DNA of 64,000 nt from Heterodontus francisci (Eukaryota). The notes under the pieces are model-generated. The model ran no database searches. It was not told where the DNA came from and saw only the letters and a list, made by a program, of their open reading frames with translations. Within the stretch, counting starts at the first letter, position 1; each line of letters opens with the position of its first letter. The stretch covers positions 90,003,691-90,067,690 of the forward strand of contig NC_090387.1 of the NCBI RefSeq assembly GCF_036365525.1, read 5' to 3'. Below, one piece after another: positions 1 to 64,000 of the stretch. Position numbers and translations under genes: made by a program.

Positions 1-1472
1 TTATTGTATAGTTCACTCTTGAATTGGATCTTCAAAAATGCATCACCTCGCATTTGCCCGGATTGAACTCCATCTGCCATTTCTCTGCCCAACTCTCCAG
101 TCCATCTATATTCTGCTGTATTCTCTGACAGTCCCCTTCACTATCTGCTACTCCACCAATCTCAGTGTCGTCTGCAAACTTGCTAATCAGACCACCTATA
201 CTTTCCTCCAAATCATTAATGTATATCACAAACAATAGTGGTCCCAGCACGGATCCCTGTGGAACAGCACTGGTCACATGTCTCCATTTTGAGAAACTCC
301 TTTCCACTGCTACTCTCTGTCTCCTGTTGCCCAGCCAGTTCTTTATCCATCTAGCTAGTACACCTTGGACGGCATGCGACTTCACTTTCTCCATCAGCCT
401 GCCATGGGGAACCTTATCAAACGCCTTACTGAAGTCCATGTATATGACATCTACAGCCCTTCCCTCATCAATCAACTTTGTCACTTCCTCAAAGAATTCT
501 ATTAAGTTGGTAAGACATGACCTTCCCTGCACAACACCATGTTGCCTATCACTGATAAGCCCATGTTCTTCCAAATGGGAATAGATCCTATCCCTCAGTA
601 TCTTCTCCAGCAGTTTCCCTACTGGTCTATAATTACCTGGATTATCCCTGCTACCCTTCTTAAACAAGGGGACAACATTAGCAATTCTCCAGTCCTCCGG
701 GACCTCACCCGTGTTTAAGGATGCTGCAAAGATATCTGTTAAGGCCCCAGCTATTTCCTCTCTCGTTTCCCTCAGTAACCTGGGATAGATCCCATCTGGA
801 CCTGGGGACTTGTTCACCTTAATGCCTTTTAGAATACCCAACACTTCCTCCCTCCTTATGCCGACTTGACCTAGAGTAATCAAACATCTGTCCCTAACCT
901 CAACATCCGTCATGTCCCTCTCCTCGGTGAATACTGATGCAAAGTACTCGTTTAGAATCTCACCCATTTTCTCTGACTCCACGCATAACTTTCCTCCTTT
1001 GTCCTTGAGTGGGCCAATCCTTTCTCTAGTTACCCTCTTGCTCCTTATATATGAATAAAAGGCTTTGGTATTTTCCTTAACCCTGTTTGCGAAAGATATT
1101 TCATGACCCCTTTTAGTCCTCTTAATTCCTCGTTTCAGATTGGTCCTACATTCCCGATATTCTTTCAAAGCTTCGTCTTTCTTCAGCCGCCTAGACCTTA
1201 TGTATGCTTCCTTTTTCCTCTTAGCTAGTCTCACAATTTGATCTGTCATCCATGGTTCCCTAATCTTGCCATTTCTATACCTCATTTTCACAGGAACATG
1301 TCTCTCCTGCACGCTAATCAACCTCTCTTTAAAAGCCTCCCACATATCAAATGTGGATTTACCTTCAAACAGCTGCTCCCAATCTACATTCCCCAGCTCC
1401 TGCCGAATTTTGGTAGAGTTGGCCTTCCCCCAATTTAGCACTCTTCCTTTAGGACCACTCTCGTCTTTGTCC
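1..1472 (-). mobile_element. Young CR1 LINE ORF2 fragment (reverse transcriptase), 5'-truncated, continues off the window start
   Basis: 480-aa ORF with KSPGPDG, YMDFSKAFDKVPH, VPQGSVLGPLLF, KFADDT; nearly identical to 10514-12005; absent from the paralogous site near 59687. Confidence 0.95.
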
Positions 1473-2870
1473 AAATGTTACACTATTGTTCAAAAATGTA
1501 TGTCAGGACAAGTCCAGCAACTGCAGGCCAGTCAGTTTAACTTCGGCAGCAGGAATGCTTTTAGAAACGATGATTCAGGACGAAATTAATAGTGACTTAG
1601 TCAAGTGTGGTGTAAGTAAGGAAAGTCAGCACGGATTTGTTAAGGGCAAATCGTGTATCACTAACTTGGTTGAGGTTTTTTTTTGATGAGGTAACAGGCA
1701 AGGTTGATGAGGGTAATGCAACTGACGTGCTGTACATGGACTTCCAAAAGGCCTTTGATATTGTGCCATATAACAAAGTTAGATCCATGGAATAAACGGG
1801 ACAGTAGCAACATGGATACGAAAATAGCTGAGTGACAGAAAGCAGAGAACAGCTGTGAACAGTTTCTTTTGGACTGGAGAAAGACTGGATTCCCAAGGGT
1901 TGGTGTTGGGACCTCTGCTTTTCTTGACACATATTACAGAGCTAGACTTGGTTGTACAAGGAGCAATTTCAAACTTTTCAGTGACATAAAACTTGGAATG
2001 ATTGTGAACTGTGAGGGGGATAGTGATAAACTTCAAGAGGACACAGGCAAACTGATGGATTGGGTGGACAAGCGGCAGATAAAATTTAATGAATAAAGTG
2101 TGAAGTGATTTGTTTTGGTAGGAAGAACGAGGACAGACAATATAAATTAAATGTTACAATTCTAAAATGGGTGCAGGCTTAGAGGAACCTGGGGGTGCAA
2201 GCACAAATCATGGAAGTTGCAGGGCAGGTTGAGAAATAGGTTAATAAAGCATATGAGATCCTGGGCTTCATAAATAGGGGCATAGAGTACAAACACAAGG
2301 AAGTTATGATAAACCTGTATAAAACACTGGTGCGGCATCAACTGAAGTATTGTGTCGAGTTCTGGGCACGACACATTCGGAAGGATATGAAGGCATTGGA
2401 GATGGTGCAGAAAAAATCACGAGAATGGTTCCAGGGGTGAGGAACTTCGGTTACGTAGATCGGATAGCGAAGCTGGGACTGTTCTCTGGCAGAAGAGAAG
2501 ACTAAGAGAAATTTGATAGGGGAGTATAAAATCATGAGGCGTCTGGACAGAGTAGGTAAGGCGAAACTGTTCCCGTTGGCTGAGGATCGAGAACCAGAGG
2601 ACACCGATTTAAGGCGATTGGCAAAAAAAAAAGCAGCAGTGACAGCGAGTGGTTCGGAGTTGGAATGTACTGCCCGGGGGTGTGGTGATGTCAGATTCAG
2701 TTAAGGCCTTCATAAGAAAGCTGCATAATTATCTGAAGATAAACAAAGAAGTGCAGGGTTACATGGAAAAGGCAGGGAAGCAGGGATAGGTGAGCTGCCC
2801 TTGCAGTGATCCGTCACGGATACGATGGGCTGAATGACCTGCTCTGTGCTGTAGACATTCCATGATTCTA
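1473..2870 (+). mobile_element. Degraded CR1 LINE 3' part
   Basis: RPVSLTS, QHGFVKGKSC, DFQKAFD and LKYCVEFWA remnants with many frameshifts; CR1-type tail. Confidence 0.85.
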
Positions 2871-2974
2871 TATGGAAACAATCTTGGTCAATGGATCCGA
2901 GGCACGTGAATTGTAACTGTCATTAGATGACTTATCATCCACTGTAACGAATAGTAAAAAAAAACTGCTTTAAC

Positions 2975-4930
2975 CTCCTGGTTACAGGGAGGTACCAGAG
3001 GATTCTATAGTGGCAAATGTGACACTCTTATTCAAGAAAGGGTGTAAGGACAGTCCTAGCAACTACAGGCCAGTTAATTTAACATCAGTAAGGTTTTAGA
3101 AAGAATAATCAACATACATATCAACGGACACTTGGAGAGGTTCGAGTTACTAAAGAATAGTCAGCATGGATTTGTAAAAGGGAGATCATGCTTGACTAAT
3201 CTAGTTGTATTTTTTGATGAAATAACAGAGAAGGTTGGTGAAGGGAATGCGACGGAAGTACTTGAATAAAGTACTTGATAAAGTACCACATAAAAGGCTG
3301 GTAAAGAAAATTGAGGCTCATGGAATAGGAGGTTCAGTGTACAATTGGATAATAGAAGTTAGCTTCAAGACAAAAACAGTGAGTTATAGTACATAGTTGC
3401 TTTTTGGACTGGAAGATGGTAGACAGTGATGTTCCCCAAGGTCCTGTGATGGGACCACTGTTTATTGCTATATAGAAATGACTTGGATCTTTACATACTG
3501 AGCAGAATCTCAAAATTTCTGATGACACCAAAGTTGGAGAAGCAGCAAACAGTGAGCATGACATGAATCACCTGCAACAGGAGTGGCGCAGTGGTTAGCA
3601 CCGCAGCCTCACAGCTCCAGCGACCCGGGTTCAATTCTGGGTACTGCCTGTGTGGAGTTTGCAAGTTCTCCCTGTGTCTGCGTGGGTTTCCTCCGGGTGC
3701 TCCGGTTTCCTCCCACATGCCAAAGACTAGGCTAATTGGCCTTTATAAATTGCCCCTAGTATAGGTAGGTGGTAGGGAAATATAGGGACAGGTGGGGATG
3801 TGGTAGGAATATGGAATTAGTGTCAGATTAGTATAAATGGGTGGTTGATGGTCGGCACAGACTCAGTGGGCCGAAGGGCCTGTTTCAGTGCTGTATCTCT
3901 AGACTAGACTAGACTAGACAATTTCAAAATAAGGGAGAAGCCAGGACGTAGATGGGCTAGAGGAGTAGGCAGAAAGGTGACAGATGGAATTTAATACTGA
4001 CAAGCAAGAGGTGATGCATTTTGGGAGAAGGAGTAGGGAAAGATAATATATGCTTAATAGCACTGTTCTAAAGAGTGTGCAGGAACCGAGGGACTGGGGG
4101 TGCATGTGCATGGATCTATGAAGGTGGCAGGACATGTTGAGAAAGTGGTTAGTAAGCATATGGAATTTTGGGAGTTCATAAATGGAGGCATTGAGTACAA
4201 AAGCAGGTATATTATGCTGAACCTTTGTTAAGCTCTGGTTAGTCCTCAACTGGAGTATTGCGTCCAGTTCTGATTACCACACTTCAGGAAGGACGTGAGA
4301 GTCCTTGAGATGGTGCAGAGGAGATTTACCGGAATGGTTCCAGGGATGGGAGATTTTAATTACAAGGTTAGGTTTGGAAAAACTGTTTTTGTTCCCCTTA
4401 AAACAAAAGAGATTGAGGAGAGATTTAATAAAAGTGTACACGATTATAACAGGCCTCAGATTAGTTATAGATGAGCAATTAACGCCATAGCATACAAGGC
4501 TACGGGGAAAATGGGATTAGAATGGTTAGGTGCTTGATGGCCTGCACGGACACCATGGGCCGAAGGGCCTGTTTCTGTGCTGTATAACTCTGTGATTCTA
4601 TGAATCTCTAAAATATTGTTCCTATTACGAATGGTACAAGGACTAGGAGACACACATAGAAAATATTGGGCAAGAGATGCAGTGGGAATGTAAGGAAGCA
4701 ACTTTTTTTTGAAGCGGGTGCTAAGGACCGGGAACTCGCTGCCCACAAGGGTGGTGGAAGTGGAGACAATCAATGACTTCAAGAGGAAGTTGGATGGCTT
4801 GAAGGAAATGGACTTGCAGGGTACGGAGATCGAGCCGGTGAGTTGGACTGATGCATAGCTCCGTGGAGCGCCGGCATGGACTCTATGAACTGAATAGCCT
4901 CCTTTTGTGCCGTAAATGATTCAATGACTA
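2975..4930 (+). mobile_element. Degraded CR1 LINE fragments interrupted by a SINE
   Basis: EVPEDSIVANVT, NYRPV, QHGFVKGRSCLTNL, LEYCVQF remnants; gggccgaagggcctgtttctgtgctgta tail. Confidence 0.8.
3582..3919 (+). mobile_element. HE1/V-SINE-like tRNA-derived SINE
   Basis: A/B-box head (gtggcgcagtggttagc...gggttcaatt), core gcgtgggtttcctccgggtgctccggtttcctccc, CR1-derived tail with (ctaga)n. Confidence 0.9.
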
Positions 4931-6534
4931 TGGCTGTCTAATGTCCATTTGCCAAATCTAGTAATTTGACATTTTCAATTCAGTTTTCAAAAATCTGGAA
5001 ATAAAATATGGTAATAGCCAAAGTGACCATGAATTTGTCGTGTTCCCCTGAAACCCCAATTGGTTCAATAATGTTTGTCATAGAAGGGCATCTGTCATCC
5101 TTAACCGCTCTGTCCGTAACTCCAGTCCACATCAACGTGGTTGGCTCTTAACTTTCAACTGAAGTCTCCTGACAAGCCCACCATCACCTTTTAAGGTCAA
5201 GCAGGGATAAACAATAAGTACCGGCCTTGCCAGCAATGCCCACAGCTCCAAAATTAATACAAAATCCTGCAGAATGTCACGAGCTGAAGATACAAGTTTT
5301 ACTATTTATTGTTCACGCGTGTGCACAGACCACGGAAGCGGAACTTCGGATGCATTTGCTGTAATGTGAAAAAAAAATTCGAGGAGACAGGTGACAAGAA
5401 ATCAGCATTCTTTTCAGTCGCCTCATTGGCATATCAGATTATCATTGGGTGGAATTTGTTTCTTCGCTGCACAGGCTGCGAAACCGAGCAAGCACTGAGA
5501 ACCTTATGGAAAATTATGTGTTATTGTCCTGCATGTCCCATAGATTGAAATCAATGGACAGAAATGTGTTGGCATTTACTCGAGGTTTTCCCACATATAC
5601 CGTCTGCTGCATGAAATTATGGATGCCGAGAAGCGAACAAAAGCTCCAACACATCAAGAGAGGCATTCCAACCATAGCTGAATCTTTCAGCAAATCTTTT
5701 CCCTTAGATACGTTTGTCATTTGATTTCCATTTGTATCCCGGGTTCTAATTCTTCTCCACATTTAAGTCGTCAAAGTCTACCTTACAGTGAAAGAAAGAG
5801 ATGGATATTGATATAGATGGAAAATATATAGATATATAATTGCATACATATTGTATAGATGTAGATATATTTTTTGATATTCTGGATGAATTAAAGACTA
5901 AACGTAGGATTCTAAGTGTAGTGCAGAGGTGACTGCCAACTTCAAATAATCTCCTGTGTTCCACGTTCTAATAATTGTTTGCAGAATTCTATTCTCTATT
6001 TACTTGTTTGAACATTGAAAGTGACCTGACTACAGTTGTCCCAGACTCCCCTCTGTCACCCTGTGCTAATTCAATTCCATCCATTCTATAATTGCAACAC
6101 AGATTTTCCAATTATGCCCAATTTCATAACATGATCTAAATGGTTTTTCCTATTTTTGCTGCAACAAATGTGTAGCTTCCAGGTTTTTTCAAACAGCGAG
6201 TCAGGTCAATGGACTGCAGGGATGAACTTTGCTCTTCCGTTTTTCTTGATATTCTTCACCTCGAAATTTCATGGGATTTCCATAACCTCAGTGGAATATT
6301 CGCGGAAATCTCAGAGAACCGACTTAAAGAGCGTTTTCAGCCATTTCCCCCATTTCTCCGGGGTTTCTCGTAATCACGAAGCCAAGTAAGAGACGGGTTG
6401 TAGCCGAACAAAGAGAAACGGAATGCCTGTAATTAACAAGTAAAACGGTGAAGCGTAAGAAATGTCTTAATAGTGCTTTTATAGTGCGGTTGCACTTAAC
6501 ATTAATTCTGCCAAGCTTTGGCAATGGTCGTTAT

Positions 6535-6985
6535 GACAGCTGTCGCTCAGTTGGTAGCAACCTGTCATCGAACTCACAAGGTTGTGGGTTCATCATCGCA
6601 TCCTGGAGAGTTGAGCACACTATGTATGTTGACATTTCGGTGCAGTACTGAGGGAAATCTGCACTGTTGAGGGTGCCGTCTTTCGAATGAGACGTTGGAT
6701 TGAGGCCTCGGTTTCTTTCTAAGGTGAATCCCGTGACACTATTTGAAGCGGAACAGGGGAATTACCCCTCGTGTCCTAGTCAATATTTATCCTTCAATCA
6801 ACATCACCAGAACAGATTATCTGCTCACTAACATGCAGTCGGCGGGAGCTTGCTGTGAGAAAATCGGCAGGCACGTTTCCCACAGTACAACAGTTACTGC
6901 ACTTCAAAAAGTATTTCTTTGGCTGTTAAAATGCTTTGGGGTGTCTTGAGGTCGCAAAAGGCGCTATATAAATGCAAGCTTTTTC
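6535..6985 (+). mobile_element. Deu-SINE (SacSINE1-like)
   Basis: tRNA-like head gctcagttggtagca, core gtgcagtactgaggga...caatatttatccttcaatcaacatcac, tail aaggcgctatataaatgcaag. Confidence 0.75.
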
Positions 6986-7073
6986 ATTGTTTTTCTATTT
7001 AAATTACAGAGCCTAACTTTACATTGCCGTTAACATATCGAACTGATTATATTCCCAAATATTGATTTTACAG

Positions 7074-7241
7074 ACCAAGCAAAGGACACCTGATAATAAG
7101 CTGACTTACGCTGCTGTATCTATGGCAGGGTCAAAGAAAACAGCAAAGCCTAATTATAAGGATAAGAGCACGGAGTATGCTCAGCTACGGATTGAAAAAC
7201 GAAGAGCAGACGTGATTTACACCGAACCGAAAGTCACGTGA
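7074..7241 (+). CDS. Gene B terminal cytoplasmic exon with ITIM/ITSM-like motifs (paralog of gene C; upstream exons lie outside the window)
   Basis: Acceptor gattttacag, phase 0: TKQRTPDNKLTYAAVSMAGSKKTAKPNYKDKSTEYAQLRIEKRRADVIYTEPKVT*. Motifs LTYAAV, TEYAQL, VIYTEP. The preceding ~5 kb aligns with the distal introns of gene C. Confidence 0.82.
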   Translation, partial: TKQRTPDNKLTYAAVSMAGSKKTAKPNYKDKSTEYAQLRIEKRRADVIYTEPKVT

Positions 7242-7635
7242 TATTTGTGTCCAATGCGGAACCCGTTTTTTATGTGTGTAGATCTAACTGCAGCAACATT
7301 ATCCGAACAACAACATGAGAAATTAATAACAAGGATTTGAGGGGAAGGGTGAAGATTGCCAGTTTAATAGCAGTCGATAATTAATAACTAGCATCTATTT
7401 AGAAGCAGTCGCTCCTGTATGATTGTTTCCTTCACCTCATTCAAGACGTTGTGAATGAAACAGATTGTAGAAATTCACTGACACGATGGTCAAATTATGC
7501 TCCAAAAGGTCCCAAACGTCCAAGGCCAGTGAACTGATTCGTCTTCACAGTTGTATTGAGTATTTACTGTCAATGGTGTTTGAATTTTACGCATCTTTTG
7601 AAAGGGTTGGGTTTACAGTTGTTTCCCGATTGACA

Positions 7636-7641
7636 AATAAA
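7636..7641 (+). terminator. Candidate polyadenylation signal of gene B
   Basis: AATAAA about 395 nt after the TGA at 7241. Confidence 0.4.
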
Positions 7642-8049
7642 CCCTAAATCAGAGCACTGTGATCGGTCAGGTACCAATTACCGAGTTATATGAAAATTAA
7701 CAGAAACGGGGATATAATTTTCCGGGGTATAAATTCGACTTGGACGGTAGTACAAAACGGACGGTAAGGGATAGGTCACAGGTTTTGCGTTCCGTTTGAT
7801 TTTCTTTTATATTGAACTTTGGCATTAGCGATTGCATTGGGGTGAAACAAAATTAGTAGCAATGAACAATGAATACGCTGTAAAGAAACAGATAATGAAA
7901 CAACATTTATATTACAATTTCTGCGAATTCAGCTCCTCCGAAACCATTTCATAGTCACTGATGGACTTTTCAAGGGTAGTCACCATTATCAGGGAGGATA
8001 ATTGGAACAGGCAGCAACAACACAGCATGTTCCCACAAACAATAATTAA

Positions 8050-8328
8050 AATGGATGATTAGATAACTGTTTCAGTGTTGATGGTTCAGGGATAACTATG
8101 GCCAGGACACCAGGAGAAATTTGCTGTTCTTCTGCAAATAGTACCATGGGTTCTTTTACCATGAGTGGCCAGACGGGAATTTGATTTAATGCCTCCTCCC
8201 AAAGACGGAACCTCTGACAGTGCAACATCCCACAGTGCTGCATCAACATGTCTGCCTAGATTATTAGCTCAAGTCTTCAAAGCGCTAACCTTATGACTCA
8301 GACAGGAGAGTGGTACTGCTGAGCCAAG
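8050..8328 (-). mobile_element. Deu-SINE fragment
   Basis: Reverse-complement similarity to 6535-6830. Confidence 0.6.
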
Positions 8329-8989
8329 AGGGCCACTGGTGGAGGAAGTCAAGCCCAGCTACACAAGTGGAAAGTCGTTAATTTATGAACTTACTGTGAT
8401 CTATAAAACATTATACAATACTGAAAAGATGTATACAGAATTTAAAGTAAATCCACAAAGTAGCACTGGAGAACAAACGATTTTACTTGCTTAATTCTTT
8501 TTTTTTCCAGTCGTACTACTTCCTGGATTTGCTCTTCAATTCTGCATTCAACTGAACAGTGCTACTTAATATTCTGCATATAGATTGAAAAGTAAATCCA
8601 GGAAGTAGTACCAGAGGGCAAAACATCACAATAGAAGGAAAGCTAGTTCCCTTAAAAACAGGTATTGTAAAGTTGTTTGTTGTTACTCAGAAGTTGCAAT
8701 AATTCTTCAAAAGAGACTGCAGAATCTAAACTGTTTGGTGCATTGTAAATGTGTCAGGATTCTTGAATGGGGGATTGTGGTATTGGGATGAAGAGCTTCA
8801 GTGGGCAATTGTTTTTTTTTTACCAGTCCTTGACTTTTGTTATGTTGTTATCATCCATCTAGCTGTAACCTAATTTCCGTGTATTACCTTTATTCGAGTG
8901 TTAATGTCCAGGTTTGAAAAAAAAACAATAACACGATTGAATATGGTTATAGACGGTTGTCTTTCTTATTTTCCTTCCTCTTTCCTTTC

Positions 8990-9297
8990 CTTCCTTTTGG
9001 CCTCCTTGTCTCGAGAAACAATGGGTAAGCGCCTAGAGGTGGCCAGTGGTTTGTGGAGCTGCACCGACAATGGCCAATTCCAGAGTGAAAAACTCTTCCA
9101 CAGGCGCTGCAGGTAAAGTTGGTTGTCGGGGCTGTTACACAGTTGGCTGTCTCCTTACACTGATGTCTCTTTTCCTGCCAACTGCTGATCTCTTTGACTC
9201 GCCTCTATTCAGCTCCGCCTTTATAGCTGTCCACCAGCTCTGGCGATTGCTCGCAACTGGCTCCCACGACTTGTGGTCAATATCACAAGACTTCATT
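8990..9297 (-). mobile_element. RTE-clade LINE 3' fragment
   Basis: Same family as 48711-48982; MKSCDIDHKSWE...RQSW remnant. Confidence 0.75.
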
Positions 9298-9352
9298 AAA
9301 ATAAAAGCAAAATACTGCGGATGCTGGAAATCTGAAATAAAAACAAGAAATG

Positions 9353-12300
9353 TGGCTGGGGGATGGGAACCAAATGAGGAGGTCAGTGGACAGTAAGGAG
9401 GTAGTAAGTAAAGCCTGTAAGGAACTAGATAATGAAGTCAGCATGACGAAAGGAAAGAGTCGGCAGGGAGCAGATGATGAAAGCAAAGGGACTGGTGGTC
9501 TGAGGTGCATTTGTTTAGATTAGATTTTTTTTAGATTAGAGATACAGCACTGAAACAGGCCCTTCGGCCCACCGAGTCTGTGCCGACCATCAACCACCCA
9601 TTTATACTAATCCTACAGTAATCCCAAATTCCTAACAAACATCCCCAACTGCCCCTATACTTCCCGACCACCGACCTATACTAGTGAAAATTTATAATGG
9701 TCAATTTACCTACCAACCTGCAAGTCTTTTGGCTTGTGGGAGGAAACCGGAGCACCCGGAGAAAATCCACGCAGACACAGGGAGAACTTGCAAACTCCAC
9801 ACAGGCAGTACCCAGAATCGAACCCAGGTTTCTGGAGCTGTGAGGCTGCAGTGCTAACCACTGCGCCACTGTGCCGCCCAAATGCACGAAGTGTAGTAGG
9901 TAAAGCAGATTAATTTAGGGCTTGGGTTAGTACCTGGGAGTATGATGTTATTGCTATTACTGAGACTTGGTTAAGGGAAGGGCATGATTGGCAACTAAAT
10001 ATCCCAGGATATCGATGCTTCAGGTGGGATAGAGAGGGAGGTAAAAGGGGTGGAGGAGTTGCATTACTGGTCAAAGAGGATATCACAGCTGTGCTGAAGG
10101 AAGGCACTATGGAGGACTCGAGCTGTGAGGCAATATGGGCAGAACTCAGAAATAGGAAGGGTGCGGTAACAATGTTGGGGCTGTACTACAGGCCTCCCAA
10201 CAGCGAGCGTGAGATAGAGGTACAAATATGTAAACAGACTATGGAAAGATGTAGGAGCAACAGGGTGGTGGTGATAGGAGATTTTAATTTTCCCAACATT
10301 GACTGGGATTCACTTAGTGTTAGAGGTCGAGATGGAGCAGAATTTGTATGGAGCATCCAGGAGGGTTTTCTAGAGCAGTATGTAAATAGTCCAACTCGGG
10401 AAGGGGCCATACTGGACCTGGTGTTGGGGAATGAGCCCGGCCAGGTGGTTGAAGTTTCAGTAGGGGACGACTTTGGGAATAGTGATCACAATTCCGTAAG
10501 TTTTAGAATACTCATGGACAAAGACGAGAGTGGTCCGAAAGGAAGAGTGCTAAATTGGGGGAAGGCCACCTATACCAAAATTCGGCAGGAGCTGGGCAAT
10601 GTAGATTGGGAGCAGCTATTTGAAGGTAAATCCACATTTGATATGTGGGAGGCTTTTAAAGAGAGGTTGATTAGCGTGCAGGAGAGACATGTTCCTGTGA
10701 AAATGAGGGATAGAAATGGCAAGATTAGGGAACCATGGATGACAGGTGAAATTGTGAGACTAGCTAAGAGGAAAAAGGAAGCATACATAATGTTTAGGCG
10801 GCTGAAGAAAGACGAAGCTTTGAAAGAATATCGGGAATGTAGGACCAATCTGAAACGAGGAATTAAGAGGACAAAAGGGGTCATGAAATATCTTTCGCAA
10901 ACAGGGTTAAGGAAAATCCCAAAGCCTTTTATTCATATATAAGGAGCAAGAGGGTAACTAGGGAAAGGATTGGCCCACTGAAGGACAAAGGAGGAAAGTT
11001 ATGCGTGGAGTCAGAGAAAATGGGTGAGATTCTAAACGTGTACTTTGCATCAGTATTCACCGTGGAGAGGGACATGACGGATGTTGAGGTTAGGGACAGA
11101 TGTTTGATTACTCTTGGTCAAGTCGGCATAAGGAGGGAGGAAGTGTTCGGTATTCTAAAAGGCATTAAGGTGGACAAGTCCCCAGGTCCGGATGGGATCT
11201 CTCCCAGGTTACTGTGGGAAGCGAGAGAGGAAATAGATGGGGCCTTAACAGATATCTTTGCAGCATCCTTAAACACGGGTGAGATCCCGGAGGACTGGAG
11301 AATTGCTAATGTTGTCCCCTTGTTTAAGAAGGGTAGCAGGGATAATCCAGGTAATTATAGACCGGTGAGCCTGACGTCAGTGGTAGGGAAGCTGGTGGAG
11401 AAGATACTGAGGGATAGGATCTATTCCCATTTGGAAGAAAATGGGCTTATCAGTGATAGGCAACATGGTTTTGTGCAGGGAAGGTCATGTCTTACCAACT
11501 TAATAGAATTCTTTGAGGAAGTGACAAAGTTGATTGATGAGGGAAGGGCTGTAGACGTCATATACATGGACTTCAGTAAGGCGTTTGATAAGGTTCCCCA
11601 TGGTAGGCTGATGGAGAAAGTGAAGTAGCATGGGATCCAGGGTGTGCAAGCTGGATGGATAAAGAACTGGCTGGGCAACAGGAGACAGAGAGTAGCAGTG
11701 GAAGGGAGTTTCTCAAAATGGAGACATGTGACCAGTGGTGTTCCACAGGGATCCGTGCTGGGACCACTGTTGTTTGTGATATACATAAATGATTTGGAGG
11801 AAAGTATAGGTGGTCTGATTAGCAAGTTTGCAGACGACACTAAGATTGGTGGAGTAGCAGATAGTGAAGGGGACTGTCAGAGAATACAGCAGAATATAGA
11901 TAGATTGGAGAGTTGGGCAGAGAAATGGCAGATGGAGTTCAATCCGGGCAAATGCGAGGTGATGCATTTTTGAAGATCCAATTCAAGAGTGAACTATACA
12001 GTAAATGGAAAAGTCCTGGGGAGAATTGATGTACAGAGAGATTTGGGTGTTCAGGTACATTGTTCCCTGAAGGTGGCAACGCAGGTCAATAGCGTGGTCA
12101 AGAAGGCATACGGCATGCTTTCCGTCATCGGACGGGGTATTGAGTACAAGAGTTGGCAGGTCATGTTACAGTTGTATAGGACTTTGGTTCGGCCACATTT
12201 GGAATACTGCGTGCAGTTCTGGTCGCCACATTACCAAAAGGATGTAGATGCTTTGGAGAGGGTGCAGAGGAGGTTCACCAGGATGTTGCCTGGTATGGAG

Positions 12301-12753
12301 GGCGCTAGCTATGAAGAGATGTTGAGTAGATTAGGATTATTTTCATTAGAAAGATGGAGGTTTAGGGGGGATCTGATTGAGGTGTACAAAATCATGAGAG
12401 GTATAGACAGGGTGGATAGCAAGATGCTTTTTCCCAGAGTGGAGGATTCAAATACTAGGGGCCACGAGTTCAAAATGAGAGGGGAAAAGTTTAGGGGGGA
12501 TGTGCGTGGAAAGTTCTTTACGCAGAGGGTGGTGGGTGCCTGGAACGCGTTGCCAGCGGAGGTGGTCGATGCAAACACGATAGCGTCGTTTAAGATGTAT
12601 CTAGACAGATACATGAATGGGCAGGAAGCAAAGAGATACAGACCCTTAGAAAATAGGCGACATGTTTAGATAGGGGATCTTGATCGGCGCAGGCTTGGAG
12701 GGCCGAAGGGCCTGTTCCTGTGCTGTAAGTTTCTTTCTTATTTGTTCTTTGTT
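9353..12753 (+). mobile_element. Young CR1 LINE (end of ORF1 plus near-complete ORF2: APE endonuclease and RT) with a few disruptions
   Basis: YDVIAITETW, GGGV, YYRPP, GDFNFP, SDHN and RT motifs across ORFs 10091, 11005, 11644 and 11989; (ttctttgtt)-type tail. Confidence 0.95.
9516..9879 (-). mobile_element. HE1/V-SINE-like SINE inserted in the CR1 ORF2 start
   Basis: Full copy, reverse complement of the 3582 family; splits the LRCIC/NARSVVGK coding sequence. Confidence 0.9.
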
Positions 12754-14650
12754 CACTCAGCAGGTTTGGCAGCATCTGTGGAAAGAGAAGCAGAGTTAAA
12801 GTTTCGGGTCAGTGACCCTTCTTCGTAACTAGCAAATATTAGAAATGTCAAAGGTTATAAGCAAGTGAGGCGGGGATGGGGCAAGAGATAACAAAGGAGA
12901 AGGTGTAGATTCGACAAGGCCACATTGCTGACCAAGAGGTCATGGACCAAAGGCAAACAATATGTTAGTGGTGTGTTGAAAGACAAAGCATTCGTACAGA
13001 TTGGGTGTTAACGAACTGAAGATTGAACAGCAGCAAGTACAAAGATGAAAATAAAAACAGTGGGTAAGCAAACTGAACAAACTACAATGAAGTGAAATAA
13101 ACAAAAGAAAAAAATTGTAAAAAATAAAAAATAACTAAAAATGAAAATAAAATGGGGGGCCCGTCACGCTCTGAAATTATTGAACTCAATGTTCAGTCCG
13201 GCAGGCTGTAGTGTGCCGAATCGGAAAATGAGATGCTGTTCCTCGAGCTTGCGTTGATGTTTAGTGGAACACTGCAGCAATCCCAGGATAGAGATGTGAG
13301 CATGAGAGCAGGGGGAATGTTGAAATGGCAAGCAACTGGAAGCTCAGGGTCCTGCTTGCGAACTGAGCGGAGGTGTTCCGCAAAGCAGTCACCCAGTCTG
13401 CGTTTGGTCTCCCCATTGCAGAGGAGGCCACATAGTGAGCAGCGAATACAGTATACTACATTGAAAGAAGTACAAATAAATCGCTGCTTCACCTGAAAGG
13501 AGTGTTTGGGGCCTGGTATAGTGAGGAGAGAGGAGGTAAATGGGCAGGTATTACACCTCCTGCAATTGCAGGGGAAGGTGCCATGGAACGGGGATGAGGT
13601 GGTGGGGGTAATGGCGGAGTGGACCAGGGTGTCGCGGAGGGAATGATCCTCCACCATTTCTGCTGCCTCCAACGTGATGCCACTACCAAACGCATCTTCC
13701 CCTCCCTTCCCCTGTCAGCACTCTGAAGGGATCGTTCCCTCCGCGACACCCTGGTCCACTCCTCCATTACCCCCACCAACCCGTCCCCGTCCCATGGCAC
13801 CTTACCCTGCAATCGCAGGAGGTGTAATACCTGCCCATTTACCTCCTCTCTCCTCACTATCCCAGGCCCCAAACACTCCTTTCAGGTGAAGCAGCGATTT
13901 ACTTGTACTTCTTTCAATGTAGTATACTGTATTCGCTGCTCACTATGTGGTCTCCTCTACATTGGGGAGACCAAACGCAGACTGGGTGACCACTTTGCGG
14001 AACACATCCGCTCAGTTCGCAAGCAGGACCCTGAGCTTCCGGTTGCTTGCCATTTCAATACTTTCCCCTGCTCTCATGCTCACATCTCTCTCCTGGGCTT
14101 GCTGCAGTGTTCCAGTGAACATCAATGCAAGCTCGAGAAACAGCATCTCATTTTCCGATTCGGCACACTACAGCCTGCCGGGCTGAACATTGAGTTCAAT
14201 AACTTCAGAGCGTGACGGGCCCCCCATTTTACTTTTATTTTTAGTTATTTTTTATTTTTTATTATTTACATTTTTTACAATTTTTTTTCTTTTGTTTATT
14301 CAATTTCATTGTAGTTTGTTCAGTTTGCTTACCCACTTTTTTCATGTTTGCACTTGCTGCTGTTCAATCTTCAGTTCGTAACACCCTATCTCTCCTAATG
14401 CTTTGTCTTTCAACACATCATTACATATTCTTTGACTTTGCTCCATGACCTGTTGGTCAGCTGTGTGGCCTTGTCCAATCTACCCTTCTCCTTTGTTATC
14501 TCTCACCCCACTCCCGCCTCACTTGCTTATAACCTTTGACATTTCTAATATTTGCTAGTTCCGAAGAAGGGTCACTGACCCAAAACGTTAACTCTGCTTC
14601 TCTTTCCACAGATGCTGCCAGACCTGCTGAGTGGTTCCAGCATTTCTTGT
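12754..14650. mobile_element. Penelope-like element 3' part (GIY-YIG endonuclease) as a head-to-head fold-back; left terminus continues at 9298-9352
   Basis: CNRRRCNTC and NVVYCIRCSLCGLLYIGETKRRLGDHFAEH...VACHFN...GLN; arms 12754-13649 (-) and 13729-14633 (+). Confidence 0.92.
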
Positions 14651-15135
14651 GTAATGGAATACTCCCCACTTGCCTGGATGCGTGCAGCTCCAACAACACT
14701 CAATAAGTTCGACACCATCCAGGACAAAGCAGCCCGCTTGATTGACACGCCAACCATTTCCTCCACTACTGACGCACAGTGGCAGCAGTGTGAACCATCT
14801 CCAAGATGCACGACAGCAATGCACTAAGCCTCCTGAGATAGTACTTCTAAACCCGCGACCTCTAACAACTAGAAGGACCAGGGCAACAAATGCATGGGAA
14901 CACCGACCACCTGCAACATCCCCTTCCAGTCACACACCATCCTGACTTGGAACTATATCATCATTTCTTCACTGTCGCTGGGTCAAAATCCTGGAACTTC
15001 CTTCCTAACAGCACTGTGTGTGCACCTATCTCACATGGACTGCACCAGTCCAAGAAGGCAATTAGCGATGGGCAATAAATGCTGGCCTAGCCAGCGATGC
15101 CCACATCCCATGAATGAACAATAAAACAAAAAAAA
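14651..15135 (+). mobile_element. Second non-LTR family (CR1/L2 superclade) 3' fragment
   Basis: MEYSPLAWMRAAPTTLNKFDTIQDKAARLI; tail gatgggcaataaatgctggcc...cccatgaatgaa plus poly(A). Confidence 0.8.
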
Positions 15136-15219
15136 TCTGTGGAGGGACGAAAACAGGGTGAAGGTGATCTTTCATCAGAACAGCCAAACGTTAAAGATGA
15201 AACAGATTCTAACATTTGA

Positions 15220-15820
15220 ATGTAAATCAGTTTGTGAGCAGTGGCAGGTATTTAAGGAGGAGAGAGTGGATTCAGAATAAATAATTTCAGAGGGAAAAAA
15301 GGCGGTACTCTCAAATCTAGAACCGCCACCCCTTCTCTCCACCCCTGCTTTCCCGTATGTTAATGAGCAGAGAGGGTAGGATAATATAAAAATGTAAGCT
15401 CCTGTCAGTTACAGAGAGCTCAATACTGCAAAAGCCTCGAGGAGGCTAGAAAGTGCAGGGGCGAAATTAAAAAGGAAATTCGGAAAGTAAAGCAGGATCA
15501 CGAAAAATCATTTGTAAGTAAAATCAAGGATAACCCAAAAATCTTTCATAAATGCATAATGAGCAACAGAATAACTGAAGAAAGACGAGGGCTGATTACA
15601 AACCAAAAGAGTAACGTGTGTGGAGGTGGGACTCGTGGGCATGCTTCTTATTGAGTACTGTACGTCAGTTTTTCCGAAAAGTGGGGCAATGCAATCCTTG
15701 TATTTAAGGAGGAGAAGTGTGAAATATTCGATGGCCTATTGAATGGTTCAGCATCTCTGAAAGAGGATAAATTACCAGTCCCGAATGAAATGTATCCCAG
15801 GTTATCAAGAGGAAAACTAA
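15220..15820 (+). mobile_element. Degraded CR1 ORF2 fragment
   Basis: EQWQVFKE, KIKDNPKIF, PNEMYPR remnants. Confidence 0.65.
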
Positions 15821-15829
15821 ATTGTCTGA

Positions 15830-18800
15830 AGACTTGCATCATTGACGCTGGGGACCTCCGGTGGTCTCCGACATAACCATCCACCCAGCACTGCTGGCTG
15901 AAAGCTTCAGTCATCTCAATTGCAGCGATGTGCTGGGCTCCTCCATCACTCAGGATAGGAATGCTTTAACAGCCTCTTTCCCACGTTAGTTGTTTAACTG
16001 TCCAGTACCATTCAAGAATCGATGTGGAAGGCTTGCAGAGCTTTCTCCAGATCCGTTGGTTGTGAGATCACTTAGCTCTGCCCATCACATGTTAATTTTG
16101 CTATTTAGCACGCAAGTAGTTCTATGTTTTAGCTTCACCAGGTTGGCACTTTATTTTAAGGTATAGCTGGTAAAGCTCCTTGCATGCTGTCCTACACACC
16201 TCATTAAACCAGGATTGATCCCCAGGCTTGATGCACATGTTAAAGTAAGAGATATGCAAGGCTTTGAGGCTACAGATTGTGATTGAATATAATTTTTCTA
16301 GGGCTGATGGTGCATAGATCCTAATGGATGCCCAGTCTTGAACTGCTAGATATGTTTATTTTTATTTTATTTAATTAGAGATACAGCACTGAAACAGGCC
16401 CTTCGGCCCACCGAGTCTGTGCCGACCATCAACCACCCATTTATACTAACCCCATATTCCTACCACATCCCCACCTGTCCCTATATTTTCCTACCACCGG
16501 CCTATACTGGGGGCAATTTATAATGGCCAATTTACTTATCAACCTGCAAGTCTTTTGGTGGTGGGAGGAAACCGGAGTACTCGGCAAAAACCCACGCAGA
16601 CACAGGGAGAACTTGCAAACTCCACACAGACAGTACCCAGAATTGAACCTGTGTCGCTGGAGTTGTGAGGTTGCGGTGCTAACCACTGCGCCACTGTGCC
16701 GCCCTAGGTAGCACCACACAAAATGTTGGAGAGTATTCTCAGTATAAAGACGGGACTTCATCTGTACAGGCTTTCTGTGCTGGTCATTCCTATCAACACT
16801 GTCATGGATAGAAGCATCTGTGACAGGTAGATTGGTGTATGATGAGGCCAAGCAGGTTTCTCCCTTCTGTTGATTCAATCATCACCTGCTGCACGCTCAG
16901 TCTCATGATATGTCCTTCAGGAATCAGCCACCTCTGTCAGTAATGGTGCTACTGAGCACACCTGGTGATAGACATTGAAAACCCCCACCCAGAGCAATTT
17001 CTATGTCCTTGCTCCCACCAATGCTTCTTCCAAGTTCAAAATGGAGGAACACTGATTTATTAGCTAAGGGAGAGTTTTTTTTAAAGTTCTGTTTTGGGAC
17101 GTGAACATTGTTTAAAAGACCAGCATTTATTGCCCATTCCTAATTGCCCTGAGAAGATTGTTGTCAGCTTCCTTCGTGAACTTCTGCAGTTCATGTGATG
17201 TGGGCACACAAAGAGTGGTGATAAGGATGCATTCCAGGATTTTAACCCAGCAACAACGAAGGAACACTGATATAGTTCCAAGTCAAGATGGTGTCTCACT
17301 TGGAGTGGAACTTGCAAATAATGGTTTTTCCGCGTGTCTGTTGTCCTTGTTCTTCTAGGTGATAGAGTTCACGAGTTCGTAAGGTGCTGTCAAAGGAGCC
17401 TAGGCGAGTTGCTGCTGTGCATTTTGTAGGTACACTCTGCTGAAATTGTGTGCCAGTGATGGAGTAAGTGAATGTTTAAGGTGGTGGATTGGGTGCTGAT
17501 CAAGGAGGATTCTTTGTTTTGGATGATGTCGAGCTTCCTGAGTGTTGGTGGAACTGCACTCATCCAGGAAAGTGGAGAGTATTCCCCACACTTCTGACTT
17601 GTGCCTTATAGATGTTGGACATGCTTTGTGGAATCTGAAGGTGAATTACTCGCCACAGAATTCTCACCCTTTTATTGATTTCACAGTATTTATATGGCTT
17701 CTCCAGTTAAATTTCTAGTGAATGCTAACCACCAGGATGTTGATGGTGGGGGATTCAGTGACGGTAATACCATTGAATATCAAGGGAAGATGGTTAGATT
17801 CACATTTGTTGGAGAAGGTCATTGTCTGATACGTATGTGGTGCGAATGTTATATGAAACTTCAGAGCCCAAGCCTGAATATTGTCCAGGTCTTGCTGAAT
17901 GTGGGCACTGACTGCTTCAGATCTTTAGTTGCAAATGGTACAGAGCATCGTGCAATCATCAGTGAACATCCTCACCTCGGAACTTATATTGGAGGGAAGA
18001 CTATTGATGAAGAATTTGAAGATGGTTGGGCCTAGGGCCCTAATTTGGAAACTTCTGCTGAGATGTCCCGGGGCTGGTAATTAGCAGGAGGTTTCGTTGC
18101 CCGTGTTTGAACTGGCGCCATGAGACTTCAAGCTGCCTGCAGTCAATGTTGAGGACTCCCACTGGACAGTATTCTCAGTATGAAGACGGACTTGGTCTCC
18201 ACAGGGACTATGTGATGGTCATTCCTAACACCACTGTTATGGATAGATGTATCTGCGACAGGTAGATTGGTGAGGATGAGGCCTAGCAGCTTTCCCCCTT
18301 GTGTTGGTTCACTCTTCACCTGCTGCAGGCCCAGTCTCGAGATATGTCCTTCAGCAATCAGCCAGCTCGGTCAGTAATGGTGTTACCAAGCACTCTTGGT
18401 GATGGACATTGAAAGCTCCCACCCAGAGCACATTCTGTGCCCTTGTTACCCTCAGTGTTTCTTCCATGTTCAACATGAAGGAGCACTGATTCATTAGTTG
18501 AGGGAGGGTGTTTTCTTTTAATTCATTCTTAGAATGTGAACGTTGCTGGCAAGGCCAACACTTATTGCCCATTCCTAATTGCCCTTGAGGCGATCGTGTT
18601 CAGCTGCCTTAGTGAACCTCTGCTGTCATGTTGTGCAGGTACACAAAGAGTGAAGTTAGAGAGGGAGTTTCAGGATTTTGACCCAGCAGCAGTGAAGGAG
18701 TAGCGATATAATTCCAAATCAGGTTTGTGTATGACTTGGAGGGGAACTTGCAGGTAGCGGTGTTCCCGTGTGTCTGTTGTCCATGTTCTTCGAGGTGATA

Positions 18801-18965
18801 GAGGTCATGTGTTCGGAAGGTGCTGTCAAAAGAGCCTAGGCGAGTTGCTGCTGTGCATTTTGAAGATGGTATACGCTGCTGACACTGTGTGTGGGTGGTG
18901 GAAATAGTGAATGTTTAAAATTCTGGATTGGGCGTCGACGAAGGCGGCTCCTTTCTCTTGGATGG
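15830..18965 (-). mobile_element. Stacked fragments of the second non-LTR family
   Basis: Repeated tails (cagcatttattgcccattcctaattgccc) and endonuclease/RT remnants (NVLWVGAFNVHHQE). Confidence 0.7.
16355..16704 (-). mobile_element. HE1/V-SINE-like SINE
   Basis: Full copy of the same family. Confidence 0.9.
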
Positions 18966-19560
18966 TGTTACAGCCAAGTGAGAAATTTGTTTAGGAGTCT
19001 TTTGCTGTCTTCACCTGGTCTTAGTGTAATAGGGTTTAATCTTAAATGCACTGTGCTGTGAGCTCCCTTTTTTGTTCACAGATTCCAATTATAAGGCAAA
19101 TAAATGAGCACACCAGGTTTTCTCAGGTTTAAAGAAGTAAACCTGAAATGTAGTAATCCTAACATCAACTCTGATAAGGTTCACACCTACGGATATACAA
19201 CGCACCCACGCTAGCATGCAAATGCAATATATACATGCAGTTAGCAACAGAAAAGAGAATTAAAGAAAAGGTGGAGCAGTTTGAGGCAATATCTTGTTTG
19301 GTGCTTCGAGCTCACCGTTTAATCCTTTTGTAAGTAGTCTTGCTTTCATCATGGCCCAGTGTTCTACTTAAATTTTGTTCATGTAGGAGACTTTTCTCTC
19401 TTTGAGTTTCACATGTTTTCACAAGATTCAGCTCCGTGGGAAGGAAATGGAGCAGGTAGACAGGAGAAGCGGTAATTCTTGCTTCAGTGCCAGGAGCACA
19501 TGGCGTTCTGAGTTCAAGTCCTTTGTTGGAAATTCAAATTCACAGACACTCCAGCCAGCT
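18966..19560. mobile_element. Possible LTR-like fragment
   Basis: Begins abruptly with TGTTACA at a LINE breakpoint; no matching CA end or TSD found. Confidence 0.25.
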
Positions 19561-19564
19561 ATTC

Positions 19565-21640
19565 AGGCATGATCCCATATTTCTCACCCTTAAACTGAAT
19601 GTGAAATTCGATCATGTTATAATCGCTTCTGCCTATAGGATGCTTTACTGTGAGGTCTTTAATTAATCCTTTCTCATTACAAAATACCAGGTCCAAAATA
19701 GCCTGGTCCTTGGTAGGTTCTCGAATATGTTTTACGAAGTAACTGTCCCGAATATGAACTCATCCTCCAGGCTACCTTTGCCAATTTAATTTGTCCAATC
19801 GATGTGAAGATTGCAATCACCCAAAAGTTTTGCCGTACCTTGCTTGAAATCTCCCAATATTTCTTGATGTATACTATGTCCTACTTTGTAGCTACTGTTA
19901 GGGGGCTTATAGACTACTCCCACCAGTGACTTCTTTCCTTTGCTTCTTCTTATCTCCACCCAAACTGATTCTACTCCATGACCTTCTGAACCAAGATCAT
20001 TTTTCACTGTTGTACTGATAGCATCATTTATTAACAGACCTTTGCCAACTCTTATTTCCTTTCCCCTGTCCTTTCGAAATGTTAAATACCCTTGAATATT
20101 CAGGTGCCCTGCTAATATATGAGCCCCAACACCATGAGTTCATATCTTGTGTAGTAACCTTTTATGTAGCACCTTATCAAATGCCTTTTTGAAATCCAAA
20201 TACATTATGTCTACTAGTTTCCGTTTATCCACCCTGCTTTATACATCCTCAAAGAACTCTAATAAATTTGTCAAACACGACTCAAGGCCCAAACTTAGTC
20301 ACTTTACAACTATGTCTCTGTAATTGCTATCATATCATACTCAGTTTTTTTTTCCATTCGTGATATCAAATCATCCATGTTGTTATGAATGCTGCGAACA
20401 TTCAGATAAGGAGCTTTAATTATGTATTCATACCATTTTCCCTACTCTGACCTGATTTGCTGTTGTGTTTGTACATTATGTCCCTTCCTGTCACACTCTG
20501 TTTCTCATAACATGTATCATTGCCTTGCACTGTTTCCTTCTCCTTTCTCTTTAACTTTCCAAATCTCCCCTCTAGAGAACCCTCTCCCCCCAACTTATTC
20601 CTTTAAAACCCTCTCCCCTGCCCTAGTTATATGGTTCTCCAAGACACTGGTCCCAGCATGGTTCAGGTGAAGACTATCCCAGTGGTACAGCTCCCTCTTT
20701 CCCCAGTACCAGTGCTCATGAATCAAAACCAACTTCTCCCACACTAATCTTTGAGCCTAATTGTATTGTGACTTTCTAGATGTTCTGCTACTACCTCTTT
20801 AATAATGGATTCTAGCATTTTTCCAATGACAGATGTTAGGCTAACTGGCCTACAGTTTCCAATTTTCTGACTTCCTCCTTTATTGGTCAGAAATGTTACA
20901 GTTATTTGCCCGATGCCAATTTGCTCATGGCTCAGGTAGTAACCAAAAGAAACATTTCCTTCGTGATTCTGCTCATAATCCCTCAGCAGAACCTCTTTCT
21001 GAGCCCTACCTATGTCACTGGTATCCACGTAGACCACGGCAACTAGATTCTTTCCTTCCCACTCCAAGTTCCTCTCCAGCCCCCAGAAGATGTCCTTAAC
21101 CCTGGCGCTGGCAGGCAACACAATCTTTGGGACTCATGCTTTCAACTGCAGAGAACCAGAGAACCATATCTATGCCACTAACTATATTGTCCATTACTAC
21201 AACTACATTCCTTTTAACCCCCCCCCCCCCCCCCCCCCCACTTGAATGGCCCTTGCACCATGATGCTATGGTCAGTTTGCTCATCCTTCCTGCTCTCATC
21301 CACACAAGATGCAAGAACATAGAACCTGTTGGACAATTGCTTCTCCAATACTACCTTCTGAATGCCCATCTCTTGTAGTCACATCGTCCTGTACCTGACC
21401 ACATACCAAATCAGAAGTACCTAGACCAAGGGATGTGTCTGCCTCCTAGAACAAAGTATACCTTTCCCCCTCCCTGATGCATCGCAGCGTCTGAAACTCG
21501 GACTCCAGCTCATAAACGCTGAGATGGAGTTCCTCAAGCTGCAGACACTTATTGCAGATATTTTTGTTATATATCACATAGGCGTCCACCAGTTCCCACA
21601 TACTACAGCTGCAGTACATCACCTGCCCTACTATCTTTAC
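19565..21640 (-). mobile_element. Degraded CR1 fragments (endonuclease, RT piece and ORF1 esterase/zinc-finger region)
   Basis: VESVWVEIR...VGVVYKPPNS...GDCNLHIDW; LPASARVKDI...VYVDTSDIGR. Confidence 0.75.
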
Positions 21641-22289
21641 TGTGTTTAAATTAACAAATTAGATTTAGAAGTATCACTCAACAATTATCTGTAGTTATAT
21701 CAATTGGTTTAAGTAGTTAAACTATACATTTAATGCAATGCTTATATCGCCCCAGTACCCGTTAAACTACTACCATATTTAGGGAGAGAAAAAAATACTG
21801 AAAGCTCACCAACCACTCACCTGCCTTCTCACCTAATTAATGCTTCCGGGCTTCAGTTCTCTCGTCTCGCTGCTGGGCTCCAATTCCCTTTATCAACCTA
21901 CTGCTTTTTTGTAAAAAGTCAGACAGCACCGACCCCCCCCCCCCACCCCCCCCCCCCCCCCCACCACACCGTATTGCCACACTTACGAAAACAGGAAATT
22001 CAGGAGTAACGTTTTCAACTAAAACCTTTAACAACATGGAATAGATCATTGAGATAGAAGGTGGAACAAACAACTTTAATCGAATTCAGGGGTTGTCAGA
22101 AACTTGGCTAGGTGAGTTAAATGGACTGAAGATTGTTACCTTCTCAAACCTGTTAATAAGTAATAGGGTGGATAACTTGCTTAGTGTACTATGTGTGATG
22201 AGATATTGAACCTAATTATAATGGAGTGATAATACTTTGCACCAAGAGCAGAGAGGAAATATTTGTTAATATTCTTTTTTTTTAAAAAA

Positions 22290-24150
22290 ATCATTCATGG
22301 GTTGTGGGCATCGCGGGAATGGCTAGAATTTATTGTCCATCCTTAATTGCCCTTGAAAAGCTGCTGATGATCCACCTTCTTGAACCTCTGCAGTTCGTGG
22401 GGCGGTGCTACACCAATAGTGTTGTTGGGAAGGGAGTTCCAGGATTTTGACCCAGCGACAGTGAAGGAACTGCAATATAATTCCAAATGCGGATGGTGTG
22501 TGGCTTGGAGGGGAACTTGCTGCTGGTGATGGTTGTGATCCCACGCATCTGCTGACCCTGTCCTACTAGGGTATAGAGGTCGAGGGTTTGGAAGGTGCTG
22601 TTAAAGGAGCCTTGGTGAGTTGCTGCATTGCATCTTGTCGATAGTACAGACTACTGCTACTGCACATCAGTGATGGAGGGAGTGGATGTTGGTGGTGGTG
22701 GATGGGGTGCCAATCAAACGTACTGAATTTTCCTGGATATTGTCGAGCTTCTTGAGTGTTGTTGGAGCTGCACTCATCCAAGCAAGTGGAGAGTATTCCA
22801 TGATATCCCTCACTTGTGCCTTGTAGATAGTGGACAGGTATTGGGAAGACAGGAGGTGAGTTACTTGCGGCAGAATAACCAGCCTCTGATTTGTTCTTGT
22901 AACCACAGTATTTATGTAGCTTGCCCAGTTCAGTTTCTGGTCAACGGTAACACACAGGATGTTGATAGTGGCGGAATTCAGCGATGGTAATGCTATTGAA
23001 CAGCAAGAGGAGATGATTCGATACTCTCTTGTTTGAGATGGTCATTGCCTCGCAGTTGTGTGGCACGACTGTTACTTGCCACTTATCAGTCCAAACCTGG
23101 ATGTTGTCTAGGTCTTTCTGCATATGGACATGGAGTGCTTCAGTATCTGAGAAGTCTCTTATAGTCCTGACCATTGTACAATCATCAGTGAACATCTCCA
23201 CTTCTGACCTTATGATTGAAGGAAGGTAATTGATGAAGCAGCTGAAGAAGGTTGGGCCTAGGACACTAACCCAAGGAACTCCTGCAGCGATGTCCAGAGA
23301 CCGAGATGATTAAGGTCTACCAGCCACAACCACCTTACTTTGTGCTGGGTGTGACTCCAACCAGTGAAGATCTTGCCCCTTGATTCCCATTGATTCCAGT
23401 TTTGCTAGCGCTCCTTGATGCCATACTTGGTCAAATGCTGCGTTGATATCAAAGGCAGTAACTCGCAATTCACCTCTGGAATTCAGCTCCTTTGTCCATG
23501 TTTGGACCAAGGTTGTAATGAGCTCACGGGCTGAATGGCACTGGCGGAATCCAAACTGAGCGCCAGTGAGCAAGCTATGGCTGTTCAAATGCTACTTGAT
23601 AGCACAGTCAATGACCCCTTACATCACTTTACTGAAGATCAAAAATAGACCGATTGGGCAGTAATTGGACGGGTTGAATTTGTTCTGATTTTTGTGCTCA
23701 GGACATGCCTGAACAATTTTCCGCATTGCCAGGTAGATGCCAGTGTTGTAGTTGTACTGGAACAGCTTGGTGAGAGGCGTGGCTCATTTTGGAGCACAAT
23801 GCCAGAATGTTATCAGGGCCCATAGCCTTTGCAGCATCCAGTGCCTTCAGACATTTCTTAGTATCACGTGGAATGAAACGGATTGGCTGAAGACTGGCAC
23901 CTGTCATGATGGGGACTTCAGGAGGAGGCCGGGATGGATCAACCACTAGGCACTTCTGGTTAAAGTTGGATGCAAATGATTCAGCCTTGTCTTCACAATC
24001 CATATAAATAATTTGGATGTGGGAACGAAATGTAATATTTCCAAGTTTGCTGATCACACAAAATGGCATCACTGTGGGTATTCCTCAGGGTACTGTCCTA
24101 TTTCATCTTCAGCTGTTTCGTCAATGACCCTCCTTCCATCATAAAGTCAG
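22290..24150 (-). mobile_element. Second non-LTR family, RT to 3' end
   Basis: KAMGPDNI, QFGFRQ, FDINAAFDQVWH, MFTDDCT, YKAQVRDIMEYSPLAW. Confidence 0.85.
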
Positions 24151-24156
24151 AAGAGA

Positions 24157-24330
24157 TAATAAAAGCAAAATACTGCGGATGCTGGAAATCTGAAATAAAA
24201 ACAAGAAATGCTGGAACCACTCAGCAGGTCGGCAGCATCTGTGGAAAGAGAAGCAAAGTTAACGTTTCGGGTCAGTCACCCTTCTTCCAAGAAGAAGGGT
24301 TCCAAAGAAGGGTCACTGACCCGAAACGTC
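24157..24330 (-). mobile_element. Short Penelope terminal fragment folding back at a hammerhead-like motif
   Basis: aaaagcaaaatactgcggatgctgg...tttcgggtcagtcacccttctt followed by an inverted gaagggtcactgacccgaaacg. Confidence 0.75.
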
Positions 24331-24434
24331 TCCCCCCGCCATTTCAGCCCACAACAGGAGCCCTGCATCCTCCACAAAATCAAACCGCTCATCTTCACAA
24401 TTCGTCTGTTTTGTTTATATTTCAACCAAGGTGT

Positions 24435-24754
24435 TTATTTTAATTTTAGAAATGCAGCACTGAAACAGGCCCTTCGGCCCACTGAGTCTGTGCCGACCAA
24501 CAACCACCTATTTATACTAACCCTAAAGTAATCCCATATTCCCTACCGCCTACCTACACTAGGGGCAATTTACAATGGCCAATTTACCTATCAACCTGCA
24601 AGTCTTTGGCAGTGGGATGAAACTGGAGCACCCGGCGAAAACTCACGCAGTCCAGGGAGAACTTGCAAACTCTGCACAGGCAGTACCCAGAATCGAACCC
24701 GGGTCCCAGGAGCCGTGAGGCTGCGGTGCTAACCACTGCGCCACTGTGCTGCCC
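24435..24754 (-). mobile_element. HE1/V-SINE-like SINE
   Basis: Full copy of the same family. Confidence 0.9.
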
Positions 24755-24769
24755 TTACAATGAAGTCTG

Positions 24770-25750
24770 GAATCAAACAGCTGCGGCAGAACCCAAACTG
24801 AACTTTAGTGAGCTGGTTATTAGTTAGTAATGCTGCTTGATGACACAGTAGATGCTAACTTCCATCACTTTGGGGATGATTGAGATTAAATTGATGGAAT
24901 GATAATTTGCTGAATTGAATTTGTCCTGGGACAGGCATACCTAGGCAATTTTGTGCAGTGGATGCTAGTGTTGCAGCTATACTGGAATAGATTGGCTAAG
25001 GGCACTACTACGTATGGAAGGCAAAATCTTCAGCACCACAGCCAGGATATTGTTGGACCTTTATTCAGTGTGCTCAGCTGATTCTTGATATCACATGGTA
25101 TTGGCTTAAGACTGATCTGTGATGGTGAGAAATGTGGGGTGGTCACTCCCACCAATCATGTCAGCAACAGATGCATCGGCAACAGCTGCATTGGTGAGGA
25201 TGAGGACAATAGTTCCCCCCCCCCCCCCCCCCACCTTCATGTTACTTCTCTCACCACATGTCACAGGCCCAGTCTATCAGTTATGTCCTTAAGGACTTGG
25301 CCAGAATGGTGATAATCATTAAAAGCTCTCCCCATCCCCACCCAGACGATATTCTGTGCCCTTGCTGCCCTCTGTGTTTCTTGCAAGTGGTGTTCAACAT
25401 GGAGGTGTACTGATTCATCAGCTGAGGGAGGTCGGTAGGTAGTGATCAACAGAAGCCTTTGCTTGACCTGATGCCATGAGAATTCATGGAGTCTAAAGTC
25501 AACGTTGAGGACTCCCACTACCACTCGCTCCCGACTGCATACCACTGTGCCAGCCACAGTGCTGGGTCTGTCCTACCGGTGGGACAGGACATACACAGCG
25601 ATGGTGATGGAGGAGCCTGGGGACAATAGTTGATGAATCTATGCGTATGACTATTTCTAGCTTTTGCTTGAACGGTCTGTGGGACAGCTATCCCAATGTT
25701 GGCACAATTACCAAGAACGTTGTGAGGAGCACATTTCAGGAACGATTCGC
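24770..25750 (-). mobile_element. Second non-LTR family fragments (endonuclease region)
   Basis: LLLITTYRPPSADESVHLHVEHHL...AQNIVWVG. Confidence 0.7.
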
Positions 25751-25754
25751 CGGA

Positions 25755-26221
25755 TGTTGGAGAAAATCCAGATTGTGCCCAATTGTTGAACAAATTCTCC
25801 GGACTCAGACGTTGAGAATCAAACCCTTTATTGCATGATATCATGGGGGAGCACACCTTACCTAAATGCGGTCCAGCGCTACTCCCAAAGAGCTACAGAT
25901 CGCCGTGGATTTATATAGTATAAAAAAGGTAGAGCTAACAGTTTCACAATTAGATAAGCACCCACAAGACTGCCAACGTAACGGTGCACCATGCAGGGTC
26001 CGAGGTCAGCGAAACATCAGTTTCAACAATAACAAGCTAGTTCCTTAATTCAATGCCCACTCCAGACACCATATCTGGCCGTAATGTCTGATTGTGGTTA
26101 GCTGCTCTGTCTACAATTTATGACCGTTGGTTGTGGTTAGATTAGCTACAAGCTGTGTCCTGTTTTTCTGCTTCTACAAAGTTACGTAATAATTAGCAAA
26201 GCTAAGAAAATTTCTCCAACA
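25755..26221 (-). mobile_element. Solo LTR (467 bp)
   Basis: TGTTGGAGAAA...TTTCTCCAACA 11-bp inverted termini; flanks ccgga/ccggg (5-bp TSD, one mismatch); on the - strand TATATAAA (25917-25910) followed by AATAAA (25832-25827). Confidence 0.82.
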
Positions 26222-28399
26222 CCGGGTGTGCTTTTTTTTTGCCGTGTCCAAATCCTTCGATGTTGGCTGTCCAGCCGTTTTTATTCTTATTATACTTTCA
26301 TGTAGTGATGCAATTGTTTTTGTAACTCTGAAGTTGTACCATCGTTAATAGTCATTATAATAATATCCCATATCAGAATAAACGCAGAGGTGAAAATATT
26401 TCGCGAATGGGTGTTACAGATATCACACAAACACTTTGGAGAGATGCAATTAAAGACAAGTTCTCAATTGAAAGGTTTGTATTAGTTTCGCTTCCAAAGC
26501 AGCTCTTGTTTTAATGGAGCACACCTAACAGCAGAAGTAACTGGATTGCATCGCCATACAATGCATAATTATTGGCACAAAATGACCTCAGTTTTCTTGC
26601 ATAACTCCAGAAGCTTTCCTCGATAAAATATATCTATAATCATTCACAAGGCTTGATTGCATTTTGGCCATTTATGGCATTCTCAAACTCATCTTCACTC
26701 CACTCTTTAAGAATTTGCAGTTTTGGTCCAACCAGTACAACGCTACACCACAGGTCAGTCCGCATCCCAACAATTAATGCATCTGTGCAACGAAATTGAG
26801 ATCAATACAATTTTTAACTTTAGCAATCCTTACATTTATTGATTACTTTTACAAGCCGTCACTTTCCACAACCAAGAAGCCGCGGTTATGGCTAGATGAT
26901 GAAATTGGATGAGTTGCATTTAAAACTGTTCATTTATTTTCCTCCTGTTTGATAAGATATTCCTGTGATTATCAATTGAACCTTATTATGATGCAGCCTT
27001 AATCAATTCCAAACTTTCAACACATAATAATTGATCTTTTAGCAATGCACTGTTTTAGCACGAAATTGAATTCTGCCACCTGCGTACCACTATGAATTAG
27101 ATAGGAAACTAAAAACGAACAGTTTTTAAGCCCCTCTAGAATTACCTATTATACACACAATAATATGTGCAGTTTCATTTATTGAGTTGTATGACGAGTT
27201 GTACAAACATTTATGAATTTGTGGTTAAAATACTTTCAAAAACGAATAATATTCAGTTCAGTGAGCGAGAATTTCTTTCTAAAGGCAGCAAAAAGATTGC
27301 GAAAGTATTTCCAGAAGCCTTTCACCACTGCGGTTTTCCTCGCGTTCATGTCTGGGTCTGTTGTAATCTAATTGATAGAGATTCATTGCCATGCTTAATC
27401 AACAACGTTACTATCATTACATGATGCGAAGAACAAGATAGTAGAAGGAGCATTAGATGGGCCAGTGATTGGTTCCTAAACCACCTTTGCAACGTATCCA
27501 GTATCTGGGTGCCTTCGATTAGTTTTCTTTCCGAATGTGTCTAATATAAAACCACCTAGATTTGAATAACATGATGCAAGTTGTTTAGAAATTGGTGGCA
27601 GGAAAATTTCGGACTCTATAGGATTTTGTTTGAATAGGCGCATTAGAGTTACTAATCATGAGTGAAGGGTTCGGTTTTGTAACTCCTGAAGTTTTCCAAC
27701 AATCAATAGACGTCATTGCAATTTAGATCGGCTCTAAAGTAGAGGTACATATAAAATGTCCTGGTTGTTAGTTTTGAAATAGATCGTAAGCATCACGCCA
27801 CTGTAACGATAGAGTTTGCTGTGTTCGGTGTTTAAGGATTCAAAACGATACTAGAAGAATGTCCCATTTTGGTGTATGCAAATTAGCATATGAGTGAAAT
27901 GTTAGACCGAGCGAAACGGGTTAAATTACTCATTCAGTCCAATGTATTAATAGGTTCTAAGACATCTTAACTACGAACAAAGTGTCGTTTATACCTAATT
28001 TATTAACTGTATTAAATGTACTCAGTAACTTTATGTAAAAATGATCTGAATTCATATACATAGTAGAATGGGGTCACGTTTCACTTCTATCTTCAGACGT
28101 TGTCGGTCAGGTAAGGGCCTCATAACGAGGTCAGTGGCCTTGGCACCCTGTTCAGACAACAGAGGCCCAGGCATGTTGAAAAGGACCGACCGCAATGTGC
28201 CCGAAGTGCCTCCTGCTTCAGTTGGTAACCCCGTTTAATATGCAAAAGGAGCCGTAGGATCCACATTTTCATTTTAGGTCAGGACTAGTCGAATGCTTTG
28301 TTCTGCAAACTCTGACGAGCTCCGCAGGCCAAAGAGCGAGAGAGGCCTAGACACGTTAAGTGTTGAATTTTATGTTTTCGGTCCCTAAGGAGCAGCCGT

Positions 28400-31300
28400 A
28401 CGCTGGGAACATGGGCCACGTGGAAACTCCGGGAAGCGTCTCGTGGGACCCGAAAGGTTGAGTGATTCTTGGCTAGCATCTTTATAGATGTGGTCACCCA
28501 GCATGTATGCAGGTAGAGAGGGAATGGGTGACCGCCAGGTAGTCCAAGAAGATACAGGCAGGTAGTGCAGACGACCTGTGAGTGCGTCTCACTCTCCAAT
28601 CAGTATTCAGTTCTGAATACTGAGGAAAGTAATGGTCCACCCGGGGAGTGCAGCCAAAGCCAAGGCCATGGCATCACAGCTGGCTCAGCTGCACAGAGGG
28701 GTACAAAGAATACAAGAAGAGTGATAGTGATAGGAGATTTTATACTCCGGTGAACAGTCAGGCATTCCTGTGGCCGCAGATGTGAAACCAGGATGGTATG
28801 TTGCCACGCTGGTGCTATTGGGGAGGGTTTAAACTAACTTGGCAGGGGTGGAGGACCAGGCGGAAGTATGAGAGAGGAATACAAATGTGTACAGAATATT
28901 TCGAGAGATAGATAACACTAGAGTAGAGAATAGTCTTATTAGGTAGGGTCAGAGTAAGGGAGAAAGTAATGAACTCTAAATCAGGGTTAAAGTACATATT
29001 TGTTAATGCAGAGTATTGTTAATAAGATTAGTGAGCTACAGGTGCAGAGTGATATGTGGAAATATGATGATTTGGCTGTAACAGAGATCTGGCTCAAAGA
29101 ACGGCAGGATTGGGTGTTAAATTTACCAGGATATAAGGTATACAGGAAAGATAGAAAAAGAAGAATAGGAGGAGGAATGATAGTATTGATTAAGGAGAGC
29201 ATTGCACTGCCGGAGAGGGTTTCCCCGAGGGGTCAAGGATGGAATCTATTTGGCTAGCGCTAAGGAACAAAAAAGGTGCAATTGCATTGCTCGCTGTAGT
29301 CTATAGGCCACCAACTAGTGGGAAAGATGTAGAGGAACAAATTTGCAAGGAAATTACAGAGATATACAAGAATTGTTGAGATATAATGGGGGACTTCAAT
29401 TATCCGAATATAGACTGGGATAGTAGTAGTGTAAAGGGCCGTGAGGGCAAGAGTTCCTAGAGTGTGTTCAGGAAAAAAAATCTACAGCATTATGCTTCCA
29501 GTTCAATGAGAGGGAAGGCATTGATCGGTCTTGGGAATGGGGTGAGCCAAGTGGATCAAATATCAATAGAACATTTAAATGACAGTGATCGCTGAATCAT
29601 AAGGTTTAGGTTGGTTATGGAAAAGGACAAAGAATAATCCAAACTATGAATTATTAACTGGGAAAAGCCATATGTGATTGGTTACACTGGATCTGGGCTG
29701 AATAAATTGGAATCAAAGGTTGGATGGAAAAACGGTAGCTAAACAATGGGCTGTCTTCAAATAAGAGATACTTCTGGCACAGATCAGATATATTTCCTCG
29801 AAGGGGAAAGGTAGAGCAAAGAAATCCAGAGCCAGGATGACAAAAGAGATAGAGATGAAGATGAAGAAGAAAAACTGTGCTTATGACAGATGTCAGGTAT
29901 ATAATACAATGGAGGACCAGGCTGAAATAAAAGGCTCAGAGGGGAAGTGAAAAGGCAAATAAGAGAAGCAAAGAGACAATATGAAAAGAGACTGAGAGCT
30001 AATATAAATGGAAATCCCAACGTTTTATATCGGCATATAAATAGAAAAAAGGGGTGGTAAAAGGTGGAGTAGGGGCGATTAGGGAACCAAGAAGGGGATT
30101 TACGCATGGAGGCAAGGAGAATAGCTGAGGTATTAAATGAATACTTTGCATCTGTCTTTACCAAGAAAGAAGATGCTACCCAGGCAACAGTGAAAGAGGA
30201 GGTAAATAATACACTAGAATGATTTAAAATTGATAAGGAGGAAGTATTAGGTAGGTGGTCTATACTTACAGTTGATAAAAACTAGGGCCAAATGAGATGC
30301 ATCCAAGGATACTGTGGAAAGTGAGAGTGGGAAATGTAGAAGTACTGGCCATAATTTTCCAGTCTTCTTTTGACTCGGAGTGGTGCCAGATGACTGCAGA
30401 ATTACAAATGTTACACCCTTGTTCAAAACAGGATGTCAACATAAGCCCAGCAACTACAGGTCAGTCAGTTTAACTTTGGTGGTGGGGAAAAAGCTGCAAA
30501 CAATAATTCTGGACCAAATTAACAGTCACATGGACAAATATGGGTTACTAAAGGAAAGCCAACACAGACTCATTAAGGGAAAATCATGTTTAACTAACTT
30601 GCTAGAGTTTTTTGAAGAGGTAACAGAAAGGGTTGATGATGGCAATGCTGTTGATGTAGTGTACATTGACTTCCAAAAGGTATTTAATATAGTGCAACAC
30701 AACAGATTTGTGAGTAAAGTTATAGCTCATGGAATAAACAGGACAGTAAAAACATGGATATGATATTGGCTGAGTGTTAGGAAACAAAGAGTAGTGGTTA
30801 ATGGATGTTCTTTGAGCTGGTGGAAGGTTTGTAGTGGAGTTCCCCAGTGATCAGTGTTGAACTCTTGCTCTTCCTGATACATTAATGATCCAGACCTTGG
30901 TGTGCAGGACATAATTTCACATTTCACACTTGGAACAATTGAGAACTGTGAGGAGGATGGCATAGAACTTCAAAAGGACATAGACAAGTTGGTGGAATGG
31001 ACAGACAAGTGGCAGACGAAGTTTAATGCGGAGAAATGTGAAGTCATTCATTTTGGTAGCAAGAACATGGGGAGACAATATAACATAAAGGTTACAACTC
31101 TAAAGGGGTTGCAGGAGCAGAGGGACCTTGAGGCATATGTGATAAGCCATTGAAATTGGCAGAACAGGTTGTGAGAGTGGTTAATAAAGCATACAGTATC
31201 CTGAGCTTTATTAATAAGCGCATAGAGTACAAGAGCAATGAAGTTATATTAAACTTGTATAAAACACTAGTTTGGCCATAGCTGGAGTATTATGTCCAGT

Positions 31301-31825
31301 TCTGGGTGCCGCACTTTAGGAAGGATGTGAAGGCATTGGACAGAGGACAGAAAAGATTCACAAGAATGCTACCAGGGATGAGAAACTTCAGGTATAAAGA
31401 CAGATTGGAGAAGTTGGGACTGTTTTCATTGGAGAAGAGAAGGTTGAGAGGAAATCGAGGTGTTCAAAATCATGAGGGGTCTGGACAGAGTGGATAGGGT
31501 AAAAGTTTTCCCACTTCTAAAAGGATCAAGAATGAAAGGGCACATATTTAAATTGATTTGCAGAAGAAGCAATGGCGACACGAGGAAAACCTTGTTCATG
31601 CAGACAGTGATTAGGATCTAGAATGCACTGCCTGAGAGTGTGGTGGAGGCAGATTCAATTAGAGCATTCAAAAGGGAATTAGGTTGTTATATAAAAGGGG
31701 ATAATGTGTAGGGTTAACTCGAGAAGGCGGGGGAATGGCATTAGGTGAATTGCTCGTTCAGAGGTCCGGTGAAGACACGATTTGCCGTATGGCATCCTTC
31801 TCCGCTGTAACAATTCTGTGATTCC
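28400..31825 (+). mobile_element. Degraded near-full-length CR1 LINE
   Basis: ORF1 LSNQYSVL...VIVIGD; ORF2 QSIVNKISEL...IGGG and RT motifs; attctgtgatt tail. Confidence 0.9.
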
Positions 31826-32450
31826 TGACCACACAAAAGGAAAATGATTTGGGCTGCTGCCGCCTCGGAACCTCCACACCGGCCATCGCAAGGGCCTGGC
31901 TGGCGAGTGAAGAGGCCGTCATAGCAATGAGCTGAATCGGGAAGTGCGTTAGATGCCTGGTCGCTAAACTGCCCAATATAAATAAAGACAGGGCCATGGC
32001 TACGGGTGAACGTGTAACGCGCTATGCCTGTCAGTCGCCTGCCCTAAAGAATGAATCCTCTGTACGGATTCAAGCCATTCGCCCGTGAAGTCTGTGTCAG
32101 TGGTTTACACTGTAGCAGATAGATTGGGAGTTATTTCAACCCCTGCCAATGGTGGGAAACGGGCGATACTGGATCCATGGCCCTTTATCAATCAGCCACA
32201 ATTTTCCATTCGGTGGAGTCATTGGAAAGGAAAATCAGGCGGAGTTTATAATGTGCGGCCAATTCCGTATTGCTCTTTTTTATTAATTTATTCCCGGGAT
32301 GTAGGTGTCGCTGGCAAGACCAGCATTAATTGCCCATCCGTAATTGTCCTTCAGAAATTACAATGATCTTGACATCTTTTATTCTTTTCAGTTCCTGTTT
32401 GCTCTCTGTCCTGTCCTTAAGCTATCGCCCGTCCGTGATAAATTAATGTC

Positions 32451-32542
32451 TTACCTTTCAAAGCAGTTGTTCAAAAAATGATCCATAATAATTATCGTCA
32501 GCAGCAAAAGGACCAATACGCTCAATATAAATCGAGGGAAAA
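32451..32542 (-). CDS. Gene A exon 4, transmembrane and short tail (VFPRFILSVLVLLLLTIIIMDHFLNNCFER*)
   Basis: Pyrimidine-rich acceptor ttgcatatttcctag in phase 1; hydrophobic stretch; ends GAA AGG TAA, which is also a possible AG|gtaaga donor at 32455. AATAAA on the - strand at 32383-32378. Confidence 0.8.
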
Positions 32543-35500
32543 CTAGGAAATATGCAAAGAAAAATTAAAATCGGGCGGTTTATATAACGCGCAGCCGAGC
32601 TCAAACGCGGGATTTATTCTCGGATGCCAAAAAGAAACTCTACCCCATTGTATTCCTGACCCTACATTCCAACAATGTAGTAGAGAGATTTTGAATTTTC
32701 TTTATGAAACAATAAAGATCTTCAGTTCAAAGTGTTAGTGAAATTGCGTTAATAATGTGTCGCAAAACGTTCTTTAGAGAGTGGATATGGCATGTCCTTG
32801 ATAGGCGCTTTTATTTAGATAATATCGGTATTTTAACCACGTTTAAAAAAATAATGTTGAATAATCAGCTTAACATGGGCTGAGACCAGAAGTATCAGAT
32901 TGTCTCGTTTTGGCTTGTTGGTTGAGAGGTCCTGATTCCAGATTTACAGACTACATTTTGCTCTGGTGCTAAGCTAACTGGCTTCCCGCCGACGCTACAT
33001 TTGCTCTGTAAATGCATATTCGTTTACCTCTAACTGTTTGTGAGAAATTCGGCACATTAGAAATCGCAACAGTGAATGTCACGTAAGTTGGAGCCGGTAG
33101 GGTGAGATGAGACACTTGACAAGTATAAACAGCCCCGCTCCGGACGGACTGTGTCTCCATTAATAGGCTGGAAACTTCATACAGTCCGTCTATGTTCAAA
33201 CTTTTGGTTGTCTCTATGTCGATTGTAATCTCAATCCCATCTTTATACCAAGTAAGGTTGAGAGCCTCCGGGTAAAACTCATCCGTTTTGCACACAAGAT
33301 CCAGAAGAGATGAGTTTAATTCAGGTACTTTGGGGAAAATCCGCAGCGGAGTTGGCGGAACTGTAAGGGGAAAAATATAGGTAAAAATTTGGGTTATTTT
33401 GTTCTTGTGTGTACCAATTGTATTCTTTATCAGCTGTACTTAAATAGGATGCAATTAATGTATCTTAGTGTTGAAGGGACATCACGATATTTTATTCATT
33501 ACATAAAAAAGCAAGCGCAGTTTAACTAGATAACATGAATTGACATAAATGCCTGTTCAAATTTTGCTTGTATGTTAGTATAATTTGACAGTGTCAGCAA
33601 TGGTTCTGTTATAAATTTCAAAATTAGCATTTTGTTGCTTTTGAAATATTCGTCAAAGTTGCCATACATTTTTCATCTGTATAATCTGAAGAAATAGCAC
33701 ATCTGTTACGATATTAATGGTGAATGTGTTAAAAAAGAAATACTAATTATACTGTTAAAAGCATGTGATAACACTATCCATCTTAATTACAGTATGGTAC
33801 CATCCATTCAATGTTATCATTTGATATTAAATAATGTGTGAAGTCTGTCACAGCATTAAATAGTAAATATGTTTTAGTATTAAACAGAAAATGTGTTGCA
33901 ACATAAAACGCTAAATATTTTGTGGTATTAAATAATATGTTAGTCTAAAATGGTAAAAAAAAATACAGGATAATATAAACATTTTAACCATACCAAATAG
34001 CAAATTATTGCCGCCTGGAATTGAAGATGTGTGACGTTAAATAGCAAATATGCTTCAAAATAAAATAGCAAATGTAATGCCTTATAAAACTGCATACATT
34101 GCAGTATGAAATAGAAAATATATTGCTGTATTAAGTAGAGAATATGTTGTATTATAAAATAACAAACAAGCTACAGTATAAAGTAGCGAATATGATGCAT
34201 TACTAAATAGTAAATATGTTGCAGCATTAGATAGCTAATTTGTTCCAGTTCGAATTCTCCAATATGTTGCCGCATAAAATAGCCAATCTGTTACAGTATA
34301 ACATAATAAATATTTAGCAGTATAAAGCATCAAATTTGTTTCTGTATAAAATAGCAAATATGATTGCAATACAAAATACTGAATGTACTGGGTTGCGAAA
34401 TAGCAAATAAGTTGCTGTATACAATTCTAAATACTTTTAATATAATGAGATAACCCGTACGCGCAGAGGTTTTATCAACAGCTTGGAATTAATGCGCAAA
34501 ATGACCAGCGCCTTTATTAAATAGCGTATCGCTTTATTCAGCTTGGAAATTGACAACAGAAATCGCTCTTGTGTGGGAACATACTATCCCTGCAAATCCA
34601 ACATTTACTTACAAATGTTATTGAGCCCAGCCCCAGTGACCTGGGTGACATGTTATTGCGGGACATGTGTGTTTTTTGCGTTCGGCATCGCCAGAGTTGA
34701 AGGTGGACTATCCGATTTCACCTGGTTTTATGCTGTTGGCTACAGATTGGGGTTGCCGGGAGGGAAGCATCAGCTCATACAACTTGGAGCACTTGTACGT
34801 TTCTAGAGGGTGAATAGTTTTAAATAGACATCCAGCGCAAGTTATATTAAAAATCATCTTGTTCCCTTTATCGTGCCTGATAAAGTTGTTTTTTTCACCG
34901 TGAGAATTCACATTGAACAATGAACAACATCGTCATGTTGTAATTTCAGCTTGTATTATGTTAACGGAGAGGAACAGCGGTACAGAATCAATTGAGAAGT
35001 ACTTTAATCTGCACTTAGTGCATACGAAATATTTTTACACGACCATATCGGGCATTTAAATATTTTGAACTTTAGGGCTCATATTCCAGATGTGTGAAAC
35101 AAAAATGTTCCTTCTATTTTAACACAAATAATATGCAACGCAACTAAGGATATTTTTTAAAAAACGAATAAGGAATTGTCAGCTGCATGTGGCTAGTCTG
35201 GATACTAGCCGGTGCGCTCTTGATGCTTGTAAAACATTCCACAGTTTAATGACATAGGTGTTAAATAAAAACAAGAAATGCTGGATTCACTCAGCAGGTC
35301 TGGCAGCATCTGTGGAAAGAAAAGCAGAGTTAACGTTTCGGGTCAGTGACCCTTCTTCGGTGTTAACCTGCTTATTTTAAAATGGAAGGTAGATTTTCAA
35401 CTTGCCGCACGGGCGTTACACTAATATTCAGGATGATCCACCTGATATCGTCACACATACCGGGCTGTTTCTGCAATGCAGGGGTGATCGCAACAATTTT

Positions 35501-36224
35501 TACCTAATTTGAAATTAGACGCCAATACATCCCAGGGTCGATTTTCCATTCAATGGAAATAAACATCGAGCGCAGTTTATAAATGGAGAGTGCATTCAAT
35601 AACGCTGCTGAGCGGAACGTTGAAGATTAGTCCGAGTATATTTTTGACCAAATATTCAGCAGCCATAATTATTTGAAAGTACCCAACATTTGCGGTTGCT
35701 TTCTCCACCTATTACCACCTACCGGCGACGCTGATGGTTGAGCCTGTTCCATTTACAATCCTGCTTCGCAGCGTTCTGACTCCGCAGTAATAGACCCCAG
35801 AATCCTGCGCACTGATATTCAGGAGATGAAAGGAGGCTCCGCCTTGTTTAAAACGGAGAATTTTTTTCCTGCTGTCGGAAGCTGTTTGCAGAAAGTTACT
35901 TTCGCCAAGTTTCCACCAATAAACTTCCACATCTGAGTTATCTTGAAAAATGGGAAATGTGCAATAAAACGTGACGTTTGAACCTACGAGGGCGCTCGTG
36001 CTTTCAGGAGCTTGGAAGACTTGGAACTGAGCGTCAATAGCAACTGTCAGAAAACAATGATGTTAATTATATAACTATCTATAAGACACGAAATGTCAAT
36101 GCAAAGGCAAATTATAGATTCAAAAAGAGAGAGGAGAGGGAAGAAAGGAAAAGAAGCAGCAGAAGATACCTGTGCACATAATCCCCAGGACTCTTATAGA
36201 CTGAAGCGCATTAGCAATAAACAT
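32451..36224 (-). CDS. Gene A: non-rearranging VJ-C1 IgSF membrane receptor, putative activating type (SIRP/NKp30-like); exons 36224-36170, 36043-35723, 33360-33028, 32542-32451
   Basis: Four exons with GT-AG introns, all phase 1, joining into an open frame: leader, V-set domain ending in a J-like GxG strand, C1-set domain, TM with N-terminal Arg and a short tail. Exon-for-exon paralog of gene C (leader 55 nt and V exon 321 nt in both). Confidence 0.88.
33028..33360 (-). CDS. Gene A exon 3, C1-set Ig domain plus short stalk
   Basis: Acceptor ccccttacag, donor G|gtaaac. VPPTPLRIFP...LVCKTDEFYPEALNLTWYKDG...DGLYEVSS...YTCQVSH: FYP, W and YxCxVxH C1 signatures. Confidence 0.92.
33845..34430. 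repeat. Degenerate 24-bp AT-rich minisatellite (about 24 units, consensus ~TAGCAAATATGTTGCAGTATAAAA) in the gene A V-C1 intron
   Basis: Consecutive units tagtaaatatgttttagtattaaa / cagaaaatgtgttgcaacataaaa / cgctaaatattttgtggtattaaa and onward. Confidence 0.8.
35265..35358 (-). mobile_element. Mini Penelope terminal insertion with 8-bp TSD
   Basis: ggtgttaa at 35257-35264 and 35359-35366; the insert stops within the ccgaagaagggtcactgacccgaaac motif. Confidence 0.75.
35723..36043 (-). CDS. Gene A exon 2, V-set Ig domain with germline-joined J-like strand
   Basis: Acceptor ttttctgacag, donor G|gtagg. VAIDAQFQVFQAPESTSALVGSNVTFYCTFPIFQDNSDVEVYWWK...NISAQDSGVYYCGVRTLRSRIVNGTGSTISVA: B-strand Cys, Trp, DSGVYYC, GTGS. 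Confidence 0.93.
36170..36224 (-). CDS. Gene A exon 1, leader (MFIANALQSIRVLGIMCT)
   Basis: ATG at 36224, 55 nt, donor ACAG|gtatct; aligns with the gene C leader (LQ..VLGI..T). Confidence 0.8.
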
Positions 36225-36254
36225 GTTTAACAAGGGACGTTTACCGCTTGCTGG

Positions 36255-36262
36255 GAGGAAGT
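36255..36262. promoter_or_regulatory. Candidate ETS/PU.1 site just upstream of gene A
   Basis: GAGGAAGT about 30 nt upstream of the ATG; CCAAT near 36316. Motif match only. Confidence 0.3.
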
Positions 36263-37055
36263 ACAAAGCTCTGGCGATAATCTGTGGACTGATGCATCCA
36301 CCTGAAATGGCAGAGCCAATGAATGAGTTGCTCTTAAATTGTGATTCTGTGCGGGTAATTGAACGCCCAACGTCACTTTGAAGTGCTCAAAACGTTAGTA
36401 ATGTCCCACAAAATCTAGGTCACAGCCGGATAAACCTGGTAGAAAATATCCACTGGAAATAGGAAGCTTTGAATTAGCTTAGTTACATGACGGTCACTCA
36501 ACAATGTTTAAAATTATTGATTACATGTGATGAAGAGGTATTCATAGGGTCTGCGCAGTGGCATCTCCAGGACATGTTACGGCACTGGTTTGCAGATATA
36601 TCTGAGAAAGTAAAACCCAGGAAATGCTAGAAGGTCCAACAGGTCATTCAGCATCTGACGAGAAATGCAATGAGTTGCCTTTAAGGCCATAACCATTCGT
36701 CAGAAACGGGAAAAAAAAAAACAAATTTAAATAGCATCGGAACAAAGAGGAGGAAATAAAATCATATCACGGAAACAGGAAGCATAGAGCTGTAATATCC
36801 TGGAATAAAATGTAATAGCTGAAGTGATGTTAGTATTGAATTCAATGAGTAGCAAAATCTGGTGAAGTGTGAAACGGGCAGCTGGTTAATGATGGAAATG
36901 TACAAAATATTGACGGACCTGGATAGAGATCTATTCACCTTATCAACCGTTTGTCACCGGGTGCTCTCTTTTGTTACCCTCCTGAGGGTGTATAAAGGGA
37001 AGCTGATCCCTAATTTTCTCTTTAATACTAGCGCCCACAGACAACATTACTTAGA

Positions 37056-40000
37056 ATCATTCAATCATTGAAGGGTTAAGGCACAGAAAGAGGGCACTTG
37101 GCCCATCGTGTCTGTGCCGGCCGAAAAACGATCCATCTATTCTAATCCCACCTTCCAGCATTTGGTCCATAGGCATGTAGATTACGGCACTTGAGGTGCA
37201 TATCCAGACTTCTTTTGCATGGGTTGAGGGTCTCTGCATCAATTACTCTTTCAGGCAGCGAGTTCTGGACCCCCACCACCCTCTGGGTGAAAATGTTTTT
37301 CCTCATCCCTCCTCCAATTTTTCAACCGATTGCTTCAAATCTATGCCCCCTCATCACTGACCTCTCTGCTAATGTGAATAGACCCTTCACCTCCACTTTA
37401 TCCAATGCAATGTAATGAGGTGACCAGAACGGCACACAGTACTCAAGTTGTGGCCTAACCAATGAGTTATGCAGTGTCAGCAAAACCTCCCTGCTCTTGT
37501 ATTCTATACCTCGGCTGATAAATGAAAATATTCCATATGCCTCCTTAACCACCTCATCGACCTGTACTGCTACCTTCAGGGATCTGTGAACATTCAGTCC
37601 AAGGTCCCTCAGTTCCTCTACACTTCTCACTTTTTTCCCATTAATCGTGTATTTCTTTGCCTTTTTGACCTTCCCAAGTGCGTCACCTCACACTTCTCCG
37701 AGTTGAATTCCATTTGCCACTTTTCTGCCCATCTGTCCAGACCATCAATATCTTCCTGCAGCCTACAGCTATCCTTTTTGTTATCTAGAACATGGCTATT
37801 CTTTGTTTCGTCTGCAAACTTCTTGATCATGCCCCCTACATTTACATGCAAATCGTTAATATATGCCACAAAAGCAGGGGATCCAGCCCTGAGGCCTGCG
37901 GAATGCTGCTGAAAACAGCCCTCCAGTCGCTAAAACAGCCATCAACAATTATGCTTTGTTTCCTGCCACTGAGCCAATTTTGCACCCACCTTGCTGCATT
38001 TCCCTGGATCCCATGGGATTTTTTTTCTACCAAACTGCCACATGGGATCTTGTCAAAAGCCTTGCTAAAATCAATGCAGACCACATAAACTGCACTACCG
38101 TCGTCTATCTTCCTTGCTACTTTTTCAAAAAAATTCGGTCAAGTTTGGTCAAACAAGAACTTCCCTTGAAAAATCCCTGCTGACTATCCTTGATTAACCT
38201 GTGCCTTTCTAAGTGACAGTTTATCCTGTCTCTCAGAATTCTCGATAATTTGCCCACTACTGGGATTAAACTGACTGGCCTGTAATTATTCGGTCTATCC
38301 TTCACTCCCTTTTTAAACAGAGGTACAACGTTAGCAGTTGTCCAATTCTCCAGCACCACACCTGTATACAATGAGGACTTTATATTGATGCTCAGACACT
38401 GTGCTATTTCCTCTCTTGCTTCTTTTAACAGCCTAGGATATATTTCATCTGGCCCTGGTGATTTATAAACTTTCAAGGATGCTAATCCCATTAATACTTC
38501 CTCTCTCCCTATCATTATCACATCCAATACTTCACACACTTCCTCTTTAACTACAATAACTGCATCATCCCCCTCTTTTGTGAAGATAGATGCAAAGCAT
38601 TCAGTAAGAACCATACCAATATCTTACACCCCTACACATAGGTTACCTTGTTGGTCTTTTATGGGCCCTCCCCTTTCCTTAGTTATCCTCTTGCTCTTAA
38701 AGTACTGATCTTTGGGTTCACCTTTATTTTGATTGCCAATATTCTTTCGTGCCCTCTCTTTGCTTTCCTAATTTCCTTTTTGATTTCACCCCTCCACTTT
38801 CTATACTCCTCTCGGCTGTCTGTAGTATTGAGTTCTCGGTGTTGGACATAAGCTTTCCTTTTCTGCCTTATCTTACCCTGTAGGCTCCTTGACATCCATG
38901 GGGCTCTAGATTTGGCTGCCTCATCGTTTTTCTTTGTGGGAACATGTTTACCCTGAACCACTTGAATCTCCCATTTGAATGCCTCCCACTGTTCTGACAC
39001 TGATTTCCCTTCAATAGTTGTTTCCAGTCCATTTTCGCTAAACCACTCCTCATTTTAATAAAATTGGCCTTGCCCCAATTGAGAGCTCGAAGGCCTGCTC
39101 TGTCTCTGTCCTTTTCCATACCTGTGTTAAAACTGACTGAATTATGATCACTACCACCAAAATGCTCTCCCAGTGCCAGCCCTTCCACCATCTTTATTTC
39201 CTAATGCTAAGTCTAAAACTGCGCCCTCTCTTGTTGGAAGTGGGCAAAAAAAGTTCTCCTGAATGCACCTCAAGAATTCTGAACCCTCCACTCCTTTTAC
39301 ACTAAAACTATCCCAGTTAATATTGGGGTAGTTAAAATCCCCTGCTATTACTGCCTGATTGTTCTTGCAATTCTCAGAGATTTGCCGACATATGTGCTCT
39401 TCTCTCTCCCTCCGACGGTTTGGGGGCCTTAGTACACTCCCAGCAGTGTGATTGTCCCTTTTTTGATCCATGGCTCAATTCATATGGCCTCATTTGATGA
39501 ATCTTCCAATATCTCATCCCTCCTCACAGCTGTAATAATTTTCTTGACCAGAATTTCCACTCCCCCTCCTTTCTTAACCCCTCCCTATTGCGTCTGAAAG
39601 CCCTTTAAACAAGAATGTTGAGCTGCCATTCCTGTCCCTCCTTAAGCCATGTTTCTGTTATAGCTATGGTATCATACTGCCATCTGTTTATCTGTGCCCT
39701 CAGCTCATCTGCTTTATTTGCTATACTCCTGGCATTGAATTAGATACCCTTGAGCACTGCCAAACGTTTTTATTTATTTTTGACCCGCGTTTCCTGTGTC
39801 TTCCAGAGTCATCCATTAATTTTCTACCTTCCATTTTCATTTCTGATTTTTTCCCAACTGAGACTACCCTCAGGTGCTCACTCCCTTGTCAAACTAGTTT
39901 AACACCCACTCCCCTCAAATAGCACTAGCAAAACGTCCCTCAAGGAACTCAGTCCCAGCTCTGTTCAGATGCAACCTCATCTCCCCCAGTGCCGGTCCAA

Positions 40001-41260
40001 TGTCCCAGGAATCTAAAGCCCTCAATCCTGCACCATCTTTCCATCCACGCATTCATCTGTCTTATCTTTCTATTTACTTATTCACTTTCGTGTTGTACTG
40101 GGAGTAATCTGGAAATTACTACTTTTAAAGTCCTGCTTTGTAATTTCTTTTCTAGCTCCCTAAGTTCTGATTGCAAGGCTACATCCCACTTTCTGCCTAT
40201 GTCATTGGTTCCAATATGGGCCACTACAGCTGGCGATGCATCCTCCCCCTTCAGGACGCTCTGAAGCCGCTCAATGACATCCTTGACACTGGCACCAGGG
40301 AGGTATCACACCATCCTAGATTCACATCTGCAGTGACAGAAACGCTACGCTGGTCCCCTGACTATTTAATCACCTGTCGCTATGGTTCTTCCAGTTTTCC
40401 TTGTAACCGCCCCCCCCCCCCCCACTCCCCCCGCCCTGTACAGCTGAGCCACACGTGTTGCCATGTCCTTGGCTCTGGCTGCACTCCCCAGGTGAAGGAT
40501 CACTTTCCTCCATATTCAGAACTGAATACCTGTTGGAGAGTGAGATGCACTCAGGGGTTTCCTGCACTAGCTGCCTGATTATTTTTGAATACCTGCTGGT
40601 CACCCATTGCCTTGCTCCCTGCATACTCTTAATGTGTGGGGTGACTGCATCTATAAACGTGCTTTCCATGCAGCTCTCATCCTTATGAATGCAATGCAGC
40701 GTCGCCACTTTCCACTCAATTTGCACGTCCTGCACAAATTGTTTTCCAGGATACAGGAAGCATCCTGATACTCCCACATAGCACAGGAGGTGTACACTAG
40801 AGGTTGAGGCAACCCTGCCATACTTTTATTTATTGGGTGACTCTCTGCCTCTGCGAAAAAAAAACTTGCCAATAGTACAATACCTTAGAATTATTTGTAA
40901 AACCTTACTAGTACTGATATATCCTAGTAAAAATCAATACAGTTCACTAGTTAAAACAAAGTTTAGTCACAAAAAACAGCTGATCACTTGTTCCCTATTA
41001 TTAAGGTATTTACACACACACCCTAATAGTGGTCCACTAACTCACCTATTTACTGATACTCCCTAACAGCAGTGACTCACCAACCAATCACCTTATAGCG
41101 TTCCTGTGATATCACAGCTCGCTTGATTGTCAAACTCTTGCGTGCCTGGACTCCTCTCGGCTGCTCTCCCTACATGCTGCAGGCCGCGATCCTTGGACAT
41201 TATTTATCGGTTTCCCGTTCCTTGTTCTTCCCGCAGGTCCGCTCCTCTGCCAGAAGCTAA
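37056..41260 (-). mobile_element. Degraded full-length CR1 LINE (5' UTR, ORF1, ORF2)
   Basis: ORF1 CTSCAMWE-type zinc finger and LSNRYSVL; ORF2 GDFNYPNINW, KSPGPDEIYPR, DFSKAFDK, KFADET; CR1 tail. Confidence 0.9.
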
Positions 41261-41278
41261 GCGCCGCATTATTATTAT

Positions 41279-41477
41279 AAAAACAAAATACTGCGGATGC
41301 TGGAAATCTGAAATAAAAACAAGAAATGCTGGCACCACTCATCAGGTCTGGCAGCATCTGTAGAAAGAGAAGCAGAGTTAACGTTAAGGGTCACTGACCC
41401 GAAACGTTAACTCTGCTTCTTTTTCCACAGATGCTGCCAGACCTGATGAGTGGTTCCAGCATTTCTTGTTTTTATTA
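41279..41477. mobile_element. Palindromic mini-Penelope insertion with 17-bp TSD
   Basis: About 74-bp inverted arms around aagggtcactgacccga; cgccgcattattattat at 41262-41278 and 41478-41494. Confidence 0.85.
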
Positions 41478-41614
41478 CGCCGCATTATTATTATTCTCCT
41501 CAAATAAATTGTGAATGCCTCTGTCCATACTGGGATCTTGTTAAATTAAATGTGCTGTATTAGTGCAAGTTGTTGCCGTGAATGACAAACAAGTATACAG
41601 AGTTGTTGCCACAA

Positions 41615-41947
41615 GGCACAGTGGCGCAATGGTTAGCACTGCTGCCTCACAGCTCCAGCGACAAGTGTTCAGTTCTGGGTACTGCCTGTGTGGAGTTTGT
41701 AAGTTCTCTCTGTGTGGGTTTCCGCTGGGTGCTCTGGTTTCCTCCCACAGCCAAAAAATCGCAGGTTGATAGGTAAATTGACAATTGTAAATTATCCCTT
41801 GTGTACGTAGATGGTAGGAGAATGGTGGGGATGTGGTAGAAAATATGGGGTTAATATAGGATGAGTATAAATGCGTGGCTGTTGGTCGGCACAGACTCGG
41901 TGGGCCGAAGGGCCTGTTTTAGTGCTGTATCTCTAAATAAATGAATA
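41615..41947 (+). mobile_element. HE1/V-SINE-like SINE
   Basis: Same family, slightly more diverged. Confidence 0.88.
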
Positions 41948-41949
41948 GG

Positions 41950-43270
41950 CACACACTGCTGCCACTGTGGGTCGGTGGTGCAGGGAGTGAATTTTGCGGA
42001 TGGGGTGACAATCAAGCGGGCTACTTTGTCCTGGATGGTGTCGAGCTTCTTGGGTGTTGTTGGAGCTGCACCCATCCAGGCAAATAGAGAGTATTCCATC
42101 ATACTCATGACTTGTGCCTTGTAGATGGTGGACAGGCTTTGGGGAGTCAGGAGCTGAGTTACTCAGCGCAGGATTCCCAGCCCCTGACCTGCTCTTGTAG
42201 CCATGGTATTTATAAGGCTGCCCCAGTTAAGTTTCTGGTCAATGGTAACGCCCAGAATGTTGATAATGGGGAACTCAGTGATTGCAATGCCATTGAATGT
42301 CAAGGAGAGATGGTTAGATTCTCTCGGGTTTTAGAAGGTCATTGCCTGACAGTTGAGTGCGACGAATGTTACTTGCCACTTGCCAGCCCAAACCTGGATA
42401 TTATCCAGGTCTTGCTGCATTTCTACATGGACTGCTTCAGTATCTGAGGAGTTGCGAATGGTGCTGAACATTGTGCAATCATCAGCGAACATTCCCACTG
42501 CTGTCCTTATGATTGAAGGAAGGTCATTCATGAAGCAGCTGAAGATGCTTGTTGTCTAGGACATTACCTTGAGGAGTTCTGGCATTGATGTCCTGGAGCT
42601 GAGATGACTGATTTTCAACAGCCACAACCATCTTCCTTTGCGCTAGGTATGACTCCAGCCAGCAGACAGTTTTCTCCGATTCCCATTGATTCCAGTTTTG
42701 CTAGGGTCCCTTGATACTCGGTCAAATGCTGCCTTGATGTCAAGGGCACTCACTCTCACCTCACCTCTTGAGTTCAGCTCTTTAGTCATGTTTGTATCAA
42801 GGGTGCAATGAGTCAGCAGCTGAGTGGTCCTGGTGGAATCCAAACCAAACAGGTTCTTGTTAAGCAAGTGCCAGTTGATAGTACCGTCGACGACACCTTC
42901 CATCACTTTACTCATGATCGATAGTAGACCGGTGAGGCAGTAATTTGTCAGGTTGGATTTGCCCTCCTTTTTTGTGTACAGGACATTCCTGGGTAATTTT
43001 CCACATTATCGCGTAGATGCCGTTGTTGTGGCTGTACTGGAACAGCTTGGAGAGGGGCACGGCAAATTCTGGAGCAAAGGTCTTCAGACCTATTGCCAGA
43101 ATGTTGTCAGGTCCCATAGCCTTCAGTCGTTTCTGGATGTCACGTGGAGTGAATCGAATTGGCTGAAGACTGCCCTCTGTGATCCAGGGAACTTCGGAAG
43201 GACGCCAAGTTGAATCAGCCACTTAGCACCTCTGCCTGAAGATTGCTGCAAATGCTTCAGTCTTATATTT
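41950..43270 (-). mobile_element. Second non-LTR family RT fragment
   Basis: KAMGPDNI, ALDIKAAFDRV, MFADDCT, MEYSLFAW. Confidence 0.85.
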
Positions 43271-43796
43271 TGCATATCCATGTTGATTGTTATTTATTAA
43301 TATATTGGCTTCCAGGTGACACTTAATTTTGTATCAGATTGATGTTAAGCTGACTGGCCGATAGCAACCTTTCCCTTTTTTGAATAGGGGTGTAACTTTT
43401 GCAATAGTTCACTCCTCTGCCACCTCTGCCATATAAAAGGAGGATTGAATGATTGTAGCTGGAGCCTCCTACATTTCCAACCTTACTTCCGCCAGTAACC
43501 TAGGATGTCTCCCATTTGGACTGGGTGATTTTTTTTTTGCCTTGAACAATATCAACAGTTTTAATACCTTTTCGTTATCTATTCTAACCTAGCCAAACTC
43601 TTTACCCCTTCCCCTTTGACTGTAACATTGGCAGAGTCCCAGTCTTCAGTGAAGTACTCATTTAGTTCCTGAGCAATACCTCTGTCTCTACAAGAAGATG
43701 TAATTTATGGTTCTTAATAGACCTAATTTTTCCTTTGATAGGCGGGCTTATCTTAAAACCAACTAAAGAAAGGGTTCAACAGCAAAAGATTTACAT

Positions 43797-44720
43797 CTGG
43801 GTTCTCCAACCTTTTCATATGGAGAGCCCAAGTACAATTTTTGTCTGATATGGCAGGTTGGGGGTGGGTGCCAGTGAGACAACTTGGAAAGATAGAGTCA
43901 TTAAAATTTATCGTGTTATTAATTAAAACAGCAACAAATGTACATTTTGTGAAAAAAATATTTAAATGAGAAGACTAATTTATTGACTTACTTTCTCGTT
44001 ACTATGTTAGACACTGATTTCATGAGATACCTGGATTTTTATTTTTCTTGCACAAGTAGTCAATGTTTGCGCGCACACTTGAAGCGATGCAAAGTGTTCT
44101 GGATAGACGTCATTTCGTCAGGAGTGTTCTTGATCACTCTCTCTCTCTCTTTGTCCCCCCCCCCTCTCTCTGTTCGCTCAATCTCTCTCTGCTGCCACCA
44201 CCCCCACCCCGCCCCCGTCTCTCTCTATCTCTCTGACCCCCCTCTCTTTCCCCCTTTCGCTGTCCTCTCTCTCTCCCCCTTTCTATCTCTCTTTCTCGTT
44301 GCCCCTCTCTGTTCGCCATGTTCTCGCTCTCTCTGACAGTTGCAGAGAGTGGGAAAGCTCAGCAGATAGTTGATCAGTTTTTTAAAAATCAGCAATCTGT
44401 TTTCCAGCTGCGAGGTGCTAGGAGCGAGAGCAGCAGCTTCTGAACTTCGGACAGAATTGGGGTTTCCCGGCGGGCTTTAAAAACGCCGAACTGTCCGAAT
44501 TTGGGAAACGGCTATTCCCGCTGTCAGCTGTGAAACTGACTTCCGATTTTTTTTTAAACTGACCAACTACCTGGAAGAAGACAATGAAAAATTTCTAATC
44601 CCCAGTCTGGGAGCCCTGCGAGGTTGAGGAACGACCCAGGTACAGTCTATATCCGCGGGTTGGATGGAATCCTTTGGCGGGCTGGTGGCTGGCCTGCGGG
44701 CCGTATATTGGACAACGCTA
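43797..44720. mobile_element. Possible hAT-type non-autonomous DNA transposon containing a CT-rich microsatellite (44135-44335)
   Basis: Imperfect termini ctgggttctccaac / ttggacaacgcta and internal inverted repeats; TSD not identified. Confidence 0.35.
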
Positions 44721-46329
44721 ATTTACAGCGACGTTCTCTGTCCATGAGTTACATATAATTATATAGAAATTAAGGCACAAAAACAGTTCATATTGTCCAG
44801 TGCGTGGATGTAGATCTTTATGCTCTACAGGAGCCTCCTCCCACCGTACTTCACCTCACACCATCAGCATATCCTTCTATTCCTTTCGTCCTAATGTAAA
44901 TATAATTTCTCCTTAAAATACACAGACAGTGTCGCTTGAACACAATAAATGGCTTTGAAAAATAGGAAAACACAACAATTAATTTTCGCACAGCAAGGAC
45001 TCACACGCAGCAATGAGATGCATGACCCAAATAATTGGATTTAACTAGTTTATACAGGATTATTTACATAAAAATGACAGTCGCACATTCACGATGTGGA
45101 GATACATGGAAGGCTGGGGAGTGAATTATGGTACAGCTAGTAAAACAAGTCCAATATAAGAGATGATATCAGAGAAAGCGGATAACCTTTATTTCAGGTG
45201 CTGGGGTGCAAAGCGGGTGATGGCGAATCGATAGTCCGTTGTAGATCTCTTCTCATTTTTTTACCTCCATCGACTTGAATGTAAAGCAAAATCATATTGT
45301 TAACGTTAAGTTGTTTGACTAATTTGGTTGAAATATTTTACTGTTGCCAGTTATACCCTGACTGCAGCTTCATTACAGAGCGAGTTTGCGTACCCACCAA
45401 TGGGAAAGTGTATTGCAAATTGGCACCTGTTAGATGATTTGATTCCAGAGTCAATGAAAGATAGAAATCTGAGACCACCACACAGAACCGGTGCAGTGCA
45501 AAAGGAGGCCATTCGACCCATCGTGTCTACCCCGGCTTTCTGGAAAAGCAGTTCATTCAGCTCCATTCCTCTCCCTTCTCCCCGTAACCCTGCACATTCT
45601 TCCTTTCACCTGTAGTATGGAAGAAGCAGTTTCTCCACGTTGCTCTAGTTTCTTCTACTCACCCTTTCCCGCCAGTGGGCTCACATCAGCGCCCACGGCA
45701 GAAAGGGAGATTGTGAGAACTAGCATCACTAAAACGGAGAGTTGCCCGCGAGACTTTGCTTTTCGCAAATTAGCTGCTGCCTTTCTCTACAATTCAAAGT
45801 ATTCTATTGATTGGAAAGAGGTTTGGGACGTCATGACGTAGCAGAAGGCACAGCGCTGAAACAAAGTTTCATTTTATTTTCTCATTGTTGTTACATTTAG
45901 ACTTGACTATTCCAGCACATCCTGGCCTGCTTTTTATTTTCCATCCTGTATAAGCTAATGTTCATCCAATTCTTTGCTGCCCATGTCCCGACTCGCATCA
46001 GGTGCCGTTCAAACATCGCACCTGTGCTCACTGACCGATACTGGCTCCTGGTTAAGCAACATCGTAACTTTCAGATTCTACTAACGTTTCAGGTCTCTGT
46101 GACCTTTCAGCAGAAATGACAAAAGTAAGAGATGTAATAGGGTTTGAACAAGTGAAAGGAGGAAGGGCGAGGGGGGGTGGTGGTGGTGGTGGTGGTGGGG
46201 GGGGGGGGGGGGGGGAGGGGGCGGGTGTGTTGGTGGTTGGGGGGTGGGGGTGGTGGTGCGAGGGTGGAGAAGAATTAAAGGTAAGATCACGCTGGCGGCA
46301 CTAATCAACCCACAAATGAGCATTTACTC

Positions 46330-49300
46330 ACGCAGATTTGCGCTGCGCCTCTACCAGGCAAGTAGGCTCTGCAGGAGCTGAACTACCTCCGGGAAGGTCG
46401 CCCAGAGATGGGAACGCGTGAAGCCACTGACCCGACGCGGCTTTCTGAGAAATACGCCCCGCTCTCCTGGGGAAGATTCTGCTCTAATTCCACCATGGTG
46501 AGCGCCTCTTGTTTAATGTCTGAAAGGATGAGACTATATGCATTCGCAGAACTGCTGGCGGGACCAAATCTGCTTTGTCCAAATTCATCCTCAATAGGCC
46601 CTAACACAGGTGGAAGACCGGAAGAAATGTTCGCATAGCCTGTGGAGGAGCAGAGCTGACATGTCAGTCTCAGAACAAGGGGTGACAAGCGAATCATGAT
46701 ACAGGTCCTCAATTTCGATGGGGTTCTAATCTCCTTCCACAATTTCGGTGGAATCGTGGTAGACATCCTGGAGAAACAGAATGAATTGTCATTTTCAGGT
46801 CTTCGCCACATCACTTAAACATATTGCACGACATTTCCTGGCACACTCTGAATTGCAGGAGGTGCTCCGAAACCAAAAGTAGCAGGAACTATCTAGAGAA
46901 GGAATGGTGCACCTACATAATCTAAACCCCGTGGAGGAGATGGTGCAGGTCAGGCCGATGGGAGCAGCGGGGCTAAAACCATTGAAGATGATAATACCTC
47001 ATACTGAATATTCCTCACATCCCACTTCCTCCTCATTCAAAAAACTGTTCTGGGTTGCAAGCTGCAGATAGTGTAACCATGCATCTCTGAGTTTTCCCTC
47101 CCTCCCTACACCACAGTCTTACCTTTGTGACATTTTTCTTTCAGGTGTCCAGGAGGTACAATGCCGTGTTGGAAGACTTAGCAGAGAACAATTATGAAGA
47201 CACCATACTGTTACTTGATTTCACATTCGCAGTCCCCAGCTTAGATATTGACATTGCACGAGTCCTAGAGGTTAGATTAGAAGTGGAATCTGCACATGGG
47301 GAGACACTGGGCACAAGTGGACTGCTGCAAGGGCAGGCAAAAAGGATAGCAGAAGTGCCAGCTCACTGGAGGGTGACGTCACATACAAGACTGGTTACAG
47401 AGTAGTAAAATGAACACTTCGATGGGCCAGTCTACAGAAGAAGACTGGTGGGTATACACAACGAATGCTTGGTGCACTGGGATGTACAGTAGAAAGACTG
47501 TATTCAATGTCAATCAACATTGAGGAGTCCAGCGCCAACTTGGCGCAGGGCTATGTGCAGAGCTTGGAGCCAATTCTTTCCAGCATAGAAATCGTGACAA
47601 CTTCATCAGCAAACTTCTGGACTCAACAATAATGCAGCATTTGATGGTCCATGTCTCAGTATTCAATGCAGAATAAGCAGCTTCAACCATAAGTATGAGT
47701 GCTGCAGTGGAAGCTCAGACTAAGTCATGCAAATTCAGCTTGCTACCATGCAAGCTCAGACTCAGACTCAGACTCAGATTGCTGCCATCAAAGTTCAAAG
47801 GGCCTTGCAGGATATCACAACGGTCCAGCAATCTTTCCTCCAACAGATTACTAGGAATGCTGAGAAGACCCCAGTGGAAAAGCAATGGCTCCAGGGAGCA
47901 AGAGTCTGCTGCTCTCTCTCAGGATGACATCATTCGTCCTTCCACTCCACCAGTGCCCTTGTTGTTGCTTGTCTGCCAGCCAGTCCAGGCTGCTGCCAGC
48001 CATGCCGATTTTGTACCATCTGAAGAAGCACCTTCAAAGCTCACAGCTGCTCCAGGTCGTCCTCCAAGGCCATCTGCAGTGTCCTGCGTACAAGGTGAAA
48101 AGCCTTTCATCAGCCACTGGAAAAGCACTGCTTAGGAGAACTAGCACAGGGAAAGTAACCTGCAACACAAGTAATAAGTGAATGCACCAGAGTGATTAGC
48201 ATATGTTTCTGAGCAATATTGCATGACATCATCTATAAATTTGGTCGGAAATGTTTATTTTGTGATCGTTTTTATTTTTATGTTGTGGCCAAAAGGATGA
48301 TGTGACAGTCATTGAGTTATTGAGGGTTTGGAGTGTGGGACTGTGCTGAATGGGGAATTGGGGTTGCAATTACAGGTATCACACAGATATCATAGTTAGC
48401 AATATCAGACTTGCTCACGTTAAGGCTGAGCAGAAAGGCGTTGTCTAGGTTGCTTTCCTCCCTTCCTATTTTCATACATTTCCTCCGCCTCCTTTCTCGC
48501 GTGATTCTTCTCCTCAACCTCTCATGTGATAGCTGGTGGCAAGATCTGCCAAATGCAGTATGCAGCATACCACCGTGAATCTTGAAGACGGCTTAGCCAA
48601 ATACTGCAGGACTGCTCTAAAGCTGTCCAGGCAGTGGGATCGTTCTTTCAGTACATCAAAGGTCTACTCTATTAGACTTCTTGCAGCAGCATGGTTCTTT
48701 ATGTATACATCTTTCTTTTGGGCCTCCTTATCTCGAGAGACAATGGATACGCGCCTGGAGGTGGTCAGTGGTTTGTGAAGCAGCGCCTGGAGTGGCTATA
48801 AAGGCCAATTCTGGAGTGACAGGCTCTTCCACAGGTGCTGCAGAGAAATTTGTTTGTTGGGGCTGTTGCACAGTTGGCTCTCCCCTTGCGCCTCTGTCTT
48901 TTTTCCTGCCAACTACTAAGTCTCTTCGACTCGCCACAATTTAGCCCTGTCTTTATGGCTGCCCGCCAGCTCTGGCGAATGCTGTATACATGCTGCACAT
49001 ATTAGCATGTATTGTGAACTGGAGTCAGGAGCCATGTCGTCAGCAGATACTTCTTGTCATCCTGTAGCTATGCTTTGATTTCTTCTGATGACTGAAATAT
49101 AGCTGATACAATAGATTGCCATTGAATGGAGGCATCATTGCTGCTGCTGGAATCCCGGGCATTGACATACATGATGCGCTACTTATGGGCACATACCAGC
49201 TGAACACTGAAGGACCGGTATCCCAAATCATTGTGCCTGCAATCACTGGCAGCCTGCACCATGAGGAAGCCCGTAAACCTTGGAAACTCTCGTGCTCACT

Positions 49301-49830
49301 CTGCCAGCTTGTCTCTGAAATGAAATTAGCTATTTTTTGAATAGAGAACATCAGTAACCTTGCTTATGCAACAATAGTTCGCAAGTGCTGATATTTTACT
49401 AGGATCTCCAGCTCCAGCCTGCAAAGAGCCAGATGCACAACAGTTTATTGTCATAGTGAGCCTCACAGCGATTGTCAATGTGGCCCTTGCCCTGCTTTGA
49501 GGTTACTGTTGTGGCTACAGCATATTTCAGTGTGGACCTCCTTAAACTTCTCTTGCACTTTTTCTCATTGAGGTTCAGGTTCGATAATTGCTCGCTGAAC
49601 GCCCTGGGCAGGTATGGCCATCTTTGGAAACCCCTTTTCCCTTCATCACCTCCCCCTCCCTTTTCCAGCAGTCTGTCCTGCATGGTCTCTTCTTATTATT
49701 TTTGTCATGCTGTACTGCAAGAAGAAGGCCTACTAGTTCACCCATGCCTGAAAGCAACTGATTTGTGCAAGAGTCCTACAGTCAGTTTACACAAGTACTT
49801 TAACAGTTGCAGATACTGTATGTGATATCA
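46330..49830 (-). mobile_element. Decayed PIF/Harbinger DNA transposon (transposase on -, about 48440-49720; probable Myb/SANT-like partner gene remnant on +)
   Basis: Minus-strand remnants RIMYVNARDSSSSNDA, LQDDKKYLLTTWLLTP and NHAAARSLIE*TFDVLKERSHCLD...LQY match HARBI1-type DDE motifs. The partner gene is inferred from position only. Confidence 0.72.
48711..48982 (-). mobile_element. RTE-clade LINE 3' fragment inserted in the Harbinger transposase
   Basis: FLCSTCGRACHSRIGLYSHSRRC C-terminal zinc finger; TSD tgtatacat at 48702-48710 and 48983-48991. Confidence 0.85.
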
Positions 49831-51247
49831 GGAAGCGGCTGAAGGAACTGCTGCAAAGACTATGGGTCCTGACAACATCCCAGCAATAGTACTGAAGACT
49901 TGAGCTCCAGAACTGGCCATGCCCCCCAGCGAAAATTTTCCAGTACAGCTACAACACTGGCATCAACCAGACAATGTGGAAAATTGTGCAGGAATGTCCT
50001 TTCTACAAAAAGCAGGCCAACGCCAATACAATAAATTACTGCCCCATGAACCTGCTCTCGATCATCAGCAATGTCATGAGAGGTGTCATTGACAGTGCAA
50101 TCAAATGGCATTCACACAGCAATAACTTGCTCACGGATGATCCGTTTGGTTTCCACCAGCGTTACCTGGCTCGTGACCTCATTACAGCCTTGGTCCAAAT
50201 ATGGACAAAAGACTGAACCTCAAGAGTGGAGATGAGTGTGACTGCCTTTGACATTACAGCAGTATTTGACTGAGTGTGACATCAAGGATCCTTTGCAAAA
50301 TTGAAGTCAATGGGAATCAAGGGGAAACTCTCCACTAGTTGAAGTCATACCGAGCACAAAGGAAGATGGTTGTGGTTGTTGGAGGCCAATTATCTCAGTC
50401 CCAGGACATCACTGCAGGAGTTCCTCAGGATAGTGTCCTGGTCCCAACCATCTTCAATTGCTTTATCAATGACCTTCTGTCTATCATAAGGTCAGAACTG
50501 GGGATGGTCGCTGATGATTGCCCAATGCTCAGTACCATTCACAACTCTTCAGATACTGAAGCAGTCCGTATCCATATGCAACAAGACCGGGACAACATTG
50601 TGACGTAGCCATATAAATACTATGGCTACAAGAGCAGGTCAGAGATTGGGAATTCTGCGGTGAGTAGTTCACCTCGTGACTCCCCAAAGCCTGTCCACCA
50701 TCTACAAGGCCCAAGCCAGGAGTATGATGGAATACTGTGCAGTTGTCTGGATGTGTGCGGCTCCAACAACATACAGGAAGCTCGACACCATCCAAGAAAA
50801 AGCAGTCCACTTGATCAGCACCTATTCACTACCTTAAACATTCACTCCCCGCACCACCAACGCACAGTGGCAGCAGTATTTAACATATACAAGATGCACT
50901 GCAGTAACTCACCAAGGCCCCTTCGACATCACCTTCCAAACCAGTGACCTCTAGCACCCAGAAACAGAAGGGCAGCAGTTTCATGGAAACACCACCACCT
51001 GCAGGTTCCTCTGCAAGCCACACACCATCCTGACTTGGAGCTATATCTCTGTTCCTTCACTGTCGCTGGGTCAAAATCCTGGGACTCCCTTCTTTACAGC
51101 ACTGTGGGTATACCTACCCTAAATGGACTGCAGCGGTTCAAGAAGGAAGCTCACCACCACCTTCACAAGGGCAATTAGGGATGGGCAATAAGTGCTGGCC
51201 TTGCCAGTGATGCCCACATCACATGAATGAATAATAATAAAAAAAAA
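49830..51247 (+). mobile_element. Second non-LTR family, RT to 3' poly(A)
   Basis: AGVPQDSVLVPTIFNCFINDL...VADDC; tail gggcaattagggatgggcaataag and poly(A). Confidence 0.85.
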
Positions 51248-53496
51248 GGTTTTGGATTGGGGGAGAGCGAATTTTAGTAAAATAAGGCAGGAACTGGCCA
51301 AGTTAGACTGGAAAGAGTTGCTTGTCGGGAAATCGACAGAAGAGCAGTGGGGGTGGGGGTGGGGGGTGGGGGGGGGGCGTGGGGTGGTGGTGGGGGGGAC
51401 ATTCAAAAAGGAAATGGGGAGGGTATAGGCCCAACAGATTCCCTCTCGGGTAATAGGTAGGAGCAACAAGCCCAGACAACCATGGATGACAAGAAACATT
51501 CAGGGTACGATGAGAAGGAAAAGAGAGGCTTTTAGCAAATACAAGGAGAGCAAATCAACGGAAGCATTAGTGGAGTACGGAAATTGCAGGATGGAACTTA
51601 AGAAAGCAATTAGGAGAGCAAAGAGGGGACATGAGAAAGCTCTGGCTGGTAAAAGTAGGGAAAATCCCAAGATATTCTGTAAGTATATCAATGGGAAGAG
51701 GATAACCAGGGAAAGAGTAGGATCCATTAGGGACCAAGCGGTAAATCCGTGGGTGGAGCCAGAGGACATTGGTAGGGTGTTGAATGAATACTTCACATCT
51801 GTCTTCACCCAAGAGAATGAGGAAGTTGATATGGAACTCAGAGAGAGAGACTGTGAGGTTCTTGAGCAAATTGTCATAGGGATTGACAAGGTATTGGAGG
51901 TTTTGGCAGGCTTAACAGTGGACAATTCTCCAAGTCTGGACGATTTGTGTCCCAGGATGCTGTGGGAGGCGAGGGAGGAGATTGCAGGGGCTCTGACTCA
52001 AAGTTTTAATTTCCGTCTGGCCACGGGGGAGGTGCCGGAGGACTGGAGAACAGCTTATGTGGTCCCACTATTTAAGAAAGGTTGTAGAGATAAGCCAGGG
52101 AACTATAGACCCGTGAGTCTCACGTCAGTGGTAGGGAAACTATTGGAGAAAATTCTGAAGAAGAAAATCTATCTCCACTTGGAGACACAAAATTTGATTA
52201 GGAATAGTCAGCATGGCTTTGTCAGAGGGAGGTCATGCCTAACAAATTTGATTGAATTGTTTGAGTATGTGACCAGGTGTGTAGATGAGGGTAGTGTAGT
52301 TGATGTTGTTTACATGGATTTCAGAAAAGCCTTTGACAAGGTCCCACATGGGAGACTTATCAAGAAAGCAAATGCACATGGGATACAGGGTAACTTGATA
52401 AGGTGGATTCAAAATAGGCTTAGCTGTAGGAGACAGAGAGTGATGACAGACAGCTGTTTTAGTGACTGGAAGCCAGTGTCCAGTGGCGTACCACAGGGAT
52501 CTGTGCTGGGTCCCCTATTATTTGTCATTTATATAAACGACATAGATGACTATGTGGAGGGTAGGATCAGTACGTTCGTGGATGATACAAAGATTGGCCG
52601 AGTGGTTAACAGTGAGGTTGAGTGTCTTGGGTTACAGGAAGATATAGACGGGATGGTCAAATGGGCAGAAAAGTGCAGATGGAATTTAATCCTGAAATGT
52701 GTGAGGTGGTACACTTTGGAAGGAGTAATGTGACACGGAAGTATTCAATGAATGGCCTGACATTGGGAAGTTCCAAGGAACAAAGGGGCCTTGGCGTGTT
52801 TGTCCATAGATCTCTGAAGGCAGAAGTGCAAGTTAATAGGGTGGTGAAAAAGGCATATGGGACACTGGCCTTTATCAATCTAGGCATAGATTGCAAAAGC
52901 AGGGAAGTCATGTTGGAGTTGTAGAGAACTTTGGTAAGGCCACAGCTGGAGTACTGTGTACAATTCTGGTCGCCACATTATAGGAAGGATGTCATTGCAC
53001 TGGAGGGGATGCAAAGGCGATTCACCAGGATAGTGCCTGGGATGGAACAGTTAAGTTATGAAGAGAGGTTGGATAGGCTTGGGTTGTTTTTTCTGGAGCA
53101 GAGAAGGCTGAGGTGTGACCTGATCGAGGTGTACAAGATTATGAGGGACATGGACAGGGTCGATAGGGAGCAGCCCTTAGTTGAAGGGTCAGTTACTATG
53201 GGACACAAGTTTAAGGTGAGGGGCAGGAGGTTTAAGGGGGATTTGAGGAAGAACCTTTTTACCCAGAGGGTGGTGACGGTCTGGAATGCATTGCCTGGGA
53301 AGGTGGTGGAGGCGGGTTGCCTCACATCCTTTAAAAATAACCTGGGTGAGCATTTGGCATGTCATAACATTCAAAACTATGGGCCAAGTGCTGGCAAATG
53401 GGATTAGGTAGACAGGTCAGGTGTCTTTAATGCATCGGTGCAGACTCGATGGGCCGAAGGGCCTCTTCTCCACTGTATTATTCTGTGGTTCTGTGA
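51248..53496 (+). mobile_element. CR1 LINE, 5'-truncated, with a 415-aa RT ORF
   Basis: PGNYRPVSLTSVVGK, YMDFRKAFDKVPH, SGVPQGSVLGP, FVDDT; ttctgtg tail ends 157 bp before the gene C ATG. Confidence 0.93.
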
Positions 53497-53653
53497 CATA
53501 CAACTGTTTCAGCAAAGAGACAACAAAAACATGTTCTGAACCCTTAGACAGGATGTTACGCTTCTTTGAGGCGTATGTCATACTCCGACCCTTCGGCTTT
53601 CTTACAATCGACCAGCTCATGGCCTGTGGCTCCGAGTGATCAAGTGGTTCAGA

Positions 53654-53708
53654 ATGTTAGCGACTGTTGTACTTCAGTGCCTCTCTGTTTTGGGGATCAG
53701 TTTCACAG
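53654..53708 (+). CDS. Gene C exon 1, leader (MLATVVLQCLSVLGISFT)
   Basis: agaATG, hydrophobic signal-peptide-like sequence, 55 nt, donor ACAG|gtacct. Confidence 0.85.
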
Positions 53709-56700
53709 GTACCTGTTCGTTCTACAACTTGCCTTTTTATTAAATGTGGCAGTTATTAACTTTACTTTGATATAGCATGTTTCATTTCCCTTTGTACATA
53801 TTCCCTGATTCCCTTATTCTGGCGCTTTTCCTTCTGTCATACTCTCTCATTATTGTATTTTCCGATAGGCTGCAGCGAAACTTCGGTCAAAGTGACTCAG
53901 CTCCCTGAAAGTACAAGCACAAACTCGGGTACAAATGTTTCATTTCATTGCACGCTTCCCTTCTTTCAAGATGGCCCAACTGTGAATGTCTCCTGGTGGA
54001 AGCAGGGTGATAATCAATATCTAAGCACAGGACAAGATGGCAGAAAAGTAATTGGCTTCAAGACTAAATTCAGCGGCTTCCTACAAATAATTAATGTGAG
54101 TGTACAGGACTCAGGAGTATACTATTGCACTGTCACCCATCGAGGCAAAATCGTTGGAAACGGAACGGGATCCAATTTAGCTGTATGGGGTAAGGATAAA
54201 AAAAAGCGAATGAGATCCATGTAACTGTAATATTTCACAACTCGCAAAATTTATTGATTGTACTTCGAAGGATTCAGATCGCAAATTAAATTCTATCCTT
54301 TTAATATGAATACATTGAAATTGCACTTGTGACGGCTGCAGTTATTTTCTGATATGCATCACAATATTTCAGCAATATTGACCAAGACAAGGATTATCGC
54401 TTAGTTGTTTTATCCCAAAATGCACAGTAAACGTATGCAACAAACTACTGAAGTTATAATTGCAGGATCATTTACGGAGGTGTATATCTCGACAGTATTA
54501 GATGCTACCGCGCGAATCTGAAACAGTGAGCATAGATCTTACCCTATTTGAGATTTAGTGTCTTTCTGTTACGAGCGGCTGACTGTTTCTATCGGGATTC
54601 AGATTTCTGTAATTATAATTTAGCAATCTATATGGCAGGATCTTTGAACGGTCATATTACCAACAGCTAAAGTTTACACTCGGTAGCTTGAGCATCCCGC
54701 CACATTTTTTCTTCATGATTTTGACCTCCTTAAATAAGGTATCATCCTGGAACTTGGTGGCAATTTCCCTCTAGTTTGGTAAATTATATGTTATCATCAG
54801 TTTTTATGTTCAACAGGGTGGAATTGTCCGCAGCGGTACCGCGAAACAGGGCGAGCAACGCAAATTACATCCTGCTCAATTTTCTTTCCCATTACAACAG
54901 AAAATTGGGCAAGCTATAAACCGGCGACTCACTCGGTATCATCCCATTTCTTTTCTTTTTGCCCCGCGGTAACATTACAATTACCGCCGAAATAAGAGTG
55001 AGACTTGTGAAAATCCGTTTACGATATACCTACTGATAGTGCAAAGTGAACATTGATGCAGTGTGAGAAAGTCTGGCCCGTCCCACCCGCGAGCTCCTCC
55101 AGTGTATAGTTAGAAATGGGCTCAAACAAAACGTTCGGTTGTTAACCTTGATTGATGTCCCATTAACGATATTTTCCTTCATTTTTTTAGTTCCGCCAAC
55201 TCCACTGAAAATTAAATCTCAGCAACCTGAGAAGGATTCATCTGTTTCTCTGACTGTTCTGTGTATGACATCTCCCTTTTATCCGGAAAACATCAGTTTC
55301 ACTTGGTATAAGGATGGCACCAAAACTACAACAGGGATAAATAACGTTATCGAACCCAACACCGACGGACTATATGAAGCCTCCAGCCGTTTGCAAGAGA
55401 CGCAGTTTGTCCTTCCCGGAACTGTTTATACTTGCCTGGTCTCTCACAGTAGCCTCCAAATTTCAGCCATGGCCACTTACATTGTCACTTATCCCAGCAC
55501 AGGTAAGATTTCTGATAAAAGCGAAGAATATTACAGCATAGGAAGAGGCCAGTTGGCCCAGCGTGCCTGTGCGGCGTCTTTGAAAGAGCTGTCCAGTTTA
55601 GTCCCCATAACTGTGCAAATTAGACCCCTTCAAGCAACATGTCCAATTGCCTTTTGAAAATTCCTGTATAAATTGCTTCCAACAACATTTCAGCTTGTGT
55701 ATTCTACATCTCAACAACCCCCATGAGAAAAGAATTTCCCTCAAAACTCCTCTAGTTATTTTTTGCCAATAGTTTTAAACCTATGCCTGCTGGCTATCGA
55801 CCCATTTCTTCAGAGGAAAATTTCTCCCTACTTAATTCATTAAAACCCTTCATAATTTTGAATACGTCTATTTGGTATCTTTTTAATCTCCTCTAGTCTA
55901 ATGTGAAAATCCCAGGTTCGCCATTCTCTTCACGTAGCTGAAGGCCCTCCTCCCTTCTAAAGCCGGTAAATCTCGTCTGTATTCTCTCCATGATCTTGAC
56001 AGTCTTCTTAAAACATGGTGCCCAGAACTGTGCACAATAATCTAACTGAGAATTAACCAGAGATTTGTCAAATTTTGCATGGCTTCCCTGTTTTTGTATC
56101 CAATGCCACTAGCCACAAAACCAATTATCACACAAGCTTCCTTAACCGGCTTATTAACTTGCTCTGCCACCTTCAAAGATTTGTAAATATGCACCCTCGC
56201 TTCTCCTGAATCAGTAGGCCCCTCAAAATAGCACATTCAGATTATACTACCTCTCCATGTTGTTTCATCCAAAGTGGAAACTCACACTTATCCACATTGA
56301 ATTACATCTACCATTCGTCTGCTTCTCTGACTGTTCTGTGCATGTATTTTCTCCTAATGTCTGCTACTACCCTTCTCACCATTTGCTATGTTACCAATTT
56401 TGCATCATTAACAATTTTCAAATTGTACTCCCTATATCAAGTCCAGGTTATTTATGCATATCAGGTAAAGTAGTGGTCCTGATACTGATCCCTGAAGGAA
56501 TCCCACTGCATATTTCTCTCCTGTCAAAAAATCCACTCTCTGCCACCTATCACTTAGCAAATTGTATACCCAAGGTACCTCGGTGCTATAAATCTTATAT
56601 GCCATAGCTCAACATTCTTTTGTTTCATAAAACTGTACCTTAATCCAAAAATATTAAATAAAGATTTGCATTTATATAACGATTTTCACGACCACTGGAC

Positions 56701-59700
56701 GTCTCAACAGCCAATGAAGTACTTCTGAAGTATCGTCAATGTTGTAATGTAGTAAACGTGACAGCCAATTTGCACACAGCAAGCTCCCACAAACAGCAAT
56801 GTGATAATGACCATAGAATATGTTTTGTAATGTTGATTGAGGGATAAATATTGGCTAGCACACCAGGGATTACTCCCCTGCTCGTCTTTGAAATCCTTCC
56901 ATGGTCTCTTTTGCATCCACTTGAGAAGGCAGGTGGGGCTTTGGTTAAACATCACATCTGTAACACAGCACCTCCAACAGTGCAGCACTCCTTCAGTACT
57001 ATATTGGAGTGTCAGCTTTAATTTTTGTGTTCAAGCTCTAAAGTAGGACTTGAACCTAGAACCTTGCAACTCAGAGGCAAGGGTGCTACCAACTGAGCCA
57101 TGGTTGATGCCAACTTCAACACTTGACTAAAAAAAATCGAATTTTCTATCTTTCAGTGCATTTTCTTAATGAATTAAATAACGTACAGATTCGGATTTAT
57201 ATATTTCATTTGCATCTTGTAGGTGATGAGATCACCCGTTATTTGCTGATTTCTGCATCTGCAGGGGGCGGGTTGGTATTATCGATGCTAGCTCTCATCA
57301 TTGTAAACCGATGTCTCTCAAAGAAAAACAACGGTGAGAAATATATGTTTCTTTTTGTTTTACTAAAGTTAGTACAAGTTTCAAAGAGACAGAGGTGATT
57401 ACTGAACACCAAAGTTTTCCTGTGATTTACAATATATGGGATCCTACACACTTCAGGGTACCAGTGTAGAGATAGATTAAAAGTTCTGAAATCGAGTGGA
57501 ATTTTCCAAGGTCTCCAGCCGCCGACAGAGATTCGGGATCGAATTTTATGGGCCTGCTAGTGACTAGAATGGAGGCGGGGGCCATAAAATATCGACGGAA
57601 GGCTGTGGGTGGACTGCCCTTAGCTTCCCATTGCCTTTCATGACAGGAAAGGTCTTCCCATCCAGAGGCCAATTGAGGCCATTAAGAGGCCAATTAATAG
57701 CCACGTAAGGGCCTCTTCCCTTCGCTGCTGCCATCCTAATAGAGGTGGGGGTGCCTGGAATTGGGGATATTCCAGTAAAACAGGGTGACCTCCCTACAGT
57801 CTTTGGTGGGCCTCCTCTGTGGGCAATCTGTGGCCCACAGAGGGTCACCAGCGGCAAAGGCCACCTCTCCATGAATAGCGCCCCCCCCCCCCCCACCCCA
57901 ACGACCTAGATAGCTCTCCCCCGAGCCAGAATTTGCCGGACAAGCCGGACTAGCGCTGGCGACCTGACCACGCTTTCTGGGGTTCTGGGGTTCCAGTGAT
58001 CGGCCTCTTGTAGTATCAGCATTGGTCACCGCTCCCAGTAATGATGCTAGTACTATTGATCTGCCGGCCCTCTGATTGACTAATAGTGCTTGGAGGTGGG
58101 TTCCTCATCCTGAAAGAGATGGGTTGCACGGCCCAGGCAGTTAGTTGCCTGAGTGTCGTTAAATAGAGATGGGGGGTGGGGGGAGGTGGTCTACAAAGGG
58201 CTGAGGCGAGGTTCTTCTCTCCTTTTAGGCCCAGCGTCGGGACCCCTGCGGGCTCGAGGAAATTCTGCCCTCGGACTCAGTGGCTTCTTTATTGCAAAAT
58301 CTCCTTTCATTGCCTGCGATTTAACGCCATTGGGTCAATGAATGTAACATTTTGGGTCATGTCAGTGCGATGTTTCAATCAGTCTCACACTACCTCAATG
58401 GCATCTGAACAATTTTACTTCTATTGTCAGAAGTGATTACAAACCAAGCAATTCTGAACAACAAATGTGATACCTAGGTCATGTTATAATTTACAATGAA
58501 TCAACCTGGGCTGTAAACTGAGAGAGGGGAATGTGCAACGGGACTCGGGTATCCTCCTACACCAGTCGCTGAAGGTGTAACAGGCGATAAAAAGGGAAAA
58601 TGGCATGTTGTCCTTCATAGCGAGAGGATTCGAGTACAGAAGCAGGGATGTCTTGCTGCAATTAAACAGGGCCTTGGTGAGGCCACACCTGGAATATTGT
58701 GTGCAGTTTTGGTCTCCTTATCTGAGGAAGGATATTCTTGCTATAGAGGGAGTGCAGCGTAGGTTTACCAGACTGCTTCTTGGGACGGCGGGACTGATGT
58801 ATGAGTTCGTTAGGATTATATTCGCTGCAGTTCAGAAGAGTGAGGTGGGATCTCAAAGAAACCTATAAAATTCTAACAGGACTTAACAAGGTAGATGCAG
58901 GAAGGATGTTCCTGATGGTGGGGGAGTACAGAACCAAAGGTCACAATCTAATGATACGGGGTAAACCTTTCAGGACTGAGATGAATGGCGGAACAGGCTC
59001 CAAGGGCCGAATGGCCTGCTCCTGCTCCTATTTTCTATGTTTCCATGTTTACCAGAAGTGTCTTTCCAAGCCGAGTAAATGTTTAATCTTAAGTCTTAAA
59101 CTTCATTCGTCAACAGGAGTGCAGAACGATGGTGCAAGATCCAACTCTCCTGAACAGGTAGGTTTTCATAATTCGTAGTAATGTATTTCAAATGTAAATA
59201 TATACATAACAGTATTGTAATCTATTTAATGCAATAATTTGTCAAGTTTAATTCCCTGCTGCACAGATTCATACAAAATAGCACAGGCTGAATTCAGCAC
59301 TTATGCAACAGACAGTCTTCTGCTGCACATAACTAGTAAAAGGGTGGTAAAAGGACGAGTGGGGCCGATTAAGGTCCTAAAAGGGAATTTATTCACGGAG
59401 GCAGAGAGCATCGCTGAGGGACTAAATGAGTACTTTGTATCTGTCCTTAACCAGGAATAGGTTGCTCCCAAAGTCATGGTGAAAGAGGAGGTTGTTGAGA
59501 CACTGGATGGGCTGAAATTGACAAAGAGGAGGTATTAGATAGACTGGCAGTACTTTAAGTTGATAGGTCACCAAGACTGGATGAGATGCATCTAAGGATA
59601 TTTAGGGACGTAAGAGTGGAAATTCCAGATGAACTGTCCATAATCTTCCAATCCTCCTTGGATACAGATGTGTTGCCAGAGAATTGCAAATGTTACACTA

Positions 59701-62700
59701 TTGTTCAAAACTGTGTGTAAGGGCAAGCCCATTAGCTACAGGCCTGTCAGTTTAACCTCAGTGGTGGGAAAGCTTTCAGAAACAATAACACAGCACACTA
59801 TCAATAGTCACTTGGTCAAAATTGGATTAAGCAAGTAAAGCCATCACATAATTCTTCAGGGCAAATCATGTATAACTAACTTACCTGATTTTGATGAGGT
59901 AACAGAGAGGGTTCATGAGGGTAAAGCAACTGATGTGCTGTGCGTGGACTTTCAAAAGGCTTTTGATCAAGTACCACATAACCCGGCTTGTCAACAAAAT
60001 TAGAGTCCAGGGAATAAATGGGACAGTAGAAACATGGATACGAAATTCGCTGAGTGACAGAAAGCAGGGAATAGTTGTGAACAGTTGGTTTTTGGACTGG
60101 AAGAAGGTATATAGTGGGATTCCCCAGGGGTTGGGACGTCTGTTTTTCTTGATACTACTAATGACATAGACTTGGTTGTACAAGGCACATTTTCAAAAGT
60201 TCCGGATGACACAAAACTTGGAAGCATTGTGAACTGTGAGGAGGATAGTGATAAACTTCAAGAGGACATAGGCAAGCTAATGCTTTGGCCAGCAAGTGGC
60301 AGATACAATTTAATGCAGAAAAGTATGAAGTGATTCATTTTGGTAGGAAGAACGCAGGAGAGGCAATATAAATTAAATGTTACAATTCTAAAGGGCTGCA
60401 GGCTCAGAGGAACCTGGGGGTGCATGCGCACAAATCATTGAAGAGTGCAGGGCAGGTTGAGAAATAGGTTAATAAAGTATATGGATCCTGAGCGTCAGAA
60501 AGAGGGGCACAGAGTACAAAACAAGGAAGTTGCGATAAACCTATATAAAATATTGGTTAGGCCTCACCTAGAGTATTGTTTCTAATTCGGGGCACCAGAC
60601 TTTCGAAAGGATGTGAAGGCATTAGGGAGGGTGCAGAAGGAGAGGGTAGAGGATGGTTTCAGGGATGAGGACATTCAATTACGTGGATTAGTTAGAGAAG
60701 CTGGGTCCCTTCTCCTTGGAGAAGAGATTAAGAGGAAATTTGATAGAGTTCAAAATCATGAGGCGCCTGGACAGAGTAGCTAGAGAGAAACTGTGCCCGT
60801 TGGCTGAAGGATCCAGAGCCAGATGACACTGTTTTAAGGTGATTGGCACAAAAGCAACAGTGACAGCAGGTAGTTAGGATTTGGAATGTACTGCCTGAGG
60901 GTATGGTGGATGCAGATTCAGTCATGGCTTTCAAAAGAGAACTGGATAGTTACTGGAAGAGAAAAAAAGTTCAAGACTACAGGGAAAAGGCAGACGAGCA
61001 AGACTAGGTTAGCTGCAGGAAGGATGTGAAGGTCTTTCAGAGGGTGCAGAGGAGATTTACCAGAATAATGCCAGGGATGGGGGATTTTAGTTGCAAGGCT
61101 AGGGTGGAAAAGCTGGATTTGTTCCCTTTAGAACAAAGTAGATTGAGGAAATATTTAATAGAGGTGTACAAGGCTATTTCAGGCTTACATATTTCAGACA
61201 AGGAAAAAAACTTTTCCCATTAGCAAGTGGTACAAGGACTAGGGGATACAGGTTGAAAGTATTGGGCAGGAGATGCAGGAAGAATATGAGGAAGCAACCT
61301 TTTTATGCAGCCGCTGGTAATGACCTGGAACTCGCTGTCCACAAGGGTGGTGTAAGTGGAGACAATCAATGACTTCAAGAGGACGTTGGATGATCACTTG
61401 AAGGAAATGGACTTGCAGGGCTATGGGGATCGAGCTGGGGATGGAACTAACTGCATAGCTCCGAGACGGGCAAGCGTGAACTCGATGGACCGAATGGCCT
61501 CCTTCTGTGCCGTAAATTATTCTAAGATTCAATGGCTGTCCAAGTCCATTAGCTAACTCTGGACTAAATCCAGTGCACAAGCGTTCAAATCCTGGCATGG
61601 TAGTTTGAGATGTTCAAATCAGTTTTCAAAAATCTGTAAGCAAAATATGGTAACAGCCAAAGTAACCATGAAGTTGTCGTGTTTCTCTTAAAACCCGAGC
61701 TGGTTTACTGATGTCTGTCAGAGAAGGGCATCTGCCGTCCTTAACCGGTCCGCTCTGTCCGTGACTCCTGTCCACATTAACTTGGTTGATTCTTAACTTT
61801 CATCTGAAGTCTCCTGACAAGCCCACCACCACCTTCGAAAGGCAGCCAGGGATAAGCAATAAGTGTTGGCCTTGCCAGCGATGACCACAGCGCCAACATT
61901 AATGTAAAATCCTGCAGAATATCACGAGCTGAGATGTAAGTTTTGCTATTTATTGTTCGCGCGCGTCTGCCCAGACCACGGAAGAGGAACTTCGGATGCA
62001 TTTGCTGCAATGTGAAAAAACACGAGGAGACCGGTGACAAGAAACCTGATTTCCTTTCAGGCGCCTCGTTCTGCCATCATATTATCCAACCGAATTTGGA
62101 ACAACCCCAACATCTTTGCCTTCACTCCTTGGGAGGAATTTGTTTCTTTGATGCACAGGATGCGAGGCTGAGCAAGCACTGAGAACCTTATCGGAAAATT
62201 TTGCGCTATTGTCCTCCATTCCTCGCAAATTTAAATCAATGGACAGAAATGTGTTGGTATTAACTCGAGGCTTTCCGATATATACCGTCTGCTGCATAAA
62301 AGTATCGACCCCAGGAAGCGAACAAAAACTCCAACACATCACCAAAGCTGACTCTTTCAGTAACTGCTTTCCCTGAGGTGTGTTCGACATTTGTTTTCCA
62401 TTTGTGTCACTCGTTCTGATTCTTCTCCACATTTAAATCGTCAAAGTCTACCCTGCACTTAAAGAGAGATGGATATAGATATAGATGGAAAAATATGAAT
62501 AGTTATATAATTAGATACATATTATATAGATATAGATGCATATGTTGTGACATTCTGGATGAATAAACACTGAACGGCGGATTTTAAGTTTAGTCCAGAA
62601 AGTGACTGCCAAGATTCAAATAATTGTTTGTGTTCCACGTTCTATTAATTGCAGAATTCTATTCTCCATTTACTTCCTTGATCATTGAAAGTGCCCTGAC

Positions 62701-63679
62701 TACAGTTGTCCCAGACTCCCCACTGTCACCCTGTGCTATTTCAATCCCATCAATTCGAAAATTGCGACACAGATTTTCCAATTATGCCCAATTTCATAAC
62801 ATGATCTAAATGGTTTTTCCTATTTTTGCTGCAACAAATATGTAGCTTCCAGTATATAAGCCTTGACAGCTGCAGGTTATTTCAAGCAGTGAGTCATGTT
62901 AATGGACTACAGGGATGAGCTTTGATCCCTCATATTTGGTAATTTTCTAGACCTGGAAATTGCATGGGGTTTCCATAACTTAATGGAATACTCTCAGAGA
63001 ACTGGCCAAAAGAGCGTTTTCAGCCATTTCCCCTATTTCTCCGGGGATTCTCGTAATCACGAAGCCAAGTGAGATCAGGAAACGGGTTGTAGCTCTGTGG
63101 AGTTCTGAAGACAGATTTTCACGAAAAAGCGTTTGGGCGTTCAGCAATAAACGCACGTGCAGCACACAAACGTCAATCTGGTTGGTAGGATCGCACTTCC
63201 CAATGAATGTATTTATATCAATTTCAATGGTGGGAAAATACATCGGGTCCTGTTGCCAGCAGCGCCTTCGCCGGAGTTTCCATTCTGCGCTCAGGGCTGG
63301 CGATGCTTAAAGCCCAGTCGCTAAAGACCAGACCCTCTTTTCACTGCCCCACCAACTGTTTATTTTTGTAAATAAGACTCATTCCGCCTGCTGGGCACTG
63401 ATGGCGCAGGCAGACACAGAGCAGCAGTGACTGATATCGCATCCATTCAGTTAATGGATGGACTATGGAGTTGCATTTTCCGTCCCTACTCGCATCCTTC
63501 TGCACACGGAGAGCCCAACCGAATTTATCTGACAACATAACAAGATATATATGTTTGTCCTTCAGTCCATGCAGGGCGCAGCCGATGTGATGGCGCCTTA
63601 TGCTGAACTCGAGATAACGAATTCCTTGAAAGCTCCAAGACCAAAGCATCAAGAAAGGACAACGCATGCCCAGATAGGG
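53654..63679 (+). CDS. Gene C: non-rearranging VJ-C1 IgSF membrane receptor, putative inhibitory type (SIRP-like tail), 3' incomplete; exons 53654-53708, 53869-54189, 55191-55502, 57223-57333, 59117-59157, 63566-63679
   Basis: Six GT-AG exons with intron phases 1,1,1,1,0,0 giving 954 nt (318 codons) without a stop. The terminal ITIM exon is predicted about 350 bp beyond the window by homology with 7074-7241. Confidence 0.88.
53869..54189 (+). CDS. Gene C exon 2, V-set Ig domain with germline-joined J-like strand
   Basis: Acceptor ttttccgatag, donor G|gtaagg. VKVTQLPEST...NVSFHC...VSWWK...[32 protein letters not shown]; 46/107 identical to gene A V with no gaps (hand count). Confidence 0.94.
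55191..55502 (+). CDS. Gene C exon 3, C1-set Ig domain
   Basis: Acceptor atttttttag, donor AG|gtaaga. VPPTPLKI...[20 protein letters not shown]...DGLYEASS...YTCLVSH. Confidence 0.93.
55520..56600 (-). mobile_element. Old CR1 3' fragment in a gene C intron
   Basis: SLKVAEQVNK...GIGYKNRE remnant; ccagaactgtgcacaata. Confidence 0.7.
56664..57105 (-). mobile_element. Deu-SINE (SacSINE1-like)
   Basis: Reverse complement of the 6535 family including head and ttgcatttatata tail. Confidence 0.78.
57223..57333 (+). CDS. Gene C exon 4, transmembrane (GDEITRYLLISASAGGGLVLSMLALIIVNRCLSKKNN)
   Basis: Acceptor catcttgtag, donor G|gtgaga, phase 1-1; about 22 uncharged hydrophobic/small residues followed by a basic stop-transfer segment. 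Confidence 0.87.
57494..58270. mobile_element. GC-rich MITE, possibly Harbinger-derived
   Basis: Imperfect termini gagtggaattttcc / ggaaattctgccc and internal quasi-symmetry. Confidence 0.4.
58520..59045 (+). mobile_element. CR1 3' fragment
   Basis: RGFEYRSRDVLLQL...LEYCVQFWSPYLRKD. Confidence 0.85.
59117..59157 (+). CDS. Gene C exon 5, small cytoplasmic exon (GVQNDGARSNSPEQ)
   Basis: Acceptor ttcgtcaacag, donor CAG|gtaggt. 41 nt converts phase 1 to phase 0, as the next exon requires; lies in a unique island between LINE fragments. Confidence 0.7.
59330..61530 (+). mobile_element. Degraded CR1 fragments (paralogous to 1473-4930)
   Basis: RVGPIK...LNEYFVSV and RT remnants. Confidence 0.8.
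63566..63679 (+). CDS. Gene C exon 6, cytoplasmic tyrosine-motif exon (SMQGAADVMAPYAELEITNSLKAPRPKHQERTTHAQIG)
   Basis: Acceptor tttgtccttcag, donor GGG|gtgagt, 114 nt, phase 0-0; YAEL motif; aligns with the ITIM exon at 7074. Confidence 0.78.
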
Positions 63680-63804
63680 GTGAGTAGCCGAACAAAGAGA
63701 CACGGAATGCCTGTAATTAACAAGTAAAACGGTGAAGCGTATGAAATACCTTAATAGTGCTGTTGTACTTAACACTAATTCTGCCAGGCTTTGGCAATAT
63801 TGGT

Positions 63805-64000
63805 TGTGTCAGCTGTTACTCAGTTGGTAGAACTCTGGCATCAAACTCAGAAGGTTCTGGGATCATCGTCGCACTCTAGAGACTTGAGCATTTAGTGTAG
63901 GTTGTCACTTCAGTGCAGTACTGAGGGATATCTGCTCTGTTGGGGGTTTCATCTTTCGAATGGGACGTTGGACTGAGGTTTTGGTTCCTTCTTTTTAAGA
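63805..64000 (+). mobile_element. Deu-SINE 5' part (paralog of 6535)
   Basis: ctcagttggtag...gtgcagtactgaggga. Confidence 0.7.

What the first reader, a model, noticed from the sequence alone, without database searches (positions are those of the whole stretch)
53869..55502. Germline-joined VJ exon plus a single C1 exon without RSS: architecture of a pre-rearrangement antigen receptor
Seen: in both genes one exon encodes the whole V domain through a J-like G strand (NGTGSNLAV / NGTGSTISV) and splices directly to a C1-set exon (FYP, WYK, YxCxVSH). I see no heptamer/nonamer around the V exons. The usual F/W before GxG is replaced by Asn, creating a conserved NGT sequon. Known: C1 domains are largely confined to Ig, TCR, MHC, b2m, tapasin, SIRP and a few relatives, and a VJ-C1-TM gene is the proposed substrate into which the RAG transposon inserted. 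Inference: these genes may descend from that stock, or be truncated SIRP relatives.
Basis: partly seen in the sequence, partly recalled or inferred. Interest (0 to 1): 0.75.

Follow-up and report, generated by a model that had tools for sequence, protein, structure and literature searches.

The report
Shark paired VJ-C1 immune receptor family
These horn-shark genes each encode one unsplit antibody-like V domain, one C1 domain and a membrane anchor, and belong to a clustered family found across sharks, rays and chimaeras whose members carry either inhibitory-type tyrosine tails or an activating-type membrane arginine, so they likely work as paired off/on innate immune receptors rather than being relics of the gene that gave rise to antibodies.

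Summary
Gene A has a single V exon with a J-like end (53869-54189) and one C1-set exon (55191-55502), with no RSS nearby. Its partner, gene B (minus strand, 26755-36224), is spliced leader-V-C1-TM-tail in RNA contigs that match the germline.

Gene B has a membrane arginine and a short tail (activating type). A neighbouring paralog ends in an ITIM/ITSM-like pair resembling SIRP-alpha's. Gene A has an uncharged TM and a tyrosine tail running out of the window.

Relatives occur in 22 named chondrichthyan species, on one contig per assembled species. They form a supported clade apart from SIRP, UrIg2, IgH/IgNAR, NITR and B7-H6; IgL and TCR were not in the trees. In three species the cluster lies outside the antigen-receptor complex. 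Activating tails recur on at least five separate ectodomain branches.

Best reading: a germline-encoded paired inhibitory/activating receptor family, SIRP-like in logic, ligand unknown. Descent from the RAG-invaded gene is not supported, but not excluded. I found no description in ten literature searches, though key papers were unavailable. This scan noted the family before on other DNA (33 findings, at least 16 genomes).

The parts
53654..53708 (+). Gene A leader exon (coding part; 18 codons + 1 base, split leader)
   Evidence: Exact match to NCBI model P0005 residues 1-19, GT donor
53869..54189 (+). Gene A V exon, whole domain including J-like G strand with Asn at the F/W position
   Evidence: Pfam V-set 40.4 bits; 100% identical to P0005; AF2 strands A-G
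55191..55502 (+). Gene A C1-set exon
   Evidence: Pfam C1-set 52.5 bits; contig joins it to the TM exon
57223..57333 (+). Gene A transmembrane exon, no charged residue in the helix
   Evidence: Run X5 contig joins 55500 to 57221; P0005 match
59117..59157 (+). Gene A first cytoplasmic exon
   Evidence: P0005 match and splice consensus
63566..63679 (+). Gene A cytoplasmic exon with one Tyr motif (APYAEL); ends in phase 0, so the distal ITIM-pair exon would follow beyond the window (inferred, not seen)
   Evidence: close paralogs P0008 and P0012 continue into the ITIM pair
36170..36224 (-). Gene B leader exon (coding part; contig reaches 36286)
   Evidence: Run X6 contig, joint 36170 to 36043
35723..36043 (-). 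Gene B V exon with J-like G strand
   Evidence: Pfam V-set 37.3 bits; contigs with 0 differences
33028..33360 (-). Gene B C1-set exon
   Evidence: Pfam C1-set 51.8 bits; V-C1 joint in runs X5 and X6
32455..32542 (-). Gene B transmembrane exon with Arg at the outer end of the helix (activating type)
   Evidence: C1-TM joint in X5 and X6; exon type shared by 11 family proteins, 9 with Arg
26755..26782 (-). Gene B last coding exon: 8 residues and stop, no tyrosine
   Evidence: 28-nt loose end of an X5 contig equals this stretch
7074..7241 (+). Last exon of a third paralog (tail of P0009) with ITIM (LTYAAV) and ITSM-like (TEYAQL) motifs 23 residues apart
   Evidence: 100% match to P0009 residues 281-335

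Best explanation
Genes A and B belong to a clustered, non-rearranging cartilaginous-fish family of leader-V-C1-TM proteins that likely work as paired innate immune receptors, with tyrosine-tailed members predicted to inhibit a leukocyte and membrane-arginine members such as gene B predicted to activate it. Shown: exon structure, splicing of gene B, no RSS, two kinds of signalling end, a single clade, and activating ends on unrelated ectodomain branches. Inferred: the short, glycan-shielded V binds ligand alone through its loops. Inferred: on engagement the ITIM/ITSM pair is phosphorylated and recruits SHP-1/SHP-2. Inferred: the Arg helix pairs with the Asp pair of an FcR-gamma or CD3-zeta dimer and signals through its ITAMs. 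Inferred: tails and ectodomains are swapped by recombination in the cluster, as expected if inhibitory members read a self marker and activating twins counter microbes that mimic it. Gene A is likely inhibitory; its distal ITIM exon lies outside the window. Ligand and cell type are unknown.
For: Of 139 stored family proteins, 49 have a strict ITIM, 31 have the distal Tyr pair and 11 share a distinct short-tailed TM exon type, 9 of them with Arg; none of the 11 has the pair. Arg at the outer end of the TM is the FcR-gamma/zeta docking signature of CD89, NKp30, NKp46, LILRA2 and PIR-A (passages of PMC13107469 and PMC2413239). The family tail profile aligns twice to SIRP-alpha tails, 43-49 bits. 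Gene B's ectodomain is 82% identical to an ITIM-tailed sevengill-shark protein; Arg-type members need 6 changes on the ectodomain tree (at least 5 forced by starred branches) and one clade is rejected, p-AU 0.006. The family is one clade: V 98/96, C1 99/90, V-C1 100/99. Members from each assembled species share one contig length; 16 horn-shark protein clusters, some of them isoforms, sit on the same 99.65-Mb contig. Gene B contigs match the germline exactly.
Against: No functional data, ligand or tissue source. 72 of 139 proteins have a TM without a motif (37) or no TM (35); many look like truncated models, but some may be real non-signalling or secreted forms. Activating forms are a minority (11 of 139). 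The ITIM+ITSM module is common to many SHP-recruiting receptors (own knowledge), so the SIRP-alpha likeness may be convergent. By fold the ectodomain matches B7-H6 (Z 15.1, rmsd 3.8, 193 aligned) no worse than SIRP-gamma (Z 13.6, rmsd 5.7, 199 aligned). Gene A's own ITIM pair was not seen, and NCBI isoform X2 ends without it.
Confidence: 0.75

Rival explanations
1. These are the true chondrichthyan SIRP orthologues, in a one-C1 form. The mechanism is the same as in the best explanation, with CD47 as the ligand of some members.
For: The tail repeats match SIRP-alpha best. C1 scores 36-62 bits against SIRP d2/d3. SIRP-alpha is third among PDB hits of the profile. No canonical three-domain shark SIRP was recognised among the 73 and 150 hits listed. 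Family+coelacanth V-C1+SIRP is one side of a branch in the V-C1 tree.
Against: That branch has only 62/38 support. The V scores higher on turtle multi-V receptors (40-56 bits) than on SIRP V (27-38), and no SIRP V is among the top 60 PDB hits of the V profile. One C1 rather than two. The activating TM has an outer Arg, whereas SIRP-beta1 has a central Lys for DAP12 (recalled). Coelacanth has both a SIRP and a separate V-C1-TM-Tyr gene.
Confidence: 0.3
2. One reading: the family is a surviving sister lineage of the VJ-C1-TM gene that the RAG transposon invaded.
For: It has the expected layout: split leader with a short intron (126-160 bp), one VJ exon, one C1 exon, TM. UrIg2 and Ig chains top the PDB hits. 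The best single-V fold match is a skate VNAR (Z 14.7, rmsd 2.0, 99 aligned). Arg-type docking is shared with TCR-alpha (PMC13107469). Deep tree nodes are unresolved.
Against: The family falls on the opposite side from UrIg2/IgH/IgNAR (87/88, not starred). The V is shortened and has lost F/W118 (0 of 83) and mostly Gln44 (14 of 83). It is not in the antigen-receptor complex of white shark, catshark or stingray, judged from contig sizes and gene ids, and it is not listed on the catshark or sawfish MHC chromosomes. Several families share VJ domains (CD79, NITR, SIRP, CD8, NKp30, PRARP; PMC11599192), and UrIg2 has the better linkage claim (PMC12227049).
Confidence: 0.12
3. The family descends from a germline-joined Ig light-chain or TCR gene that later gained a TM and ITIM exons.
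For: Sharks have germline-joined IgL genes (PMC12227049, discussion read). Fab light chains fill the Foldseek list and NCBI names several members IgL-like.
Against: Identity to light chains and TCR is only 20-28%. The best ordinary Fab light chain scores 74 bits against 116-571 for family members. No F/W-G-x-G, a short V, and no Cys between C1 and TM in gene A or B. Gene B has no TCR-alpha-type Arg+Lys pair.
Confidence: 0.07
4. The proteins are B7/butyrophilin-like ligands or adhesion molecules rather than receptors.
For: The top whole-ectodomain fold match is B7-H6; PD-L1 fills the V-profile hits; some members have motif-free tails.
Against: The J-like G strand is absent from B7-H6-type V rows. 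The family is separate from B7-H6 rows in the trees. Conserved ITIM pairs and an Arg TM imply signalling.
Confidence: 0.05

Closest known systems
SIRP family (SIRP-alpha, -beta1, -gamma; PDB 2wng, 4i2x)
   Same: Non-rearranging J-like V plus C1-set ectodomain; clustered inhibitory and activating members; tail built of LTYAxL ... EYAxI/L units.
   Different: One C1, not two; V outside the SIRP clade and shorter; activating TM has an outer Arg rather than the central Lys recalled for SIRP-beta1; CD47 binding untested.
UrIg / UrIg2 (PMC12227049, PMC10751288; PDB 9dmx)
   Same: Shark non-rearranging VJ exon, split leader, C1 domains.
   Different: These have 3 or more C1 domains, form disulfide-linked dimers and lie in the MHC or antigen-receptor complex. 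The present family has one C1, ITIM or Arg ends, many copies, another chromosome and its own clade.
NITR (teleost; PMC7916673 passages)
   Same: Multigene, non-rearranging VJ-type receptors with activating and inhibitory forms.
   Different: The second NITR domain is not C1 in the goby row examined; NITR V rows fall apart from the family.
PRARP and Xenopus VJC1 genes (named in PMC10751288 and PMC11599192; primary papers not read)
   Same: Two-domain non-rearranging VJ-C1 layout.
   Different: Orthology not testable here, as no sequences were at hand. The coelacanth V-C1-TM-Tyr protein XP_005987622, sister in the C1 tree at 92/78, may be such a gene.
NKp30, LILR/PIR, Xenopus XFL paired receptors (PMC13107469, PMC2413239 passages)
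   Same: Outer-TM Arg for FcR-gamma/zeta; activating and inhibitory ends combined with shuffled ectodomains.
   Different: They have no C1 domain (recalled), and the NxxR motif of TM1 is not conserved in the shark Arg exon.
Turtle multi-V receptors (XP_037733860, XP_053904980; automatic names only)
   Same: Best non-chondrichthyan V scores (40-56 bits), similar short V and G strand, Arg-TM and ITIM forms.
   Different: 4-6 tandem V domains and no C1; tree link not supported (85/85 group that also holds B7-H6).

Membership tests
C1-set IgSF domain | Pfam C1-set best; (F/Y)(F/Y/H)P; xVxH; 13 residues Cys-Trp | tested here: met
   features from PMC2785349
VJ-type V domain | V-set domain with G-x-G G strand in one exon | tested here: met
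   C'/C'' region reduced, Cys spacing 54-59
Rearranging Ig/TCR | Split V and J with RSS; somatic junctional diversity | tested here: not met
   0 RSS near the V exons; gene B contigs identical to germline, although contigs drop rare variants
Rearranging Ig/TCR | V-V pairing residues (F/W118, Gln44) and an interchain Cys after C1 | tested here: not met
   F/W 0 of 83, Gln 14 of 83, no stalk Cys in genes A or B; residue numbering recalled
Germline-joined IgL or TCR chain | Nests in IgL or TCR clades | not testable with these tools
   No IgL or TCR sequence was among the stored proteins; only profile scores and identities are available
SIRP | V-C1-C1 ectodomain | tested here: not met
   V-C1 in genes A and B and most members; one skate model has a recent tandem C1 copy
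SIRP | Domains group with SIRP | tested here: inconclusive
   Outside the SIRP clade (100/98); sister status 62/38
SIRP | ITIM/ITSM pair tail of SIRP-alpha type | tested here: met
   43-49 bits versus 7-14 for four other receptors; met for the family, not seen for gene A itself
SIRP | Activating member with central TM Lys (DAP12; recalled) | tested here: not met
   Outer Arg instead
SIRP | CD47 binding; synteny with the tetrapod SIRP locus | not testable with these tools
   No genome held; 63 other ORFs gave only LINE families in Pfam
UrIg/UrIg2 | Three or more C1 domains, G-strand Cys, location in the MHC or antigen-receptor complex | tested here: not met
PRARP / VJC1 | Orthology by tree and synteny | not testable with these tools
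   No sequences at hand; searches gave no primary paper
NITR | V plus non-C1 second domain; V clade | tested here: not met
   Second domain is C1; separate from two goby NITR-like V rows, labelled NITR by me from architecture
Paired immune receptors (functional class) | Clustered genes with similar ectodomains and opposite signalling ends | tested here: met
Paired immune receptors (functional class) | Leukocyte expression; SHP and ITAM-adaptor recruitment | not testable with these tools
   Tissue of the runs is not on record

The most novel reading that the evidence does not exclude
This is the main germline NK/myeloid self-recognition system of cartilaginous fish, and the living form of an early jawed-vertebrate VJ-C1-TM receptor from which both the SIRPs and the RAG-invaded antigen-receptor chain arose, with the Arg-to-zeta/gamma docking of TCR-alpha already in place.
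Probability: 0.12. Interest if true: 0.85.

Novelty: new variant of a known kind. Interest (0 to 1): 0.55.

Why it matters
Cartilaginous fish are the oldest living lineage with antibodies, TCR and MHC, yet none of my ten literature searches turned up a clustered paired-receptor family for them. A family conserved from chimaeras to rays, built like a single TCR chain but wired like SIRP or LILR, gives concrete candidates for shark NK or myeloid self-sensing that can be tested with reporter cells. It also adds a lineage that any account of the origin of SIRPs and of the pre-RAG VJ-C1 gene has to place. The genes are in NCBI under at least six misleading automatic names (IgL-like, SIRP-alpha-like, tapasin-related, B7-H6-like, MHC class II-like, FcRn-like), which hides the family.

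Tried and rejected
No whole genome is held, so synteny and copy number in this assembly could not be read.

The first C1 tree held gene A's V domain by a script error; it was discarded and rebuilt, also leaving out one long IgH row. The V tree used 41 of 58 extracted rows. Two B7-H6 C1 rows could not be cut and one family row had no match. All trees used LG+G4 without the mixture model, and outgroup labels (SIRP, B7-H6, NITR, UrIg2, IgH) are mine, from NCBI names and architecture. In one search my first Arg pattern missed five proteins; this was redone.

A hydrophobic Lys-bearing stretch near 25950 was considered as gene B's TM and rejected: it lacks a splice acceptor, and the RNA uses 32455-32542. 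No alternative inhibitory tail for gene B was found in the window.

Homodimer prediction of gene A's ectodomain gave no answer. The ESM Atlas gave only generic Ig clusters. Foldseek on the first, poorer model returned only Fab and TCR chains. The V-only profile (A4) came out with 265 positions including tails, which weakens. No listed run is on record as RNA; run X7 shows no cover of gene B's exons. Laying 20 kb over gene A was swamped by repeats.

Literature searches: searches found no description of the family. Two papers I wanted (the 2019 'primordial immune complex' paper and a 2022 review of innate receptors; identifiers recalled) are not held, and the PRARP paper was not read.

Full report
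Observation. The window is horn-shark DNA: the V exon is 100% identical to an NCBI Heterodontus francisci protein, P0005. Gene A on the + strand has a leader (53654-53708), one V exon (53869-54189), one C1 exon (55191-55502), a TM exon (57223-57333) and tail exons at 59117-59157 and 63566-63679. Gene B lies head to head on the - strand: leader to 36170, V 36043-35723, C1 33360-33028, TM 32542-32455 and a last exon at 26782-26755. One 1118-nt contig of run X6 crosses three introns with GT..AG ends and 0 differences from the window; run X5 shows the V-C1 and C1-TM joins, and its 28-nt loose end equals the last exon. The tool only guesses that these runs are RNA, but the intron-skipping joins show spliced transcripts. 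They are one sample, and contigs drop rare variants. For gene A only the C1-TM join is shown.

Domain 2 is C1-set by Pfam and by the hallmarks listed in PMC2785349 (passages read). No RSS-like site with up to 4 mismatches lies within 300 bp of either V exon. The Asn in place of the J-motif F/W is family-wide: 69 of 83 aligned members, with a sequon in 63 and F or W in none.

Gene B's TM begins with an arginine and is followed by a tail of about 15 residues without tyrosine. At 7074-7241 lies the last exon of a third paralog, with LTYAAV and TEYAQL 23 residues apart. Gene A has an uncharged TM and one Tyr motif in the window. Its last visible exon ends in the phase in which the ITIM exon begins, and its close paralogs P0008 and P0012 continue into that exon, so it is likely inhibitory. 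NCBI's isoform X2 ends without the pair.

The family. A profile search gave 73 proteins at E up to 1e-8 among 7996 candidates scored. Seventy carry names of 22 shark, ray, skate and chimaera species, two have the species cut off and one is unnamed. I took one of the cut-off rows, P0034, as Callorhinchus from its accession series (recalled). The exhaustive search gave 127 representatives at E up to 1e-30. Of 194 stored proteins, 139 pass a family cut-off. Of these, 49 have a strict ITIM, 7 a looser Tyr motif, 11 share a distinct short-tailed TM exon (9 with Arg), 37 have a TM without a motif and 35 no TM, many evidently partial models. Members from each assembled species share one contig length, which indicates one chromosome; in horn shark 16 protein clusters, some of them isoforms, are on the 99.65-Mb contig.

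On a tree of 30 ectodomains (21 with the ITIM pair, 9 Arg-type), the Arg-type ones need 6 changes, and a single clade is rejected (p-AU 0.006). Gene B is 82% identical to an ITIM-tailed sevengill-shark protein. A shared TM exon on unrelated ectodomains points to repeated swapping within the cluster. This is inferred; no DNA breakpoints were examined.

Relationships. The family is one supported clade in V (98/96, 41 rows), C1 (99/90, 45 rows) and V-C1 trees (100/99, 28 rows), apart from SIRP, UrIg2, IgH, IgNAR, B7-H6-type, NITR-type and MHC class I rows. IgL, TCR, UrIg, PRARP and NKp30 were not available, so nesting in those is untested by tree. Against IgL or TCR origin stand 20-28% identity, the lost V-V interface residues and the missing stalk Cys.

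Deeper nodes are unresolved and the domains point different ways. The V scores best on turtle multi-V receptors that also come in Arg and ITIM forms (40-56 bits; SIRP 27-38, UrIg2 20-24, IgH 16-25). The C1 scores best on a coelacanth V-C1-TM-Tyr protein (67.5), then SIRP (36-62), MHC class I (48-55) and UrIg2 (43-52). The tail scores 43-49 on SIRP-alpha against 7-14 on four other receptors. The AlphaFold model (mean pLDDT 83.6) shows a V with almost no C'/C'' and a C1. Its best matches, all within about 1.5 Z units, are B7-H6 (Z 15.1, rmsd 3.8, 193 aligned), HLA-DP beta-2 for C1 (14.9, 1.6, 99), skate VNAR for V (14.7, 2.0, 99), UrIg2 (14.0, 10.6, 199) and SIRP-gamma (13.6, 5.7, 199). Fold therefore confirms the domain classes but does not pick a family.

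Location. Table S1 of PMC12227049 (part 1 of 2 read) puts the antigen-receptor complex on white shark chr27, catshark chr17 and stingray chr26. In white shark the UrIg2-type protein sits on a 20.4-Mb contig and the family on a 193.5-Mb one. The catshark and stingray family gene ids are in other series and are not in the part read. The catshark member LOC119970986 is absent from the MHC-chromosome table of PMC10751288, and the sawfish MHC table has none of the four names searched; the white-shark and catshark sheets carry no product names, so this test is partial. The linkage argument that favours UrIg and UrIg2 as precursor relics therefore does not appear to apply.

Mechanism. An arginine at the outer end of a TM is how CD89, NKp30, NKp46, LILRA2 and PIR-A dock FcR-gamma or zeta (passages of PMC13107469 and PMC2413239). 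SIRP-alpha inhibits through ITIMs that bind SHP-1 and SHP-2 (PMC2785349). I infer that ITIM members restrain a leukocyte on meeting a self ligand, and that Arg members with near-identical ectodomains activate it. The V probably binds alone, since a glycan at the F/W118 position would block Fv-style pairing; the FG loop and D strand are the most variable segments (mean entropy 3.0 and 2.8 against 2.1 for the whole V). Ligand and cell type are unknown. Confidence 0.75. Rivals: true SIRP orthologues with the same mechanism (0.3), sister of the RAG-invaded gene (0.12), germline-joined IgL or TCR derivative (0.07), B7-like ligand (0.05).

Novelty. What I read: PMC12227049 parts 1-4 of 8 and supplement table part 1; passages of PMC10751288 with supplement searches; passages of PMC11599192, PMC2785349, PMC13262535, PMC7916673, PMC2413239 and PMC13107469; otherwise search listings. 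Ten searches showed no description of this family. PMC13262535 dates the SIRP family to tetrapods, although coelacanth and lungfish SIRP-type proteins turned up here. The primary papers on PRARP and VJC1 genes were not seen and may mention shark members, so the claim of novelty is limited.

This scan had already noted the family in 33 findings from at least 16 genomes. I had reached the paired-receptor reading before that look-up (note), and those notes are not independent support. Verdict: a real feature and a new variant of a known kind (paired IgSF receptors on a VJ-C1 frame), interest 0.55.

Noticed in passing
window 42915-42548 and 37836-37690 (-): NCBI's model of gene B (P0014, 'tapasin-related-like') has about 125 false N-terminal residues built from LINE reverse-transcriptase pieces; the spliced contig starts at 36286 and the leader ATG is at 36224.
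   Followed up: yes
P0199 / XP_005987622 (coelacanth): A V-C1-TM protein with two Tyr motifs, sister to the shark family in the C1 tree (92/78); coelacanth also has a separate V-C1-C1 SIRP (P0200). It is a possible bony-vertebrate survivor of the family.
   Followed up: partly
P0116, P0133, P0162, P0131 (turtles): A multi-V paired receptor family (Arg-TM and ITIM forms) with only automatic names; its V domains are the best non-chondrichthyan match to the shark V.
   Followed up: partly
Reedfish chr12 NC_041405.2, 0.3-12.5 Mb (supplement of PMC10751288): A cluster on the beta-2-microglobulin-bearing chromosome with the same mix of automatic names (SIRP-alpha-like, tapasin-related, B7-H6-like) as the shark family; kinship untested.
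   Followed up: no
P0009 versus P0008 (tail exon homologous to window 63566-63679): The upstream paralog lacks the membrane-proximal Tyr exon that genes A, P0008 and P0012 keep.
   Followed up: partly
P0111, P0138, P0142, P0174, P0013, P0021, P0022: Gene models with C1 skipped (V-TM-tail), a truncated V, or duplicated domains (V-C1-C1 in a skate, V-C1-V-C1 in the chimaera) suggest alternative splicing and domain shuffling; some may be annotation artefacts.
   Followed up: no
window 12754-14633 and 41312-41476: A 1.9-kb inverted repeat (arms about 89% alike, 79-nt centre) and a 165-bp near-perfect palindrome (82-nt arms, 94%) share end sequence with a short repeat also at 24156-24287 and 35263-35360.
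   Followed up: no
window 9914-12666 and 1-1477: A LINE element with endonuclease and interrupted reverse-transcriptase frames, and a 95.6% identical inverted partial copy at the window start.
   Followed up: no
window 19055 (-): An isolated 23-RSS-like site (perfect heptamer, nonamer with 2 mismatches; 0.2 expected) far from any V exon; probably chance.
   Followed up: no

Follow-up and report, generated by a model that had tools for sequence, protein, structure and literature searches.

A tyrosine exon probably lost from one gene of a horn shark tandem receptor cluster by a 595-bp deletion at a GTAGC microhomology

Two immune-receptor genes, here called B and C, lie in a 64,000-nucleotide stretch of Heterodontus francisci (horn shark) DNA, hereafter the window, and differ by a block that carries a tyrosine-motif exon in C and is missing from B. 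This raises the question of whether B lost the block or C gained it, by what kind of event, and what the difference would mean for the predicted signalling of the two receptors. An initial annotation of the window had proposed a microhomology-mediated deletion that changed the number of signalling tyrosines between sister inhibitory receptors. Its coordinates for the GTAGC copies and the exon in B and C proved right when the sequence was re-read, and the features at the junction are as follows.

63089-63093, + strand: left GTAGC microhomology, in an intron of gene C
63094-63688 (equivalently 63089-63683), + strand: 595-bp block of gene C missing from gene B, with splice acceptor, exon and splice donor
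63684-63688, + strand: right GTAGC microhomology, overlapping the exon donor GTGAGT (63680-63685)
6400-6404, + strand: single GTAGC at the deletion junction of gene B

The left breakpoint in copy C reads ACGGGTT-GTAGC, and the right one reads GGGGTGA-GTAGC followed by CGAACAAAGAGA, while in copy B the lone GTAGC is preceded by the same ACGGGTT and runs directly into CGAACAAAGAGA. Pairwise alignment with MAFFT and with a global aligner agreed on a single clean gap of 595 bp, free of filler, which bears out the indel and its GTAGC boundaries. At the junction B and C are identical at 13 of 14 bases of the left flank and 57 of 60 bases of the right flank, and over the longer comparison of B 4610-6723 with C 61205-64000 at 1765 of 2065 aligned bases; self-BLAST likewise paired B 4610-6404 with C 61205-63093 and B 6400-6723 with C 63684-63999. 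A repeat search around the block found short pairs at chance level only. An imperfect 21-nt palindrome at 63440-63460, within the block and about 105 bases 5′ of the exon, is probably a chance occurrence.

Five of the six exons of C in the window translate exactly into the RefSeq proteins P0005/P0001, the sixth being matched by tblastn. Together with the last exon of B, they are:

53654-53708, + strand: gene C leader exon (exact translation)
53869-54189, + strand: gene C V-set exon, with the last strand (GNGTGS) in the same exon (exact translation)
55191-55502, + strand: gene C C1-set exon (100% to P0005/P0001 by tblastn)
57223-57333, + strand: gene C transmembrane exon (exact translation)
59117-59157, + strand: gene C first cytoplasmic exon, phase 1 to phase 0 (exact translation)
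63566-63679, + strand: gene C tyrosine exon, cytoplasmic, 38 amino acids, with APYAEL (exact translation)
7074-7241, + strand: gene B last exon, starting in phase 0, with LTYAAV (ITIM), TEYAQL (ITSM-like), VIYTEP and the stop (100% identical to the C-terminus of P0004)

The tyrosine exon of C (SMQG...APYAEL...AQIG) is 114 nt long, with ag/gt ends and phase 0-0. The first cytoplasmic exon of C ends in phase 0, the last exon of B starts in phase 0, and in the RefSeq model of B, P0004, the first cytoplasmic exon is followed directly by the last one with the frame kept; this join rests on the model and on the phases in C, since the upstream exons of B lie outside the window. The claim that the block holds a complete exon whose loss keeps the frame is thus borne out, and B would have stayed in frame because the lost exon is symmetric. 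In the encoded proteins a leader is followed by a V-set and a C1-set domain, one of each (both above the Pfam cut-off in P0005 and P0004), and then by a transmembrane segment and a tyrosine-bearing tail. Protein searches with the tyrosine exon and with the last exon of B returned three proteins each, all from Heterodontus francisci. Five close horn shark genes were recognized, namely B (XP_067905937), C (XP_067906080/81), 77 (XP_067906077), 78 (XP_067906078/79) and 35 (XP_067905935/36), and the tyrosine exon is found in the models of four of them (C, 77, 78 and 35) and missing from that of B.

The 3′ boundary of the exon varies somewhat. In most relatives, and in isoform X2 of paralog 78, the exon is 6 nt shorter at this end (…AQ|TKQ), and at 63674-63685 C carries AT in place of the upstream donor GT, so that the downstream donor alone remains. 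The two isoforms P0003 and P0007 of paralog 78 differ by two residues at the end of the tyrosine exon, which, by our reading of how the annotation pipeline works, hints at transcript evidence behind the models. A further candidate exon near 61977-62034 was rejected, being present in no model and out of phase with its neighbours.

Contigs from 4 of 12 sequencing runs were placed on 57100-64000 at 80% likeness, three of them (X5-X7) being guessed to be RNA. The bin of the tyrosine exon is covered in two of these three presumed RNA runs, with mean depths of 78.8 (X5) and 3.41 (X6), and the bin of the transmembrane exon has mean contig depths of 42.8 and 2.39, respectively. This cover fits a transcribed exon in C or in a paralog, which 80% likeness does not separate. 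The cover of the exon bin is unlikely to be spill-over from the neighbouring SINE, over which X6 is deeper than X5, whereas in the exon bin X6 is far shallower. Among the joints of these placements, the 15 listed out of 867 all fall in repeats. No evidential weight was given to X7, which has no cover on the transmembrane and tyrosine exon bins, or to the lack of cover of X5 and X6 over 62182-62874 and 63106-63336; X5 also has one intronic contig at 61831-62030. Over the block the DNA contig depth is 20-32, much as over neighbouring unique intron (22-34), while repeat bins range from thousands up to about a million; such a depth does not give copy number, and the assembly's own sample may be the source of the run.

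Another reading is that the gap is no fixed difference between the genes: the sequenced animal may carry a private or heterozygous deletion, or the tandem array may have been misassembled. The gap is seen in a single assembly, on which the RefSeq model of B also depends, and the DNA runs available with this stretch come from one sample, perhaps the assembly's own. Against this stand the clean junction, the high identity of its flanks and the microhomology, as well as the single consistent model of B, which lacks the exon and has no isoform pair, and we consider a private or artefactual gap improbable.

The direction of the event was read from the paralogs and from other species. Trees of the C1-transmembrane region, which took 23 of 30 chosen proteins (the seven without the anchor motif were left out), gave (C,(35,(B,77,78))) with the inner four supported at 99/93, and the ectodomain tree grouped B, 77, 78 and 35 at 100/100. 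Grouping the exon-bearing genes together without B was rejected on the ectodomain alignment (p-AU 2.46e-6), in which one outgroup row is mis-trimmed; this row, Hemiscyllium, has 85 residues, and its entry in the motif census is void. The ectodomain of B is 93% identical to that of 78, 91% to 77, 88% to 35 and 80% to C, so that C, called the sister of B in the initial annotation, is not its closest relative. Outside the horn shark, the exon is present in models of Heptranchias (P0014), Mustelus (P0017), Mobula (P0013/P0049), Amblyraja (P0009), Hemiscyllium (P0012) and Callorhinchus (P0018/P0020). Because B nests among exon-bearing paralogs and the exon occurs in distant cartilaginous fishes, the long form is, on these sequence comparisons, the ancestral one, and the difference is to be read as a loss of the block from B and no insertion in C.

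These comparisons also bear on two further readings. The first is that the block is a mobile element that inserted in C with GTAGC as its target-site duplication and was later exonised, and the 5-bp direct repeat flanking the block in C is what such an insertion would leave. The initial annotation had itself allowed for a high-copy element of this kind, but the block has no second copy within the 64-kb window and no Rfam match, and its DNA contig depth is like that of unique intron; its termini are not inverted repeats of each other (complementary at 2 of the first 9 bases and at 8 of 29), and they read TCT...TGA and not TG...CA. Moreover, the right GTAGC forms part of the splice donor, the exon is present in distant cartilaginous fishes, and the tree rejects a single late gain, which together make an insertion hardly credible. 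The second is that an older paralog without the exon donated the corresponding segment to B, by gene conversion or unequal crossing-over; one candidate donor in the horn shark is XP_067905932 (P0059), whose model also joins its first cytoplasmic exon directly to the last. However, the last exon of B is 96% identical to that of 77 and 93% to that of 78 but only 65% to that of P0059, the upstream exon of B is also of the 77/78 type, and the flanks of the junction match C closely. We therefore regard conversion as very improbable.

The loss of the block from B could then have come about as follows. A germline break would have occurred in the B lineage after the duplications that gave B, 77, 78 and 35, and would have been repaired by annealing of the two GTAGC copies, through microhomology-mediated end joining or an equivalent template slip. 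Both splice sites lie in the block and are gone with the exon, and the gene may have survived since the exon is symmetric, with phase-0 neighbours. Five or more bases of microhomology were found in 0.56% of 200,000 random deletions simulated in this intron. Ten indels of at least 5 bp separate B and C, among which the 595-bp one has 5 bases of microhomology and the other nine have 0-3, and one 5-base case among ten would arise by chance at approximately 5% by our own arithmetic. As a mark of mechanism the GTAGC microhomology is therefore modestly unusual and suggestive, and no proof, because it is one of ten B/C indels examined; in addition, the two copies are read from C, a cousin about 15% diverged and not the direct ancestor of B. 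Of the microhomology-mediated deletion first proposed, the deletion in B thus stands, and its mediation by the microhomology is what we infer. A cut of the RAG type was considered separately and rejected: CTCTGTG at 63093-63099 is one mismatch from the RAG heptamer read on the minus strand, and no nonamer was seen by eye at 12 or 23 bases.

The exon itself has a recognizable history. At the protein level it is similar to the beginning of the last exon: in C, 77 and Heptranchias P0014 alike, none of 5000 shuffles reached the observed score. Almost all of its DNA can be aligned to bases 1-116 of the last exon of B, with a score that none of 2000 shuffles equalled. The tyrosine exon therefore probably arose long ago by duplication of the two-tyrosine segment, the opening 39 codons of the last exon. 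Both tyrosines are kept in relatives such as Heptranchias (APYAAL...TVYAQ) and Mobula (VPYAAL...TVYAQ), while His stands in place of the second ancestral tyrosine in the four horn shark paralogs with the exon and also in Mustelus. The first tyrosine (Y-A-x-L type) is kept from chimaera through sharks and rays, and its motif matches the ITIM consensus in some relatives (VPYAAL, VHYAAL and VTYAAV). Such conservation argues that the exon may matter and that its loss may not be mild.

To what extent the loss would alter signalling was assessed by a census of tail motifs. By the definitions in the available text of PMC12151841, an ITIM is (S/I/V/L)xYxx(I/V/L) and a strict ITSM is TxYxx(V/I). The lost APYAEL fails the ITIM consensus with Ala at −2, the retained LTYAAV of B matches it, and TEYAQL fails the strict ITSM with Leu at +3 and is ITSM-like only. 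The tails of B, C, 77, 78 and 35 contain 4, 6, 5, 4 and 3 tyrosines, respectively, and each of the five, B included, has exactly one consensus ITIM (LTYAxV) and one TEYAQL, 23 residues apart. The proposed change in the number of signalling tyrosines thus holds for the raw tyrosine count and fails for the consensus inhibitory motifs, whose number is unchanged; the term inhibitory receptor is itself a prediction from the tail motifs. Since all five paralogs keep LTYAxV and TEYAQL, the loss likely trims predicted signalling and does not switch it. B is predicted still to recruit SHP-type phosphatases through this pair, which would now lie 38 residues nearer the membrane, and would have lost one non-consensus YxxL docking or sorting site. 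Taken as a whole, the reading in which B lost the 595-bp block with one cytoplasmic exon through germline repair across the GTAGC copies, and in which the predicted inhibitory signal was trimmed and not abolished, is the one that we think probably correct.

Tail tyrosines vary among the paralogs by further routes as well. Paralog 78 has Tyr changed to Ser in VISTEP, paralog 35 has a changed C-terminus without VIYTEP, as a frameshift would produce, and one isoform of C is short, ending soon after the APYAEL exon (models P0003, P0006 and P0001).

Across the wider family, the gene models contain 0, 1 or 2 copies of the exon, counts in which a missing exon may reflect skipping or an annotation gap, DNA having been seen for B only. 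Models with the transmembrane and last exons but without the tyrosine exon are horn shark P0059, Scyliorhinus P0040, Heptranchias P0027/P0058 and P0030, and Mustelus P0039, whereas Mobula hypostoma P0013 has two tandem copies, each with a consensus ITIM, and has lost the TEYA motif of its last exon. The cassette profile matched 28 of 57 proteins and missed diverged copies in P0043, P0051 and P0056, which were labelled by eye. A tree of 25 rows, 23 of them labelled (18 with and 5 without the exon), requires at least four exon changes, three of which are forced by the starred branches; P0059 and P0015 were left unlabelled, the two-copy Mobula protein was coded as having the exon, and P0018 is mis-cut and sits on a long branch. 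The exon label is no more clustered than in shuffles, 131-145 of 500 of which were as low as four changes.

Could the same deletion have had a large and selected effect, with APYAEL serving as a real third phosphatase or adaptor site and B acquiring a distinct signalling strength? The conservation of the first tyrosine across Chondrichthyes would fit this, as would the several ways in which the paralogs vary their tail tyrosines (B by losing the exon, 78 by a Tyr-to-Ser change, 35 by its altered C-terminus and C by its short isoform), the absence of the exon from models on several branches and its doubling in one Mobula model. Nevertheless, APYAEL departs from the ITIM consensus, its partner tyrosine is His in the horn shark, the core motif pair is invariant in all five paralogs, and four changes over 23 labelled rows are so often given by shuffled labels that they look like scatter and not selection; a large effect is accordingly unlikely in our estimate. 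Somewhat more room, at a still doubtful level, is left for the broader idea that the cartilaginous-fish V-C1 cluster tunes inhibitory strength through a symmetric tyrosine-cassette exon derived from the ITIM segment of the last exon and repeatedly deleted and re-duplicated (0, 1 or 2 copies), the loss in B being one base-resolved step under selection.

Some neighbouring features of the window were also observed. Gene A (P0037; 32454-36300, minus strand) is a V-C1 gene in the opposite orientation with a short tail without tyrosine and an Arg at the start of its transmembrane segment (VFPRFILSVL...), P0031 and P0047 of other species being alike; these features resemble those of an activating partner in a paired-receptor set. 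The first 124 residues of P0037 map to 42557-42915 and 37690-37836 (minus strand), which match many LINE-like repeats of the window, and were probably annotated in error; near 36171-36223 lies a plausible candidate for the true leader exon. Two LINE-like copies, at 1-1473 and 10515-12004, are 95.6% identical, mutually inverted and apparently recent insertions, one placed in the region of the last intron of B and the other downstream of B.

The locus thus offers a clean, polarised case, resolved to the base, in which one member of a young tandem array of shark immune receptors has lost an exon. Fast-evolving immune families are well known to lose symmetric exons in frame; new here is the recognition of the exon as a likely old duplicate of the start of the last exon, already worn in the horn shark. 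The tails of the family vary naturally in tyrosine content, and B compared with 77 and 78, whose ectodomains are 91-93% identical to its own, makes a ready panel for testing a third tyrosine beside the ITIM pair. No account of this receptor cluster or of the deletion was found in the literature searched, a search outside which most subscription journals lie.

Compared with known systems, the deletion in B has the form of microhomology-mediated end joining, in that one copy of a short repeat is kept and the DNA between the copies is lost with no filler. Microhomology-mediated end joining depends on polymerase theta/alt-EJ, and the enzyme pathway behind such a deletion is not readable from sequence. 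Repeated genomic exon deletion is reported for Drd3 in the available text of PMC12198306. The CEACAM1-like family of mammals, as described in the accessible part of PMC2832619, is likewise a set of tandem immune receptors in which whole exons were deleted and cytoplasmic ITIM/ITSM exons replaced; the exon deletion cited there changes the number of Ig domains and its tail swaps convert inhibitory to activating receptors, whereas horn shark B has lost one tail exon while the core motif pair stays. Non-rearranging VJ-C1 genes of the immunoglobulin superfamily are known in elasmobranchs (PMC10751288, as far as its available text goes), and these genes (UrIg, PRARP and NKp30) are like the horn shark ones in having an unsplit V exon followed by C1. 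The UrIg2 chain differs in its three constant domains (V-C1-C2-C3 by entry name), and the part of PMC10751288 at hand describes no membrane-bound, tyrosine-tailed tandem cluster.

Several proteins of the cluster carry the RefSeq title 'tyrosine-protein phosphatase non-receptor type substrate 1-like', and they are like SIRP-alpha (SHPS-1) and the SIRP family in having a V-set and C1-set ectodomain, a single transmembrane segment and repeated tyrosine motifs in the tail. SIRP-alpha has the layout V-C1-C1, with two C1 domains, whereas one C1 stretch per protein is found by Pfam in the horn shark. Among PDB sequences the best match was UrIg2 (76 bits), with SIRP-alpha second (55.8) and antibody chains at about 50, and membership of the SIRP family, or orthology with it, is accordingly putative. 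In PD-1 and BTLA, two motifs spaced by approximately 25 residues bind the tandem SH2 domains of SHP-2 (PMC12151841, in the text available); the predicted pair of B is 23 residues apart, compared with 25 in PD-1, and the Leu at +3 of TEYAQL is off the strict ITSM. By prediction from these motifs, the proteins of the cluster would work like tyrosine-motif receptors of the SIRP-alpha or PD-1 type.
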